DNA from: a virus
UHGV virus genome: UHGV-1757948
Direction: 5' to 3' (one strand)
DNA: 20,276 bases
This document shows, piece by piece, positions 1 to 20,276 of this stretch (positions within the stretch are counted from its first letter, which is position 1; each line of letters begins with the position of its first letter). The notes below the pieces were generated by a model. That model was not told the DNA's origin. It did no database searches and saw only the letters and a list, made by a program, of their open reading frames with translations. The translations under genes were made by a program, and so were the position numbers.

Positions 1-1
1 A

Positions 2-3000
2 GTAAGATATAATCAAGAAGAGCATCTTCTGTATGTCAGCAACTATACTTGTAAAGCCGATGATAGCATACTTTATGAAATAAGTGTGGATTTAACAGAC
101 ACCCTGACCGTGTCTCAATCCTCATTCAGAGCACAGCTCGATTCCATAAAAACAGAGATACTTACATCCCTGACTTATGGCATGCGTGGTGACATTTTAG
201 CACAATGCGCGAAGTATTTTCTGCGGAAAGACAGTCCGGACACAGCCTTGGATATTATAACATTCCTCAAAGGGCTGCTTGTGGGAGACGGAGACTACGG
301 CATAGATGCGGACGGTACCGCACGGCTGAAGAAACTTCTTGCCGACGAAGCCACAATGAAAACGCTGACCGTGACAGGAAGGGCACATTTCTTCGAGCTT
401 GTCATAGATGAGCTGAACAGCGTCGGAGGTCAACTGATACTGTCCGCTGCTAACTGCACGGTACGCTCTGTCGAAAGAATAAGCGGAGCATGGCGTCTGT
501 GGTGGCTGGCGGAGGACAGCGACGGCAGAGCCGTGCAGAACATGTGGAAGGTCGGAGACCAGGCTCTGGCAATGACATCCAATCTTGCCGAGGGGACATC
601 ATATGATGCAGGAAACAGACTATGGTGGAGACTTGTCACGGCAACAGGGAGCGGAACACGGAACATTGACGGTGAGGACAGAAAGTGCCATTGGATTGAA
701 GTGTCTGAAGCCACGTGCGCGGCTGACAGCCTTGAGCCTGCAGAGGGTGACAGCGTTTGTCTGTGCGGACACCGTGGTGACGACACAGCGCGCAGCCATG
801 CGATAATAATAGCCGCCCACTCCACTCCGGATACCGAGCTGGAGAGTCCGTCATTCGCGCAATACAACGGAATCACAAGTTTTTCTCTAAGCCAGTACCG
901 CACGACATGGTTCGCGGCTAACGGCAATAAGATAAGAGGCGAGCTGGATGTGGACACTTCCGGTCTTGTCAGCTACACGCACCTTGCATGGGGAAACGGT
1001 CCGGACGACTGGACAAAGGACAAATCCCAGAGCACGGCAAAAGACTGGCTCATGCTCGGCATATGCACAGACCGCACGGAGAGCGACGTGGCTCTCGTCT
1101 ACAGCGACTATGCATGGTCAAGGATTAAAGGTACTGACGGAAAGACCACATACTTCCATGTGAAATATTCTTCAAACGAGAACGGAAATCCCATGACAGA
1201 GACGCCCAACCTCTACATCGGCACATACGTTGACTTCACTGAGGCAGACAGCAACGACCCCTCGGACTACACGTGGTCACGCTTCCAAGGATATGACGGG
1301 GAGCAGGGGATACCGGGGAAAAACGGTACGGACGGAAAGACAAGCTACCTTCACATCAAATATTCCGACGACGGGGGAAAGACGTTCACCGCCAGCAACG
1401 GTGAGACACCGGGTGCGTGGCTCGGGCAATGCGTAGACTTCAACTCATATGACCCGACAAGCGTTACCTCATATAAGTGGACACGGATACGCGGTGAGGA
1501 CGGAGCGGACGGAAGTGACGGTGAACCCGGCACGGACGGGCAGGACGGATTCTCGTGGGCACTTGACCCTGCCGCCATAACATTGGAGGCTGACAGTGAC
1601 GGTGTGGTGAGCATGCAGGATGCGACATCACGTCTGCGCGCATGGCTCGGCACGCGCGAGATGACTGTCACCATTACCGCCATAGAGCCAGTGCACTGTC
1701 TTGCGTCACGCAACGGGGCGCAGGTTACAATAACCGCAATAGGGACATATACGGCAGACTGGGGAGGTTCGGTGCCGTACGGAGCGGGATGGGTGCAGAT
1801 TACGGCACAGGCAACACTGGGAGGAGAGACCCGCAGTGTGAGCTGCCGCCTGTCCTTCACTGTATCGTCCATGGCACTCTCATCGCAGATTAAGGCTGAG
1901 ACGGACAGCATAAGCCTTAAAGTCGGCTATCTTGGGGCAAAGGACGGAAACATGGTGACCACTCCTGACATATTCCTGACAGGGAACGGGAACAAGACAT
2001 ACACAATCGGGGACATGTCAAGCCTGCGCGGAAAGACAATAACGGTATCATGCCTTGTCAAGACCGTATCCGCGGTTCCGGCGGCATCTGGCAACAGACG
2101 TATCGGCATGGAGCCCATGGTACGGTATGCCGACGGCAGCACGCAGTATCTCGGAACATGGAGGCAGATAACATCCACGGACACGTTCGAGGGACGCATA
2201 AGCTCCACACACAGGATACAGGATAAGGCTGTGGCGTCGGTAGAACAGTGTAACCTGTATATACAGGGCATATCATCAGGATACTCGTCCGTATCGCGTC
2301 CAAAGATAGAGACAGGTGCGGACGCGACAGACTGGGGACTCAGCGCGGAGGACAGGCTTAAAAGACCGAATCTTCTTCCAGGAACATCGGACTTCAGCCA
2401 ATGCACCGTACAGGATACCGTAGAGGCAGGAGCATACACGACACCTTACGGAGAAAAAATAAGCGTGGCACACGGTGTGAACGAAGCCGGGACATCATAC
2501 AAGGACGTCATCACATGGCGCAACGTGGTGCCCGAGCCGGGCGTACAGTATACGCTCTCATTCTGGGCGCGCGGCACAGGCAGCATCGGCTCGTACTTCT
2601 ATCCGAACTGCACCGACTGGGTCACAAGTCCGGGGACGAAGAACCAGACAGGTGTGACAGACGGATTCGTACAGTTCACGCTTGAAAGCGGATGGAACCG
2701 CTACCAGGTGACATGGAGCACACGCAACGATGTAAGCGGAGCGAAAAGTCTCATAGCGGCACGGCTCATGCCGGACAGTTCTGCACAGGGAGAGATCTGG
2801 ATATGCGGAGTGAAGCTGGAGAAAGGCAGCGAGGCGACAGACTGGCGTTCGGAGACAATCACGCACGACGAGCTGCAGGCGACAGGAATAGACATTGAGC
2901 ACAAGCGCATAAAGGTCACTGCCGACAACTTCGAGATACAGAACAACTCAGGCGAGACTGTCACCACTGTCGACGAGGCGGGCACCCTTACAGGTGTGAT

Positions 3001-3778
3001 GCTCCGCACTATGGACGAAGGACAGGGGCATGTGGAGATAAAGGGAGGACTGATTGAGGTAAAGAACCCTAACGGTGTGACCAACATCAAAATGGGATAT
3101 AACGGCTCATACATGGTACTGTCATATTATGACAATGACGGTACGTTCCTTTATGACCTCGGACCGTGGGGACTGTCCGGCAAGGATGTCTCGGAAGAAC
3201 GGTGGGAGACCAGCAGCAAATACGGACGCCTGCAGCTGACAGGGACCACATTCTCCACCGTAGGCGACATCGTTGGCAACAAACAGATAATGAACACCAT
3301 ATTCCAATATGGTCATGTGTACACGAAAACACCTTTGTACATGTATCTTGCAGGGCGCGTAAACGACACATATCTCAGCGGTGACTACGCCTCCACTCCG
3401 GAGATTGCAAGAGCCGCGAACGGCAGATGGTTCATGGAGCAGGGTAATGTGACCACGGCACAGGCTGTCACAGGAATGTGGGCGCAGGACAATCCGGAAT
3501 CGTTCATGATAGGCTCGCCTATGGACACACCGCCAATGGACTATACGCGATATGAAGATGACTATGCGGAAAAGGTGGATTTCTCCAGACAATGGTGCTC
3601 GCGCAATGTGTACAGATTCTCGAACATCGGAATCGTACAACCGGGAAGCGGCACCGTATACTACGGCAGCATGATAACGACAACAGCCGTATACATGAAT
3701 TATGACAGGGTGCAGATGATACAGATTAATCGCATTGACGATGATGACACGGACACGAACGGAAACATATATTTATGA
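2..3778 (+). CDS. Phage tail fibre / host-specificity protein with collagen-like Gly-X-Y runs, three ~55-aa tandem repeats and a C-terminal carbohydrate-binding-like domain; likely 5'-partial (first in-frame start is GTG at 86)
   Basis: The frame is open from position 2 to the stop at 3776-3778; the ORF track reports 86..3778 (1230 aa). Gly-X-Y runs (GEQGIPGKNGTDGKT; GEDGADGSDGEPGTDGQDG) are present. Three tandem repeats of the type SY.H.KYS..G...T...GETPG....DF.....DY.W.RI.G.DG resemble host-specificity proteins of Gram-positive phages. The C-terminal segment (YTLSFWARG...GWNRYQVTW...IWICGVKLEKGSEATDW) looks like a beta-sandwich CBM. Confidence 0.8.
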   Translation, partial: VRYNQEEHLLYVSNYTCKADDSILYEISVDLTDTLTVSQSSFRAQLDSIKTEILTSLTYGMRGDILAQCAKYFLRKDSPDTALDIITFLKGLLVGDGDYGIDADGTARLKKLLADEATMKTLTVTGRAHFFELVIDELNSVGGQLILSAANCTVRSVERISGAWRLWWLAEDSDGRAVQNMWKVGDQALAMTSNLAEGTSYDAGNRLWWRLVTATGSGTRNIDGEDRKCHWIEVSEATCAADSLEPAEGDSVCLCGHRGDDTARSHAIIIAAHSTPDTELESPSFAQYNGITSFSLSQYRTTWFAANGNKIRGELDVDTSGLVSYTHLAWGNGPDDWTKDKSQSTAKDWLMLGICTDRTESDVALVYSDYAWSRIKGTDGKTTYFHVKYSSNENGNPMTETPNLYIGTYVDFTEADSNDPSDYTWSRFQGYDGEQGIPGKNGTDGKTSYLHIKYSDDGGKTFTASNGETPGAWLGQCVDFNSYDPTSVTSYKWTRIRGEDGADGSDGEPGTDGQDGFSWALDPAAITLEADSDGVVSMQDATSRLRAWLGTREMTVTITAIEPVHCLASRNGAQVTITAIGTYTADWGGSVPYGAGWVQITAQATLGGETRSVSCRLSFTVSSMALSSQIKAETDSISLKVGYLGAKDGNMVTTPDIFLTGNGNKTYTIGDMSSLRGKTITVSCLVKTVSAVPAASGNRRIGMEPMVRYADGSTQYLGTWRQITSTDTFEGRISSTHRIQDKAVASVEQCNLYIQGISSGYSSVSRPKIETGADATDWGLSAEDRLKRPNLLPGTSDFSQCTVQDTVEAGAYTTPYGEKISVAHGVNEAGTSYKDVITWRNVVPEPGVQYTLSFWARGTGSIGSYFYPNCTDWVTSPGTKNQTGVTDGFVQFTLESGWNRYQVTWSTRNDVSGAKSLIAARLMPDSSAQGEIWICGVKLEKGSEATDWRSETITHDELQATGIDIEHKRIKVTADNFEIQNNSGETVTTVDEAGTLTGVMLRTMDEGQGHVEIKGGLIEVKNPNGVTNIKMGYNGSYMVLSYYDNDGTFLYDLGPWGLSGKDVSEERWETSSKYGRLQLTGTTFSTVGDIVGNKQIMNTIFQYGHVYTKTPLYMYLAGRVNDTYLSGDYASTPEIARAANGRWFMEQGNVTTAQAVTGMWAQDNPESFMIGSPMDTPPMDYTRYEDDYAEKVDFSRQWCSRNVYRFSNIGIVQPGSGTVYYGSMITTTAVYMNYDRVQMIQINRIDDDDTDTNGNIYL

Positions 3779-3800
3779 TAAAAAAACAGGAGGACAGTAT

Positions 3801-3908
3801 ATGACATTGACAACATTGAACTTTTCCAAGACCGGAGGCTTGTGGCATGCGGAATGGACACATGGCGGTGAGGGAATATTACAGATAGACGGTGAGCCGG
3901 AACAGTAA
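3801..3908 (+). CDS. Small hypothetical protein (35 aa)
   Basis: An ATG preceded by a canonical SD (cAGGAGGacagtatATG) lies in the gap between the two tail-fibre genes. The ORF is too short for the 60-aa track and has no recognisable motif. Confidence 0.35.
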   Translation: MTLTTLNFSKTGGLWHAEWTHGGEGILQIDGEPEQ

Positions 3909-3924
3909 AGAAAGGAGACAGACC

Positions 3925-4578
3925 ATGAGACGTATAAGAATAGGAAACGACATCATTCTGCGCATAAGGCTTACACGCCGTGGCGGTGCAGAGAACCTCG
4001 AGGGAAAGAAAATAGGTCTTATGCTGCGCAACATTCTCGGCAGTGTGAGCCTTCTTGTAGTACAGTCAGGAGGGGAGCTGATAGCAGGATGGCAGGGCAC
4101 ACAGCAGCAGTGGACAGGTGCGTATACAGTGACACTCACAGAGGATTGGGGCGAGAACAACCGCAACACCGTGGATGAGGCATGCGCCTTCGAGCTTGTG
4201 TCAATAAGCAGCGACGAGGGTGTGGAGACCGGCACCGTGAACATCGAGCTTGACATGGACATCAGCGTGCCGGGCAACGGTCTGTCCGCCTATGAGATAG
4301 CCGTGCTGCACGGCTTTGAGGGCACAGAAGAAGAATGGCTGGAGAGTTTAAAGCCCGACACGAGTAATTTTGTGACAACCGAACAAGTAGCGGAAGACTA
4401 TCAGCCAAAGGGAGATTATGTTACAGAAGCACCTAAGGATGGGAAAAACTATGTACGGAAAGATGGAAGCTGGACTGAGTTTGCAGGAAGTGGAAAAGCT
4501 AATGCCTTTTTTTCGAATAATATCCTTAAATTTGAGAGCGGAGGAGCACAATTTAACAACAACATATTAATAATTTGA
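3925..4578 (+). CDS. Phage tail-fibre protein (BppU-like N-terminal motif; C-terminal YQPKGDY repeats)
   Basis: The start ATG at 3925 has an SD (aAAGGAGacagaccATG); the track's 3892 start lacks an RBS. It contains GNGLSAYEIAVLHGFEGTEEEWLESLK, the characteristic SAYEIAV-GF-GTE-EWL-SLKG motif of Gram-positive phage tail-fibre/baseplate proteins. A sharp GC drop at ~4340 occurs inside the gene. Confidence 0.7.
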   Translation: MRRIRIGNDIILRIRLTRRGGAENLEGKKIGLMLRNILGSVSLLVVQSGGELIAGWQGTQQQWTGAYTVTLTEDWGENNRNTVDEACAFELVSISSDEGVETGTVNIELDMDISVPGNGLSAYEIAVLHGFEGTEEEWLESLKPDTSNFVTTEQVAEDYQPKGDYVTEAPKDGKNYVRKDGSWTEFAGSGKANAFFSNNILKFESGGAQFNNNILII

Positions 4579-4580
4579 TT

Positions 4581-5315
4581 ATGTCAGAAAAAATTAGCCA
4601 AATTCAGATTAACGCCGACGTCAGAGATATAGAAGACGCGCAGGCATTACACAAAGGTGATAGTTTAGGCACAATAAATGGACAGTCTTTTAATGAAGGT
4701 AATGACTTAAACATTGAAGTTGGTACCAATGATTACAATGCCCTTAAAAACAAGCCACAAATAAACGGACATGAGTTGTCTGGGAATAAATCAGCAAAAG
4801 ATTTAGGCTTACAAGAAGCAGGTGACTATGTAACTCCCGAAGATATACCCGATGTGAGCGAACTGGCAACAAAGACAGAATTGGCAGAAGGACTGGAAGG
4901 CAAGCAGCCAAAGGGTGATTATGCCACAAAGGCAGAAATACCAGATGTGAGTGGATTTATTACCTCTTCACAAGCGGAAGAAAAATATCAGCCGAAAGGA
5001 ACTTATGTCACCACGACTGAACTATCTAAAAAGGCAGATAAAATCGCAACCGAAAATGTAGCCGAAACTACAAAGGAATTGCAACCGAACAAGTATTACA
5101 TATTTGGCGAAGTTGCCACACTTACCATAACTCTTGCAGCAGGAGAAGAAAATGTCCTTGCTGAATACATGTTTGAGTTTACAAGCGGCACAACTCCAAC
5201 AATATTGTCACTGCCCGAGGACGTTAAATGGATAGGTGAAAGCACGATTGAGGCAAGCAAGACATATCAAGTGAGCATCGTCAATAATATAGCAGTCATG
5301 GGAGGTGCAGCATGA
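4581..5315 (+). CDS. Phage tail-fibre repeat protein
   Basis: The ATG at 4581 lies just after the stop of the preceding gene. The protein has repeated YxPKGDYVT..IPDVS motifs (E.YQPKGDY / KQPKGDYATKAEIPDVS / KYQPKGTYVTTTEL) shared with the C-terminus of the preceding protein. The coding sequence is AT-rich. Confidence 0.6.
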   Translation: MSEKISQIQINADVRDIEDAQALHKGDSLGTINGQSFNEGNDLNIEVGTNDYNALKNKPQINGHELSGNKSAKDLGLQEAGDYVTPEDIPDVSELATKTELAEGLEGKQPKGDYATKAEIPDVSGFITSSQAEEKYQPKGTYVTTTELSKKADKIATENVAETTKELQPNKYYIFGEVATLTITLAAGEENVLAEYMFEFTSGTTPTILSLPEDVKWIGESTIEASKTYQVSIVNNIAVMGGAA

Positions 5316-6001
5316 GCATATACAGACGCAGGCTTATGATAGCCAACACACTTAAAAAGAGTGACAGCAACATAAATTATCCTGGACTTATTGCAGCATG
5401 GTCGGCAGCAGGAAAGAGCAATGACGATGCTGATAGAAACGTGTTGCACGATTTGACGGGTAATGGGCTTGACATTACGCTGAACGGCTTTGCGTTCAAT
5501 ACAGAAGGAAGTGGCTATGGACATCCCGAATACCCCGATGCTCTTGTCTTTGACGGAGTGGATGATTACGGTATTAATGAGGAAATGCCGATATTGACTG
5601 ATTATACGGTTATTGTTAAGAGAGAAATATTTAGTGGCGGATTATATTCTCATGTAATCGGAAAACGTACAGGCTCTATACCGGGAGCTTTTTGGTTTGA
5701 AAGAGGTAAAGGAGATACTCATAGCTTTGGAATGGCTAATTCAATCAATATATTAAATGAAAGTATATCTTGGCAGTCCACGACAAGCTATAACGGGACA
5801 CCTATAGAAAAAGGTGAAGCTGAGGATATTCATGAATTAACGATAGGTGTAGCAAGCAAAACATATCCAGATTTTAGGGGTATGGCTTTCTACTCCGCCT
5901 ACCTCTTTGACCGCTCATTGGGTGAGCAGGAGATAAAGTCATTTATTAGAAAGTATATAGACGCAGACTATCTGTTACCGAGTGAACAAACAACAGAATA
6001 A
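5312..6001 (+). CDS. Putative receptor-binding protein with a concanavalin-A/LamG-like lectin fold
   Basis: The ATG overlaps the upstream stop (ATGA) and is preceded by GGAGG. The beta-rich composition and the pattern (LVFDGVDDYG...TVIVKRE...GAFWFERGKGDTHSFGM...TIGVASKTYPDFRGMAFYSAYLFDRSL) are typical of jelly-roll lectin domains at the distal end of tail fibres. This assignment is inferred from composition and pattern only. Confidence 0.45.
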   Translation: MSIYRRRLMIANTLKKSDSNINYPGLIAAWSAAGKSNDDADRNVLHDLTGNGLDITLNGFAFNTEGSGYGHPEYPDALVFDGVDDYGINEEMPILTDYTVIVKREIFSGGLYSHVIGKRTGSIPGAFWFERGKGDTHSFGMANSINILNESISWQSTTSYNGTPIEKGEAEDIHELTIGVASKTYPDFRGMAFYSAYLFDRSLGEQEIKSFIRKYIDADYLLPSEQTTE

Positions 6002-6006
6002 AGAAT

Positions 6007-6663
6007 ATGAGATTTATTATAGCAACAATAGCACAAGCAAAGGCGCACGGAATTGAGATTATATCGACAATGCGCCAATCAGTGGATAAGACACAAGTAG
6101 TGTTCCACGAAGAATATGTAAAGAACATTGACGAATTTAATGCCTTAAAGAGGTATGAATTTGATGATGCTGAATTTACAGACCTTATGGCAAGTGAAGC
6201 ATGGACACACGGAGAAGATTATGTGCAGCCAAATGAGGACTTTGCAAAGGTATTAGCCATGCAGATATTGACAGCAGACACAAAGGCGCAGATAAACACC
6301 ATGTCGCTGTCTAACAACGAGGCTCTGAAAGTTAAGGAGTTTTATCCCGAATGGAAAGAAGGAATTGACGTCAACAAAGGCGAAAAGTACAACTGTGACG
6401 ATGACCTTTGGGAAGCACTTACAACGCATAAGACGCAGGCGAATTGGCGTCCGTCTTTGGAAACCGCATCTATATGGAAACATATTGACGAGGAACATGA
6501 GGGCACAGAGGACGACCCGATACCATACGCACCGCCTATGGAGTTGTTCAACGGTAAATATTACACGCAAGACGAGGTAAAATACAGGTGTACCCGTGAC
6601 AGCGGAATACCTTTGTCACAGAACCTGAGTGAACTTGTGGGATTATATGTGGAACTTGTTTAA
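6007..6663 (+). CDS. Hypothetical protein (acidic, tail-fibre-associated; function unknown)
   Basis: A 218-aa ORF with coding-like composition, on the same strand and in the same AT-rich cassette as the preceding tail genes. Confidence 0.5.
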   Translation: MRFIIATIAQAKAHGIEIISTMRQSVDKTQVVFHEEYVKNIDEFNALKRYEFDDAEFTDLMASEAWTHGEDYVQPNEDFAKVLAMQILTADTKAQINTMSLSNNEALKVKEFYPEWKEGIDVNKGEKYNCDDDLWEALTTHKTQANWRPSLETASIWKHIDEEHEGTEDDPIPYAPPMELFNGKYYTQDEVKYRCTRDSGIPLSQNLSELVGLYVELV

Positions 6664-6680
6664 TTTAAAAACCAAAGACT

Positions 6681-6944
6681 ATGAAGGAAAAAGTTATCAG
6701 ATTCGTGACAAACAGATGGTTCGGCTTCGTGGCAGGACTGGTAATCGCAATGCTGTACATGTGGCAGGAACAGAGCCTCGGCAGCGTCAACGCGTGGATA
6801 ATGGGAATCATCACACCTATGCTCTTCGGAGCGTTCGCCGAGGTGGTGAGACATGTCACCACGGAGGACACGTACAAGTGGAAGAACCTGCTGTGGTGGC
6901 TCGCGGGAGCTGTCATTGGAGTAGTGGCGATGCTTGTGGTTTGA
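6681..6944 (+). CDS. Holin-like small membrane protein (3 predicted TM segments)
   Basis: An 87-aa protein with three hydrophobic stretches (WFGFVAGLVIAMLYMW; AWIMGIITPMLFGAFA; LLWWLAGAVIGVVAMLVV) and charged termini. It lies immediately upstream of a second small membrane protein and the amidase. Confidence 0.5.
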   Translation: MKEKVIRFVTNRWFGFVAGLVIAMLYMWQEQSLGSVNAWIMGIITPMLFGAFAEVVRHVTTEDTYKWKNLLWWLAGAVIGVVAMLVV

Positions 6945-6956
6945 TTCCCGGCATCC

Positions 6957-6983
6957 AGGGCAGGGACTCATATGCCCTGCCCT
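6957..6983 (+). promoter_or_regulatory. GC-rich hairpin (9-bp stem AGGGCAGGG/CCCTGCCCT, 9-nt loop) between the two holin-like genes
   Basis: The inverted repeat is seen directly in the sequence. There is no clean U-tract downstream, so it may be an attenuator or processing element rather than an intrinsic terminator. Confidence 0.3.
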
Positions 6984-7026
6984 ATCATTTGACTTGATGT
7001 ATGTACGAATAAAAAAACAAGGGAGA

Positions 7027-7260
7027 ATGAACAAGATTATAATGTGGTTTAAGACAAGCAACCGATGGAAGCATCTGCTTGGCGGTCTGATTATCGGTAT
7101 GGGAGCGGATGATATATACTGTGCGGCATACGCAGGCATAGGCGTTGCGGCAGCCCTTGAACTGAAAGACAGGCAATGGGGCGGCAAATGGGACTGGACA
7201 GACTTCGGGCTGACAACAGCCGGAACAGTTGTGGGACAATGCATAAGGATGATGATATGA
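7027..7260 (+). CDS. Small membrane protein (second holin/antiholin candidate)
   Basis: The start is placed at MNKIIMWFK, which has a partial SD (aAGGGAGaATG); the track ORF begins at 6934 but has no RBS. Two hydrophobic segments are present (LLGGLIIGMGA; IYCAAYAGIGVAAAL). The stop overlaps the next start (ATGA). Confidence 0.45.
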   Translation: MNKIIMWFKTSNRWKHLLGGLIIGMGADDIYCAAYAGIGVAAALELKDRQWGGKWDWTDFGLTTAGTVVGQCIRMMI

Positions 7261-7865
7261 ACGAGGTACAAAGCACATTGGAGGTCGCAAAAGGCATAAG
7301 CGACTATGGGATAATGATAGTCATCTGCGCGGTGTTCCTGCTGCTCGCCTCAGGTCTGATGATTGCGTGTTTCCGCTGGTTCAAATCAGCGATAAGCAAC
7401 ATAATATCCTACACTGACGAGCTGCGCGAGCTTAACGGAAAGCTGGAAAACAACAACCACGTCATGGTGACGATAGCGGAGGGACTGATGCCTGAGACAC
7501 AACTGCGGATAAAGAACATATCCGGAGCGTTCTTTGACCTTGCGGTGGAGAAAGTATGCAGACTCCTGAAGAAAATAAGGGAGGAGAACCATATAGCCGA
7601 CAAGGAAAGGACAAAGGCTAAGATACGCACCCTGCTGAGCAACATGTATGAGGACAGGAACAGCAAGTTCGACAATTTCCATTACCGTGGGAAAAAGCTC
7701 TCGGAGTACTGCAATCCGGAATGGACAGAATGGGTGGCGAAAGTAATAGAGGGAGAGCTGTACAATGAGAACGGTGCGAACAACGGAAGAGCCTACACCA
7801 ACGTCAGCGCAGTATATGACAATATAAAATTGGACTTTTATCACAGAATGACAGACCAGATATGA
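7257..7865 (+). CDS. Signal-anchored (single N-terminal TM) protein of the lysis cassette; function unknown
   Basis: The start ATG at 7257 overlaps the upstream stop (ATGA), whereas the track start at 7176 overlaps the previous gene by 85 nt. There is one TM segment (IMIVICAVFLLLASGLMIACF) followed by a soluble, charged, helical domain. Confidence 0.5.
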   Translation: MNEVQSTLEVAKGISDYGIMIVICAVFLLLASGLMIACFRWFKSAISNIISYTDELRELNGKLENNNHVMVTIAEGLMPETQLRIKNISGAFFDLAVEKVCRLLKKIREENHIADKERTKAKIRTLLSNMYEDRNSKFDNFHYRGKKLSEYCNPEWTEWVAKVIEGELYNENGANNGRAYTNVSAVYDNIKLDFYHRMTDQI

Positions 7866-7895
7866 CGATAAACGCATTTTACAACATTATAAATC

Positions 7896-8489
7896 ATGGA
7901 AAAGTTTAAAGTTATACTTGATGCGGGACACGGAAGGGACACCGCAGGGAAACGTTCGCCTGACGGACGCCTGCTCGAATACGCATACGCCCGTGAGATT
8001 GCAGTGCGTCTTGAAAGGGAACTCAAGGCACGTGGATATGACGCGCAGCGCATTGTGCCCGAGGAAAACGACATCTGCCTGAAAGAGCGGTGCGAAAGGG
8101 CAAACAGAATTTATGCCGCGACAGGAAAGAAAGCGATACTTGTCTCAATACACTGTAACGCGGCTGGTGCCGACGGCAAATGGCATGACGCCAGAGGATG
8201 GTCGGCTTATGTCTCGCGCAACGCTTCAAAGAAGAGCAAAGAGCTCGCCTGCCGTCTGATTGACGCGGCAGAGACACAAGGACTGAAAGTCCGAAGATAC
8301 TCACAGGATGAGCCATATTGGACACAGAATCTCGCAATATGCCGTGACACAAATTGTCCCGCAGTCCTGACTGAAAACCTTTTTCAGGACAACCGGGAGG
8401 ACGTGGACTATCTGCTGAGCGAGAAAGGCAAGCGAACCATTGTGGAGCTGCACGTGGAAGGCATCATGGCGTACTTGGGGAAAGTGTGA
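7896..8489 (+). CDS. N-acetylmuramoyl-L-alanine amidase (Amidase_3/CwlA-type endolysin)
   Basis: It carries the diagnostic Amidase_3 motifs: ILDAGHG.DTAGKRS, E..YA..IA, SIHCNAAG and LTENLFQDN.ED.DYL. It follows the holin-like genes. Confidence 0.85.
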   Translation: MEKFKVILDAGHGRDTAGKRSPDGRLLEYAYAREIAVRLERELKARGYDAQRIVPEENDICLKERCERANRIYAATGKKAILVSIHCNAAGADGKWHDARGWSAYVSRNASKKSKELACRLIDAAETQGLKVRRYSQDEPYWTQNLAICRDTNCPAVLTENLFQDNREDVDYLLSEKGKRTIVELHVEGIMAYLGKV

Positions 8490-8515
8490 GCTCGTTTCCA
8501 AAATGGAAATAACTG

Positions 8516-8544
8516 ACGACAGTTGCAAATTCCGCAACCGTCGT
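8516..8544 (+). terminator. Imperfect hairpin downstream of the amidase gene (possible terminator without a U-tract)
   Basis: ACGACAGTTGC-aaattcc-GCAACCGTCGT forms an 11-bp stem with one mismatch, ~25 nt after the amidase stop. No T-run follows, so the assignment is weak. Confidence 0.25.
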
Positions 8545-8647
8545 AAAGGCGTTCTTTGACATTGTGGGTTGCCGTTAAAAATACAATATTTTCGAAAAAT
8601 TATATACAATTATTTTGGGAAATTATATATCTTTGCACAATATAAGA

Positions 8648-8669
8648 AGCCCTTACGGCAATAAGGGCT
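8648..8669 (+). promoter_or_regulatory. Hairpin AGCCCTTA-cggcaa-TAAGGGCT immediately 5' of the ATG at 8673, inside an AT-rich 180-bp intergenic region
   Basis: A perfect 8-bp inverted repeat ends 3 nt before the start codon and would occlude the translation-initiation region. The surrounding region (8490-8672) is AT-rich and promoter-like (TATATACAAT, TATCTTTG). Confidence 0.3.
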
Positions 8670-8672
8670 GAA

Positions 8673-9302
8673 ATGACAGACGGTGTGCCCGTCTTAAATT
8701 TAAATTATATGGCAAAGATAAATAATAATTTTGAGAAACGAAAACGCATCACGAAAAATGAAGCGTTGGAACTGCTAAAAGATTGTTATGAGGACATCTT
8801 CAAGGCGTATTACGCAGGTCTGGAAAATTACAATGAAGAAATAAATATGACCATACCTGAAGCAAGGACAAGGCTTGTAGGTCCTTTGCTTAACGCAAAA
8901 ATAACAGAGAGTTTCATTCTCACATTTCCCGAGAACTGGAACAAAGGCAAATACGGAAGGATAATATTCAGATGGAACGGTGTGCTCATGCTCATCAAGA
9001 AATTGAACAAGAATGACAAGCCGTCTTACATTCCGACAATACTTTCAGATTCGATTGTCAACCAATACCAATTACCGCTTTTCCAAGGCGATGAAGGCAA
9101 GGAAGAGCCGATATTGATTTTCGGATATACAAAGGACGGTTTCGGGCAGCTCGTAAACCCGAGAATTGTCTTGTATGACGATGGGGTTCAATGGACTGCC
9201 TATATGGAAGACGGTGTAAATATGCCGACTGCCAATACAGACACGCAGGAGATTATTGTCCGCCTGAAAAAGAAAGAGACAGGAGAAAAGAAGGCAGAAT
9301 AA
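8673..9302 (+). CDS. Hypothetical protein (209 aa, low GC, no SD; alternative start at M13 = 8709); unknown partner of the HTH-ImmA regulator
   Basis: A long ORF with coding-like composition on the same strand as, and 52 nt upstream of, the HTH-ImmA gene. No recognisable motif was found. Confidence 0.5.
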   Translation: MTDGVPVLNLNYMAKINNNFEKRKRITKNEALELLKDCYEDIFKAYYAGLENYNEEINMTIPEARTRLVGPLLNAKITESFILTFPENWNKGKYGRIIFRWNGVLMLIKKLNKNDKPSYIPTILSDSIVNQYQLPLFQGDEGKEEPILIFGYTKDGFGQLVNPRIVLYDDGVQWTAYMEDGVNMPTANTDTQEIIVRLKKKETGEKKAE

Positions 9303-9354
9303 CAGCAGGGCACACCGTCTGTTTTCAACAAACGACCTATAAAAGCAACGTCTT

Positions 9355-10410
9355 ATGAAATGTGAGCAGCTAACATTCGCAAGGGAATACAGGGGATTTA
9401 CGCAAACCGCACTCGCGGCAAAAGTCAAAGGGCTATCGCAATCCAACCTGTCAAAATATGAAAAGGGGTTTGGCGGGCTGTCAGACAACATGCTTAGTTT
9501 GATTATGTCCACGCTTGATTTTCCGATGAAATTCCTTGACATGAATATTGTGAACAAGGTTGACAGCAAGCATTACAGGAAAAAGGCAACCATAACCGTA
9601 AAGACACGCAACGAGATAGACAGGACAATATCCCTGATTGCGTATTGTTTTGATTGGCTTAGTGAATTTGTCGAGATACCTGACTATTCATTTGGATACT
9701 ACGACATGGACAACGGCATAAGCCCGGAGGAACTTGCCGGGCACATAAGGAACAAATACAGGCTCGGCATGTCGCCTATATCCGATATTTGCAATTTCCT
9801 TGAGCGCAATGGGGTATTCATTTACATGTGGGACAGTCCTAACGACGAGTTTGACGGGGTATCCCTGATAACTGACGCAGGCAATCATCTTATCATTGTG
9901 AACAGGAACAGAAGCAACGACAGGGTAAGGTTTACGCTTGCACATGAGCTGGGACACATACTGATGCACGAGTGCCCAAGTTTCCCGGTATTCAGCATTA
10001 GAGACAAGGAGAAAGAGGCGAACGCTTTTGCATCAGAGTTCCTTCTCCCCTCCCAGGCTGTCAGAAACGCCTTGCACAATGTCAGGCTCGGACAGTTCCC
10101 TGAGCTGAAACGGTATTGGCTTGTTTCCATGGCATCACTTTTGGAAAAGGCAAAAAACATAAACGCCATTGCAAGTGAGAAGTACAAGTCTATGAGAATG
10201 GAGTTCAGCAGACGCCATTGGAATAAGAAAGAACCTTACGAAGTGCCTATTGACAGCCCTACCGTCTTTGAGCAGGCATATAGGCTGGTATCGGACACAT
10301 TGGGGTATTCAATCAGCATGATTTCGGAAAGCACAGGCTTGCCCGAGGATGTCTTGATAAAGATATTCGGCAAATCTGCGAGGATAATATCATTAAAGCC
10401 ACTAATATAA
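9355..10410 (+). CDS. XRE-family HTH fused to an ImmA/IrrE-family (COG2856) zinc metallopeptidase
   Basis: The N-terminus has an HTH_XRE signature (FTQTALAAKVKGLSQSNLSKYEKG). The central region has the HEXXH zinc motif in ImmA-like context (FTLAHELGHILMHE). Confidence 0.85.
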   Translation: MKCEQLTFAREYRGFTQTALAAKVKGLSQSNLSKYEKGFGGLSDNMLSLIMSTLDFPMKFLDMNIVNKVDSKHYRKKATITVKTRNEIDRTISLIAYCFDWLSEFVEIPDYSFGYYDMDNGISPEELAGHIRNKYRLGMSPISDICNFLERNGVFIYMWDSPNDEFDGVSLITDAGNHLIIVNRNRSNDRVRFTLAHELGHILMHECPSFPVFSIRDKEKEANAFASEFLLPSQAVRNALHNVRLGQFPELKRYWLVSMASLLEKAKNINAIASEKYKSMRMEFSRRHWNKKEPYEVPIDSPTVFEQAYRLVSDTLGYSISMISESTGLPEDVLIKIFGKSARIISLKPLI

Positions 10411-10436
10411 CAATTATCTATTTTGATACAACACAG

Positions 10437-10472
10437 GCGGTGACCCACATATCAAGGGTTGCCGCTTTTTGT
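10437..10472 (+). terminator. Rho-independent terminator after the HTH-ImmA gene
   Basis: GCGGTGACCC-acatatcaa-GGGTTGCCGC gives a 10-bp stem (two G·U pairs) followed by TTTTTGTTT. Confidence 0.5.
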
Positions 10473-10492
10473 TTAATAAAAAATGAAAGAAC

Positions 10493-11002
10493 ATGGGAAG
10501 ATTTAAAGGATTGCTTGTGGTAGTATCGGTGTTGTTGACCGCATCATTATGCGTCAACATACTCCAGTGCAGTAATGCCGGAAAGAAAACAACGAATCAG
10601 GACACAGTACGGACTACATATATAGACACCATTCCGTTCTTGAATCCTGTACCCAAAGACAGTACGGTGATACGGTATGTTACGGAGACGTTGCCCGTGA
10701 CTTGCCGCAAAGACACGATATACGAAGAGAAGGGCGGGAATACAGGCGACAGCGTCAAGGTGACACTGCCTATAACTTCCAAAGTCTATAAGGACAGTAC
10801 CTATACCGCATACGTGAGCGGATTCCGCGCGAATCTTGACAGTATATTTGTATATCCGAGACACGAGACTGTAACTGTCACAAGGTACAAGGAAAGTCCG
10901 CGCCTTGGCGTCGGTATTGCCGCAGGTTACGGTATAGGGAAAGACATGAAACCGACACCTTTCATAGGAATATCCGTATATTATAGGCTTTGGCAGTGGT
11001 AG
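10493..11002 (+). CDS. Secreted lipoprotein (signal peptide with lipobox LTASLC); candidate superinfection-exclusion or surface protein
   Basis: The N-terminus (MGRFKGLLVVVSVLLTASLC) fits a signal peptide plus L-[AS]-[GAS]-C lipobox. The mature part is Y/T/K-rich and beta-like. The overlapping antisense ORF 10547..11137 is Cys/Arg-rich junk. Confidence 0.55.
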   Translation: MGRFKGLLVVVSVLLTASLCVNILQCSNAGKKTTNQDTVRTTYIDTIPFLNPVPKDSTVIRYVTETLPVTCRKDTIYEEKGGNTGDSVKVTLPITSKVYKDSTYTAYVSGFRANLDSIFVYPRHETVTVTRYKESPRLGVGIAAGYGIGKDMKPTPFIGISVYYRLWQW

Positions 11003-11004
11003 TA

Positions 11005-11208
11005 TCAGCCATCTGGGAACAGTCTTTCGTAGAACTCTCCCTGCCGTCGCACCAAAGCTTCCCCATAGTCCAACCCGTAAACATCGGCATCGTGCCTTGC
11101 TATGCGTCGCACACGAGCCTGTGCCGAGCGCGGACAATGTATGGCAATCAGATGCTCTGCCTCGGCAAACAGACGGGCGGAGTATTCATCATTTGGCATC
11201 TGTGTCAT
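11005..11208 (-). CDS. Hypothetical protein (67 aa), last gene of the minus-strand operon
   Basis: A strong SD (aAAGGAGGaatctgATG) precedes the start at 11208. Its stop lies 2 nt from the stop of the convergent lipoprotein gene. Confidence 0.45.
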   Translation of the reverse strand: MTQMPNDEYSARLFAEAEHLIAIHCPRSAQARVRRIARHDADVYGLDYGEALVRRQGEFYERLFPDG

Positions 11209-11599
11209 CAGATTCCTCCTTTTCTGAGTTTATAGATACGAACAATCTCTCGTAGTCATCACAACTGATTTCAAAGCAGTTCTGACTTATTACTCCGTCA
11301 GAATCCCCGAAAACGTAAAACGGGGTATACGGACTGTATGTCTTCAGGACACCCACATCCTTTTTGTTGTCCTGCCTGTGTCTGATATAGAACCAGTAAT
11401 GAGGTCTTTTGTAACCGACACACCATAGCAGCATAAGGACAAACAACAAGAAGAAAAAACAGAAAAACCATTTCGGCAGGAAAACGTCAATCAGAAAGAA
11501 TGTAACCCATGCCGTTACCATTACGGCGAAAGCCTCAAAAGATGTCTTGTAATCAAAATTTTTCATTTTCATAATATGTTTAATATTTCTTATTCCCAT
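11189..11599 (-). CDS. Small membrane protein (2 TM); alternative start at MKMKNFD (11572)
   Basis: Two hydrophobic helices (AFAVMVTAWVTFFLIDVF; FFCFFFLLFVLMLLWCVGY) and an acidic C-terminus. The coding sequence is AT-rich and overlaps the neighbouring genes at both ends. Confidence 0.45.
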   Translation of the reverse strand: MGIRNIKHIMKMKNFDYKTSFEAFAVMVTAWVTFFLIDVFLPKWFFCFFFLLFVLMLLWCVGYKRPHYWFYIRHRQDNKKDVGVLKTYSPYTPFYVFGDSDGVISQNCFEISCDDYERLFVSINSEKEESDDTDAK

Positions 11600-12134
11600 G
11601 CTTAAATGGGCGGAGTCTGTTATAGCGCATCTTCTGCTCGACGTAGAAGTCGATGTCGATATCGTTTTGGTGGCAGAATAAGATAATGAGGGCTACAGTG
11701 AGATTGATTTTTTCGCAAAGGGCTTCCTTATATAAACAAAGTCCCTCACAAAGATGGTACATGACGACGGGGAATGGCTCATTAATGAATTTTGCGTCTG
11801 AAGCAAGAAACTCGTCAACGTAATGCAGGGATATTCCGCGCAGTGCAGCCAAGTCCAAACAGCGTATGATGATGTCGCTAAGTTCATCCTCAACCGAGTT
11901 TTTGACGTGTGTCTCAAATTCATACTTAAATACAACGTCGTCATCGGCGTATGTTCCAAGTAATGCTTTGAAAAGGTCAATGTCCGTGTGCCTGTCCTTG
12001 CGGTCTGCCTGTACAGCTTCAGATATCTCAGTAATGATAAGCATCAAATAAGTTTCGTCAGGCAGTTCTTCATCGTGCCATCCGTGCGTCTTTGCGGTCT
12101 CAAAAACTGCTTTTGATAATTTAGTCAAATCCAT
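11580..12134 (-). CDS. Hypothetical protein, tentatively MazG-like all-alpha NTP pyrophosphohydrolase
   Basis: It has MazG/dimeric-dUTPase-like acidic helix motifs (ITEISEAVQADRKD ... ELSDIIIRCLDLAALRGISL). The assignment is pattern-based only. Confidence 0.35.
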   Translation of the reverse strand: MDLTKLSKAVFETAKTHGWHDEELPDETYLMLIITEISEAVQADRKDRHTDIDLFKALLGTYADDDVVFKYEFETHVKNSVEDELSDIIIRCLDLAALRGISLHYVDEFLASDAKFINEPFPVVMYHLCEGLCLYKEALCEKINLTVALIILFCHQNDIDIDFYVEQKMRYNRLRPFKHGNKKY

Positions 12135-12187
12135 ACTACTTATATTTTATTTTTAGGCATTTAATGCTTAGTGTTAATATCTGTATA

Positions 12188-12934
12188 TCACTGCGACGCG
12201 CACTCGCTTTCAAGCTCGTTCCAATCCTCGTCGGTAATGTATTTGCGGCATTCAGGATTAAGCTTCAACGCCTCATAGCCGACACGGTTGAGGAAACGCT
12301 CGCTCGTCAGCTTCTTCTCTATGATACGGAAGGCGAGCATGGCGTTGGCGTCCTTGTTCAGGTCTATGGTTATCCCGTCCTCGGTCTTGCATATCATGTC
12401 CGCAGCCTGCTCAAAATGGTAGAGGGTGCGTGACAGCCGCGCAGGATTCATGTATTTGTCAAAATGAATGCCGGGCGCGGCTTCGTCAGCCGTCTTTATC
12501 TGCACATCGTAAAGATGTACCGCGTATGCCAGAAGATTGCGGGCGGTCTCGACATAGGACTTAAGCTCCGTTTCGGTCTGCCTGTACTTGTCGAGCAGCG
12601 ACTTTATGGAGAAGCGCAGGATGTCGACATGCGGCTGTATGTCCTCCTCCACTGTGTCAAGATAGTCATAGAAGAGCTGCGTGCGGTCTCCGAAGTTCTG
12701 GATGTGAAGCTTCTCGTAGGCGTAGTACGCCCTCTCCGCTTCCCTGATGTGACGCTTCAGAGTGAAACGGTAGTACGGTGTCTTCCGTACTCTCTCTATG
12801 GCGTCGAACATTGTCTTGCCCGCCACTGTGTTGGCGGCTCCTATAACAAGGTTGACGAGTGAGTTGAGACGCTCGAACACCTCCATCGCGCGCTGGCTGC
12901 TCACTGCCGTAGCCTGTCGTACGTATGCTGTCAT
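12188..12934 (-). CDS. Hypothetical protein (248 aa)
   Basis: A perfect SD (aAAGGAGGtcagcaATG) precedes the start at 12934. It is GC-rich (~55%). No recognisable domain was found. Confidence 0.55.
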   Translation of the reverse strand: MTAYVRQATAVSSQRAMEVFERLNSLVNLVIGAANTVAGKTMFDAIERVRKTPYYRFTLKRHIREAERAYYAYEKLHIQNFGDRTQLFYDYLDTVEEDIQPHVDILRFSIKSLLDKYRQTETELKSYVETARNLLAYAVHLYDVQIKTADEAAPGIHFDKYMNPARLSRTLYHFEQAADMICKTEDGITIDLNKDANAMLAFRIIEKKLTSERFLNRVGYEALKLNPECRKYITDEDWNELESECASQ

Positions 12935-13191
12935 TGCTGACCTCCTTTCTTCAAATCATTCAAAGCCTTGTCATTGCAGCTTTTACAAAACAATTTATTG
13001 AGAGTTCCTTTTAGCATGACTAAATAGACATCATCGTCATCCTTGAACTTGCGGTTGCAATTAAAACAAAGCCTTTGAACATAAAGCCCTATACTTTCTC
13101 TCGACTTGCGGAACTGCCAGAATTTCAAGAATGGCTTATCAACAGCGTTTAGTACCTCGTATTCACGTTTGGTGATTTTCACTACTTTCAT
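12931..13191 (-). CDS. Small zinc-ribbon protein (CxxC...CxxC)
   Basis: An SD (gAAAGGAGGtataaaATG) is present and the stop overlaps the downstream gene start. It has CFNC and CKSC pairs. Confidence 0.5.
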   Translation of the reverse strand: MKVVKITKREYEVLNAVDKPFLKFWQFRKSRESIGLYVQRLCFNCNRKFKDDDDVYLVMLKGTLNKLFCKSCNDKALNDLKKGGQQ

Positions 13192-13562
13192 TTTATACCT
13201 CCTTTCAGTAGCTCTGGGTTGTCGTGGATGTTGCCGATTATCGTTGCTTTATCGGTAGGAAGGAAGCCTAATCTTTCAATACCTCCGATAAAAGAGCATT
13301 CAGAATCACTATATTCCACATCCACAATATCTCCGTCTGGAAATTGAATAATATCCCCTTCGTAAATCTCCTTCCCCTTTTTATCATACAAGCCTGTGAA
13401 CTGGCTTACGGTGGAGGGGGCGATTTCTCGTTTCCACACGGCATTAGAGCTGTCGCTCTTTTCGAGAATGTTGCAGTCTCCGTCCGCCCATATTAAAAGC
13501 GAACCATAGCACCACTCATCGTTTGCAAGGCGTTTGCCTCTGAACTTGATTGCTCGTTTCAT
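13188..13562 (-). CDS. YopX-family phage protein
   Basis: MKRAIKFRGKR...WCYG...VSQFTGLYDKKGKEIYEGDII...IIGNIHDNPELL matches the YopX (SPbeta) family pattern. An SD (gAAAGGAGGtgcggtcATG) is present. Confidence 0.7.
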   Translation of the reverse strand: MKRAIKFRGKRLANDEWCYGSLLIWADGDCNILEKSDSSNAVWKREIAPSTVSQFTGLYDKKGKEIYEGDIIQFPDGDIVDVEYSDSECSFIGGIERLGFLPTDKATIIGNIHDNPELLKGGIK

Positions 13563-13870
13563 GACCGCACCTCCTTTCCGTCGGACAGAAGGTCGTCAAG
13601 ATAGGCGAACTTGTCAACCTCTCCCCATAATCGTTCAAACGACAGGTCGCGCAGGTCTTTGTAGACAGCGGCATTCCCGTTCTTGAATAAGACGAGTGTC
13701 TTGCGCTTAGGTTGGCAAGATACAGTGCCGTTGTGCCACACGGCGTTGATGCGCCAGTTGGCACCATCTATAAACCCATGTTCATAATACGGCACGTATT
13801 TTGGATTGAAGATGCTGTTGTCAATAACACAACTTTCTGTTGCCGCCTTTTCAATCTGTTCTCTTGTCAT
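13559..13870 (-). CDS. Hypothetical protein (103 aa)
   Basis: An ORF in the operon whose stop overlaps the YopX gene start by 4 nt. Confidence 0.5.
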   Translation of the reverse strand: MTREQIEKAATESCVIDNSIFNPKYVPYYEHGFIDGANWRINAVWHNGTVSCQPKRKTLVLFKNGNAAVYKDLRDLSFERLWGEVDKFAYLDDLLSDGKEVRS

Positions 13871-13903
13871 ATCTTATTTGTATTAATATTCTTTCCCTCC
13901 ATT

Positions 13904-14068
13904 TTATCTTGTGATTTTAGAGGAAATTTTCCTTGTATTTCCTTTGTTTTCCTTTGCCAAACACTCATTGCCACATCTTCTGCCCACGTCGTACTTATCG
14001 CACCATCCGTCTCCGTAGAAGCCTTCGTTAATGAAGTGGATACATGAGCCGCAGTGTCTTGCTTTCAT
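13904..14068 (-). CDS. Small Cys-rich zinc-ribbon-like protein (54 aa), translationally coupled to the PP-loop enzyme gene
   Basis: The translation is MKARHCGSCIHFINEGFYGDGWCDKYDVGRRCGNECLAKENKGNTRKISSKITR. Its ATG overlaps the upstream stop as ATGA at 14065-14068. It is absent from the 60-aa ORF track. Confidence 0.35.
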   Translation of the reverse strand: MKARHCGSCIHFINEGFYGDGWCDKYDVGRRCGNECLAKENKGNTRKISSKITR

Positions 14069-14982
14069 TTTTCGTCGTCTTTAAATTCAAATTTCTGTTG
14101 CAGGAACTCGTCAGCGTAGAACTGCTTGTAGCTCTTGTCGCTTATCCACCACCTAAAGCCTGTTTCAGCGTCGTTGAAATTGTGGTCGATATATCCGTTG
14201 TCTATCAGCCATTGGATTGTCTTTATCCAATTGCGTTTGACGTGCGGCCAGCGTTTAGCATCTTCCTTCTTTATCCGTGCGTTCGACATAGGGCAACAGA
14301 TGCAGCCAATGCGTGTATAACCCTCGTCGTAGAGTTCGCAGTGTGGTATGCCGTTCATGTTAAGGAACTCCCACACGTCGCGCTCCGTCCAATAGATTAT
14401 GGGCGATACAAGGATTTTGTCCTTACCGCCGACACACGCAACCATGCTCTCCTCATGTTCGCTCCATTGGTCAAAGGTTTCCTCATTGCGCTTGCCCTTT
14501 ATCTCTGTGGATATTTCCTCACGTTTTGCACGCCGTGCGCTTTCTTCTTTTCTCACACCGATAAGTGTCACCTTGCCAACGCCTGACGTTTCCTTGAACT
14601 CGGCACAACACCAACGCAAAGTCCTTGTCGGCAAGATGTGCTTTTTCTTCGCCATTTCGTAAATGCTCATCCGTGGTTTGATTAGCTCCACATCGGGGTA
14701 TTGCGTCTTGACGAAGCGGATGACTTCGGGCGGGTCTATGCTCGTAAGGTTCATGTGAGCCTTGAAGCGGACACCGGCCAGCTTTGCGACATGGTAGAGG
14801 CATTGGCTGTCCTTGCCGCCACTGAACGCAAGGTAAAAGCCGTTTTCGGGGTCGAGGCGCAACGCCATTTTCTCCGACTTCCGCAAAAGTTCGACGGAGT
14901 GTTCCAGCTTCCTTGCAAGCGGACGGCTTACCTTTGACATTACGGTGTCGTGGTCAAGCAGTATTATTTCACACGCTTTCAT
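14065..14982 (-). CDS. PAPS-reductase family / PP-loop ATPase protein (DndC/IbrA/CysH-like; tRNA-thiolase-like alternative not excluded)
   Basis: It has the PP-loop FSGGKDS, the RWCCAEFK motif and a C-terminal GCICCP Cys cluster. Its ATG at 14982 is coupled (ATGA) to the upstream small ORF. Confidence 0.8.
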   Translation of the reverse strand: MKACEIILLDHDTVMSKVSRPLARKLEHSVELLRKSEKMALRLDPENGFYLAFSGGKDSQCLYHVAKLAGVRFKAHMNLTSIDPPEVIRFVKTQYPDVELIKPRMSIYEMAKKKHILPTRTLRWCCAEFKETSGVGKVTLIGVRKEESARRAKREEISTEIKGKRNEETFDQWSEHEESMVACVGGKDKILVSPIIYWTERDVWEFLNMNGIPHCELYDEGYTRIGCICCPMSNARIKKEDAKRWPHVKRNWIKTIQWLIDNGYIDHNFNDAETGFRWWISDKSYKQFYADEFLQQKFEFKDDEK

Positions 14983-15107
14983 TTTGCCTTGTCTTTAAGT
15001 TTGAATATAAATTCCATCAGTTGTTTGTTCTGCTGGCGGTACCTGTCAACCTCGGCTTGCAGGAAGTCAATCTCGTTGTGGTACGCCTCACGCTCAAAGT
15101 CAGTCAT
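14979..15107 (-). CDS. Small hypothetical coiled-coil protein (42 aa)
   Basis: The translation is MTDFEREAYHNEIDFLQAEVDRYRQQNKQLMEFIFKLKDKAK. It ends in an ATGA overlap with the PP-loop gene start and has no SD. Confidence 0.25.
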   Translation of the reverse strand: MTDFEREAYHNEIDFLQAEVDRYRQQNKQLMEFIFKLKDKAK

Positions 15108-15113
15108 CGTTCA

Positions 15114-15260
15114 CTAATCGTCTACAATGGCTTTTGCTAAACCGAAGAGAAGGATATATATTCCTAACATGAGCAGTACCCATGGGAAACTTGTCAACAT
15201 CCATATAGAGGCTGCCACGCAAAGTGCACCGGCATGGATGATTAGTTCAGTTCTGTTCAT
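15114..15260 (-). CDS. Small membrane protein (48 aa)
   Basis: The translation is MNRTELIIHAGALCVAASIWMLTSFPWVLLMLGIYILLFGLAKAIVDD. Its ATG overlaps the radical-SAM gene stop as ATGA. Confidence 0.3.
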   Translation of the reverse strand: MNRTELIIHAGALCVAASIWMLTSFPWVLLMLGIYILLFGLAKAIVDD

Positions 15261-16162
15261 TGCTTCATATTTTTAAGTTTGTAACTATTCTCATTAAGCC
15301 ACTTTTGGAAATACCATAACTGACCGCATCCGCCACCTATATCGTCTTGCCCTGCCGGGTTAAATACTCTCGTATTAAAACCTACGTCATTCATCTTTGA
15401 ATTAAAGTCACGGATTAAGTCAAGTTGTCGCTGTATTGATGAATGTACACTTTCATCCTTTTCGCAAATAACAGACAAAGTGACCTCCCATATATCAGGG
15501 TTAAATAATTCAGAGAGCCTCATAGCATCTTCCATATCATTATTCCCGACATGTACGCAATAATTAAAGAAAGGCTTTCTTCCGACATAAGAAGCCCAAA
15601 ACTCACCCGTAGAAGCTATTTGCCGAAGTGTTGACGTATTCGTTGCTATAAGTTTCTTCCTTTTTTCATCTGTACTTTCATGTACTGAAAATTGAAGACC
15701 TACTTTATCTATTTCTTTCGATAGTGCAATAAAATCAGACATGTATAAATACATCATGTGAGGGGCAGAAGTGCTTACAAGAAGTTGTGCGTTTGGATAT
15801 TTCACATGTAGACTTTCTATTGCAGGCTGCAATGCCGAGTAGTTGTAAAAAGGCTCTCCCATGCTCATAAACATAATTTGGAACTTTTTAATGTCATCAG
15901 TGCGGCAATCAATAGTAGATAATGCCCCATCAATCTGTTGTATTATTTCGTCAGTAGAAAGATTTCTGACAAAAAATTTGCCTGTTCCGCAGAAAGAACA
16001 TCCAACTGGACAACCGCTTTGAACCGAACAACATATAACTGTCCTTTTTTTGTATTCTCCATATCTATAAAGAACAGTTTCAGCAATAGCATTTGGCTTG
16101 TCCCACTCAAACACGAATTTCTTTACATTCGTATCACTTGATTCAAATACTTTTGTTTTCAT
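15257..16162 (-). CDS. RlmN/Cfr-family radical SAM methyltransferase homologue, minimal form lacking the N-terminal accessory domain
   Basis: The radical-SAM CX3CX2C is in RlmN context: ICCSVQSGCPVGCSFCGTG versus RlmN LCVSSQVGCALECKFC, including the upstream catalytic Cys. It also has FMSMGEPFYN (versus MGMGEPLLN), LVSTSA and the C-terminal catalytic motif DIGGGCGQL (versus DIDAACGQL). The gene is strongly AT-rich (~38% GC) relative to its neighbours. Confidence 0.85.
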   Translation of the reverse strand: MKTKVFESSDTNVKKFVFEWDKPNAIAETVLYRYGEYKKRTVICCSVQSGCPVGCSFCGTGKFFVRNLSTDEIIQQIDGALSTIDCRTDDIKKFQIMFMSMGEPFYNYSALQPAIESLHVKYPNAQLLVSTSAPHMMYLYMSDFIALSKEIDKVGLQFSVHESTDEKRKKLIATNTSTLRQIASTGEFWASYVGRKPFFNYCVHVGNNDMEDAMRLSELFNPDIWEVTLSVICEKDESVHSSIQRQLDLIRDFNSKMNDVGFNTRVFNPAGQDDIGGGCGQLWYFQKWLNENSYKLKNMKQ

Positions 16163-16368
16163 TTGCCGTATGTTTTTGTTTTCTTGGGTTTGTAACTATC
16201 GGTTTCTTCGTCCCACTCCACGCAGTCGGGGCAGTAGAGTTTGCCGTCGATTTCTTCCCAATCGCACATCTTCGCCATATACCTTGCCATACCTTCACTA
16301 AATTCATAGCCATGCTTACTTCCGCACCCGTCGCACACGGCTTGGTACATCGTCACTTTCTGTTTCAT
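16159..16368 (-). CDS. Small zinc-finger protein (CDGC...CPDC)
   Basis: A 69-aa protein with two CxxC pairs. Its stop overlaps the radical-SAM gene start (ATGA). Confidence 0.5.
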   Translation of the reverse strand: MKQKVTMYQAVCDGCGSKHGYEFSEGMARYMAKMCDWEEIDGKLYCPDCVEWDEETDSYKPKKTKTYGK

Positions 16369-16370
16369 AA

Positions 16371-16652
16371 TCAGTAATATCTTATTACATCTTGATTCAT
16401 TAAAGCTTTCATAAAAGACTCCTTTTCTTCATCTGTGGCTTTCCTTACATTCGCACCCCAACAGAAGTTTCCCCATCCCGTACTTTTCTTGATTATACCG
16501 TCATTCCATCCAATCAAAATGCCGTATCCGTCACCATCTACATATCCGTTATGGATGAATACCCTTTGATTTTCGGGGTGGTATTTCGCAGATTCTTCAT
16601 TTGTTGGAATTCCATATAGGAACTCACCCACGTTATATTCACTTCTTTTCAT
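16371..16652 (-). CDS. Hypothetical protein (93 aa)
   Basis: An ORF in the coupled operon, overlapped by the upstream gene stop (ATGA at 16649-16652). Confidence 0.5.
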   Translation of the reverse strand: MKRSEYNVGEFLYGIPTNEESAKYHPENQRVFIHNGYVDGDGYGILIGWNDGIIKKSTGWGNFCWGANVRKATDEEKESFMKALMNQDVIRYY

Positions 16653-16855
16653 ATCTTTACATATTGGCTACACGCCTGTTGGTTGCACTTAACTTTCTGT
16701 AAACAATTGAACGTGCGGTTACTCTTGCGCACACGGCAGTAGGATATTACTTTGCTTCCACATTCCCACCGCTGGCGGTGAATACAAGTGCGGCACGTTT
16801 CTAAGGTTGATTCTTGCGGCTGAATGGTGTCAGCATTGCTAAATAAATCACTCAT
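16649..16855 (-). CDS. Small Cys-rich protein (68 aa)
   Basis: CRTCIHRQRWEC...CRV...C..C motifs. Both ends overlap the neighbouring genes by 4 nt. Confidence 0.5.
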   Translation of the reverse strand: MSDLFSNADTIQPQESTLETCRTCIHRQRWECGSKVISYCRVRKSNRTFNCLQKVKCNQQACSQYVKI

Positions 16856-17673
16856 AGCAGATCCTTTGCTTCTTCAATCAGGTCACCAAATGTGTCTAAG
16901 AACTGGTCGCGGACTTCGGGGGTGGGGAAAGCCAATATCCGGCTCACCGTCCAATAAGAGTTCTTTTCTTTCTTATTTGCTTTGTAACTAATGCAATATT
17001 TCATTTTATCATCCGTCCAATACGGCTTCCACCCCAATTGCTTCCACCAGGCGTTGCGGCAGACGAGAAGCTGGCAGAGGGCGAGCATGGGCTTGCCGAG
17101 ACCTTGCGGCAACATGTTTCTGTCGCTATCACCAAACAGACGTCCGTCATCGGACAATTCGCTTATACTGCATTTATAAACTTCGCTATCTTCTTCTATC
17201 AATTCCACGTCATTGATGCTACACAGGCATTTCAGCCACGTCTTGGGCAACCCTTTCTTCTTCTCTTTCAGCACGATGTTGCCTCGTTCGTCCAGGTGGT
17301 CGAACTCCCAGCCGTCGGGGACTGTAATTGTCTTTTCGTTTGTTTCCATATCTTCTTTGTTTTGTTGTTTAACTTCGATGTCTACGGTGTTGTTGACTGC
17401 GTTGTAGTATGCGAACGGTTCTTTGGACAGGACAACAGGGAATTTCACTCCTGCATACCGCTGCACAATGTGGTCGTAAAGAGGGTAAGGGTCGCCGACG
17501 GGTTCGAGCTTCTTGCATTTCGCTTTCACCCAACAATCTCTATTTCCATAGAAACTTGCACAATTTAAATCTTTAAATGATGCACAATCTTTGCAATAAT
17601 CATACATATCATCTTTCACGCACTGGTACCACTCTCCGTTGTGCTCAAATATCTCTCCTATCTTCCGTTCCAT
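16852..17673 (-). CDS. Hypothetical protein with a Cys-rich N-terminus (273 aa)
   Basis: CKDCASFKDLNCASFYGNRDCWVKAKC cluster near the N-terminus. The start follows the upstream stop by 2 nt (TAGctATG). Confidence 0.55.
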   Translation of the reverse strand: MERKIGEIFEHNGEWYQCVKDDMYDYCKDCASFKDLNCASFYGNRDCWVKAKCKKLEPVGDPYPLYDHIVQRYAGVKFPVVLSKEPFAYYNAVNNTVDIEVKQQNKEDMETNEKTITVPDGWEFDHLDERGNIVLKEKKKGLPKTWLKCLCSINDVELIEEDSEVYKCSISELSDDGRLFGDSDRNMLPQGLGKPMLALCQLLVCRNAWWKQLGWKPYWTDDKMKYCISYKANKKEKNSYWTVSRILAFPTPEVRDQFLDTFGDLIEEAKDLL

Positions 17674-17675
17674 AG

Positions 17676-18230
17676 CTATTCTTGTTCTTGTTCGTTGTTT
17701 TCTTGCTTGTCATCTTCCTCTTCCTCATTGTCGGACATGAAGTAGGCCACGTCGTCAAAGGGGATGTTCTTGCGCTCCTTTTCGATTTTCACCGCCAAAA
17801 CATTTTTGAGGATGAAGTCTTTGAGGTCGGTGTAGTCGGAGGGGATGTAGCCGTTTTCCAAAATACGGATGTAAGCGTCGTCAATGTACTTGTCGATGTC
17901 GATGCGCGGGTGTTCCTCGGCAAGCTCTTTCTTGGCTCGGATAAGGCCGAGCAGGAGGGCATTCTTCTTTGCGCGGTAAGCCTTGTTCTTGGATATGTAG
18001 CGTATGTCTGCTATCTCGCGGTGCGACTCGATGGCGCACTCTATCCTCGCCTCGGATATGGCGCATTTGACACCGCTCTTCTTTTGGAGGTAATAGTGCC
18101 AAATTCCCCTGTCCTTATGCAGGCTTCGGGTGAGCAGCCTCGCACAGGCTATCCGTCCGTTGTGGAAGCGGACGAACAGGTGGTGAGGAAAGTCGCTGTC
18201 CGTGAAGACTTGTGCCTTTAATTGTTTCAT
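17676..18230 (-). CDS. Hypothetical protein with a basic core and acidic C-terminal tail (184 aa)
   Basis: An ORF in the operon with an acidic tail (DNEEEEDDKQENNEQEQE). Its junction sequence matches that of the following gene. Confidence 0.55.
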   Translation of the reverse strand: MKQLKAQVFTDSDFPHHLFVRFHNGRIACARLLTRSLHKDRGIWHYYLQKKSGVKCAISEARIECAIESHREIADIRYISKNKAYRAKKNALLLGLIRAKKELAEEHPRIDIDKYIDDAYIRILENGYIPSDYTDLKDFILKNVLAVKIEKERKNIPFDDVAYFMSDNEEEEDDKQENNEQEQE

Positions 18231-18232
18231 AG

Positions 18233-18664
18233 CTATTCTGCCTTTGAGTTTTTGAAAATGTCACGTATCTGCCCGGCTACCTTTTCGGCTGCCTCACGGG
18301 TGCGGAAGTAGTTGCCTACGTCATGCAACACCATGTCAGACCGTTCTCCATAGTCCTTATATTGGAGGGTTGTAAAGTCATTGTTCACAATGTAATACAG
18401 ACCACCTTTCTCCGCCCTCCACCTCGGCAAGTCCTCGATGCACTTCTTCTCGGCGTTCCACCGCTTGCCCTGTTTGGCGAGAGCGTCGAAGAGGCGTCGC
18501 TTCTCTGCTTCGGTGGCGGGGTGGTAATAGTCGGTATACCCCCAACCTTCCTCACTGAAAACCGTTTGAAGACGTTGCCCGTGAAGTGCTGCGTAAGTCA
18601 TAATGCCTCCAATCTTATTAGTCCCGGCATAGATGGCGATTGTATCCATACCGTTAAATTTCAC
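18233..18664 (-). CDS. Hypothetical protein (143 aa; apparent GTG start, alternative internal ATG)
   Basis: An ORF with coding-like composition on the operon strand. Confidence 0.5.
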   Translation of the reverse strand: MKFNGMDTIAIYAGTNKIGGIMTYAALHGQRLQTVFSEEGWGYTDYYHPATEAEKRRLFDALAKQGKRWNAEKKCIEDLPRWRAEKGGLYYIVNNDFTTLQYKDYGERSDMVLHDVGNYFRTREAAEKVAGQIRDIFKNSKAE

Positions 18665-18788
18665 CGTCTTTCGGCATGTAGCTCTTTACCAATCCAACGG
18701 TGACATTGAGTGTACCGTTGTCAACTTTAGCGTCAATTGTTCCCACTCTCGCGCCTTTCGGCAGCGTAATCCTGTATGTCTTTTTCAT
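18655..18788 (-). CDS. Small hypothetical protein (44 aa)
   Basis: The translation is MKKTYRITLPKGARVGTIDAKVDNGTLNVTVGLVKSYMPKDGEI. It fills the gap upstream of 18233..18664 and is too short for the ORF track. Confidence 0.25.
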
Positions 18789-18958
18789 TTTCACTATTCT
18801 TTTAATTTACATTAACTAACTATCCCTACCCCACTTCCACGCGGATATAAGGGCTCGGTAGACCATCTGCTTCTCATCCCTGTCGCAGAAGTCGAACGAT
18901 GCCGCCAGCTTAACGAGCCACAAGGAAGACGATGGGTGTGCTGTCTGTGTCATGTCAA

Positions 18959-19675
18959 TCAGTCCTCCCTCACTTCTATAGGCTCACCGTCAACTAACTT
19001 ATACCAAGTGTCGGACTTTATTGTCTCTCCGTCTACCTTGAATGCCTTGACATCCTTTATAGGATACGTTTCTCCGTTCCAACTGTCACGTTCCGTAAGG
19101 ACTATCCAGCAGCCGAGAGCACCTTTCGCCTTGCTGCCCTTGCCTGTCACTATGGCAACAGAATCCTTACCATCAACACTTGCGGCGGAGCAGTCGCCCG
19201 TGTTGGTGGCGGCTGACCTGTAGCCCGTGTTGGTAGCAGCGGAGCAGTCGCCCGTGTTGGTGGCGGCGGAGCAGTTGCCCGTGTTGGTGGCGGCTGACCA
19301 GTCGCCCGTGTTCGATTGTTTATTATCATCCCATTTTACATGGTCCATGATGAACTTGACTCCTGCTTTAATCAGTCCCTGTAAGCCTATTTCGGCTTTG
19401 ATTTTCAAATGGGTACAACATATTTTATCAGGTTTAGACTTGTCAAAATCACCGCTGCCTTCAACTTCACAAAACCTGTTCGGTGTTCCCGTTTCGTCGC
19501 ACGGAGCGTAAAAGCCCAGCACATCCATAGGGCATTCGCAATAATGGAAACCGGTATTGCAGGCGACCGCCTTGTCTGTTGAATACTCCTTGCCGACTTC
19601 GTACTGGAAGCCGCGGCACTTCAGGTCTTTGTCAAAACCTTTATAGCCATGAATCGTTTCTGTCTCTTTTTTCAT
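18959..19675 (-). CDS. Hypothetical protein with a Cys/His-rich N-terminal domain and a central 9-aa tandem repeat (SAATNTGxC x5)
   Basis: The N-terminus (GFQYEVGKEY...CNTGFHYCECPMDVLGFYAPCD...CCTHL) looks like a metal-binding module. The middle of the protein is encoded by a 27-bp tandem repeat. Confidence 0.6.
   Translation of the reverse strand: MKKETETIHGYKGFDKDLKCRGFQYEVGKEYSTDKAVACNTGFHYCECPMDVLGFYAPCDETGTPNRFCEVEGSGDFDKSKPDKICCTHLKIKAEIGLQGLIKAGVKFIMDHVKWDDNKQSNTGDWSAATNTGNCSAATNTGDCSAATNTGYRSAATNTGDCSAASVDGKDSVAIVTGKGSKAKGALGCWIVLTERDSWNGETYPIKDVKAFKVDGETIKSDTWYKLVDGEPIEVRED
19185..19319. repeat. 27-bp in-frame tandem repeat, ~5 copies
   Basis: Units at 19185-19211 and 19239-19265 are identical. 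The unit at 19266-19292 differs by 1 nt, and those at 19212-19238 and 19293-19319 are diverged. There are no spacers, so this is not a CRISPR array. Confidence 0.8.
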
Positions 19676-19687
19676 AGTTTTGAATTT

Positions 19688-19870
19688 TCATTTGTTACGC
19701 AACTGTATGAAGCCGTCGGCTTCGTATTTTTTCAGTTCGGCAAGTCCGTCATCCGTAACGGTGACGATATTCTCTCCGTTTACCGTCATGCCTTCTACGA
19801 TGCCGAACCGCTGCCGGATATTGTCTATGATGCGGGCGTTCTCCGTCACCCAGTAGATTGTAATTCTCAT
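19688..19870 (-). CDS. Small hypothetical protein (60 aa; start at MRITIYW)
   Basis: The ATG at 19870 is preceded by AGGAGtcaatATG. The longer track ORF (start 19978) would overlap the methyltransferase gene and lacks an RBS. Confidence 0.4.
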   Translation of the reverse strand: MRITIYWVTENARIIDNIRQRFGIVEGMTVNGENIVTVTDDGLAELKKYEADGFIQLRNK

Positions 19871-19958
19871 ATTGACTCCTGTTCTTCGTTTTCTACTTGC
19901 GCTATCGCGCGGAATATCTCGTAAACAACCTGTGGCACCATTGCGTTGCCCAACGCCT

Positions 19959-20276
19959 TTATGGATTCTGCCCGCCATCGAGGAAAGGTGATACCAGCCA
20001 GTCTGCCGGGAAACCCATCATCTCCTGTACAAACAAGGGATTGAGTCGGGAAGTCGCGCCATCGGCTTGCGGGCAGTTCTTCATAATTTCCGCCACAAGC
20101 CCGTGCCTGTTCTTCTGTGACGGTGGGAATGTGGAGTTTTTCCCGTTGGTCGCCTCCGGTGTCGGAAGCAGTCCGTGGAAATCCATGTAATCCATCAGAC
20201 CGTTCGGTCTTGTCTCCCCGTTCGCCCTGCTGTGGAACGTGTCGCCGCCCGCCGCCTTCAAATCCTTTACCCTCCC
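19959..20276 (-). CDS. DNA methyltransferase, C-terminal fragment (phage Dcm-like tail); the gene continues beyond the window
   Basis: The reading frame is open to the window edge. LLPTPEATNGKN and SRLNPLFVQEMMGFPADW match the LLPTPxAxDG / NPxFVEWLMGFPxGW motifs found at the C-termini of phage C5-cytosine DNA methyltransferases. Confidence 0.55.
   Translation of the reverse strand, partial: GRVKDLKAAGGDTFHSRANGETRPNGLMDYMDFHGLLPTPEATNGKNSTFPPSQKNRHGLVAEIMKNCPQADGATSRLNPLFVQEMMGFPADWLVSPFLDGGQNP

Follow-up and report, generated by a model that had tools for sequence, protein, structure and literature searches.

Does the abrupt change in base composition inside a tail-fibre gene of the virus genome UHGV-1757948 mark a site at which the distal part of the tail has been exchanged between phages? 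An earlier note on this DNA had described a high-G+C gene that switches to low G+C directly after a conserved motif, SAYEIAV...EWLESLK, and had proposed this motif as a recombination linker. In the window, i.e. the whole stretch of 20,276 nt that was analysed, G+C amounted to 53.7% in 86-4345, 41.2% in 4346-6663 and 49.7% in 6664-8489, with maximum-likelihood change points at 4365 and 6718. The four gene calls made earlier for this locus (3925-4578, 4581-5315, 5312-6001 and 6007-6663) were all matched. Within the first gene, G+C and GC3 fell from 0.55 and 0.63 (3925-4344) to 0.38 and 0.32 (4345-4578), and the step at ~4330 (0.193 in a 300/300-nt comparison) is the largest of the window, confirming the abrupt drop and showing that codon usage is not uniform across the junction. 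As described before, low G+C continues through the next three genes, with GC3 values of 0.34, 0.36 and 0.45 compared to 0.61 in the upstream tail gene. Since GC3 falls within and after the gene 3925-4578, the shift affects synonymous sites and goes beyond amino-acid content alone. The segment 4346-6663 ranks 11th lowest in G+C among 1796 stretches of 2318 nt, and near-equal steps at 8480 and 12910 indicate that the contig is generally mosaic. Two details of the earlier description had to be revised: a G+C of ~58% before the junction holds for the last ~250 nt only (57-62%), the upstream part of the gene having 55% overall, and the low G+C does not end sharply before the holin gene, the recovery being gradual (0.44-0.48 over 6150-6900).

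The features of the locus and its flanks are compiled in Table 1. The large tail gene, which gave weak Collagen and CBM_4_9 matches, is 96-97% identical at the nucleotide level to its counterparts in the sister genomes L002-L004 and forms the backbone of high G+C that precedes the junction. The sisters are longer by ~1.2 kb between window positions 3902 and 3889, and the 35-aa ORF retains the N-terminus (MTLTTLNFSKTGG..) and the final residues (GEPEQ) of their protein. On the other side of the low-G+C genes, the gene of the 87-aa protein has a GC3 of 0.70 and lies upstream of an Amidase_3 endolysin at 7896-8489.

Table 1 Features of the tail-fibre locus and the genes next to it (window coordinates)
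Feature	Position	Strand	Basis
Large tail/host-specificity-like protein, 1230 aa	86..3778	+	PHROG: tail, tail-fibre, host-range proteins
35-aa ORF	3801..3908	+	Remnant of 448-469-aa gene intact in sisters L002-L004
217-aa fibre/adaptor gene with junction	3925..4578	+	ORF and gene calls
N-terminal anchor domain, predicted beta-sandwich, lineage-specific, high G+C	3925..4281	+	AF2, weak fold matches, sister identity
Conserved motif LSAYEIAVLHGFEGTEEEWLESLK, recombination junction region	4282..4353	+	78 viral loci; crossovers among sisters
Crossover interval of the window's graft, 28 nt, GAGGGCACAGAAGAAGAATGGCTGGA	4317..4344	+	Sister comparison
Foldon-like element GDYVTEAPKDGKNYVRKDGSWTE	4411..4479	+	Pfam Fibritin_C (sub-threshold); phmmer
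YQPKG(D/T)Y-coding repeat, three copies (4385-4431, 4888-4934, 4972-5018)	4385..5018	+	Direct-repeat family D1
244-aa distal fibre protein	4581..5315	+	450 homologues
229-aa ConA-like lectin-fold protein, candidate receptor-binding component	5312..6001	+	AF2 and Foldseek
218-aa conserved accessory protein of the cassette	6007..6663	+	Amino-acid identity in relatives; PHROG
87-aa hydrophobic protein, holin-like (inferred); backbone resumes	6681..6944	+	Sister similarity; position

Comparison with the sister genomes revealed that the two sides of the step have separate relatives, as the earlier note had expected. L002, L003 and L004 are 96-97% identical to the window upstream, lose all similarity inside the 72-nt motif (LSAYEIAV..EEEWLESLK) and continue with unrelated distal parts. 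The more diverged sister L091 behaves in the opposite way, with 92% identity up to 4317 and 98-99% beyond (91.9% in 3925-4345 and 98.1-98.7% in 4346-5315; Fisher p = 6e-8). At the protein level, the first 128 aa of the 217-aa protein are conserved in the sisters (95-98% identity in L002-L004 and L097-L100) and the distal part is not. The compositional step is therefore a real recombination junction. The motif itself is a patchwork: the window tracks the backbone type (L002/L003/L004) up to 4301-4313 and L095 up to 4344, and it differs from L091 and L094 through 4316 and is identical to both from 4317. Crossovers were placed at ~4281, ~4301, ~4314, 4317-4344 and after 4344, i.e. at least four crossover points lie within one motif, the window's own at 4317-4344. 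The alternative cassettes that the earlier note had proposed to look for at this junction were found as well, in the form of four distal types (proteins of 720-732 aa, 553-564 aa, 346 aa and 217 + 244 aa) which part ways within 4281-4353. L095 carries another shaft, which is joined again to the end of the foldon-like element exactly at YQPKGDY, and YQPKGDY is a second junction motif. A single sharp right end of the cassette was not found: similarity to the sisters resumes at 5163, at 5887-5997 or, in the case of L002, L097 and L098, at 6664.

Viral loci that carry the motif number 78 and range from 26 to 75% in G+C; AF2 predicts two short helices for the motif. At synonymous sites the motif follows the G+C of the respective genome (r = 0.77, 73 loci), and its conservation is confined to the protein level. 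A breakpoint test over the 78 loci placed a break at the motif in the window's lineage only; in two other phage lineages similarity extends past the motif and is lost 300-840 nt further on, and a junction role is therefore assigned to the window's lineage only. Thus, the idea of a recombination linker is borne out in so far as crossovers fall inside the motif in this lineage, but a dedicated or universal linker it is not. No paper quoting SAYEIAV..EEEWLxSLK was found in a literature search on the motif strings. By inspection, many other motif carriers have collagen-like sequence after the motif.

The free variation of the synonymous sites and the later breaks in the other lineages would both suit an illegitimate exchange, in which breakpoints cluster since selection retains chimeras joined at a domain boundary and the motif sequence plays no part. 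Against this stand the distinct crossovers within 72 nt, each of which falls within a stretch of identical nucleotides, and the joining of one and the same cassette type at differing points (L097 versus L002/L098; the window versus L091/L094). Together they give the pattern expected of homologous exchange. Furthermore, the backbone and the L005-type phages are 81-88% identical over 90-100 nt at the motif (window versus L005: 81% over 100 nt). We regard an illegitimate exchange as possible but unlikely.

Instead, we consider it very likely that, in this contig of a human-gut phage, homology-guided recombination brought an exchangeable distal set from a phage lineage of lower G+C onto a lineage-specific anchor. 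The anchor would comprise the upstream tail genes plus residues 1 to ~120 of the 217-aa protein, and the distal set the foldon-like end, the 244-aa fibre, the 229-aa ConA-like lectin protein and the 218-aa accessory protein. The incoming set would have crossed over in the 28 nt (4317-4344) that encode part of the two-helix motif, and a donor lineage of roughly 40% G+C would account for the sudden fall of both G+C and GC3. The motif may have been kept for a structural reason; its limited codon choice would then leave short near-identical runs of DNA between otherwise unrelated phages, and its location at a domain boundary would make chimeras joined there viable. Such a structural role is a guess since the model of the 217-aa protein is of low confidence (pLDDT 61). 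Further short conserved segments (YQPKGDY; the C-terminal domain of the fibre plus the N-terminus of the lectin protein; the 218-aa gene) may split the cassette into independently swappable pieces. The transfer was probably in this direction, and its pathway would be one of homologous recombination. A direct donor was not found, the homologues of the 244-aa protein with more than 80% full-length identity all being members of the same phage lineage. Also unlikely is the wider proposal that the ~24-aa SAYEIAV..GFEGTEEEWLxSLK is a pan-phage "universal joint" which, together with YQPKGDY and the C-terminal domain, moves a multi-gene host-recognition cassette across unrelated gut phage lineages, including from TAG-recoded phages of ~99 kb and 30% G+C to standard-code phages of ~50% G+C.

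The proteins encoded downstream of the junction were then considered one by one. In the low-G+C graft, the foldon-like element is the first unit that can be recognised; it scored 17.9 bits (E = 0.0036) with Pfam Fibritin_C, below the 21-bit cut-off; phmmer against the PDB gave E = 9e-8 to chains with two copies of the T4 fibritin foldon and 5e-4 to 1e-3 to the fibritin chains themselves. It is not a C-terminal cap, as 32 residues follow, and it is internal to the fibre in P0022, P0046 and P0053. Many of the homologues of the 244-aa protein are stand-alone proteins of 142-170 aa and others are fused to anchors; its C-terminal domain, which makes up the final ~100 aa (5016-5315; KELQPNKYYIFGE..VSIVNNIAVMGGAA), is shared widely. 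A frameshift artefact as the cause of the 217/244 split was rejected since all carriers share the split and stand-alone homologues are common. The 229-aa protein, modelled by AF2 with a pLDDT of 89.3, is a predicted beta-sandwich jelly-roll that matches known lectin and CBM domains (Foldseek: trans-sialidase lectin domain, BoNT Hc and GH43 CBM; E = 1.8e-7, TM 0.53-0.58), and the label "lectin-like" given to 5312-6001 in the earlier note is supported by the predicted fold. Among its 216 homologues (219-401 aa), the N-terminus is conserved and the body varies. The 218-aa protein has 70-93% amino-acid identity to its counterparts in L003, L004, L080 and L081, matches PHROG 27545/30034 (function unknown) and is 25% identical (E = 7e-7) to a protein of Enterocloster phage PMBT24 annotated as "ChiA1-BD-binding domain protein". 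In Pfam, the 244-, 229- and 218-aa proteins and the alternative cassettes had no matches even at E <= 1. Position and fold suggest that the distal proteins determine host range.

The fibre C-terminal domain, the lectin protein and the 218-aa protein have counterparts in phages with a G+C of 40% and 30%, and the three-gene unit was found in L005 (40% G+C) as well as in L080 and L081 (30% G+C). Cassette carriers span 30-54% G+C, with TAG-recoded phages among them. The GC3 of the C-terminal domain amounted to 0.58-0.63 in L003 and L004, 0.34-0.36 in the window, 0.37 in L005 and 0.26 in L080 and L081. These values bear on a second alternative, in which the low G+C is not foreign and receptor-binding genes are A+T-rich by amino-acid composition or codon tuning. 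Indeed, the alternative cassettes are all below the backbone in G+C (29%, 32-46%) and low-G+C patches exist elsewhere on the contig, but GC3 halves inside a single gene, past the motif no similarity between the sisters and the window is left, the identity to L091 rises abruptly at the junction, and L003 and L004 encode the same domain at higher GC3. Native A+T-richness is thus already contradicted and is very improbable. Very improbable as well is a metagenome assembly chimera, in which the assembler joined two phages at the shared motif. The motif is common to many phages and the contig has a coverage of only ~3.5x by its name, but at least six independent assemblies from the human gut share gene order and junction, the identical arrangement being present in ENA, JGI, NCBI and Logan assemblies that differ in samples and assemblers (including contigs of 43-71 kb). 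One 71-kb ENA scaffold, L083, matches 16.7 kb of the window at 100% identity, and the cassette also sits on the diverged backbone of L091, L093 and L094. The junction arrangement is not an assembly artefact. Finally, a programmed host-range switch deserves next to no credence: invertible segments and diversity-generating retroelements both typically target tail-fibre loci, but unlike the Gin and Cin segments of Mu and P1 the locus has no flanking inverted repeats (the sole pair is 15 nt long and 87% matched) and no recombinase was recognised within the window by family matches, and unlike diversity-generating retroelements it has no template/variable repeat pair and no long direct-repeat pair in 3700-7000, with neither an invertase nor a reverse transcriptase domain among the Pfam calls for the contig genes.

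Regarding relatives and hosts, megablast and blastn searches of GenBank phages with window 1-9000, 4346-6663, L080 and L005 as queries gave no match. The portal protein is just 24-32% identical to portals of Bacteroides phages, Shine-Dalgarno use is mixed, and one scan of species genomes for the 218-aa family turned up just one remote match, from a Faecousia MAG (48% across half of the protein). Sister prophages lie on contigs of 276 kb (ERZ827088 NODE_10) and 121-127 kb (ERZ779888 NODE_81 and ERZ28660569 scaffold_71). The cultured phage PMBT24, which carries related genes, infects E. bolteae and has 33% G+C in the locus. The G+C content of E. bolteae is ~49%, and low phage G+C therefore need not imply a low-G+C host. 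The earlier note had spoken of hosts of different base composition; the difference seen here is one between the phages themselves, given as the G+C of the cassette carriers.

In sum, the locus is a natural case, resolved to the base pair, of uncultured gut phages re-equipping what is probably their host-recognition apparatus, with a defined crossover motif, a defined set of four genes that can be exchanged, and several natural alternatives on a single backbone. In the engineering of chimeric receptor-binding proteins, junctions of this kind are practical points at which to design the fusion, and they call for caution in the prediction of phage hosts from tail-fibre similarity or local composition. 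The exchange of tail-fibre cassettes is an already known route of host-range change, and the current understanding of phage mosaicism is unchanged by this case.

How does the locus compare with known systems? The tail fibres of P2, Mu, P1 and lambda are reportedly mosaics, and receptor-binding depolymerases of Klebsiella phages have a conserved N-terminal anchor and exchanged distal parts. Like mosaic tail fibres, the locus has a lineage anchor and, from one common junction on, distal parts that are unrelated among the sisters, and its distal module recurs in otherwise unrelated, divergent genomes, discordant with the backbone; unlike the named mosaics, the junction is a different motif, SAYEIAV..EEEWLxSLK, and the cassette consists of four genes and is itself subdivided. 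In the host-specificity genes of Streptococcus thermophilus and lactococcal phages, collagen-like repeats are said to flank the variable region as recombination sites. Short conserved repeat-coding DNA within a fibre gene would be the crossover site here as well, but it is one helical motif plus YQPKGDY repeats and not Gly-X-Y. GDYVTEAPKDGKNYVRKDGSWTE aligns with the T4 fibritin foldon (PF07921), from which it differs by its score and its location away from the extreme C-terminus. The 217-aa protein may resemble TP901-1 BppU (ORF48), which has a beta-sandwich N-domain, a helical linker and a trimerising end with a separately encoded receptor-binding protein; the strands of the modelled anchor domain lie at aa 2-113 (pLDDT ~70-87) and its fold matches are weak and not significant (4v96 and 3uh8, E = 0.009-0.02), and there is no sequence similarity to BppU. 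A shared host-recognition module has also been described for Alteromonas phages (PMC10579305). The locus of the window is a well-documented case of the known modular exchange of tail fibres.

The window is a complete metagenomic contig of 20,276 bp (ENA ERZ1310104 NODE_1063), of which 16.7 kb match the 71-kb scaffold L083 from human gut with 100% identity. Its G+C content is 53.7% in 86-4345, 41.2% in 4346-6663 and 49.7% in 6664-8489; change points in G+C were placed by maximum likelihood at 4365 and 6718. The earlier note had described a G+C switch at ~4340 inside a fibre gene and low G+C through the following three genes. Indeed, GC3 within gene 3925-4578 is 0.63 in 3925-4344 and 0.32 in 4345-4578; it is 0.34, 0.36 and 0.45 in the three genes that follow and 0.61 in the gene of the 1230-aa tail protein. 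The gene calls of the note also agreed with ours. Since GC3 drops along with G+C, the shift is carried by synonymous sites. The biggest 300/300-nt G+C step of the contig lies at ~4330 and, of all its 2.3-kb blocks, 4346-6663 has essentially the lowest G+C. Comparably large steps are found at 8480 and 12910 and, therefore, the contig is mosaic in general. The falls at 8480-9300 and 12910-13350 (steps 0.187 and 0.173) are probably further mosaic boundaries; one of them comes before gene 8673-9302, which is low in G+C and itself lies immediately upstream of a Peptidase_M78/HTH (ImmA-like) gene (9355-10410). A PAPS-reductase-family gene (14065-14982, minus strand) and a weak radical-SAM-family gene (15257-16162, minus strand) in the early region are possibly parts of a module that modifies DNA or nucleotides.

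When viral contigs were searched with the 140 N-terminal aa as query, four close relatives and one at 61% were found, and a metagenome scan added another four close ones. The sister phages L002, L003 and L004 share 96-97% identity with the window across the tail gene and for ~400 nt into the fibre gene, but all similarity ends at 4338-4359, to restart at 5163/5887/5997 in L003 and L004 and at 6664 in L002. In its place, ORFs unrelated to the window follow the motif. The reverse was found for L091, a carrier of the window's foldon-type cassette: its backbone is more diverged (91.9% identity in 3925-4345), whereas identity after the junction is 98.7% in 4346-4578 and 98.1% in 4581-5315 (Fisher p=6e-8). 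Hence the two halves have different relatives and alternative cassettes occur at the same junction, as the earlier note had expected. Similar backbones with different cassettes and different backbones with similar cassettes, joined at a shared boundary, show that the compositional step at the motif is a recombination junction.

Motif, alternative distal types and GC3 of the C-terminal fibre domain
Feature	Position or carrier	Description
Motif LSAYEIAVLHGFEGTEEEWLESLK	4282-4353	within fibre gene 3925-4578
Distal type	L002, L097, L098	one 721-732-aa ORF after the motif, 29% G+C, unrelated to window
Distal type	L003, L004, L099, L100	553-564-aa ORF after the motif, unrelated to window
Distal type	L095	346-aa ORF after the motif, unrelated to window
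GC3, C-terminal fibre domain	L003/L004 (sisters, backbone-like)	0.58-0.63
GC3, C-terminal fibre domain	window	0.36
GC3, C-terminal fibre domain	L005 (40%-G+C phage)	0.37
GC3, C-terminal fibre domain	L080/L081 (30%-G+C phages)	0.26

A nucleotide alignment of ten sequences revealed the motif to be a patchwork. The window is of the backbone type to 4316 and is identical to L091 and L094, two carriers of the foldon cassette, from 4317; this places its crossover in a shared stretch of 28 nucleotides, 4317-4344. The A+T-rich version of the motif starts at ~4281 in L091, L094 and L097, L002 and L098 switch at ~4301, L003 and L004 diverge at ~4314, and the switch in L095 falls after 4344. One cassette type can have different join points (L097 versus L002/L098, the window versus L091/L094), and such variation is the expected outcome when homologous exchange acts on a short stretch of similarity. 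At the motif, the backbone lineage is 81% identical to L005 over 100 nt, and L002 is 88% identical to L005 over 90 nt. L095 has a second junction, where the foldon-type end is rejoined by a shaft of the type found in the homologue P0009 exactly at YQPKGDY, a repeat present in three copies in the window.

The motif was seen in 78 viral loci with 26-75% G+C; every codon is used in it, and its synonymous positions track the G+C of the genome (r=0.77). Its conservation is therefore one of protein sequence, presumably tied to a structural role. When these loci were compared all against all, breaks at the motif appeared only in the window's lineage; in two other lineages similarity runs through the motif and breaks 300-840 nt beyond it. 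The proposal that the motif is a linker for swapping thus stands for the crossovers inside it in the window's lineage, but not for a dedicated or universal role; the comparisons mark it as a site at a domain boundary that crossovers use opportunistically. A literature search for the motif strings returned no paper quoting it.

The model of the 217-aa protein comprises a beta-sandwich N-domain (pLDDT ~70-87), the motif as two short helices and a low-confidence tail; the best fold matches were to BppU, the baseplate adaptor of TP901-1 (N-domain), and fell short of significance. Residues 163-185 resemble the T4 fibritin foldon. Since this element is not at the end of the protein and occupies an internal position in homologues, it was treated as a foldon-like shaft unit. 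It is followed by 32 low-complexity residues, FAGSGKANAFFSNNILKFESGGAQFNNNILII (4480-4578), which are varied or shorter in relatives (P0002 stops at ..KFES), at their end loosely recall ..VSIVNNIAV.. from the end of the shared C-terminal domain and may be a recombination scar. That domain, terminal in the 244-aa protein, was found in 450 proteins, frequently stand-alone (142-170 aa); in others it is joined to the same anchor including the motif (P0009, P0011) or is part of a fusion that lacks the motif (P0015, P0020). A frameshift artefact as cause of the 217/244 split was ruled out, the split being present in every carrier. In L005, two consecutive fibre genes (4472-5989 and 5992-7482) both end in this domain, with 36% and 63% identity to the window's. 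For the 229-aa protein the model is a confident one (pLDDT 89.3) and predicts a ConA-like jelly roll, matching the trypanosomal trans-sialidase lectin domain, botulinum toxin binding domains and a GH43 carbohydrate-binding module. In its family the N-terminal ~60 aa and the C-terminus are conserved and the body is variable, with lengths of 219-401 aa among the database homologues listed and up to 676 aa in locus L080; we infer that it is the main receptor-binding component. The 218-aa protein shares 70-93% aa identity across carriers and is distantly similar to a protein of Enterocloster phage PMBT24 annotated as carrying a ChiA1-BD domain.

The protein sequence of the C-terminal fibre domain is near-identical across carriers, but GC3 of its coding DNA differs. 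The simplest reading would be that the L003/L004 type is long resident and that the window's cassette was imported later from a ~40%-G+C lineage, the L002 cassette deriving from a source of still lower G+C. No sequence came up as a direct donor, and the close homologues of the 244-aa protein are all from the window's own phage lineage. PMBT24 has 33% G+C and infects E. bolteae, whose G+C is ~49%; phage G+C is therefore a poor proxy for host G+C. The carriers L080 (1-12312) and L081 (1-6657) are regions of IMG/VR contigs of 98.8 and 57.9 kb with ~30% G+C. Judged from their reading frames, they appear to translate TAG as an amino acid: with TAG read through, open frames of at least 150 codons cover 0.92/0.90 instead of 0.41/0.34, and the 149-aa fibre gene has an in-frame TAG that is aligned to a Gln of the homologue P0025.

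Variation was also seen next to the cassette. A 35-aa ORF (3801-3908) is the leftover of a 448-aa gene intact in L002-L004 (L002 4626-5972), ~1.2 kb being absent between a pair of short repeats that resemble GAGCCGGAAC and both contain ..EPE..; the ORF is present in every examined foldon-type carrier except L094, which has no gene call between its 837-aa and 217-aa genes. The length of the large tail protein (86-3778, especially ~1135-1420) differs strongly between relatives, through gained or lost repeat units of ~90 aa (..TYFHVKYS..DPSDYTWSR..) that have collagen-like linkers: the window has 1230 aa, L002/L003 have 1526+ aa, L093 has 2351 aa, and L091 has 3010 aa in a fusion that includes the gene upstream. 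A second swapped segment, 6923-7925, lies between the holin-like gene and the endolysin: L003 and L004 keep 96-97% identity to the window throughout, and L002, L097, L098 and L091 have weak or no similarity and encode other small proteins.

In sum, the locus follows the classical pattern of modular tail-fibre evolution, as known from the fibres of P2, Mu and P1, the variable regions of S. thermophilus phages flanked by collagen repeats and the anchors of Klebsiella RBPs. The host-recognition module shared among Alteromonas phages (PMC10579305) is another example. Particular to the present system are the motif itself, with several crossovers finely mapped within 72 nt, the subdivision of the four-gene cassette and its spread across phages of 30-54% G+C, apparently TAG-recoded ones included.

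Follow-up and report, generated by a model that had tools for sequence, protein, structure and literature searches.

The segment from 8628 to 10474 on the plus strand of viral genome UHGV-1757948, from metagenome ERZ1310104 and analysed here as a complete 20-kb contig (20,276 nucleotides; hereafter, the window), is likely to be a self-contained, mobile two-gene operon of the RosmerTA type, i.e., a type II toxin-antitoxin (TA) or abortive-infection module, situated in a hotspot after the endolysin gene. The module consists of a promoter, a structured leader, the gene for T197 (a protein of 197 aa and the candidate toxin), an RmrA-like gene and a terminator. The toxin ORF appears to be enclosed by a covarying long-range RNA helix, a feature without earlier description. 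RosmerTA systems combine a Zn-peptidase antitoxin with a toxin of unknown function, and act against phages (bioRxiv 10.1101/2022.05.11.491447, Millman et al. 2022). It is this family resemblance that suggests a role in defence for the module described here.

Organisation of the module and its two proteins

An ORF check of positions 8490-11002 found all three of the ORFs that an earlier note on this DNA had grouped into one accessory island. This island, however, is made up of two separate entities, the two-gene module and a lysis-cassette gene. As the note had stated, the spacer upstream of the first gene (8490-8708) is AT-rich (36% GC) and carries a promoter-like element. The intrinsic terminator is also real, and is found 3' of the RmrA gene at 10435-10474 (plus strand), where a 12-bp stem, partly made of G.U pairs, closes a 9-nt loop and is accompanied by a U-tract (dG -20.8 kcal/mol, z -4.7, 0/200 shuffles). 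Contrary to the note, the window has a further clean terminator, for example, at 19705-19727, and the one at 10435-10474 does not close the island as drawn, because it is located between genes 2 and 3. The terminator is still present in L020, a close relative of the window phage that lacks the module, and a terminator-like hairpin likewise lies 3' of the RmrA gene in the module copies of Segatella copri. The contrasts in base composition and ribosome-binding sites on which the note based a foreign origin were not borne out. The three genes have GC contents of 41, 45 and 47%, the window as a whole averaging 47%; genes at 37-41% occur in several other places, and the GC profile swings between 36 and 60% throughout the window; similarly, the Shine-Dalgarno sequence AGGAGG accompanies only 4 of the 31 window genes, and GGAGG one more, with the endolysin and most core genes having none. 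As neither trait is distinctive in the window, we rejected this line of argument for foreign origin.

The first gene had been read as a 209-aa ORF starting at ATG 8673, with a hairpin sequestering this start. In an alignment of 52 homologues, all begin at the ATG equivalent to 8709, and position 8673 reads ATT in close relatives, for which reasons the start at 8673 was discarded and T197 placed at 8709..9302 (plus strand). ATG 8673 itself lies between two leader hairpins and inside neither of them, leaving no start-sequestering hairpin.

The second gene (9355..10410, plus strand) encodes an RmrA-like protein of 351 aa, in which an N-terminal XRE-type HTH and a Peptidase_M78 (ImmA/IrrE) domain are followed by a C-terminal extension. 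The Pfam matches to HTH_3 and Peptidase_M78 are in agreement with the HTH-ImmA fusion regulator recognised in the earlier note. Fourteen PADLOC RmrA models match the protein, most of them near full length and the best with an E-value of 5e-59 over residues 3-343 of 351, and it also matches phrog_2439 (E 5e-75), which is annotated as a transcriptional regulator. The HExxH motif is intact (HELGH at residue 197) and is kept in the partner genes of all the T197 loci compared (59/59). The protein scores 110.8 bits (E 7.6e-32) against NCBIfam NF052239 (spr1629 family repressor/antitoxin), for which the cut-off is 335 bits, and thus appears to share a related architecture with this family without being a member of it. 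A PDB sequence search with RmrA returned nothing.

T197, by contrast with the membrane-targeted RmrT of Gordonia phage Kita, is soluble by its physical properties (pI 6.5), without a transmembrane (TM) segment or signal peptide. Searches of Pfam, PHROG, NCBIfam and PADLOC gave no match for T197, and PADLOC, its RmrT models included, yielded nothing even at E <= 1. Likewise, none of 59 diverse members of the T197 family matched Pfam or PADLOC, with no RmrT model match at E <= 0.01. This is a small family restricted to Bacteroidales, with 141 clusters at 90% identity (E <= 0.01) and 115 representatives at 50%. An AF2 model based on a multiple sequence alignment reached a pLDDT of 85.7, superseding a useless single-sequence model of the 209-aa ORF (pLDDT 36.7); fold searches with the newer model gave sub-threshold matches only, none of them significant, and PDB sequence searches with the T197 family profile returned nothing. 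Across the extended family K97 is the sole invariant residue, no acidic residue is conserved, and no catalytic motif could be recognised. A PD-(D/E)XK nuclease fold, which requires significant structural similarity together with a conserved D...(D/E)xK motif, was rejected, as T197 does not show this combination. Overall, T197 appears to represent a new protein family.

Of the traits that characterise RosmerTA, an HTH-M78 protein matching RmrA profiles along its full length and an adjacent, co-oriented partner forming a two-gene operon with it are both found here. The partner is, moreover, a small protein of unknown function encoded first in the operon, and the module, like the RosmerTA systems including that of Kita, is carried by phages and mobile elements. 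In contrast, T197 falls outside the RmrT families described by PADLOC models, and its own family is confined to Bacteroidales. The structured leader and the helix around the toxin ORF also set the module apart from RosmerTA, for which we found no description of either element in the literature. RmrT proteins form a diverse set, the toxin comes first in 58% of such pairs, and the RmrTA of Kita, whose toxin belongs to an orphan family, has been validated (PMC10440598, Ernits et al. 2023). Because PADLOC needs both proteins to be matched and the toxin family is unmodelled, it would not call the present system. Little has been mapped of the defence and TA repertoire of gut Bacteroidales (Segatella/Prevotella, Bacteroides) or of the phages that infect them, and a T197 family profile would let pipelines call in gut metagenomes a module that the PADLOC HMM set misses.

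The promoter region of the module (8573..8635, plus strand) contains two conserved blocks, TTAAAAATACAA and TATATACAA, together with the motif ATTATATATCTTTG(C). In alignments, the blocks are kept in copies from phages, prophages and S. copri chromosomes, and the motif is invariant from A8620 to G8635 across 16 diverged upstream regions. Inside the motif lies TATCTTTG (8628-8635), which we take to be a Bacteroidetes-type -7 box; Bacteroides promoters have the -7 consensus TAnnTTTG. The recognition helix of the RmrA HTH, GLSQSNLSKYEKG, is near-invariant across lineages, and 8573..8635 is probably the region that this HTH binds. The toxin ORF also opens with an inverted repeat of the promoter motif (8622-8636 / 8712-8726), but this second copy proved to be conserved in close relatives only, and was dropped.

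Under the RosmerTA-type reading, T197 would take the role of RmrT as a growth-arresting effector, soluble and possibly targeting nucleic acids, which RmrA would keep harmless by autorepression at the invariant promoter motif, by direct neutralisation, or by both. Infection or stress signals, sensed via the protease domain, would then release the toxin, aborting infection by competing phages and protecting the host population of the carrier phage or prophage. There is a smaller, yet appreciable, chance that RmrA is instead a fused repressor-protease like ImmR/ImmA or CapH/CapP rather than a stoichiometric antitoxin, holding the operon silent until a damage or infection signal triggers self-cleavage of the HTH and hence transcription of T197, whether this is toxic or not. 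In line with this, the M78 domain has a further PADLOC match in capP (E 5.6e-20), and an invariant promoter motif facing a near-invariant recognition helix argues for control at the DNA level. ImmR/ImmA of ICEBs1, DdrO/IrrE and CapH/CapP all share with the RmrA-like protein an XRE HTH and an M78 metallopeptidase with HExxH, and probably also control over a mobile-element or defence function by proteolysis in response to a signal. Unlike in these systems, however, the two domains are fused here in a single 351-aa polypeptide that has an additional C-terminal region, the controlled gene encodes a single small protein rather than an integrase or a CBASS operon, and the regulator gene follows its presumed target within one operon, so that full repression of their common transcript would silence the repressor too. 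HTH-M78 fusions are, in other cases, plain regulators of mobile elements. An HTH-cleavage mode has been suggested for Rosmer-like antitoxins (PMC10440598), while the finding that rmrA deletion mutants of RosmerTA could not be transformed (bioRxiv 10.1101/2022.05.11.491447) is compatible with either model. The repressor-protease and antitoxin models are in any case variants of one kind and not exclusive.

Distribution and mobility of the pair

In all of the 59 loci compared, at identities down to 38%, a T197 homologue is followed 38-73 nt downstream by a co-oriented RmrA-like gene, and the identity series of the two proteins co-vary (Pearson r = 0.98). Upstream of independently fetched RmrA homologues (46-47% identity), hmmsearch likewise recovers a member of the T197 family (E 1e-70 to 1e-78). 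Judged from these comparisons, the pair appears to be strictly co-inherited and co-diverging across element types. The surroundings vary: L020, whose amidase and p229 are 94% and 98% identical to those of the window phage, is without the module, and a different temperate phage carries it at 93% identity between a phrog_822 amidase and an integrase. The module was also found in several phage backbones, mostly directly after the lysin, at prophage ends after GH108 lysins, in integrase-bearing elements and in S. copri chromosomes; its neighbours elsewhere include HEPN, DUF4365 and Mrr_cat genes. The flanks of the S. copri chromosomal copies are variable, with glycosyltransferase and ATPase genes around them, and in the 8 kb to each side no gene was called as phage-derived. 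A megablast of positions 6000-13000 against 50,697 GenBank phages gave no match. The module thus appears to be horizontally mobile and accessory to the phage, and its polymorphism among near-identical phages provides natural plus/minus pairs for the study of how phages exclude one another in the gut, with IMGVR_UViG_3300045988_126137 as a relative of the minus type. The notion of an accessory, separately regulated, defence-type cassette after the lysin therefore holds for the first two genes, with an RmrA-type regulator and its obligate partner; it fails for gene 3, which is retained in relatives without the module.

Such a patchy, mobile distribution on many types of element would also suit a selfish TA pair that serves solely to retain the phage, prophage or island, with no role in phage defence, and many type II TA systems are without a demonstrated defence function. 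We nevertheless consider pure addiction unlikely, given that the pair recurs beside lysis genes at prophage ends and beside genes associated with defence (HEPN, DUF4365 and Mrr_cat), that the RosmerTA systems tested do defend, and that stabilisation would bring little benefit to a lytic phage that does not integrate.

Leader hairpins and the long-range RNA helix

Leader hairpin 1 (8648..8669, plus strand) begins about 12 nt past the -7 box, and has an 8-bp stem (AGCCCTTA / TAAGGGCT) and a 6-nt loop. It was found in every lineage, with a stem sequence that differs each time: 95% of cells are paired, compared with 32-48% in slid controls, both sides have changed in 7 of 8 pairs, and 0/500 shuffles match either the covariation score or the percentage paired. 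Leader hairpin 2 (8678..8694, plus strand; 5-6-bp stem, loop TGTGC) can form locally instead of the long-range helix, with 76-78% of cells paired and compensatory changes in 5/5 pairs in a model-fitted alignment. A leader RNA model gave one match per module-bearing locus, including loci outside the set used to build it, and no match in module-less loci. Rfam covariance models found nothing at gathering scores in the whole window, and nothing at E <= 1 in 8450-8760. Because the recognition helix of the HTH is constant but the stems differ between lineages, we ruled out the leader hairpins as the operator of the HTH.

The 5' arm of the long-range helix (8676..8690, plus strand; ACAGACGGTGTGCCC) overlaps hairpin 2 and forms an exact 15-nt inverted repeat with the 3' arm (9308..9322, plus strand; GGGCACACCGTCTGT), which begins 6 nt past the stop codon of T197 and leaves 33 nt between its end and the start of the RmrA gene; further pairing of GAAA at 8670-8673 with TTTC at 9323-9326 could lengthen the helix. 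In 20 of 25 distinct loci, exact complementary matches of 9-15 nt were equalled by <= 1.5% of 200 shuffles, and in 16 by none, and RNAduplex energies between the arms range from -23 to -41 kcal/mol (z -3.5 to -7.6). In 19 distinct helix cores 96% of cells are paired, as against 32-50% in shifted controls. This long-range pairing appears, from such comparisons, to be maintained by covariation in all lineages.

The arms also flank a discrete 617-bp segment as exact inverted repeats, and might conceivably be sites at which recombination inverts the toxin gene in a phase-variable manner rather than the two strands of an RNA helix, especially since concerted evolution of such sites would produce the same covariation between lineages; invertible regions are common in Bacteroidales. 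This is highly improbable. On the sense strand, each of the 14 non-Watson-Crick substitutions within the cores gives a G.U pair and not one gives A.C, whereas a strand-neutral DNA repeat should show both. Furthermore, toxin and antitoxin genes are co-oriented in 59/59 loci, and no recombinase accompanies the module.

As an RNA structure, the helix may set the toxin:antitoxin output of the toxin-first operon, either by providing a site at which RNase III-type processing would split the two cistrons, or as a lock on untranslated toxin mRNA like the fold-back element of hok. In hok/sok-type toxin mRNAs the 5' and 3' ends fold back on one another (tac/fbi pairing), and RNase III uses long-range processing stems, for example around rRNA. 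The helix described here likewise joins the 5' leader to a segment just 3' of the toxin ORF, retains its pairing through compensatory changes and competes with a local leader hairpin. Unlike hok/sok, however, the module is a bicistronic protein-antitoxin (type II-like) operon rather than a type I system, we found no antisense RNA for it, and the 3' arm lies in the spacer between toxin and antitoxin genes rather than at the 3' end of the transcript. More tentatively, T197 might be the founder of a soluble, non-membrane class of RosmerTA-type effectors, with a fold without a solved relative, perhaps a metal-independent toxin targeting nucleic acids and built on a degenerate endonuclease-like core, while the helix might tie translation of the toxin to the supply of antitoxin, whether by RNase III processing, by a translational lock or by conditional termination. 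If true, this would place hok-like fold-back logic within a protein-antitoxin system of human-gut Bacteroidales phages. The covarying helix offers a mutationally tractable handle on how toxin-first operons hold the toxin below the antitoxin.

The neighbouring lysis-cassette gene

The third gene (10493..11002, plus strand) lies outside the module and encodes a 169-aa DUF6808 protein (Pfam E 3e-27), which carries a membrane anchor at its N-terminus and has a Gly-zipper/aromatic C-terminus. The earlier note had taken it for an Ltp-like lipoprotein, and this phage protein does resemble Ltp-type lipoproteins in its small size, its targeting to the envelope and the hydrophobic segment at its N-terminus. 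Pfam, however, gives DUF6808 only, with no Ltp-type domain, and because cysteines are not conserved in the family a lipobox is unlikely and the term lipoprotein doubtful. As the gene is, in addition, kept beside lysins, we abandoned the idea of an Ltp-like superinfection-exclusion protein. In module-less phages, both L020 and more distant ones, the DUF6808 gene directly adjoins the amidase gene, so that this is a core lysis-cassette gene, split from the amidase by the module by chance.

The lysis cassette also bears on the least probable reading of the pair itself, namely that the HTH-M78 protein is a lysogeny/induction switch of the phage and T197 a lysis or structural accessory: the pair adjoins this cassette, HTH-ImmA proteins are known prophage regulators and phrog_2439 is annotated accordingly, but the close relative without the pair keeps its lysis genes, S. 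copri chromosomes carry the pair with no phage gene called within 8 kb, the two genes form a unit regardless of backbone, and T197 has neither a signal peptide nor a TM segment.

A literature search returned no paper mentioning DUF6808. Among 80 DUF6808 loci, 50 have an endolysin-type gene from one of three unrelated families, in 49 cases within ~650 nt. Travelling in this way with unrelated endolysins is a lysis-cassette pattern, as for spanins and unlike that of a moron, and makes DUF6808 a candidate for the missing, spanin-like component of the lysis cassettes of Bacteroidales phages.

A two-gene insertion in a phage lysis cassette

We identified in the window a mobile RosmerTA-like gene pair, with a new putative toxin family and a conserved, covarying RNA that encloses the toxin cistron, inserted among the lysis genes of a gut Bacteroidales phage; we regard this as the substantive result of the analysis. 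The window is a complete metagenomic contig of 20,276 bp (ENA ERZ1310104 NODE_1063) from a tailed phage, in which tail and host-range genes (plus strand, up to ~6.6 kb) are followed by small membrane-protein ORFs and the Amidase_3 endolysin (7896-8489), with convergent minus-strand genes for MazG-like, YopX, PAPS-reductase and radical-SAM-like proteins from 11005 onward. Megablast found no phage relative in GenBank; IMG/VR and the gut metagenomes of ENA/Logan contain related and near-identical contigs.

The earlier note had described three ORFs after the endolysin as a low-GC accessory island lacking Shine-Dalgarno (SD) sites. The ORFs lie where it placed them; overall, its observation is partly confirmed and its interpretation partly right. 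The first gene, T197 (197 aa, 8709-9302), starts at an ATG shared by 52 of 52 aligned homologues, and the ATG at 8673 previously taken as its start is replaced by ATT in relatives 96-97% identical. Absence of SD sites does not mark an island, being the rule in this genome (AGGAGG in 4 of 31 genes, GGAGG in 1). The perfect AGGAGG sites had been attributed to flanking core genes; the endolysin has no SD, and all four lie on the minus strand within the block 11005-13562, upstream of 11005-11208, 12188-12934, 12931-13191 and 13188-13562, a block that may have another origin or another translation mode. Nor does GC content set the three genes apart (41, 45 and 47% versus a window mean of 47%, with other genes at 37-38%).

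The second gene (351 aa, 9355-10410) had rightly been read as an HTH-ImmA type fusion: its product joins HTH_3 to Peptidase_M78, is spanned end to end by phrog_2439 and matches 14 PADLOC RmrA models (best E 5e-59, residues 3-343 of 351). The metalloprotease motif HELGH lies at residue 197, and HExxH is present in 59/59 orthologous genes examined. The protein does not reach the threshold of the NCBIfam spr1629 antitoxin equivalog, and a sequence search of the PDB gave no relative. T197 itself finds no match in Pfam, PHROGs, PADLOC or NCBIfam, and when 59 diverse family members were compared, no Pfam family matched consistently and no PADLOC RmrT model matched any of them. The family is small and found in gut Bacteroidales, the few source names being Segatella copri, Bacteroides and Prevotella. 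Among 5.8 billion proteins, a word-indexed search returned 124 clusters with the single sequence and 141 with a profile; exhaustive HMM comparison with 1.84 billion representatives returned 115 matches.

Every locus retrieved through T197 carries an RmrA-like gene downstream on the same strand, across a spacer of 38-73 nt. This pairing is constant from 100% to ~50% identity and across numerous independent settings, the two proteins' identities correlate (r = 0.98), and independently fetched RmrA homologues (46-47% identity) have an extended-family T197 gene upstream (E 1e-70 to 1e-78). T197 is an obligate partner of the RmrA-like protein and represents a new family, and we are highly confident that the two genes form a co-functional, mobile, RmrA-containing module.

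In the phage group of the window the order is amidase, T197, RmrA-like gene and DUF6808 gene, the last being the third ORF (10493-11002, 169 aa). A close relative (L020, IMGVR_UViG_3300045988_126137) retains p229, the 229-aa protein encoded upstream of the amidase (98%), the amidase (94%) and the DUF6808 protein (76%), and lacks the pair. Its sequence aligns with the window across the upstream half of the module promoter and again from a point within the terminator, which leaves a 1.8-kb indel (~8650 to 10454); retention of the half-promoter suggests loss and not primary absence. When L020 4740-5000 is set against window 8490-8650 and 10455-10492, the -7 box is seen degraded to TATATGCT, and the 3' half of the terminator is kept, now paired with a different 5' arm; from this alignment the site looks like a deletion scar, not an empty site.

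An unrelated temperate phage (L037 3382-7453, IMGVR_UViG_3300029604_000320) carries the module, 93-94% identical, flanked by a phrog_822 amidase and a tyrosine integrase, which is a clear case of exchange between phages at a lysin-proximal hotspot. Elsewhere the module follows GH108 lysins at prophage ends adjoining bacterial genes, shares an integrase island with DUF4365, lies beside a HEPN gene in another locus, or occupies S. copri chromosomes, where variable glycosyltransferase genes flank it on one side and ATPase_2 genes on the other and the 8 kb in either direction contain no called phage gene. In the chromosomal loci L006-L011 a 384-aa ATPase_2 gene in convergent orientation and an unknown gene of 432 aa lie downstream of the pair in every case, and the upstream genes differ by strain (glycosyltransferase, sulfatase or transposase); these surroundings may be a variable region or one resembling a defence island.

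The DUF6808 gene remains next to the amidase when the pair is absent (L020); more distant phages (L021-L026) have it immediately 5' of the amidase, and a third lineage (L041-L049) has it upstream of the pair. The supposed island is therefore a two-gene insertion that splits the lysis cassette: the pair is mobile and accessory, and the DUF6808 gene is neither. The terminator once placed at the end of the island is real (10435-10474); it lies between the second and third genes, is not unique, and survives in the relative without the first two.

DUF6808 is widespread in viral contigs (at least 567 stretches). Among the best 80 loci (L067-L146), 50 have a lysin-type gene on the same strand in the 2.5-kb flanks, 49 of them within ~650 nt; the neighbour is Amidase_3 in 13, a phrog_894 endolysin with a multi-TM protein between in 21, and a phrog_873 endolysin-like protein in 16, three mutually unrelated endolysin families. 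The N-terminal hydrophobic segment is conserved, the cysteines are not, and the C-terminus is a Gly-zipper with an aromatic end. Lysin adjacency, an anchor without conserved cysteine and the Gly-zipper end are the marks of an envelope protein of the lysis cassette, which leads us to reject the Ltp-like exclusion lipoprotein proposed before. DUF6808, which is mentioned in no paper we found, is a candidate spanin-like component in the lysis machinery of Bacteroidales phages.

Relatives keep, along with the amidase, two overlapping ORFs of 108 and 229 aa just 5' of the endolysin (6934-7865), which are likely holin-type partners in lysis; the 229-aa ORF corresponds to phrog_19698 and has a hydrophobic N-terminal segment, and the overlap (7176-7260) makes the true starts uncertain. 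The endolysin stop is followed at 27 nt by a 29-nt hairpin without a clear U-tract (8516-8544, ACGACAGTTGCAAATTCCGCAACCGTCGT; dG -15.7 kcal/mol, z -2.3, with 10 pairs in the MFE fold), which is kept in the retrieved locus L001 and not in L020 and may be where the late transcript ends.

Promoter, leader and long-range helix

The promoter motif ATTATATATCTTTG(C) is invariant (A8620-G8635) across lineages whose proteins are only ~50% identical, includes a Bacteroidetes-type -7 box (TATCTTTG, 8628-8635) and is preceded by further conserved blocks (TTAAAAATACAA and TATATACAA). The leader of ~75 nt always contains two hairpins, with 95% of cells paired and compensatory changes at 7/8 pairs in hairpin 1 (8648-8669), and 76-78% paired with changes at 3 to 5 of 5 pairs in hairpin 2 (8678-8694), the second of the leader alignments being model-fitted and biased towards structure. 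The covariation score and percentage paired were reached by 0/500 shuffles, and slid controls gave 32-48%. The ATG at 8673, said to be sequestered in a hairpin, sits between the two and outside both. A covariance model of the leader gave one match per module-bearing locus, directly 5' of T197, including loci outside model building, and none in module-less loci; Rfam gave no match. At the divergent locus L062 a weak match (4245-4346, E 0.008) falls 3' of the RmrA-like gene, not 5' of T197, and the true leader is below threshold.

The recognition helix of the HTH (GLSQSNLSKYEKG) is practically invariant across lineages and the hairpin stems differ, which rules out the stems as its operator; its putative binding site is more likely the invariant promoter motif. 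The motif, as ATTATATATCTTTGC (8622-8636), has a 14/15 inverted copy in codons 2-6 of T197 (8712-8726), which reaches significance in close relatives and locus L040, is not conserved in most other lineages, and is probably coincidental or lineage-specific.

In addition, the segment 8676-8690 (ACAGACGGTGTGCCC), which spans the 5' arm of hairpin 2 and its loop, can pair over its full length with its exact reverse complement at 9308-9322, an arm that begins 6 nt past the T197 stop and ends 33 nt 5' of the RmrA start. This complementarity recurs in every lineage with a different sequence each time: exact matches of 9-15 nt are equalled by at most 1.5% of 200 shuffles in 20/25 distinct loci, and by none in 16, and RNAduplex energies range from -23 to -41 kcal/mol (z -3.5 to -7.6), including a locus whose T197 homologue is only 38% identical. 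Across 19 distinct helix cores, 96% of 228 cells are paired, a fraction inflated by anchoring on each sequence's best duplex, so that the shuffle tests are the fairer control; positions show 3-5 pair types, and shifted registers are 32-50% paired. A DNA inversion site would also yield such a repeat, but the non-Watson-Crick pairs (14 G.U, 0 A.C) and the fixed orientation of T197 in 59 loci argue against it and favour pairing of the sense-strand RNA.

With its extension the RNA helix reaches ~17-22 bp and competes with hairpin 2. A ribosome terminating on T197 would cover the 3' arm, and the helix may tune toxin versus antitoxin expression. Candidate mechanisms would be RNase III processing that separates the cistrons, locking of untranslated toxin mRNA in the manner of the hok fold-back element, or conditional termination, the last because a U-rich tract lies 3' of the 3' arm in many, not all, lineages.

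The putative toxin and its relation to RosmerTA

T197 is soluble, near-neutral and without a TM segment, and its MSA-based AF2 model (pLDDT 85.7, pTM 0.79) comprises an N-terminal helical bundle, a beta-rich alpha/beta core and a disordered, Lys-rich tail (residues 174-197). Weak fold matches are mostly to endonucleases (NaeI, EcoRV, HincII, Sau3AI-C, tRNA-splicing endonuclease and phage PD-(D/E)XK proteins). The conserved set consists of R84, K97 (invariant), K98, P105, T110, Q119, G139 and Y140, with no conserved acidic residue in the family. A canonical PD-(D/E)XK nuclease is excluded since the motif is missing; a metal-independent activity directed at nucleic acid is our guess, and a rather doubtful one.

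RosmerTA is defined by a Zn-peptidase antitoxin with a toxin of unknown function, is phage-protective, and could not be transformed into cells as rmrA deletion mutants (bioRxiv 10.1101/2022.05.11.491447). RmrA-type ImmA antitoxins partner many unrelated toxins, the toxin coming first in 58% of pairs, and in the RosmerTA of Gordonia phage Kita the orphan toxin depolarises membranes and anti-phage protection is narrow (Ernits et al., PMC10440598); specificity is likewise narrow in S. thermophilus (PMC12322248). The window module resembles RosmerTA in architecture, RmrA protein, gene order and phage carriage, but differs in its soluble and unmodelled toxin family, its host clade and its RNA architecture, for which we found no description in RosmerTA, and its first gene is no recognised RmrT. 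We therefore file it as RosmerTA-like. By analogy, the module would on balance act as a toxin-antitoxin pair, and the chances that it defends against phages seem about even.

Follow-up and report, generated by a model that had tools for sequence, protein, structure and literature searches.

Here we describe a segment at positions 8581..10470 of a 20,276-nucleotide virus sequence (UHGV-1757948; the whole stretch analysed is called the window) that is probably a self-contained, horizontally mobile two-gene toxin-antitoxin (TA) or abortive-infection cassette of the RosmerTA type. The assignment is supported by the architecture of its protein with a helix-turn-helix (HTH) and a peptidase, family membership, strict pairing with one partner gene, mobility, dispensability, operator conservation and RNA covariation. 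The locus joins a widespread defence/TA family, and its subfamily is unusually well constrained, with an operator pair, a nearly invariant recognition helix, an exposed linker, a co-inherited partner and a natural cassette-minus sibling phage as control. If confirmed, the main addition would be a set of RNA features, namely a terminator hairpin specific to one strand, a promoter box for the antisense RNA kept at synonymous sites and a covarying pairing between the toxin leader and the intergenic spacer. These would show how a toxin-first RosmerTA operon silences its toxin, and they would add an RNA layer to a system that has been treated as purely protein-based.

The RmrA-like HTH-peptidase

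The rmrA-like gene (9355..10410, plus strand) encodes a protein of 351 aa with an N-terminal XRE HTH (Pfam HTH_3, residues 10-59; 9382-9531) and an ImmA/IrrE domain (Pfam Peptidase_M78, residues 169-265; 9859-10149). The zinc-peptidase motif HELGH at residues 197-201 (9943-9957) is intact, and a conserved helical domain spans residues ~245-340 at the C-terminus. A reading of this DNA from the letters alone (hereafter the sequence-only reading) had placed both modules in one chain, and the domain assignments bear this out. The linker at residues 63-81 is exposed and conserved (pLDDT 58-73); it contains the motif KHYRKKA (residues 72-78; 9568-9588), in which R75 is invariant. Across 39 homologues the protease signature HEXXH...E..A..FA...L.P is also invariant, and the HTH recognition helix, GLSQSNLSK.EKG, is nearly so.

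Fourteen PADLOC RmrA profiles match the protein over its full length (residues ~3-343; E 5e-59 to 2e-31), PHROG 2439 matches it at E 5e-75, and PADLOC PD-Lambda-2_B gives a weak match (E 1.9e-5). NCBIfam NF052239, the spr1629 family, aligns with residues 4-341 (110.8 bits, E 7.6e-32), below its equivalog cut-off of 335 bits. By these matches the protein is a spr1629 homologue of the same architecture, too distant in sequence to be called an equivalog. Judged on its profiles, it is an antitoxin and regulator of the RmrA family, which is known and common rather than a discovery in itself. A PDB sequence search returned nothing at E <= 0.01. By fold, CapP and IrrE are its nearest relatives, while for the HTH these are ImmR, DdrO and CapH, with further resemblance to the P22 C2 and 434 repressors. 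It is extremely improbable that the protein is a PrpR/RamB-type transcription factor that senses a ligand, its M78-like domain binding a metabolite instead of acting as a protease, since CapP and IrrE score higher in the fold comparison, the protease signature is complete and invariant, and the cassette is found in mobile, phage-borne settings where no metabolic genes are inherited along with it across the contexts examined.

The sequence-only reading treated the fusion as a departure from the paradigm of separate repressor and peptidase, and as functionally uncharacterised. The literature contradicts both points. Over half of COG2856 domains occur as Xre fusions, and they are abundant in phages (Makarova et al. 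2009, PMC2701414), while RosmerTA defence modules have been experimentally tested since 2022 (10.1101/2022.05.11.491447), with further characterised systems in Kita RmrTA (PMC10440598), PD-lambda-2 (PMC9519451) and RipAB/spr1629 (10.1101/2025.09.02.673660). RosmerTA combines a Zn-peptidase antitoxin with a toxin of unknown function, and an rmrA deletion was not transformable (Millman 2022 preprint, 10.1101/2022.05.11.491447). The ImmA/Rosmer antitoxin is a hub that pairs with many unrelated toxins, 58% toxin-first, and phage-encoded RmrTA protects against coliphages; the RmrT-RmrA complex of Gordonia phage Kita could not be predicted, and neither mechanism nor trigger is established in the RosmerTA papers cited here (PMC10440598). 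In S. pneumoniae RipAB, Spr1629 antagonises the Spr1630 toxin (10.1101/2025.09.02.673660).

The window locus resembles RosmerTA in its single-chain antitoxin, which joins an XRE HTH at the N-terminus to an ImmA/IrrE M78 Zn-peptidase, and in its toxin-first operon of two genes. The partner shows no relation to other toxins, a typical situation for a hub antitoxin. Like Kita RmrTA, it is a phage-carried cassette. It shares the M78 fold and an intact active site with ImmA/ImmR (ICEBs1), IrrE/DdrO (Deinococcus) and CapP/CapH (CBASS). Unlike in those three systems, the HTH is fused in cis, no separate XRE repressor lies adjacent, and regulation is predicted to act on the operon of the cassette itself, not on a damage regulon or one that spans the whole element.

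The upstream partner gene

The gene directly upstream, a candidate RmrT-type toxin gene of a new family, occupies 8709..9302 on the plus strand and encodes 197 aa. The sequence-only reading had rightly recognised a gene here and had begun it at 8673; its true start is 8709. The family is small, with proteins of ~200 aa. The window member is a soluble protein made up of helices at the N-terminus, a beta-sheet and a disordered tail, rich in K/E, that ends in KKAE; unlike Kita RmrT it has no predicted membrane segment. No Pfam, PADLOC or PDB entry matched the family, and its fold matches nothing known. In particular, the PADLOC RmrT models match neither the window protein (E up to 0.01) nor 38 family members (E up to 1), which sets the partner apart from known RosmerTA. 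Since RmrT families are heterogeneous by definition, the absent match is better taken as a sign of a new toxin family than as grounds for exclusion from RosmerTA, and with neither a model match nor a known fold it is the context that points to toxicity. Nuclease-type names (NaeI, phage exonucleases) recur among the weak matches of the partner. A PD-(D/E)XK nuclease was considered and rejected, as TM-scores were ~0.2 and no invariant acidic catalytic residue was found across the family.

The two genes are strictly paired. In 58/58 related loci, drawn from unrelated phages and Segatella copri chromosomes, the partner lies directly upstream of rmrA in the same direction. The module has two genes and not the three mentioned in the sequence-only reading. 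The identities of the two cassette genes also drop together (96/99, 89/87, 60/57, 54/53 and 42/45%). The pairing also extends to the two distant members that were checked, of which L067 is followed by a full 352-aa HTH-M78 gene and L066 by only a 74-residue fragment with the same HTH. The sequence-only reading had raised the possibility that homologues are always encoded with a separate HTH repressor as the true substrate; no second HTH repressor gene is conserved beside the homologue pairs, whose neighbours vary with every context.

The roles of the two proteins could be reversed, given what is reported for PD-lambda-2, where the Xre-peptidase overexpressed alone is toxic and is rescued by the upstream component (Vassallo et al. 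2022, PMC9519451). The HTH-peptidase would then be the toxic effector, for example a protease acting on host or phage proteins, and the 197-aa protein its inhibitor or sensor. As in PD-lambda-2, the Xre-peptidase fusion lies directly 3' of a small toxin-like gene; PD-lambda-2 itself has three genes, the first HigB-like and the third P4-antitoxin-like (PMC9519451), unlike the two found here, of which the first is unrelated. Strict purifying selection on the peptidase active site, the weak PD-Lambda-2_B match and the lack of a recognisable toxin fold or invariant acidic catalytic residues in the partner are consistent with such a reversal. We consider it unlikely, however, because the full-length RmrA matches (down to E 5e-59) are far stronger than that to PD-Lambda-2_B, and the HTH-peptidase is the antitoxin in RosmerTA, Kita RmrTA and RipAB (10.1101/2022.05.11.491447; PMC10440598; 10.1101/2025.09.02.673660). 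The elaborate RNA control proposed below would also be aimed at the leader of the upstream gene, as expected if that gene encodes the toxin.

Mobility and dispensability of the cassette

The partner-rmrA pair was found in at least five kinds of genomic context, among them S. copri glycosyltransferase genes, sites after a GH108 endolysin in other phages, an integrase-bearing element and Flavobacteriia. Copies of the cassette with 87-94% identity occur in backbones without the amidase or DUF6808 genes, and the S. copri copies sit in chromosomal polysaccharide loci. The locus is a documented case of movement of a defence-type cassette among phages and chromosomes of gut Prevotella/Segatella. A megablast of 6000-12500 against INPHARED phages gave no match, so there is no annotated relative for this part of the window.

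A sibling phage, L025, lacks the 1,808-bp segment 8648..10455. By blastn, window 7000-8647 corresponds to L025 3300-4918 and window 10456-10866 to L025 4964-5374, both at ~90.5% identity. L025 retains p229 (98%), the amidase (94%) and DUF6808 (76%), and has no toxin or rmrA gene; both operators described below are still present, with the -7 box broken. Its lack of the segment identifies the cassette as dispensable cargo. The lipoprotein gene downstream of rmrA in the window is DUF6808, which adjoins the amidase in phages without the cassette; it belongs to the phage lysis backbone and is not a dedicated target. In this Prevotella/Segatella-type phage, the endolysin gene and the DUF6808 lysis gene flank the cassette, which is carried as optional cargo.

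The rmrA gene is located where the rightward and leftward phage operons meet, a position that would suit a lysogeny switch. The protein would in that case act as an immunity repressor similar to CI that carries its own ImmA-type anti-repressor protease and controls prophage induction, much as ImmA/ImmR-type pairs control the induction of mobile elements (ICEBs1, summarised in PMC10440598), and its HTH does resemble those of ImmR, P22 C2 and the 434 repressor. This is nevertheless very improbable. The 90%-identical sibling phage has no rmrA gene, and the cassette also occurs in chromosomal polysaccharide loci and unrelated phage backbones. Element L021 has a separate CI/LexA-type gene (HTH_3 + Peptidase_S24) 3.5 kb from the cassette, and the operators are confined to the cassette's own promoter. 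On the cassette-minus sibling and the non-phage contexts, a role as phage immunity repressor was rejected.

Predicted operators and promoter of the toxin-rmrA operon

Two copies of an imperfect palindrome, ATACAAT-N11-ATTATAT, precede the operon and are candidate sites for the RmrA HTH. The distal operator, O1, lies at 8581..8605 and the proximal operator, O2, at 8604..8628, where its 3' half-site abuts the -7 promoter box of the operon (TATCTTTG; 8628..8635, plus strand). In a scan of the 20 kb window with the exact pattern, and on both strands with <=2 mismatches, O1 and O2 were the only matches, against 0.12 expected. The promoter box belongs to a TATAT(C/A)TTTG block that is invariant in 20 aligned leaders. 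Measured from the start of this block, O1 is found at -45 to -55 and O2 at -20 to -22 in 21/21 lineages, from Bacteroidia to Flavobacteriia. In Bacteroidota the -7 consensus is TAnnTTTG, and the box is of this type; a sigma-70 promoter scan was uninformative for such a promoter, and transcription is predicted to start at ~8642. Downstream of rmrA, an intrinsic terminator occupies 10437..10470 on the plus strand (10-bp stem GCGGTGACCC / GGGTTGCCGC, 9-nt loop, TTTTT; -20.8 kcal/mol, z = -4.68), which a consensus terminator scan missed because it was limited to loops of 3-8 nt.

From the operator pair and its conservation in 21 lineages, binding of the RmrA-like protein to the 8490-8672 DNA is strongly predicted. 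Control of the neighbouring upstream gene by this protein is very probable, and the two genes form a TA-like module. To this extent the local DNA binding and control of neighbours anticipated in the sequence-only reading are supported. They do not extend to the 9303-9354 spacer, which has no operator and contains an RNA element instead, or to the DUF6808 lipoprotein gene, before which no operator was found.

These results also bear on the model proposed in that reading, a stand-alone, LexA-like XRE-M78 repressor that cleaves itself and derepresses neighbouring phage genes, the lipoprotein gene included, after DNA damage or superinfection, with the upstream gene as regulated cargo and no toxin involved. 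The HTH and the intact protease do share a single chain, the exposed and conserved linker 63-81 offers a possible site of cleavage, and the neighbourhood has no conserved second HTH gene. Self-cleavage has also been proposed by analogy (PMC2701414, PMC10440598), the comparison with LexA-like autoproteases having been drawn already by Makarova et al. 2009 (PMC2701414). In the protein itself Pfam detects no Peptidase_S24 Ser-Lys autoprotease domain, the protease domain being M78, and the resemblance to LexA or CI is an analogy only; self-cleavage and a DNA-damage trigger are pure conjecture. The stand-alone repressor appears quite unlikely, as the operators lie only before the first gene of the cassette, DUF6808 is lysis backbone that is present without the cassette, and the cassette also occupies non-phage chromosomal sites. 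The gene is inherited strictly together with one partner family and diverges in step with it, which points instead to a two-protein functional unit.

As a RosmerTA-type module, the cassette could work as follows. An XRE HTH dimer of RmrA would bind the two palindromic operators, which overlap its own promoter, and repress the operon, and the M78 zinc-peptidase together with the C-terminal helical domain would hold the RmrT-like 197-aa partner harmless. A signal from an infecting phage or from stress would then switch the peptidase, whose substrate may be RmrA itself, with the KHYRKKA linker that joins its HTH to the peptidase as a plausible site, or alternatively the partner. Cleavage would free the effector and derepress the operon. 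Toxicity, neutralisation, the trigger, proteolysis and phage defence, as well as expression of the antisense RNA considered next, are steps that we infer.

Predicted RNA elements in the toxin leader and spacer

Two hairpins lie around the toxin leader. The first, H1 (AGCCCTTA / CGGCAA / TAAGGGCT; 8648..8669, minus strand), is followed on the minus strand by a U-run, was flagged as terminator-like on that strand by a terminator scan, and is the putative intrinsic terminator of a putative antisense RNA. Of the cells in its 9 pairs, 96.6% are paired, with compensatory double changes in 7/9 pairs, and the covariation score was reached by 0/500 shuffles. Many cells are U.G and would be C.A mismatches if read on the plus strand. 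The second hairpin, H2 (AGACGG / TGTGC / CCGTCT; 8678..8694), is predicted on either strand for nearly all of the 20 leaders when each is folded alone (MFE), with 11 distinct arm pairs, and is poorly aligned by the covariance model (59-66% paired). A statistic comparing own-arm with cross-arm pairing is biased by the hairpin search and serves as a pointer only.

Together with a -7 box and a U-tract, the two hairpins outline the locus of a putative cis-antisense small RNA (8636..8720, minus strand). Its minus-strand -7 box lies at 8720-8713 (CAAAGATA on the plus strand), and the putative RNA of ~65 nt would start near 8706, end at the U-tract near 8640 and be complementary to the whole toxin 5' UTR. 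At this locus covariance model R1 reaches 66.9 bits (E 1.4e-8), and it matched 22 other loci. The minus strand of the leader region folds better in 15/20 loci (sum -430.8 vs -344.8 kcal/mol), and the fold of the antisense locus has z = -4.9. A minus-strand TAnnTTTG box (CAAANNTA) is present in 14/20 loci, against 2.09 expected from synonymous resampling, and is imperfect or absent in 6/20. Rfam gave no family within 8400-10600 at E <= 1. RNAalifold on MAFFT alignments of the leaders returned no structure, because the variable stems are misaligned by MAFFT; leader structure was instead assessed by single-sequence folds, the covariance model and pair counting.

The spacer between the two genes carries an element, GGGCACACCGTCTGT (9308..9322, plus strand), that is the reverse complement of leader positions 8676-8690. 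In the bicistronic mRNA, the 5' UTR (8676-8690) is predicted to pair over a long range with the intergenic region (9308-9322), and the pairing covaries between loci. Exact inverted matches measure 7-15 nt per locus (at least 9 nt in 15/20), and their sequence varies among lineages. Within a locus the RNAduplex energies are -23 to -38 kcal/mol, compared with cross-locus means of -12 to -20. The position of both arms is well conserved, with the spacer arm starting 2-7 nt past the toxin stop in 18/20 loci (outliers -1 and 16) and the leader arm ending 14-20 nt ahead of the toxin AUG in 19/20.

Such an antisense RNA, covering the whole toxin 5' UTR, would give extra control of the partner gene, and the pairing with the spacer would probably set the toxin:antitoxin translation ratio, which needs control because the toxin gene comes first. 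The hok/sok type I TA system uses an antisense RNA together with fold-back pairing of the toxin mRNA. In the window locus a short putative cis-antisense RNA would similarly cover the translation-initiation leader of the toxin, expressed from a promoter box of its own and ended by an intrinsic terminator, and a long-range pairing is predicted at the 5' leader of the toxin mRNA. Unlike in hok/sok, the antitoxin here is primarily a protein, and the distal pairing arm lies in the spacer before the antitoxin gene rather than at the mRNA 3' end. Neither the operator pair nor the antisense-RNA signature nor the leader-spacer pairing is described in the RosmerTA literature cited. We tentatively suggest, as a possibility that we hold with some doubt, that this RosmerTA subfamily of the Bacteroidota may combine type I and type II control in a hybrid module. 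A toxin with a new and unclassifiable fold would be restrained at three levels, by an autorepressing HTH-metallopeptidase antitoxin with two operators, by an antisense RNA of ~65 nt over the whole toxin 5' UTR, and by a covarying pairing of 5' UTR and spacer that couples or gates translation of both genes. Should the peptidase also cleave itself in the conserved KHYRKKA linker, sensing and effector functions would be united in one compact cassette under RNA as well as proteolytic control.

The inverted repeats at 8676-8690 and 9308-9322 were also considered as recombinase sites for phase-variable inversion of the toxin ORF. This was rejected because the orientation is the same in 58/58 loci, the repeats are not conserved between lineages, and the differences on the intergenic side are mostly G.U-compatible on the plus strand.

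A probable HTH-peptidase antitoxin with a new partner family

The gene rmrA (9355..10410, plus strand) has an ATG start and encodes a 351-aa protein, RmrA, in which Pfam places HTH_3 at residues 10-59 and Peptidase_M78 at residues 169-265 (E 7.9e-18), confirming the fused HTH and peptidase ORF of the sequence-only reading. In an alignment of 39 RmrA homologues (45-87% identity), H197, E198, and H201 of the HELGH motif are invariant, as are E219, E221, A222, F225, A226, E228, L230, and P232. The recognition helix of the HTH, GLSQSNLSK.EKG, is nearly invariant in this set, and the helical C-terminal domain is conserved. The AlphaFold2 model of RmrA is confident (pLDDT 88.8, pTM 0.87), with its lowest-confidence internal stretch at residues 63-81. 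Within this stretch, the linker between HTH and peptidase carries a KHYRKKA motif (residues 72-78, 9568-9588, plus strand) that is conserved among the 39 homologues, with R75 invariant. The linker is presumably exposed, and the motif may serve as a cleavage site, a pseudo-substrate, or an arm that contacts DNA.

A homology search returned 1,376 RmrA relatives. The best 120 of the 1,376 are approximately 325-375 aa and contain Peptidase_M78, except for one 266-aa fragment, and most also carry the HTH. The HTH-M78 fusion is thus a known and common arrangement, and its novelty had been overstated. Makarova et al. 2009 reported more than half of COG2856 domains as fused to Xre and abundant in phages, and already drew the LexA analogy for such fusions (PMC2701414).

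Along its full length RmrA aligns with 14 PADLOC RmrA profiles (best E 5e-59), and it also matches PHROG 2439, "transcriptional regulator" (E 5e-75); against the NCBIfam "spr1629 family repressor/antitoxin" model it scores 110.8 bits, below the cut-off of 335. RmrA is the antitoxin of RosmerTA, a group of phage-defence modules in which RmrT is the toxin. In the NetFlax study, the ImmA/Rosmer antitoxin is a hub with many unrelated toxins as partners (58% toxin-first), it frequently has an N-terminal HTH, and a phage-encoded RmrTA was validated as a defence system; an HTH-cleavage mechanism was suggested there (PMC10440598). The self-cleavage hypothesis of the sequence-only reading has also been proposed by others. 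Spr1630/Spr1629 (RipAB) also belongs to the Rosmer family, and the toxin of this pair targets DnaN (10.1101/2025.09.02.673660). The present locus is a new RosmerTA member with a new partner family.

The partner gene (8709..9302, plus strand) encodes a candidate toxin of 197 aa with no match in Pfam, NCBIfam, PHROGs, or PADLOC, and the PADLOC RmrT models match no member of its family. We found 124 homologues of approximately 195-199 aa in Bacteroides, Segatella, and Prevotella metagenomes, and an exhaustive profile search of 1.84 billion representatives gave just 117 partner-family clusters, all consisting of fragments or of ~200-aa proteins with one domain. The true start, by alignment of homologues, is ATG 8709 (MAKIN...); the ORF-finder start at ATG 8673 lies between two leader hairpins, is unconserved, and was rejected. 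The AlphaFold2 model (pLDDT 84, pTM 0.77) shows helices at the N terminus, a beta-sheet, and a tail that is disordered and K/E-rich; a structural-neighbour search with it gave no significant match. The tail (residues ~172-197, 9211-9302, plus strand) ends in a conserved KKAE, which could be a degron or a docking motif for a protease or the antitoxin.

In every context examined, the 197-aa gene lies directly 5' of a ~351-aa HTH-M78 gene, and the genes flanking the pair vary. These contexts include S. copri chromosomes, amid glycosyltransferase and sulfatase genes (L001-L006), another phage type, downstream of a GH108 endolysin (L007-L010), and the phage type of the window (L011-L014). RmrA homologues at just 46-51% identity, looked up independently, have a partner-family member upstream (hmmsearch E 1e-47 to 1e-82). 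After scans of genome and viral collections the pair was present in 58/58 loci, among them loci of Rasiella and Maribacter (Flavobacteriia), and partner and RmrA identities drop in parallel between loci. One of two very distant partner-family members precedes a full 352-aa HTH-M78 gene; downstream of the other is just a 74-residue fragment, the same HTH by sequence. No second HTH gene is conserved beside the pair across the contexts examined, leaving the separate repressor that might have been the true substrate without a candidate there. The sequence-only reading of RmrA as a repressor of adjacent genes was partly right: RmrA very probably serves as the regulator of a TA-like module that includes the upstream gene, but the lipoprotein (DUF6808) gene does not stand as a target. 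By analogy with PD-lambda-2, the roles within the pair could be reversed (PMC9519451).

In one chromosomal or island context (L015-L017, 1263-6013), the cassette of partner gene and rmrA sits between TatD_DNase and NTP_transf_5 genes on one side and a 74-aa gene and PIN_3 pair on the other. The latter is probably a second TA, and the surroundings resemble a defence island.

Candidate operators and cassette promoter

Every lineage compared has two copies of an imperfect palindrome, ATACAAT-N11-ATTATAT, 5' of the partner gene, at -45 to -55 and -20 to -22, counted from where an invariant TATAT(C/A)TTTG block starts. We take the last eight bases of this block, TAnnTTTG, to be the Bacteroidota -7 box; the proximal palindrome ends at, or a few bases from, it. 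The candidate operators (8581-8605 and 8604-8628) are the sole matches in the 20-kb window, vs 0.12 expected, and the earlier proposal of the 9303-9354 spacer as a protein-DNA target was wrong. Since the operators are conserved and the recognition helix is nearly invariant, the natural reading is that RmrA would repress its own operon through the two palindromes. Upstream lies a conserved non-coding block, TCTTTGACAT-N2-TGG-N5-CCG-N-AAAAA (8553-8580), common to many phage-borne copies and partly present in chromosomal ones.

The sibling phage L025 (IMGVR_UViG_3300045988_126137) keeps the TCTTTGACAT block and both palindromes (~4830-4965, corresponding to window 8553-8647), with the -7 box broken and both genes absent. 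Retained operators beside a broken -7 box suggest gene loss by deletion; the region looks like a deletion scar, and L025 serves as a natural negative control for the cassette.

Conserved RNA elements

Of everything at this locus, the conserved RNA features most merit follow-up. The partner-gene leader, ~67 nt, contains two predicted hairpins, H1 (8648-8669) and H2 (8678-8694), which recur at the same positions when 20 diverse leaders are folded one sequence at a time, although the stem sequences differ. The minus strand folds more stably in 15/20 loci (sum -430.8 vs -344.8 kcal/mol), and in the loci examined a U-run follows H1 on that strand, giving it the shape of an intrinsic terminator. When 23 loci are aligned with a covariance model, the nine pairs of H1 are 96.6% paired, with double compensatory changes in 7/9; many of its U.G cells would become C.A mismatches if read on the plus strand. 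None of 500 shuffles reached the observed H1 covariation score, and the whole structure is 83% paired vs 36-52% in slid controls. Finally, CAAANNTA, the reverse complement of TAnnTTTG, occurs in partner codons 2-4 in 14/20 loci, vs 2.09 expected from synonymous resampling; these are all the loci whose amino acids permit it.

Stability and terminator shape, covariation, and the promoter box within coding sequence point to H1 belonging to the minus strand. Together they predict a cis-antisense RNA of ~65 nt, running from ~8706 to ~8640 on the minus strand and complementary to the toxin 5' UTR over its whole length. Its putative signature (8636-8720, minus strand) comprises the TAnnTTTG box in codons 2-4, H2, the covarying H1, and the U-run. 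The fold has z = -4.9, and no Rfam family matches it.

The toxin-rmrA spacer begins with a 15-nt element (9308-9322) that matches the H2 region (8676-8690) in reverse complement. Complementarity is kept while the sequence changes between lineages, which disfavours a protein site or inversion site. Duplexes are -23 to -38 kcal/mol within a locus vs cross-locus means of -12 to -20, and the pairing keeps a fixed position with respect to the toxin stop in 18/20 loci and to the toxin start in 19/20. On the plus strand, G.U pairing accommodates most of the sequence differences. This covariation indicates a putative long-range pairing within the bicistronic mRNA, and we suggest a role for it in setting the toxin:antitoxin translation ratio or in competition with the antisense RNA for the leader. 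On its 3' side, rmrA is followed by a strong terminator (10437-10470, plus strand).

The cassette as optional phage cargo

The window phage segment has tail-fibre or host-specificity proteins (86..3778 and following), a PHROG 19698 protein, and an Amidase_3 endolysin (7896..8489) before the cassette. After it come a DUF6808 protein with an N-terminal hydrophobic signal-like segment (10493..11002, plus strand) and a leftward module (minus strand) of MazG-like pyrophosphatase, YopX, PAPS-reductase-like (14065-14982), radical-SAM-like (15257-16162, a weak match), and DUF7666 genes. The first four of these, at 11580-16162, may have nucleotide or DNA-modification functions.

L025 shares a 229-aa protein (98%), the amidase (94%), and DUF6808 (76%), and neither toxin nor rmrA was found in it. 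Nucleotide homology covers window 7000-8647 and resumes at 10456; therefore 8648..10455 is an indel. In more distant phages DUF6808 directly adjoins the amidase, as it does the Amidase_3 endolysin in several unrelated phages (L026-L031), and its product probably belongs to the lysis module instead of being a regulator target. Cassette copies at 87-94% identity occur in backbones without these flanks, and among genomes the closest match came from an uncultured Prevotella MAG. The phage carries the cassette as optional cargo.

A 9-bp direct repeat, GGGTTGCCG, is present on both sides of the cassette (8567-8575 and 10456-10464). The right copy forms the 3' arm of the rmrA terminator, exactly at the L025 indel boundary, and the repeat could be chance or a recombination junction. 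GC content is 0.55-0.56 across the 1230-aa tail-fibre/host-specificity gene (86-3778) vs 0.40-0.41 in the following genes. This compositional shift is sharp (window 1-3500 vs 4500-6500) and suggests that the host-recognition module is of mosaic origin.

Follow-up and report, generated by a model that had tools for sequence, protein, structure and literature searches.

The six minus-strand genes at positions 13,904 to 16,368 of the window, by which we mean the whole stretch of 20,276 nucleotides that was analysed, are best viewed as mutually independent, exchangeable passengers in a densely packed operon, that is, as ordinary phage mosaicism, and we put the probability of this reading at about 0.75. 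Two of the genes appear to encode nucleic-acid enzymes, a radical-SAM protein (rSAM) and a PP-loop protein of the PAPS-reductase family (PAPS), which would not need each other, the former being part of a two-gene block with a small zinc-ribbon-like gene (Zn69) and the latter belonging to the phage backbone. Both are new members of already known families, and the most interesting single part of the region is the truncated RlmN-like radical-SAM enzyme.

Operon layout and junctions

A preliminary description of this DNA had proposed six reading frames on the minus strand, all of which are found in the ORF listing of the window; its characterisation of the small proteins is also reasonable.

16159 to 16368, minus strand: Zn69, a Cys-rich ORF of 69 aa, zinc-ribbon-like (CxxC...CxxC)
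15257 to 16162, minus strand: rSAM, 301 aa, an N-terminally truncated RlmN/Cfr-type class A radical-SAM methyl synthase
15114 to 15260, minus strand: tm48, 48 aa, hydrophobic, a predicted single-pass membrane peptide
14979 to 15107, minus strand: cc42, 42 aa, a helical or coiled-coil peptide
14065 to 14982, minus strand: PAPS, 305 aa, a stand-alone PAPS-reductase-family PP-loop ATP pyrophosphatase
13904 to 14068, minus strand: Zn54, 54 aa with 5 Cys, following PAPS and joined to it by an ATGA overlap

Independent gene callers (JGI, ENA, Logan) recover these reading frames in further assemblies of this phage, the 42-aa ORF being called in the JGI record only.

The ATGA stop/start overlaps at 16159-16162, 15257-15260, 14979-14982 and 14065-14068 are all present, while the junction between tm48 and cc42 is a 6-nt gap with no overlap. 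These overlaps had been taken to imply an obligate 1:1 co-production of the encoded proteins. This does not hold, as ATGA is the default junction across the operon. It occurs at 9 of the 18 junctions on the minus strand, 4 of 5 inside the six-gene set and 5 of 13 outside it (at 12931, 13188, 13559, 16649 and 16852), a difference with a Fisher exact p of 0.29, and three further operon junctions are 2-nt gaps. Since the overlaps are found operon-wide, they do not delimit a cassette; they reflect general operon compaction and mark no cassette boundary.

The region would then belong to a compact early/accessory operon in a tailed gut phage of Bacteroidales type, with unrelated accessory genes probably lying end to end and ATGA re-initiation junctions as the default. 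The opposite strand carries a tail fibre, an endolysin and an HTH-M78 regulator. Two genes outside the six-gene set bear on the discussion below:

11580 to 12134, minus strand: MazG-like nucleotide pyrophosphatase of the same operon (phrog_9236, E 2.5e-47)
19867 to 20274, minus strand: probable 3' part of a C5 DNA methyltransferase, the gene extending past the window end

The second of these, whose translation contains ...SIKALGNAMVPQV..., had been cited as a methyltransferase at the window end, and it is probably the C-terminus of one. It resembles the C-terminus of a PF00145 protein of the phage L073 (38% over 42 aa, blastp E 2e-4), which is weak evidence, and it has no Pfam match.

Gene content in related phages

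We now turn to the proposal of the preliminary description that the radical-SAM protein, the PP-loop enzyme and the small proteins form one co-translated nucleic-acid modification module, installing a new modification for anti-restriction or anti-tRNase purposes. The genes are indeed adjacent with ATGA overlaps, and both superfamilies include nucleic-acid-modifying enzymes. However, the sister phages do not treat the six genes as one unit: they swap rSAM out or insert genes between cc42 and PAPS. In L043, which is ~95% identical to the window in nucleotide blocks, Zn69 (98% identity), the TM protein (41%), cc42 (90%), PAPS (92%) and Zn54 (87%) are all kept, and four unrelated small ORFs replace rSAM. 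The same genome has 915 nt, with ORFs of 190 and 96 aa, between cc42 and the PAPS gene. The blastn blocks bracket the exchanged segment, with window positions 17515 to 16181 corresponding to 2550 to 3890 of L043 and 15107 to 14990 to 4964 to 5081:

15108 to 16180, minus strand: mosaic segment (rSAM and tm48), occupied in L043 by the four unrelated small ORFs and the diverged TM protein

In a second genome, L068, the PAPS protein is 100% identical and rSAM is missing. Because sister phages thus keep an intact PAPS while rSAM is swapped, the six genes do not form a unit, and this presence/absence polymorphism largely refutes the single-module model.

The small genes follow the backbone. The homologues of tm48 in L043 and L068 directly follow different cargo, and tm48, which has no family match in Pfam or PHROGs, is a backbone gene whose presence does not depend on rSAM. 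Likewise, cc42 is a backbone gene; it shows a DivIC-like similarity, at sub-threshold level only. Zn54 has the same position in L043. In L005 a homologue (40% identical) does not sit next to the PAPS gene, and 17 other PAPS loci have no Zn54 downstream of PAPS. The membrane, coiled-coil and Zn54 peptides would accordingly be described as backbone passengers.

The relatives of rSAM give the complementary picture. Its closest ones, in L070 and L073 (81-82% identity), lack any PAPS gene within 4 kb, and within the six-gene cluster these otherwise unrelated phages share only two genes with the window:

15256 to 16369, minus strand: shared Zn69 and rSAM block (blastn against L070 and L073)

The block has 75% nucleotide identity over 1115-1119 nt, and outside it the window has only a few short matches (47-173 nt) to these phages elsewhere in the operon. 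Because its ends coincide exactly with the start of Zn69 and the stop of rSAM, the pair appears from these alignments to be a two-gene mobile unit. The Zn69 proteins of L071 and L073 are 75-76% identical to that of the window and directly precede rSAM there too, while no rSAM follows Zn69 in L043; beyond these phages, Zn69 has weak matches to DUF7569 (E 1.2e-3) and phrog_17873 (E 1.3e-5).

Also in its composition rSAM is foreign. It has a GC of 0.366 and a GC3 of 0.311, against a GC3 of 0.63 for PAPS and 0.45-0.71 for the neighbouring genes, and its deviation from the flank GC, -0.10, is the most negative among 21 rSAM loci. Taken with the presence/absence polymorphism and a shared block that comprises Zn69 and rSAM only, this GC3 makes rSAM essentially the solitary recent insertion that the preliminary description had itself named as speaking against a joint module.

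The preliminary description had further asked whether the neighbourhood of the two enzymes recurs in other phages. It does so rarely. An HMM search places a PAPS-family ORF within 6 kb of rSAM in 3 of 58 other rSAM loci (L005, L022 and L077), and precomputed Pfam annotation adds one further lineage (L100/L101), such that a PAPS-family gene is observed on the same strand, 0.3-4 kb from rSAM, in four other lineages. The two enzymes are therefore not, in the strict sense, never linked elsewhere, which favours the single-module model. But order and spacing differ between the linked loci, and the rSAM neighbours are otherwise unconserved. The linked PAPS proteins are deeply divergent, falling into four subfamilies that are mutually 22-33% identical (with the exception of L022 and L077, at 70%) while the rSAMs are 59-82% identical, and there is therefore no co-evolution of PAPS with rSAM. 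Seen from the other side, none of 19 other PAPS loci has rSAM nearby, compared with 8 of 19 that have a MazG-like gene within 6 kb. One more point in favour of a module is the viral contig L059, where a PAPS homologue runs into the start of another radical-SAM gene, and the two superfamilies may have some looser functional connection. RlmN and Cfr, on the other hand, are known to work as single polypeptides. With all of this considered, we judge a single co-translated module to be very improbable.

The radical-SAM enzyme and its substrate

The assignment of rSAM as RlmN/Cfr-like is borne out by profile, structure-database and fold comparisons. The protein matches the RlmN profile TIGR00048 with E 5.9e-28 over positions 73-342 of 355, RlmN 6fz6 with E 2e-18 and Cfr 9p0p with E 1e-11 in the PDB, and the phage family phrog_24834 with E 5.4e-16. 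Its scores lie below the curated NCBIfam cut-offs, with 97.8 bits against the equivalog cut-off of 290 for TIGR00048 and 70-77 bits against 468-550 for the Cfr models. The AF2 model (pLDDT 85, pTM 0.86) has the partial TIM barrel with beta-sheet extension, and the best eight Foldseek matches all belong to RlmN-family chains (TM(query) of 0.65-0.71), the RlmN structures 6fz6, 3rfa and 5hr7 leading with TM 0.66-0.71.

The catalytic residues are in place. The cluster motif C51-PVG-C55-SF-C58 (CxxxCxxC) aligns to those of RlmN and Cfr, C44/C45, at -7/-6 from C51, align with the resolving cysteine (E. coli C118), and C279, in DDIGGGCGQL, aligns with the methyl-carrying cysteine (E. coli C355, C-terminal CGQL). 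All five mechanistic cysteines are thus present, as is the MGEP motif, and in the alignment C44/C45, C51-x3-C55-x2-C58 and C279 are conserved across the phage family. What is absent is the N-terminal HhH2 domain, which has a role in RNA binding in Cfr and RlmN (PMC13001441). The match to TIGR00048 begins at profile position 73 of 355, the alignments to solved RlmN/Cfr structures begin at their residue ~71-109, and rSAM residues 5-11 pair with residues 67-79 of canonical RlmN representatives.

One way to account for the missing domain would be a two-subunit enzyme, in which Zn69 supplies the nucleic-acid binding or specificity in place of HhH2. Three different phage backbones have the two genes side by side, overlapping by 4 nt, and the exact ends of the shared DNA block would fit such a pairing. 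Nevertheless, we consider it distinctly unlikely, as L043 retains its almost unchanged Zn69 without rSAM, no Zn69-like ORF is found beside rSAM in 40 loci (tblastn, E<=1e-3), the upstream rSAM neighbours differ in the lineages inspected, and none of the family representatives inspected has a Zn-ribbon fusion. A 38%-identical Zn-ribbon homologue also occurs in a PAPS locus that lacks rSAM (L045).

The enzyme would use the ping-pong mechanism of RlmN and Cfr. SAM would methylate one cysteine, the 5'-dA radical would activate the methyl-Cys, the methylene would join adenine C2 (C8 being less likely), and the second cysteine would resolve the adduct. RlmN is a dual-specificity C2-methyl synthase of 23S rRNA A2503 and tRNA A37, and Cfr acts on C8 of A2503. 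By homology, the most likely target of rSAM is an RNA adenine, tRNA A37-like or 23S A2503-like. It should be pointed out that the inference of an RNA target is weakened by the missing RNA-binding domain and, among the relatives, by Nudix/HD fusions and NAD-gene neighbours.

These same features raise another option, namely that the truncated enzyme has a substrate other than RNA, either an adenine nucleotide (dATP/ATP, ADPR or NAD-related) or the phage DNA, with a role in nucleotide-pool or NAD counter-defence metabolism or in DNA hypermodification. The fused domains in question are NUDIX (P0250, P0339) and dNTPase-like HD+HD_assoc (P0324). Genes for NAD salvage or reconstitution occur within 5 kb of rSAM in ~8 lineages and directly adjoin it in L003, L020, L080 and L088, with the rSAM of L020 located between Adps-like and Namat-like genes; metallophosphoesterase and PNK-phosphatase genes are found among the neighbours as well, and DNA methyltransferases upstream in L100. 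However, tRNA arrays and a Pth2-like gene also neighbour rSAM in other lineages, the large-phage regions mix tRNA, NAD and nucleotide genes so that adjacency may be non-specific, and other rSAM relatives show no NAD or nucleotide genes. To our knowledge, all characterised RlmN/Cfr enzymes methylate RNA, and we know of no C-methyl-adenine DNA or nucleotide in phages. A non-RNA target is hence rather unlikely, and an RNA adenine is retained as the most likely one. Concerning 7-deazaguanine DNA modification, neither rSAM nor the PAPS protein matches a QueC or QueE model in Pfam or NCBIfam.

The PAPS-family protein and comparison with known systems

The PP-loop protein is a member of the PAPS-reductase family, as had been proposed, with matches to PF01507 (E 3.3e-22, 79.8 bits against a gathering cut-off of 22.5) and to phrog_424 (E 4e-39, positions 134-363 of 460). 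Its motifs are SGGKD (54-58), of which S54-G-G-K-D58 is invariant in the alignment, WCC (124-126) and C227-x-x-C230. The 120 closest homologues all contain PF01507 alone. The PDB matches are weak (FAD synthase, CysH and CysD only), and the predicted structure model has a pLDDT of 46.

More specific identities were considered. The suggested kinship with TtcA-type tRNA thiolases was not confirmed, with PF01171 at 13.2 bits against a cut-off of 27 and a match just around the PP-loop; TilS gives E 0.014. Identity as a DndC, SspD or BrxP sulfurtransferase was rejected on scores that are sub-cut-off (15 bits against 290 for DndC TIGR03183; E 8e-3 for SspD) or cover the generic PAPS domain only (BrxP, E 2.3e-16, positions 134-352 of 779), and on partner genes: no cysteine desulfurase, DndD/E, SspB/C or PglZ/BrxC was found in the operon proteins scanned with Pfam, PHROGs and PADLOC. 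The ParB-associated phage PAPS reductase, the full-length form of phrog_424, was rejected as well, the profile match being partial and no ParB_N match being found in the PAPS protein or the 10 neighbours scanned. In L100/L101, a ParB_N gene accompanies other PAPS genes.

Another option is that the gene is a true CysH, a sulfur-assimilation auxiliary metabolic gene boosting host cysteine synthesis. The source annotation reads 'phosphoadenosine phosphosulfate reductase' and the PHROG category is 'auxiliary metabolic gene', and phage cysH is listed in reviews as an unvalidated auxiliary metabolic gene (PMC12713726). Yet the NCBIfam models for CysH, PAPS reductase and APS reductase give 41-50 bits against cut-offs of 154-254 (TIGR00434 49.7 against 165, NF002537 49.4 against 154, TIGR02055 45.9 against 235 and TIGR02057 41.4 against 254). 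The motif ECG(L/I)H, which holds the C-terminal catalytic cysteine of CysH, is absent from the 305-aa sequence and from the alignment consensus, and the neighbours elsewhere are DNA methyltransferases, ASCH, ParB and SSB, with no sulfur genes. A true CysH is therefore extremely improbable. We instead envisage a backbone-encoded, Fe-S-type protein that probably adenylates its substrate for a substitution reaction and, because of the methyltransferase neighbours elsewhere, may act in a DNA-modification or anti-restriction context.

Among known systems, rSAM is closest to RlmN and Cfr in its core, sharing the CxxxCxxC motif, the C118- and C355-equivalent cysteines, MGEP and a superposable predicted fold. 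It differs in lacking the ~65-75 residues of the N-terminal HhH2 domain, in having the extra, family-conserved C202 and C233, and in being phage-borne and horizontally mobile, and its identity to solved RlmNs does not exceed 26%. With phrog_24834, a phage family of unknown function whose short, RlmN-like members come from Salmonella phage Arash, Stenotrophomonas phages ANB28/BUCTxx99, Vibrio T5-like phages and Aeromonas phage Ahp1, it shares 47-51% identity, the length class (~295-310 aa) and the status of a stand-alone gene with unconserved neighbours. These relatives are found mostly in phages of 100-350 kb, often close to tRNA or NAD genes, whereas the window copy is in a small gut phage of ~43-71 kb and is paired with a Zn-ribbon gene.

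The PAPS protein shares the adenine-nucleotide alpha-hydrolase fold signature and the SGGKD PP-loop with phrog_424, BrxP and DndC, and the CC...CxxC motif with DndC and Fe-S APS reductases. Unlike the ParB-fused or ParB-adjacent forms of phrog_424, it has no ParB domain, it corresponds to only the PAPS domain of the 779-position BrxP profile of BREX type 4, and it is not accompanied by the partner genes of the Dnd, Ssp and BREX systems. With CysH and the APS reductases it has in common the PF01507 domain and, as in the Fe-S-type APS reductases, the cysteine pattern, but it is set apart from them by the missing ECGLH catalytic tail, by scores below every curated cut-off and by a genomic context other than sulfur metabolism.

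Gene order and junctions of the proposed cassette

The preliminary description of this phage had tentatively read six consecutive minus-strand ORFs as one co-translated nucleic-acid modification module. All six were found, together with the four ATGA stop/start overlaps (at 16159, 15257, 14979 and 14065, on the minus-strand sequence), and they are as follows:

16159-16368, minus strand: Zn69, Zn-ribbon protein of 69 aa, CxxC...CxxC
15257-16162, minus strand: rSAM, radical-SAM protein of 301 aa
15114-15260, minus strand: tm48, hydrophobic (TM) protein of 48 aa
14979-15107, minus strand: cc42, coiled-coil protein of 42 aa
14065-14982, minus strand: PAPS, PAPS-reductase-like protein of 305 aa
13904-14068, minus strand: Zn54, protein of 54 aa with five Cys

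The junction between the 48-aa and 42-aa ORFs is a 6-nt gap. The same genes are called by independent gene callers in other assemblies of the phage (the window and IMG/VR contig 3300045988_136180 are two assemblies of one phage), and the small ORFs are kept in one sister phage.

The overlaps had been taken to imply obligate co-translation and a 1:1 stoichiometry. However, ATGA packing extends over the whole minus-strand operon (ca 11.2-20.3 kb), where it is found at 9 of 18 junctions, 4 of 5 within the cassette and 5 of 13 outside it (Fisher p = 0.29), and it is therefore no signature of a unit. Three further junctions of the operon have 2-nt gaps, and the genes for YopX, a MazG-like pyrophosphatase and DUF7666, as well as several orphan genes, have junctions of the same type as those in the cassette. 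A 4-nt overlap, the class of overlap seen most often in phage genomes, promotes re-initiation without fixing the stoichiometry. A promoter and terminator scan gave neither an enrichment nor sites dividing the genes. The arrangement is the usual mosaic of tightly packed phage accessory genes, and the six-gene co-translated modification machine, which would be a notable discovery if true, should therefore be dropped.

The convergent plus-strand genes (86-11002) include one for a 1230-aa tail-fibre or host-specificity protein and the following:

7896-8489, plus strand: endolysin
9355-10410, plus strand: HTH + M78-peptidase regulator
10493-11002, plus strand: DUF6808 protein

This gene set is consistent with a temperate-type siphophage. 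No tRNA or Rfam features were found in the whole window, and a megablast of it against isolated phages gave no match; most homologues are from metagenomes of gut and rumen or from bins of the Bacteroidales type. At 19867-20276 (minus strand), two overlapping frames are each open for more than 100 codons, and both have C5-methyltransferase-like C-terminal motifs, LNPLFVQEMMGFPADW in one frame and SIKALGNAMVPQV ca 13 codons later in another. This region, which is not in common with the sister phage L043, could be the 3' end of a frameshifted or recoded methyltransferase.

Mobility of the radical-SAM gene and its linkage to the PAPS gene

We now turn to the near relatives, where the proposed module comes apart. 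The sister phage L043 is ca 95% identical to the window at the nucleotide level in blocks, and the identity breaks precisely around rSAM: where the window has rSAM and the TM gene (16180-15108), L043 has a 41%-identical TM gene and four small, unrelated ORFs, and a 915-nt insert (190-aa and 96-aa ORFs) lies between the coiled-coil gene and PAPS. Zn69 (98%), cc42 (90%), PAPS (92%) and Zn54 (87%) are all kept. The second sister phage, L068, has a PAPS protein that is 100% identical and matches window 15262-12139 at 98.4%, but it is without window 18213-15263, Zn69 and rSAM included.

The closest rSAM relatives (81-82% identical; L070 and L073, contigs of ca 70 kb) are without a PAPS gene within 4 kb. 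The only part of the cluster that they have in common with the window is block 16369-15256, exactly Zn69 plus rSAM, at 75% nucleotide identity; elsewhere in the operon there are a few matches of 47-173 nt. Moreover, rSAM is compositionally foreign in the window, with GC/GC3 of 0.366/0.311 against 0.498/0.627 for PAPS, and its GC lies 0.10 below that of the flanking DNA, further below than at any other of the 21 loci compared. The sister phages and the composition thus show rSAM to be essentially a solitary, recently mobile gene, the situation that the preliminary description itself had named as speaking against a module. The mobile unit is the Zn-ribbon plus rSAM pair. Near-isogenic gut phages with and without the RlmN-like gene constitute a clean natural experiment for RNA/DNA methylation and host range.

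Small proteins of ca 60-75 aa with the pattern WIARD...DWFPDLTW...EPIELV adjoin rSAM or PAPS in different backbones (L043 4116-4301, L070 5079-5282, L044 6918-7145 and L046 1335-1523). A member of this family takes the place of rSAM in L043, and the family seems to be one more accessory gene that shuffles freely. In L096 (6388-7860), a copy of rSAM with 79% identity has an IS605 OrfB/Cas12f-like TnpB gene 0.5 kb downstream; here a mobile element and a mobile gene are neighbours.

For the wider survey, HMMs were built from the retrieved proteins and the neighbourhood was set to 6 kb. A PAPS-family ORF was found that close to rSAM only in L005 and L022 among 40 other viral and isolate-phage rSAM loci, and only in L077 among 18 such loci from genome bins. 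In L005 (6001-8825), three ORFs stand between rSAM (74% identity) and the PAPS-family gene downstream of it (31-32% identical); in order, they encode 66 aa, a protein with a polynucleotide-kinase 3'-phosphatase domain (PF08645, E 4e-21) and a DUF551 protein. The L100/L101 lineage has the order rSAM, two genes, PAPS_reduct, ParB_N, a second PAPS_reduct and terminase, and in L101 this series is interrupted by SSB, VRR-NUC and a transporter.

Recurrence of the neighbourhood, proposed earlier as a check, was thus seen in a few other lineages, but the cases differ in order and spacing, and identity among their PAPS proteins is only 22-33% (four subfamilies), compared to 59-82% among the rSAMs. Seen from the other side, none of 19 other PAPS loci has rSAM nearby by HMM, while a MazG-like gene, serving as internal control, is near PAPS in 8 of 19. 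Clustering of all ORFs around rSAM gave no neighbour or partner conserved outside single phage clades. Given this rare linkage, the variable order, the divergent PAPS partners and the lack of a conserved neighbour, the two enzymes are probably independent cargo that at times lands in the same accessory region, and a real functional link between them is very improbable.

Assignment of the two enzymes

Both superfamily labels of the preliminary description were confirmed. For rSAM, profile matches, mechanistic cysteines and a predicted RlmN fold argue for a class A radical-SAM methyl synthase of the RlmN/Cfr type. It matches RlmN TIGR00048 (E 5.9e-28) and the Cfr models (E ca 1e-20) of NCBIfam, all far under the equivalog cut-offs, as well as phrog_24834, the short RlmN-like phage family (E 5.4e-16), and the solved structures of RlmN (6fz6, E 2e-18) and Cfr (9p0p, E 1e-11). 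From alignments to RlmN/Cfr, the cluster motif is C51/C55/C58, while the positions of the resolving C118 and the methyl-carrying C355 (E. coli RlmN numbering) are taken by C44/C45 and C279 (in DDIGGGCGQL), respectively; all of these are invariant across the phage family. The AF2 model has a pLDDT of 85, and its top eight Foldseek hits are RlmN-family chains with TM(query) of 0.65-0.71.

The N-terminal ca 70 residues of RlmN/Cfr are missing, and the phage protein begins at the beta-sheet extension. In Cfr and RlmN, these residues form the HhH2 domain, which is crucial in RNA binding (PMC13001441). The short family comprises ca 74 clusters at 50% identity (E ≤ 1e-30), and we found no relevant literature on phage RlmN-like enzymes.

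The 305-aa protein is, judged from profiles and motifs, a PP-loop enzyme of the PAPS-reductase family (PF01507, E 3.3e-22; phrog_424, E 4e-39; BrxP PAPS domain, E 2.3e-16). In the alignment, SGGKD, WCC and CxxC are invariant and the ECGLH tail is absent. The protein stays under all curated cut-offs for cysH, APS reductase and DndC, has no ParB domain and does not match PF01171 (TtcA/TilS type), so that the earlier suggestion of a tRNA thiolase is not supported. Family scores, motifs and missing partners led us to reject the QueC/QueE (7-deazaguanine), Dnd/Ssp/BREX, TtcA and true-CysH readings. The AF2 model, from a shallow alignment (at least 77% identity), has a pLDDT of 46, and a PDB profile search gave no more than weak matches to FAD synthase, CysH and CysD. 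Only PP-loop and Fe-S-type motifs are recognisable, and no relevant literature was found on the function of this phage type. Phage 'cysH' genes of this kind are without the CysH catalytic motif and should be left out of counts of sulfur auxiliary metabolic genes.

In close homologues (L047/L048, L057, L058, L050-L055 and L061), an N6/N4 DNA methyltransferase (4-nt overlap) or an ASCH-domain protein lies directly upstream; MetMV has a DNA methylase downstream, and at other loci the neighbours are small, unrelated ORFs. The methyltransferase and ASCH genes point to a setting of DNA or nucleic-acid modification for this PAPS type, in which the enzyme may carry out an adenylation-dependent modification. 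L059 (5585-7668) is the sole instance in which PAPS is coupled to a radical-SAM gene of another type: the PAPS-family ORF, at 46% identity to the window protein, extends 4 nt into the start of a 367-aa radical-SAM ORF (CSFGCDYC, PF04055 E 9.5e-7).

Substrate of the short RlmN-like family

With the full RlmN/Cfr catalytic apparatus present, rSAM would follow ping-pong methyl-synthase chemistry at adenine C2 (or C8). To our knowledge, all members of the family that have been characterised have RNA as their substrate, and an RNA target is therefore the presumed default. Relatives of rSAM lie in or beside tRNA arrays in L002, L016, L018, L030, L040 and L082, and a Pth2-like ORF is directly 3' of rSAM in L018 and L040. 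Counted within 6 kb, tRNA genes are seen in L002, L016, L018, L029, L030, L038, L039, L040 and L082, with up to 23 per array.

The two tRNA-Gln directly after the L016 rSAM, however, carry G37, not A37; they are no RlmN-type substrates and give no specific support. The default is weakened by the missing HhH2 domain and by two further observations. First, some relatives are fused at the C-terminus to NUDIX (P0250, 468 aa, and P0339, 464 aa; 46% and 35% identical to rSAM) or to dGTPase-like HD + HD_assoc domains (P0324, 759 aa, 34%), which hints at a tie to nucleotide metabolism. Second, NAD salvage or reconstitution genes (PRPP-synthetase-like Pribosyltran, NAPRTase/NAMPT-like, NadE, nicotinamidase) lie within 5 kb of the short RlmN-like gene in ca 8 independent lineages (L020 4961-8430, L003 2225-5918, L080 5114-6885, L088 559-3347, L007 8724-12288, L023, L083 and L040). 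In L020, rSAM has the Adps-like gene of a NARP1-like pair on one side and the Namat-like gene on the other, and in L003 (Vibrio phage 496E54-1) it follows such a pair by 91 nt. We found nothing relevant in the literature on a radical-SAM gene in NARP1 operons, and the NARP1 papers checked do not mention one.

Another option is that the short family C-methylates adenine of a nucleotide or an ADP-ribose/NAD-type metabolite, or of phage DNA (counter-defence or DNA hypermodification), the RNA-binding domain having been lost because rRNA/tRNA is no longer the substrate. This would account for the Nudix and HD-dNTPase fusions and for rSAM within or beside NARP1-like NAD-reconstitution operons of several large phages, and the Zn-ribbon partner in the window phage would be the specificity subunit. 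Among the N-terminally extended representatives there is no Zn-ribbon-rSAM fusion, and the extensions are mutually unrelated. We consider this option very unlikely, and RNA remains the default target.

The short RlmN-like family, large and uncharacterised, is the only part that merits follow-up: for these methyl synthases without an RNA-binding domain, the tRNA arrays, NAD-reconstitution genes and Nudix/HD fusions suggest roles in translation takeover or counter-defence. Compared to what is known, both enzymes belong to existing PHROG families and are new members of them in an ordinary mosaic arrangement.

Follow-up and report, generated by a model that had tools for sequence, protein, structure and literature searches.

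The window analysed here is a 20,276-nucleotide stretch of viral DNA (UHGV virus genome UHGV-1757948), and the initial annotation of it as phage DNA is borne out by a tail fibre gene, an endolysin gene and matches to PHROG families, as well as by its 100% identity to a 42.9-kb IMG/VR contig; a nucleotide search of the window against the phage collection gave no match. It encodes a short, stand-alone homologue of the RlmN/Cfr-like class-A radical-SAM methyl synthases, referred to below as the methylase, and the features of the locus are listed in Table 1. The coordinates and length first assigned to this open reading frame are exact, and the gene lies on the minus strand. The stop codon of the upstream 69-residue ORF and the start codon of the methylase gene share an ATGA overlap, as do the methylase stop codon and the start of the downstream 48-residue ORF, and the methylase is thus coupled to small flanking ORFs on both sides. 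A gene for a PAPS-reductase-like protein, which also matches the PADLOC BrxP model (E=2e-16), follows 275 bp downstream of the methylase gene. There are neither NAD genes nor tRNA genes in the window, which lacks both the NAD and the tRNA/RNA-repair neighbours that are seen with relatives elsewhere and has only this PAPS-reductase-like neighbour.

Table 1. Coding features of the methylase locus and catalytic motifs within the methylase (positions in the window).
Feature	Position	Strand	Remarks
Short, stand-alone RlmN/Cfr-like class-A radical-SAM methyl synthase homologue (methylase)	15257..16162	(-)	301 aa
C44-C45	16028..16033	(-)	C44 is the positional equivalent of RlmN C118 / Cfr C105
CPVGCSFC, a CxxxCxxC motif (C51, C55, C58), radical-SAM [4Fe-4S] site	15989..16012	(-)	invariant in 43 relatives
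SMGEP, SAM-binding 'GGE-type' motif (RlmN GMGEP)	15851..15865	(-)	invariant; aligns with MGMGEP of RlmN and Cfr
CGQL, with C279 equivalent to RlmN C355 / Cfr C338	15317..15328	(-)	aligns with AACGQL of RlmN and Cfr
Upstream Cys-rich ORF, 69 aa	16159..16368	(-)	weak DUF7569 / phrog_17873 match
Downstream hydrophobic ORF, putative, 48 aa	15114..15260	(-)	ORF call only
PAPS-reductase-family PP-loop protein (phrog_424, BrxP-like domain)	14065..14982	(-)	Pfam PF01507 E=3e-22, PHROG

The methylase ORF has a GC content of 36.6% (GC3 31.1%), below that of every other ORF among the 25 in the window, where the mean is 47.2%. The AT-richness that was first noted is therefore real, although the flanks of the gene are at 44-50% GC and not at the 50-55% originally given. 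Separate acquisition of the gene, which had been proposed from this difference, is plausible, but the window is compositionally mosaic throughout and contains further low-GC ORFs.

Among NCBIfam models the best match of the methylase is TIGR00048 (RlmN), at 97.8 bits (E=5.9e-28), in an alignment that places residues 5-282 of the query on profile positions 73-342 of 355, and the Cfr models rank after it at E values of about 1e-20. A sequence search of the PDB returns RlmN 6fz6 (2e-18), Cfr 9p0p (1e-11) and E. coli RlmN (2e-10), and the closest fold among solved structures is likewise that of RlmN/Cfr. RlmN and then Cfr thus lead by profile, by sequence and by fold, and the methylase belongs to the RlmN/Cfr superfamily of class A radical-SAM methylases, as initially annotated. 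It scores 27.8 bits against PF04055, just under the gathering threshold of 29.5 bits, and a precomputed PF04055 match is present in many close relatives. Other radical-SAM families are rejected because RlmN and Cfr are so clearly the top matches by profile and fold; this applies to viperins as well as to QueE and the PFL-activases, the two families that had been named at the outset as placements that would overturn the assignment, and in neither of which do the profile matches place the protein. We also considered a prophage-encoded defence gene and rejected it, since PADLOC defence-protein models, including those for prokaryotic viperins, have no match to the methylase.

The catalytic residues of the family are all in place. 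In an alignment of 43 family members used to define invariance, C44, C45, the three cluster cysteines, SMGEP and C279 are each invariant, and the cluster cysteines align with those of RlmN and Cfr. C44 lies seven residues before the first of them, as in RlmN, and C279 is embedded in an invariant GGGCGQLW; the concern raised in the initial annotation, that the CC pair and the CGQL cysteine might be alignment artefacts, is dispelled by this invariance. Most sister clades retain C44, the three cluster cysteines, SMGEP and C279, and C45 is variable in them. The pLDDT of the predicted structure falls below 50 at residues 277-279, as is expected for a mobile C-terminal loop. In RlmN, C118 resolves the covalent enzyme-substrate intermediate and C355 is the methyl-carrying cysteine. 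Judged by these motifs, the methylase is a complete class-A enzyme and not a decayed fragment. The phage clade has, in addition, its own set of invariant active-site residues (C45, C202, H204, C233, E234, W283 and W288). The invariance of C45, C202, C233 and H204 in the close family prompted the idea of a second Fe-S cluster on C45/C202/C233 (with H204), which we rejected because the sister clades vary these residues independently, unlike a joint ligand set.

Comparison with the solved RlmN structures (E. coli 3RFA/5HR7 and Sphaerobacter 6FZ6) shows a shared partial TIM-barrel core with the N-terminal beta extension specific to RlmN and Cfr, together with the CxxxCxxC and GMGEP-type motifs, the equivalents of C118 and C355 and most of the conserved core arginines and lysines; of the eight basic residues that the RlmN/Cfr group conserves in the core, five to six are retained. 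The differences lie in the loss of two conserved core arginines, the equivalents of RlmN R206 and R344, and in the accessory N-terminal domain, absence of which (put at about 90 residues when first described) is borne out: nothing in the methylase corresponds to some 80-84 residues at the N-terminus of E. coli RlmN, and the match to TIGR00048 begins at profile position 73 of 355. The N-terminal domain of RlmN docks RNA, and its loss, along with that of the R206 and R344 equivalents, would fit a substrate other than rRNA, while the basic residues that are kept point the other way as regards RNA binding. The N-terminal helical lobe of Cfr (9P0P; NF000424/TIGR04432) is similarly missing, as are the Cfr specificity residues W101 and S103.

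Cfr is a 23S rRNA A2503 C8-methyl synthase that confers PhLOPSA resistance, and RlmN is a dual-specificity C2-methyl synthase of 23S rRNA A2503 and tRNA A37. The homology to both enzymes and the presence of all catalytic residues raise the question as to whether the phage gene is a Cfr-like resistance determinant or a spare RlmN that methylates 23S rRNA A2503, the first of which was among the roles initially listed. The methylase is, on sequence grounds, not an orthologue of either one, because its 97.8 bits amount to one third of the TIGR00048 equivalog cut-off of 290 bits, because its scores against the Cfr models NF000424, TIGR04432 and NF011024 are 76.6, 69.8 and 70.9 bits against cut-offs of 530, 550 and 468, a shortfall of 3-8 fold across all of the curated RlmN/Cfr cut-offs, and because its core is only 25% identical to that of E. 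coli RlmN. It falls in a separate clade that lacks the N-terminal lobe and occurs widely among T4-like and T5-like phages with a strictly lytic life cycle, and no resistance-gene context is present. Active-site residues linked to the C8 specificity of Cfr include Y97, W101 and S103 (PMC12887959); Y34 of the methylase aligns with Y97, but in the HMMER alignment W101 is replaced by K38 and S103 by V42, the placement of Q329 and F330 in it being unreliable. Modification of A2503 precedes complete assembly of the 50S subunit, from which we infer that little benefit would be gained in a short lytic infection. We therefore regard an A2503 methylase, whether for resistance or as a spare, as very improbable, and phage-clade genes should not be counted as cfr-like resistance genes in viromes. 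Nor are the database labels '23S rRNA (adenine2503-C2)-methyltransferase', 'RlmN' and 'prohibitin family protein' supported for the phage clade.

The description of the protein as a one-off truncated homologue does not hold, since sequence comparison places it in a very large and strongly conserved clade of phage-associated proteins of about 290-320 residues, of which it is typical. A database search with two queries gave more than 5,600 matches, of which the best 120 per query are 69-98% identical and about 293-320 residues long, and 74 clusters at 50% identity match at E<=1e-30. At least 233 IMG/VR contigs carry a relative; relatives at about 50% identity are found in cultured T5-like, T4-like and other phages, and the clade is also represented in temperate phages. 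Close relatives (at least 47% identity) are carried by about 13 of 50,697 phage records. Three members (P0243, P0245 and P0246) have N-terminal extensions, which contain no Pfam domains and may reflect mis-called starts. A full-text search of the published literature returned no description of a short RlmN-like enzyme of phages.

The genomic surroundings of the relatives set the clade apart from RlmN, which is found in a housekeeping context (E. coli rlmN adjoins ndk and rodZ), whereas the phage-borne genes have neighbours for NAD salvage or tRNA repair. We counted neighbours within 7 kb in 56 lineages, defined as 85% identity groups. A gene for NAD+ salvage or reconstitution is present in 16-17 of these, within 1 kb in about 10, and the gene orders vary. 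NAMPT/Namat is the commonest such neighbour (12 groups), followed by PRS/Adps (6-7 groups), with NMNAT, Nudix, NadE, PncA/PncB and NADAR also recurring. In 12 of the 56 lineages the relatives are in or adjoining an Adps/Namat or NAMPT/NMNAT operon, and fused or adjacent forms are seen in L097 and L103. The L051 gene, for example, sits between an Adps-like gene, with a 4-nt overlap, and a Namat gene (PDB 9W5X match, E=5e-104); a 46%-identical relative is fused to a NUDIX domain with NAMPT and then NMNAT directly after it, and another relative, 44% identical, is separated by 45 nt from a NAMPT gene downstream of it. In P0250 the NUDIX domain matches MutT/NudI/Dcp2-like proteins better than ADPR pyrophosphatases, though too weakly to fix its type. 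NAMPT-like genes occur in 4.0% of phage records, compared with 21% of methylase lineages within 7 kb; among viral NAMPT loci, 4 of 80 have the methylase gene within 8 kb, as against the roughly 13 in 50,697 phage records at large that have a close relative. About 40 of the 56 lineages, the window included, have no NAD gene nearby. NAD+ did not figure among the roles initially proposed, and yet this linkage of relatives to phage NAD+ reconstitution genes is the strongest signal in the data.

Three chemically different NAD routes are accompanied by the gene, namely NARP1 (Adps/Namat), NARP2 (NAMPT/NMNAT-Nudix) and PncA-PncB-NadE, so that it cannot simply feed ADPR into NARP1. The extra genes known from NARP1 operons encode enzymes that act on ADPR derivatives, these being the Macro-domain protein Adpp (in NARP1-AP) and the glycosidase RyDEP. 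Relatives of the methylase resemble these accessory genes in being inserted in or beside Adps/Namat operons, and in being present in only a minority of them. They differ in that hydrolysis is the reaction in those enzymes, against a predicted radical methylation here, in that the folds are unrelated, and in that the methylase gene is also found with sets of the NARP2 and PncA/PncB/NadE types and, for the most part, without NAD genes. No radical-SAM gene in a NARP operon was reported in the published literature searched in full text. Counter-defence genes cluster in the accessory regions of phages, so that neighbouring genes may have a theme in common rather than a pathway.

A second set of neighbours is as frequent as the first, with tRNA genes, RtcB or a CCA-adding enzyme near the gene in 17 of the 56 lineages. 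These surroundings raise the possibility that the methylase is a minimal RlmN-like enzyme acting at C2 or C8 of an anticodon-loop adenine (A37) of host and/or phage tRNAs, or on another translation RNA, either to keep translation working or to block cleavage or re-cleavage by host anticodon nucleases. Remodelling of tRNA against such nucleases was among the initial suggestions and is a viable one. The characterised enzymes closest to it act on RNA, tRNA A37 among their targets, and both catalytic cysteines and most of the core basic residues have been kept. In 11 of the 56 lineages tRNA genes are found within 7 kb, in several of them within 300-700 bp, and two phages, Stenotrophomonas phage ANB28 and Xanthomonas phage JGB6, carry the methylase gene inside a tRNA gene cluster. 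Among the nearby tRNA genes are those for tRNA-Gln and tRNA-Arg, both of them substrates of E. coli RlmN. An RtcB ligase is near the gene in three lineages, a CCA-adding enzyme in three and a metallophosphoesterase in about nine; the L072 gene order is phosphoesterase-methylase-RtcB, and in Salmonella phage Arash an RNA ligase and a phosphoesterase are close by. This layout has a functional analogy in Pnkp/Hen1, a bacterial system in which RNA is repaired and then methylated: relatives placed between a metallophosphoesterase and RtcB, or near an RNA ligase, would fit a sequence of 'heal, mark by methylation, seal', with the differences that Hen1 is a classical 2'-O-methyltransferase and not a radical-SAM enzyme, and that the window has no RNA-repair neighbours. 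The presence of the enzyme alone in temperate phages is what might be seen with a tRNA modifier, and the slow turnover of radical-SAM methyl synthases suits a macromolecular target. The domain with which RlmN docks RNA is absent, however; tRNA clusters are common in large phages, and 11 of 56 may be near chance; hosts already have an RlmN, so that a distinct site or regiochemistry must be assumed; and the linkage across subfamilies to NAMPT, NMNAT and Adps, with a NUDIX fusion inside an NAD operon, is left unexplained. We consider action on tRNA, with its proposed purpose, to be a real possibility that nevertheless falls well short of an even chance.

The PAPS-reductase-like gene in the window could point in another direction, to sequence-specific C2 or C8 adenine methylation of the phage DNA, possibly together with this BrxP-like neighbour, as a means of evading restriction. 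DNA methylation at these positions had been listed initially, and the context lends it some weak support. The early/accessory region of this temperate phage, in which the methylase gene is found, is of the kind that usually houses DNA methyltransferases; a MazG-like gene is 3 kb away, and the BrxP-like domain shares its fold family with DndC and SspD, proteins of DNA phosphorothioation. Four lineages, a 44%-identical sister clade among them, have a PAPS-reductase-like gene within 2 kb, the other loci with a PAPS reductase near the gene being L018, L058/L008 and L105 (that of the 44%-identical P0273); as a recurrent neighbour in temperate-type phages the PAPS-reductase-like protein is a possible candidate partner. 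Distant relatives are fused to MutT-like NUDIX or dGTPase-like HD domains, of which the HD-fused P0324 and a second NUDIX-fused protein, P0339, are 34-35% identical to the methylase and in bacterial contexts; we have set these two fusions aside as clues to function, since they are distant and their contexts uninformative. Neither C-methyladenine in DNA nor the action of a class-A enzyme on DNA has a known precedent, however, and from the geometry of the base pair a methyl group at C2 or C8 is expected to weaken the A:T pair. Few accessory genes of temperate phages are commoner than PAPS reductases, such that the adjacency may be due to chance, the closest relatives (82% identical) have no such neighbour, and the NAD and tRNA contexts of most other lineages do not fit a DNA substrate. 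DNA modification is thus improbable.

The conserved residues and the precedent of RlmN and Cfr nonetheless allow a chemistry to be proposed. The [4Fe-4S] cluster on C51, C55 and C58 would reductively cleave SAM, and C279 would be methylated by a second SAM; the resulting 5'-deoxyadenosyl radical would take a hydrogen from the S-methyl group of C279, the methylene radical would add to an aromatic base at an sp2 carbon, C2 or C8 of adenine being the likeliest, and C44 would resolve the covalent adduct to leave a C-methyl group. By analogy, then, the product is probably C-methylated at a ring carbon. The comparative context suggests that the gene has the role of an autonomous accessory gene for counter-defence or host takeover, and the methylase is probably a counter-defence enzyme. 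The absence of NAD genes nearby in a 43-kb temperate phage implies that whatever it does must be useful alone.

As to its substrate, we tentatively favour, at rather less than even chances, a low-abundance nucleotide derived from NAD+ or ADP-ribose, or a related adenine nucleotide, a reading that draws on sequence and gene neighbourhoods. The target could be an ADPR-type immune signal or a breakdown product, whether as a free molecule or linked to a macromolecule. Turnover by radical-SAM methyl synthases is slow and costs two SAM each time, which makes modification of bulk NAD+ implausible and leaves only scarce targets as fitting. Several observations count against an NAD-related substrate. 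To our knowledge every characterised class-A enzyme methylates RNA (23S rRNA A2503 or tRNA A37), and we know of no small-molecule substrate; most of the core basic residues are retained; the majority of lineages have no NAD gene near; tRNA and RNA-repair neighbours are just as frequent as NAD neighbours; and the NUDIX fusion domain bears a weak resemblance to MutT/NudI/Dcp2, closer than that to ADPR pyrophosphatases. The preference for an NAD- or ADP-ribose-derived nucleotide is accordingly slight and weakly held, with the tRNA anticodon-loop adenine a close second and both placed ahead of 23S rRNA.

The clade constitutes a third class-A lineage beside the housekeeping enzyme RlmN and the clinically important resistance enzyme Cfr, the two class-A methylases known so far, which act on RNA and carry an N-terminal docking domain; it is very large, strongly conserved and phage-specific, without that domain and with its catalytic residues intact. 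It is conceivable, if on balance unlikely, that it represents the first class-A radical-SAM methyl synthase whose substrate is a nucleotide metabolite rather than rRNA or tRNA, and with it a new class of counter-defence, in which an adenine or, through Minisci-type radical chemistry, a pyridinium would be C-methylated, for example in a TIR/Thoeris-type cADPR signal or a non-canonical NAD+ breakdown product; such an enzyme would travel with NARP1, NARP2 or Preiss-Handler-type genes, or alone as in this temperate Bacteroidales phage. If the methylase does act on an NAD- or ADPR-derived molecule, the chemistry of the family would be extended and a new counter-defence mechanism added; if tRNA is its substrate, the result would be a phage enzyme that protects or tunes translation through C-methylation of RNA. 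The location of its relatives in NAD+ operons and tRNA-repair neighbourhoods points to the conflict over abortive-infection defences, which proceed through NAD+ depletion and tRNA cleavage.

Calling of ORFs placed the short RlmN/Cfr-like radical-SAM protein, referred to here as the methylase, exactly where the initial annotation had it, as a product of 301 residues. Its best NCBIfam match is the RlmN model TIGR00048 (E=5.9e-28, 97.8 bits), with residues 5-282 aligned to profile positions 73-342 of 355, followed by five Cfr/RlmN-type NCBIfam models at ~1e-20; the score against Pfam Radical_SAM (27.8 bits) is slightly below threshold, and a PDB sequence search returned RlmN and Cfr chains only. 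The residues C51/C55/C58, SMGEP and GGGCGQLW (in which C279 is equivalent to C355) are invariant across the family alignment, C44 lies seven residues ahead of the cluster motif, as does C118 of RlmN, and nothing in the protein corresponds to the ~80-84 residues at the N-terminus of E. coli RlmN. The profile, PDB, motif and N-terminal evidence thus bears out the earlier description of a minimal RlmN/Cfr-type enzyme lacking the N-terminal domain; checks for another radical-SAM family and for non-conserved cysteines found neither.

The methylase falls below every RlmN/Cfr equivalog cut-off by a factor of 3-8, its core is 25% identical to E. coli RlmN, and in a neighbour-joining ordering full-length proteins with N-terminal domains join E. 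coli RlmN, separate from the methylase clade. The clade has invariant residues of its own (C45, C202, H204, C233, E234, W283 and W288) at the active-site ends of the barrel strands, and it differs from RlmN in lacking equivalents of R206 and R344, with K94, R114, R141, R242 and R270 kept. Judged by its sequence, the methylase is neither RlmN nor Cfr.

Start and stop overlaps with small ORFs on both sides indicate that the methylase is part of a tightly packed minus-strand operon, and no minus-strand terminator-like site is predicted in the stretch containing it (13744-17141). At 36.6% GC and 31.1% GC3 it is the lowest of the window's 25 ORFs (window mean 47.2%), so that its reported AT-richness stands, but the flanks are at 44-50% GC and not at 50-55%. 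Several other ORFs are markedly GC-low, with GC3 of 0.34-0.48 against ~0.55-0.7 in their neighbours; the phage genome is a compositional mosaic, and the methylase is not its sole low-GC insertion.

Features in the window and in loci with methylase relatives
Location	Coordinates	Strand	Feature
Window	15257-16162	-	Methylase
Window		-	Upstream ORF, 69 aa; stop overlaps methylase ATG (ATGA)
Window		-	Downstream ORF, 48 aa; ATG overlaps methylase stop
Window	11580-12134	-	Weak MazG-like match (E=8e-4, below threshold); methylase's early operon
Window	13188-13562	-	YopX protein; methylase's early operon
Window	9355-10410	+	XRE/peptidase-M78 protein, 351 aa, downstream of lysis genes; PADLOC RmrA models, E ~1e-59
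Window	8673-9302	+	Unannotated ORF adjoining RmrA-like gene, candidate toxin partner; GC-low
Window	10493-11002	+	Unannotated ORF adjoining RmrA-like gene, candidate toxin partner
Window	4575-6001	+	GC-low ORF
Window	16371-16652	-	GC-low ORF
L015 (Xanthomonas phage JGB6)	5001-6065		Methylase homologue
L015 (Xanthomonas phage JGB6)	7542-7950		Permuted tmRNA-like element (ARAGORN)
L034	9619-13411		Preiss-Handler-like set: isochorismatase/PncA-like, NAPRTase/PncB, NadE, two metallophosphoesterases
L051	5093-5914	+	Second, unrelated radical-SAM protein, 273 aa (Pfam Radical_SAM, Fer4_12)
L065	8398-8922		NADAR-domain protein
L076/L077	8758-9201		NADAR-domain protein
L094	1494-1976		NADAR-domain protein

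Database searches with the window protein and with its homologue from Stenotrophomonas phage ANB28 gave >5,500 matches each, of which the best 120 per query share 69-98% identity with it and, with few exceptions, span 293-320 residues. Clustering at 50% yields 74 clusters at E<=1e-30, shading into RlmN-like proteins near 1e-20, and at least 233 IMG/VR contigs of 4 to 425 kb carry a relative. Copies of ~50% identity are present in cultured phages, namely Salmonella Arash, Stenotrophomonas ANB28 and BUCTxx99, Xanthomonas JGB6, eight T5-like Vibrio phages and Aeromonas Ahp1. These comparisons make the window methylase an ordinary representative of a large clade and not an orphan truncation. Homologues are labelled 'hypothetical', 'RlmN', 'radical SAM, partial' or 'prohibitin family protein'; the 'prohibitin' or 'SPFH/Band 7' GenBank labels, borne by the JGB6 and BUCTxx99 homologues, appear to be mis-annotations. 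A full-text literature search found no account of this short phage family.

Among distant short forms (P0282, P0288, P0326, P0340, P0365), some are without the C-terminal methyl-carrying cysteine (CGQL becoming PGQL or similar) and also have serine or another residue at the C44 position; such clades probably no longer perform RlmN-type chemistry. Structural matches in BFVD (A0A6J5RTK8, B3FJU2) are short COG0820-like phage radical-SAM proteins, including one from the jumbo Pseudomonas phage 201phi2-1, and since these share the fold at merely 15-20% identity there may be several independent short RlmN-like viral lineages.

Gene context was surveyed in 97 loci by ORF calling and BLASTP clustering; grouping the methylases at 85% identity reduced these loci to 56 lineages. 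NAMPT-family proteins recur most often as neighbours (12 lineages), and PRPP-synthetase-like proteins (PRS) come second, in 6-7 lineages. Other repeated neighbours are NMNAT-Nudix, NMNAT and Nudix as separate proteins, and NADAR. An NAD gene lies within 7 kb in 16-17 of the 56 lineages and within 1 kb in about ten, in the orders PRS-NAMPT-methylase, PRS-methylase-NAMPT, NAMPT-methylase, methylase-NAMPT and methylase-NadE, with the remaining flanking genes unrelated. At locus L051 the methylase and an Adps-like gene overlap by 4 nt and a Namat-like gene follows after 31 nt, its product matching the phage Namat crystal structure 9W5X at E=5e-104; Adpp and RyDEP, known accessory enzymes, are likewise inserted in Adps/Namat operons. 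Directly 5′ of this Adps-like gene is the second radical-SAM gene. Elsewhere, one relative of 46% identity forms a fusion with NUDIX, with NAMPT then NMNAT directly after; another, of 44% identity, has NAMPT 45 nt downstream; and a third, of 53% identity, lies between NAMPT, 4 kb upstream, and an Acb2/Tad1-like gene at 4.5 kb on the downstream side. Three lineages encode NADAR-domain proteins at a distance of 0.5-5 kb, which reinforces the NAD/ADP-ribose theme; NADAR enzymes reverse ADP-ribosylation on nucleic-acid bases.

A large group of gut phage contigs of 100-180 kb carries nicotinamidase-like PncA, NAPRTase PncB and NAD synthase NadE. Sets like that of L034 occur in about 28 IMG/VR loci (L020-L050), 2-5 kb downstream of the methylase and beside PolA and ThyX, and match none of the published NAD+ reconstitution pathways NARP1-3 in the literature examined; nor does the NARP-related literature examined mention a radical-SAM gene. 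Conversely, 4 of 80 viral NAMPT loci have a methylase within 8 kb. A NAMPT-like gene is present in 4.0% of phage records, and a close relative of the methylase in about 13 of 50,697, so the association is strongly enriched in both directions, although neither gene requires the other.

Genes for tRNAs lie within 7 kb of the methylase in 11 of the 56 lineages (a raw count), and in ANB28 and JGB6 it is located within a tRNA cluster. CCA-adding enzyme and RtcB are each nearby in 3 lineages, small metallophosphoesterases in about 9 (several directly upstream), and an RNA ligase in Arash. Homology favours RNA, and a tRNA or other translation RNA as substrate, though less likely than not, is a close second to the NAD-related reading set out below. 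We consider DNA a very unlikely substrate, and a Cfr-like rRNA resistance enzyme extremely so; none of the initially suggested roles (RNA remodelling, Cfr-like resistance, DNA methylation) is established.

The window itself is phage DNA: it encodes a 1230-residue tail-fibre-like protein and an endolysin, and many PHROG families are represented; its nearest genomic relatives lie in Muribaculaceae and Bacteroidales MAGs, and its methylase gene is 100% identical to one in IMG/VR contig UViG_3300045988_136180 (42,947 bp). Neither NAD+ genes nor tRNA/RNA-repair genes were found around the methylase in the window. A PAPS-reductase-family, BrxP-like protein is encoded 275 bp downstream, a pairing that four lineages show, a 44%-identical sister clade among them, and that is absent from the closest relatives (82% identical). 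MazG-type nucleotide pyrophosphohydrolases, to which one operon member has a weak match, are in some phages companions of base-modification pathways. RmrA is the antitoxin-like part of the RosmerTA defence system, and one of the ORFs adjoining the RmrA-like gene may encode a toxin partner, which would give a phage-carried defence module.

Residue conservation shows that the methylase keeps its radical-SAM and two-cysteine machinery intact and under strong purifying selection. By RlmN/Cfr precedent it would be a ping-pong methyl synthase that C-methylates an sp2 carbon of a ring, with C2 or C8 of adenine the likeliest position, and gene context suggests a counter-defence or host-takeover accessory gene able to act alone. 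Loss of the docking domain and linkage to NAD operons, including the Adps/Namat insertion and the NUDIX fusion, lead us to favour tentatively, at somewhat under even chances, an NAD/ADP-ribose-related nucleotide as substrate; these rankings are judgements and not computed values, and part of the probability is assigned to none of the four candidates. Because RlmN/Cfr-type enzymes turn over slowly and at a high cost in SAM, a plausible target would have to be scarce, for instance an immune signal, a minor product of breakdown or a group carried on a macromolecule; the bulk NAD+ pool is an implausible one. The initial observation stands and is of greater interest than an orphan truncation: a variant within a known enzyme class, in a large and unstudied family tied to the phage-host arms race over NAD+ and tRNA.

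Follow-up and report, generated by a model that had tools for sequence, protein, structure and literature searches.

Coding minisatellites are known from the collagen-like repeats of phage tail fibres and from repeat-bearing bacterial surface proteins, while the head repeats of YadA-like (Hep_Hag) adhesins have a period of 14-15 residues. For a pair of cultured Acinetobacter phages, fLi-Aba02 and fLi-Aba03, a region of difference was listed by the authors in 2020 as made of ‘27 bp repetitions (6-13 repetitions)’ (PMC7354433). This passing mention of the variation, a Pfam entry for the protein family concerned (DUF7666) and a resemblance to ADP-ribosyltransferases recorded in GenBank annotations make up what is already known. 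In the searchable literature we found no published account of DUF7666 as a family, of the SAATNTG repeat or of the homologous protein gp53 of Salmonella phage ES18. Nor does the family-wide picture appear there, namely units of seven conserved and two variable residues, present in 1 to about 28 copies, with concerted evolution of the DNA, breaks in assemblies and mis-annotation.

Here we analysed a stretch of 20,276 nucleotides from the virus genome UHGV-1757948 (hereafter the window), which appears to be the whole metagenomic contig of a tailed phage; in the database searched, the DUF7666 protein described below is listed on one contig only, of 20,276 bp. We consider it roughly 60% probable that the repeat it carries is a coding minisatellite whose units are the half-coils of a beta-roll joining an ADP-ribosyltransferase-like head to a C-terminal cap, with the length and order of the array changed by slippage or unequal recombination.

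Using Tandem Repeats Finder (TRF), we found that positions 19182-19312 form by far the strongest tandem array of the window (period 27, 4.9 copies, 84% matches, 0 indels, score 199), and a second repeat search returned the same 27-nt register and spacing. This interval and the one marked in the original prediction, 19185-19319, describe one array. The five 27-nt units announced there, two of them identical and one a 1-nt variant, are exact by both TRF and direct comparison: units 19185-19211 and 19239-19265 share the sequence GCGGAGCAGTCGCCCGTGTTGGTGGCG, unit 19266-19292 is 1 base off, and units 19212-19238 and 19293-19319 show greater divergence, the last one leaving the repeat. A 15-nt core, GCCACCAACACGGGC, occurs four times in the window when up to 2 mismatches are allowed, in the array only; 0.06 occurrences are expected by chance, and a count of 4 was reached in 0 of 100 shuffles.

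The array lies in frame, as had been claimed, inside a minus-strand open reading frame (ORF) of 238 aa (18959..19675), the gene of a DUF7666-family phage protein consisting of an N-terminal domain, a nonapeptide array and a C-terminal domain. At the protein level, the minisatellite (19190..19312, minus strand; aa 122-162) comprises the partial unit NTGDW followed by four full units of the form SAATNTG[N/D/Y][C/R], in the order SAATNTGNC, SAATNTGDC, SAATNTGYR and SAATNTGDC, and then SAAS...; translation confirms the three peptide types read from it earlier (SAATNTGDC, SAATNTGNC and SAATNTGYR). Beyond the array come the degenerate 9-residue units SAASVDGKD, SVAIVTGKG and SKAKGALGC, and then WIVLTERD. 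The array is also a GC island, with 67% GC and a GC3 of 0.87 against 44-49% GC and a GC3 of 0.49 in the flanking parts of the gene. In other lineages the same peptide is written in codons less GC-rich than those of the window array, and biased conversion, a founder unit or a horizontal origin are possible causes of the island.

The sole Pfam match of the 238-aa protein at E≤1 is PF24703 (DUF7666), at 110.6 bits against a gathering cut-off of 27 (E 5.3e-32; aa 8-104, model positions 1-95 of 95). The protein also matches phrog_4433 (E 9.5e-84), and a search of NCBIfam gave just a far sub-threshold match of YdhT to the repeat. The DUF7666 N-terminal domain (19364..19654, minus strand; aa 8-104, modelled as aa 1-115) carries conserved C20, C39, H44, C46 and Y56. 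On the other side of the array, the degenerate 9-residue continuation and a small C-terminal beta domain (18962..19189, minus strand) match phrog_27197 (E 4.1e-41; aa 140-235). This C-terminal part is strongly conserved in an alignment of homologues, and the small beta domain probably caps the repeat stack. The repeats had been described as lying between a Cys/His-rich N-terminal domain and a C-terminal domain, and this holds, with C20, C39, H44 and C46 present in 88-97% of representatives.

The window protein thereby has the usual DUF7666 architecture of N-domain, 9-aa repeats and conserved C-terminal domain, as seen in two alignments and in the translations of ES18 gp53 and the phi2 homologue; the N-domain was kept in 9 of 10 divergent relatives. 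More than 8000 DUF7666 homologues were found, with 4915 clusters (50% identity) at E≤1e-3. Their hosts are phages and prophages of Pseudomonadota, Bacillota and Bacteroidota, and prophage copies of the gene were recovered from Bacillota, Bacteroides, Mucilaginibacter and Paenibacillus. The name ‘c-type lectin precursor’ given to the homologues of Salmonella phages SEN22 and S107 appears wrong.

Copy number differs between genomes that are otherwise nearly identical. Over 7.3 kb, the sequences on the two sides of the array in one related contig (L002) match the window at 99.90% and 99.97% identity, yet the contig is shorter by exactly 81 bp, or 3 units. Its lone unit consists of the 5′ 21 nt of window unit 1 and the 3′ end of unit 4, which is the product expected of in-register slippage or recombination. 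A Logan assembly (L003) carries the same short allele, and a third relative (L001), 97-99.5% identical to the window, has nine full units in a different type order and is 135 bp longer. Around the DUF7666 gene, fLi-Aba02 and fLi-Aba03 are 99.5-99.9% identical, and the gene measures 1038 nt in the former and 876 nt in the latter; these 162 bp equal 6 units and account for the entire difference in genome length (35093 versus 34931). In Pseudomonas phages YA3 (27 units) and Flu_PA14_4 (26 units), the order is reshuffled and blocks are duplicated within a region that is ~98% identical overall. These whole-unit differences support the earlier proposal that the array is a substrate for copy-number change.

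Across related genomes, the number of units is clearly not invariant: it ranges from 1 to 19 among 270 homologues and from 1 to about 28 across the family, metagenome copy numbers being approximate because short-read assembly mishandles the array. Even and odd numbers were equally favoured (123 versus 115, p = 0.65). In every comparison the alleles were separated by a multiple of 27 and remained in frame, except in the frameshifted fEg-Aba01 record; with a 27-nt unit, a phase-variable on/off contingency locus was therefore rejected. That record (L088, 2968-3800) has a frameshift at the array start, with the product annotated as truncated at 195 aa, and IUPAC ambiguity codes stand at the variable codons of the fLi-Aba03 record (L087). 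Both irregularities could reflect heterogeneity of the phage stock or an assembly problem. Exact-flank scans for more window-lineage alleles gave 0 matches to the 5′ flank and 2 to the 3′ flank in IMG/VR, and 2 matches in JGI metagenomes, with no new full allele among them. A Megablast search of complete E. coli genomes for copy-number polymorphism, with ES18 gp53 and the ECO95 homologue as queries, returned nothing.

The array also leaves its mark on databases. Its interior is the start or end of the contig in 45 of 93 related loci (IMG/VR L035-L085 and GTDB L095-L097), many of them on complete-looking contigs of 40-60 kb, and one such contig (L036), which at 98% identity represents the window phage itself, is broken within the array. 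In the record of Vibrio phage 1.185.O (MG592551; L106, 1878-2095), four ‘CRISPR spacers’ are annotated within the homologous coding sequence. They follow the 54-nt (2 x 27) periodicity of the DUF7666 repeat, which makes this a false CRISPR call.

We examined 2167 units for conservation and variation. SAATNTG is exact in 67% of them, and the remainder are mostly close variants such as SVATNTG and SAASNTG. Phages of Salmonella, Pseudomonas, Acinetobacter and Vibrio retain the motif or something close to it, as does the window phage, with SASSATG as the Acinetobacter phage variant of the core and GAASATG as a variant of one clade of IMG/VR phages. At position 8, 89% of the units have D, N or Y (D in 874 of the 2167) and only 2% have H, though H is one mutation away; at position 9, 85% have R, C, Y, Q or W. 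About 3-5 dipeptide cassettes occur per lineage. The seven core codons read TCC GCC GCC ACC AAC ACG GGC in the window, TCA GCA GCA ACC AAC ACT GGC in ES18 and TCG GCA GCC AGC AAC ACC GGC in phi2, so that synonymous codons differ among lineages and are near-uniform inside one array. Together, the conserved core, the restricted positions 8 and 9 and the lineage-specific, array-uniform codons indicate that the peptide is under purifying selection and that the DNA evolves in concert. Distant family members have degenerate arrays that retain an S-hydrophobic-A-x-N-x-G-x-x period, indicating that the repeat domain is ancient and obligatory and that recently homogenised and expanded arrays belong to some lineages only.

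Using AlphaFold, we obtained a full-length model with a pLDDT of 74.8, in which beta strands recur every 9 residues between residues 121 and 196. Within a unit, AATN forms the strand, and T-G together with the two variable residues forms the turn. The original prediction likened the repeat to a beta-solenoid. Model confidence is low in the perfect repeats, with a pLDDT of 44-56, which leaves the beta-roll predicted rather than demonstrated. The C-terminal strands (164-167, 173-176, 182-185 and 190-196) have pLDDT values of 76-91. In 68 of 270 homologues the best internal periodicity is 18 residues, which fits two units per coil, and the lack of an even or odd preference in copy number is a poor fit to a rigid two-units-per-coil rod with a fixed end orientation.

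Modelled alone, the N-domain reached a pLDDT of 92.6 and a pTM of 0.85. The GenBank record of fEg-Aba01 carries a note of a match to the rifampin ADP-ribosyltransferase structure, an independent entry by its annotators, and BC2332, a protein discussed below, has been classed in the ADP-ribosyltransferase superfamily (PMC3000352). On these grounds we call the predicted fold of the domain ADP-ribosyltransferase-like (SCOP d.166). A Foldseek search of the N-domain against the PDB returned nothing significant. Sequence searches of solved structures with full-length and N-domain profiles gave only compositional (Spt5 nonapeptide tail, a flagellin-hook-motif protein) or insignificant matches, and hhalign of the N-domain profile with ARR-2 (sequence verified against PDB 9iba) gave no signal. 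With regard to an H-Y-E or R-S-E catalytic motif lining an NAD+ pocket, H44 and Y56 are present in 92% and 93% of representatives. The candidates for the third, acidic position vary (E72 in 69%, E70 in 51% and E95 in 85%), and this position lacks conservation. The pattern of C20, C39, H44 and C46 resembles a metal site more than an NAD+ site, and H44 may belong to that metal site.

On the coding-minisatellite reading, one 27-nt unit encodes one nonapeptide, S-A-A-T-N-T-G-x-x, in which AATN would be a short strand and T-G-x-x an exposed turn. Stacked units, with a probable two to each coil, would build a rod of the beta-roll or solenoid type that joins the DUF7666 head, with its putative ADP-ribosyltransferase-like fold, to the small C-terminal capping domain. 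The 21-29 nt of identical DNA between units make whole-unit slippage or recombination possible. Replication slippage or unequal recombination would add, remove and reshuffle whole units and leave frame and fold intact, such that the length of the rod (between 1 and about 28 units in the family) and the succession of its few turn cassettes (DC, NC, YR, DW and others) would evolve much faster than the remaining genome. The product of this early or lysogeny-side operon would most likely be a cytoplasmic, host-directed effector.

The genome setting of the gene was compared across phages. In the window, late genes lie on the plus strand and encode a 1230-aa tail fibre, an Amidase_3 lysin and a regulator in which HTH is fused to Peptidase_M78, and the minus strand carries genes of DNA metabolism and host takeover, namely a DNA methyltransferase, the DUF7666 gene, an RlmN/Cfr-like radical-SAM gene, a PAPS-reductase/BrxP-like gene, YopX and a MazG-like pyrophosphatase. 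Upstream of the DUF7666 gene and in the same operon lies the methyltransferase gene (19959..20276, minus strand; phrog_1008), of which the contig end leaves the 3′ part; L001 has a complete 359-aa PF00145 gene at this position. Between the two, a small gene of 61 aa (19688..19873, minus strand; phrog_19578) stands 12 nt from the DUF7666 start and is kept in place in L001 and L002.

In ES18, the PL operon has gp53 immediately after an N-like antiterminator. Three Acinetobacter phages carry the gene between those of the CI repressor and the integrase; it lies downstream of CI in Pseudomonas phages phi2 and YA3, and between RNase H-like and VRR-NUC genes in the Vibrio phage. In both the window and the Vibrio phage it sits among methylase, nuclease and replication genes. 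These are early or lysogeny-side operons in the window and in the homologues alike and, from position alone, the earlier description as an ‘early gene’ is fair. A conserved small partner gene, following a toxin-antitoxin idea (PMC7354433), was rejected: the ORFs directly upstream of the DUF7666 gene in five phages are mutually unrelated, and the 61-aa gene of the window shows no homology to the small upstream ORFs of other phages.

Several other features of the window were recorded. A PAPS-reductase-domain protein (14065-14982, minus strand; PF01507, E 3.3e-22) matches BrxP of BREX in PADLOC (E 2.3e-16) and is conserved in the syntenic L001 and L002. A 301-aa radical-SAM protein (15257-16162, minus strand) resembles RlmN/Cfr 23S rRNA methyltransferases, with a match to TIGR00048 (E 5.9e-28) far under the family cut-off. 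HTH_3 and Peptidase_M78 domains usually occur in two separate proteins; here a 351-aa protein (9355-10410, plus strand) fuses HTH_3 to the ImmA/IrrE-like Peptidase_M78 at the boundary between the late plus-strand and early minus-strand genes. An AT-rich 23-nt tandem repeat (8581-8629; 2.1 copies, TRF score 68), which may be a regulatory site, lies between the amidase gene (7896-8489) and an ORF at 8673-9302. The 1230-aa tail-fibre-like protein (86-3778, plus strand) matches collagen repeats and carbohydrate-binding modules weakly, has numerous PHROG matches to tail-fibre and host-range proteins, and may be a second repeat-bearing protein of the window that is variable too.

The variation could itself be adaptive, as in the arms-race idea of the original prediction, with the turn dipeptides and the number of coils forming a fast-changing recognition surface by which an early effector, possibly an anti-defence one, tracks a host target in the manner of contingency loci or diversity-generating systems. 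Unit number and order do differ where the flanks are 97-99.9% identical, and the variable positions, in predicted exposed turns, favour D, N, Y, R and W, which typify binding sites. In lambdoid phages, accessory and anti-defence genes occupy positions of the kind held by the DUF7666 gene, and the fold to which we assign the N-domain is common to AcrIF11 and other ADP-ribosylating effectors. The residue restriction and the genomic position are suggestive of adaptive variation. However, PADLOC gave no defence-related family match for the DUF7666 protein or its neighbours except for the assignment of the PAPS-reductase gene to BrxP, a conserved partner gene was looked for in vain, and the few cassettes of each lineage represent low diversity for a recognition surface. 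Moreover, any perfect tandem repeat changes fast, under selection or not. On balance we regard adaptive hypervariability as unlikely, at about a third of the weight given to the minisatellite reading.

We hold equally tentatively a broader proposal, that DUF7666 defines a large class of phage early effectors in which a constant ADP-ribosyltransferase-like or metal-binding head is combined with a fast-varying beta-roll. Such proteins might achieve an enzyme-free, gene-built diversification for recognising a changing host or defence target, through recombination that alters coil number and reshuffles the exposed D/N/Y plus R/C/Y/Q/W turn cassettes.

Somewhat less probable again is that the repeat is a neutral spacer, a tolerated low-complexity linker whose length drifts because its DNA is slippery and in which neither length nor unit order matters. 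The wide range of copy numbers without parity preference, the low pLDDT of the repeat and the one-unit allele in apparently viable phage genomes would all suit a spacer. A mere linker would not be expected to conserve the first seven residues of its unit across distant hosts despite different codons, nor to restrict positions 8 and 9 and avoid His; in addition, the old degenerate arrays of distant members keep the S-x-A-x-N-x-G period, and the model gives regular strands rather than coil.

Very improbable are an artefact of assembly and a role for the repeat at the DNA or RNA level, be it in a CRISPR-like array, among iterons or in the variable region of a diversity-generating retroelement, since, although short-read contigs often break in arrays and MG592551 annotates one as CRISPR spacers, the short allele recurs in separate assemblies by different software, whole-unit differences between plaque-purified phages were reported independently (PMC7354433) and conservation is at the amino-acid, not the codon, level. 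Three specific candidates of this kind were rejected. A retroelement variable region disagrees with a core found in the array and nowhere else in the window, with the lack of a reverse transcriptase among the scanned ORFs and with G/A/T variation at a single base of position 8, which is not adenine-specific. A CRISPR array disagrees with units made of a 21-nt conserved core and only 6 variable nt of few recurring types, too little for spacers, inside a conserved ORF. A structured RNA was dismissed as there was no Rfam match.

DUF7666 is a large family whose genes hold prime sites on the early or lysogeny side. Should its ADP-ribosyltransferase-like head prove active, or its variable roll bind a host factor, the family would form a new group of proteins for host takeover or anti-defence that evolves in an unusual way. 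In practical terms, the array breaks short-read assemblies, with about half of the related contigs ending within it, and it is a possible sensitive strain-typing marker for otherwise identical phages.

Among known systems, ES18 gp53, Gp30c of fLi-Aba02/03 (‘putative ADP-ribosyltransferase’) and the homologues of phi2 and YA3 have the same three-part architecture as the window protein, the same 27-nt/9-aa repeat ending in T-G-[D/N/Y]-x and the same early or lysogeny-side gene position. The ES18, Acinetobacter and Pseudomonas homologues differ in being 37-50% identical to the window protein, in having 10-28 units and in their cassettes (NW/DQ/YQ and NR/DY/YQ). ADP-ribosyltransferase-fold proteins such as BC2332 (2aua), Arr, Tpt1/KptA, AcrIF11 and the Rhs toxin domains TreTu/TreX show no sequence or profile similarity to the N-domain, and Foldseek comparisons were not significant. 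The enzymes of this fold have no metal site of the kind that the three Cys and one His of DUF7666 suggest, whereas their acidic catalytic residue is not conserved in DUF7666.

The predicted repeat behaves like a beta-roll without being an RTX repeat: compared with the RTX beta-roll (Bordetella CyaA block V), the window protein lacks GGxGxDxUx, the conserved Ca2+-binding Asp, the large hydrophobic core residue and a secretion signal, and the Pfam RTX model gave no match. The resemblance to Hep_Hag-like adhesins put forward in the original prediction was not upheld, as the Pfam Hep_Hag model does not match and features of trimeric autotransporters are absent: unlike YadA-like adhesin heads, the window protein has a period of 9, has no signal peptide, stalk or membrane anchor, and is phage-encoded and most likely cytoplasmic. 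The coding minisatellites are the nearer parallel in that their unit is a multiple of three, their copy number varies in close relatives by slippage or unequal recombination and their units are homogenised. The DUF7666 repeat differs from them in belonging to a probably cytoplasmic early protein instead of a surface or virion protein, and in combining seven strictly conserved residues with two variable ones in every unit.
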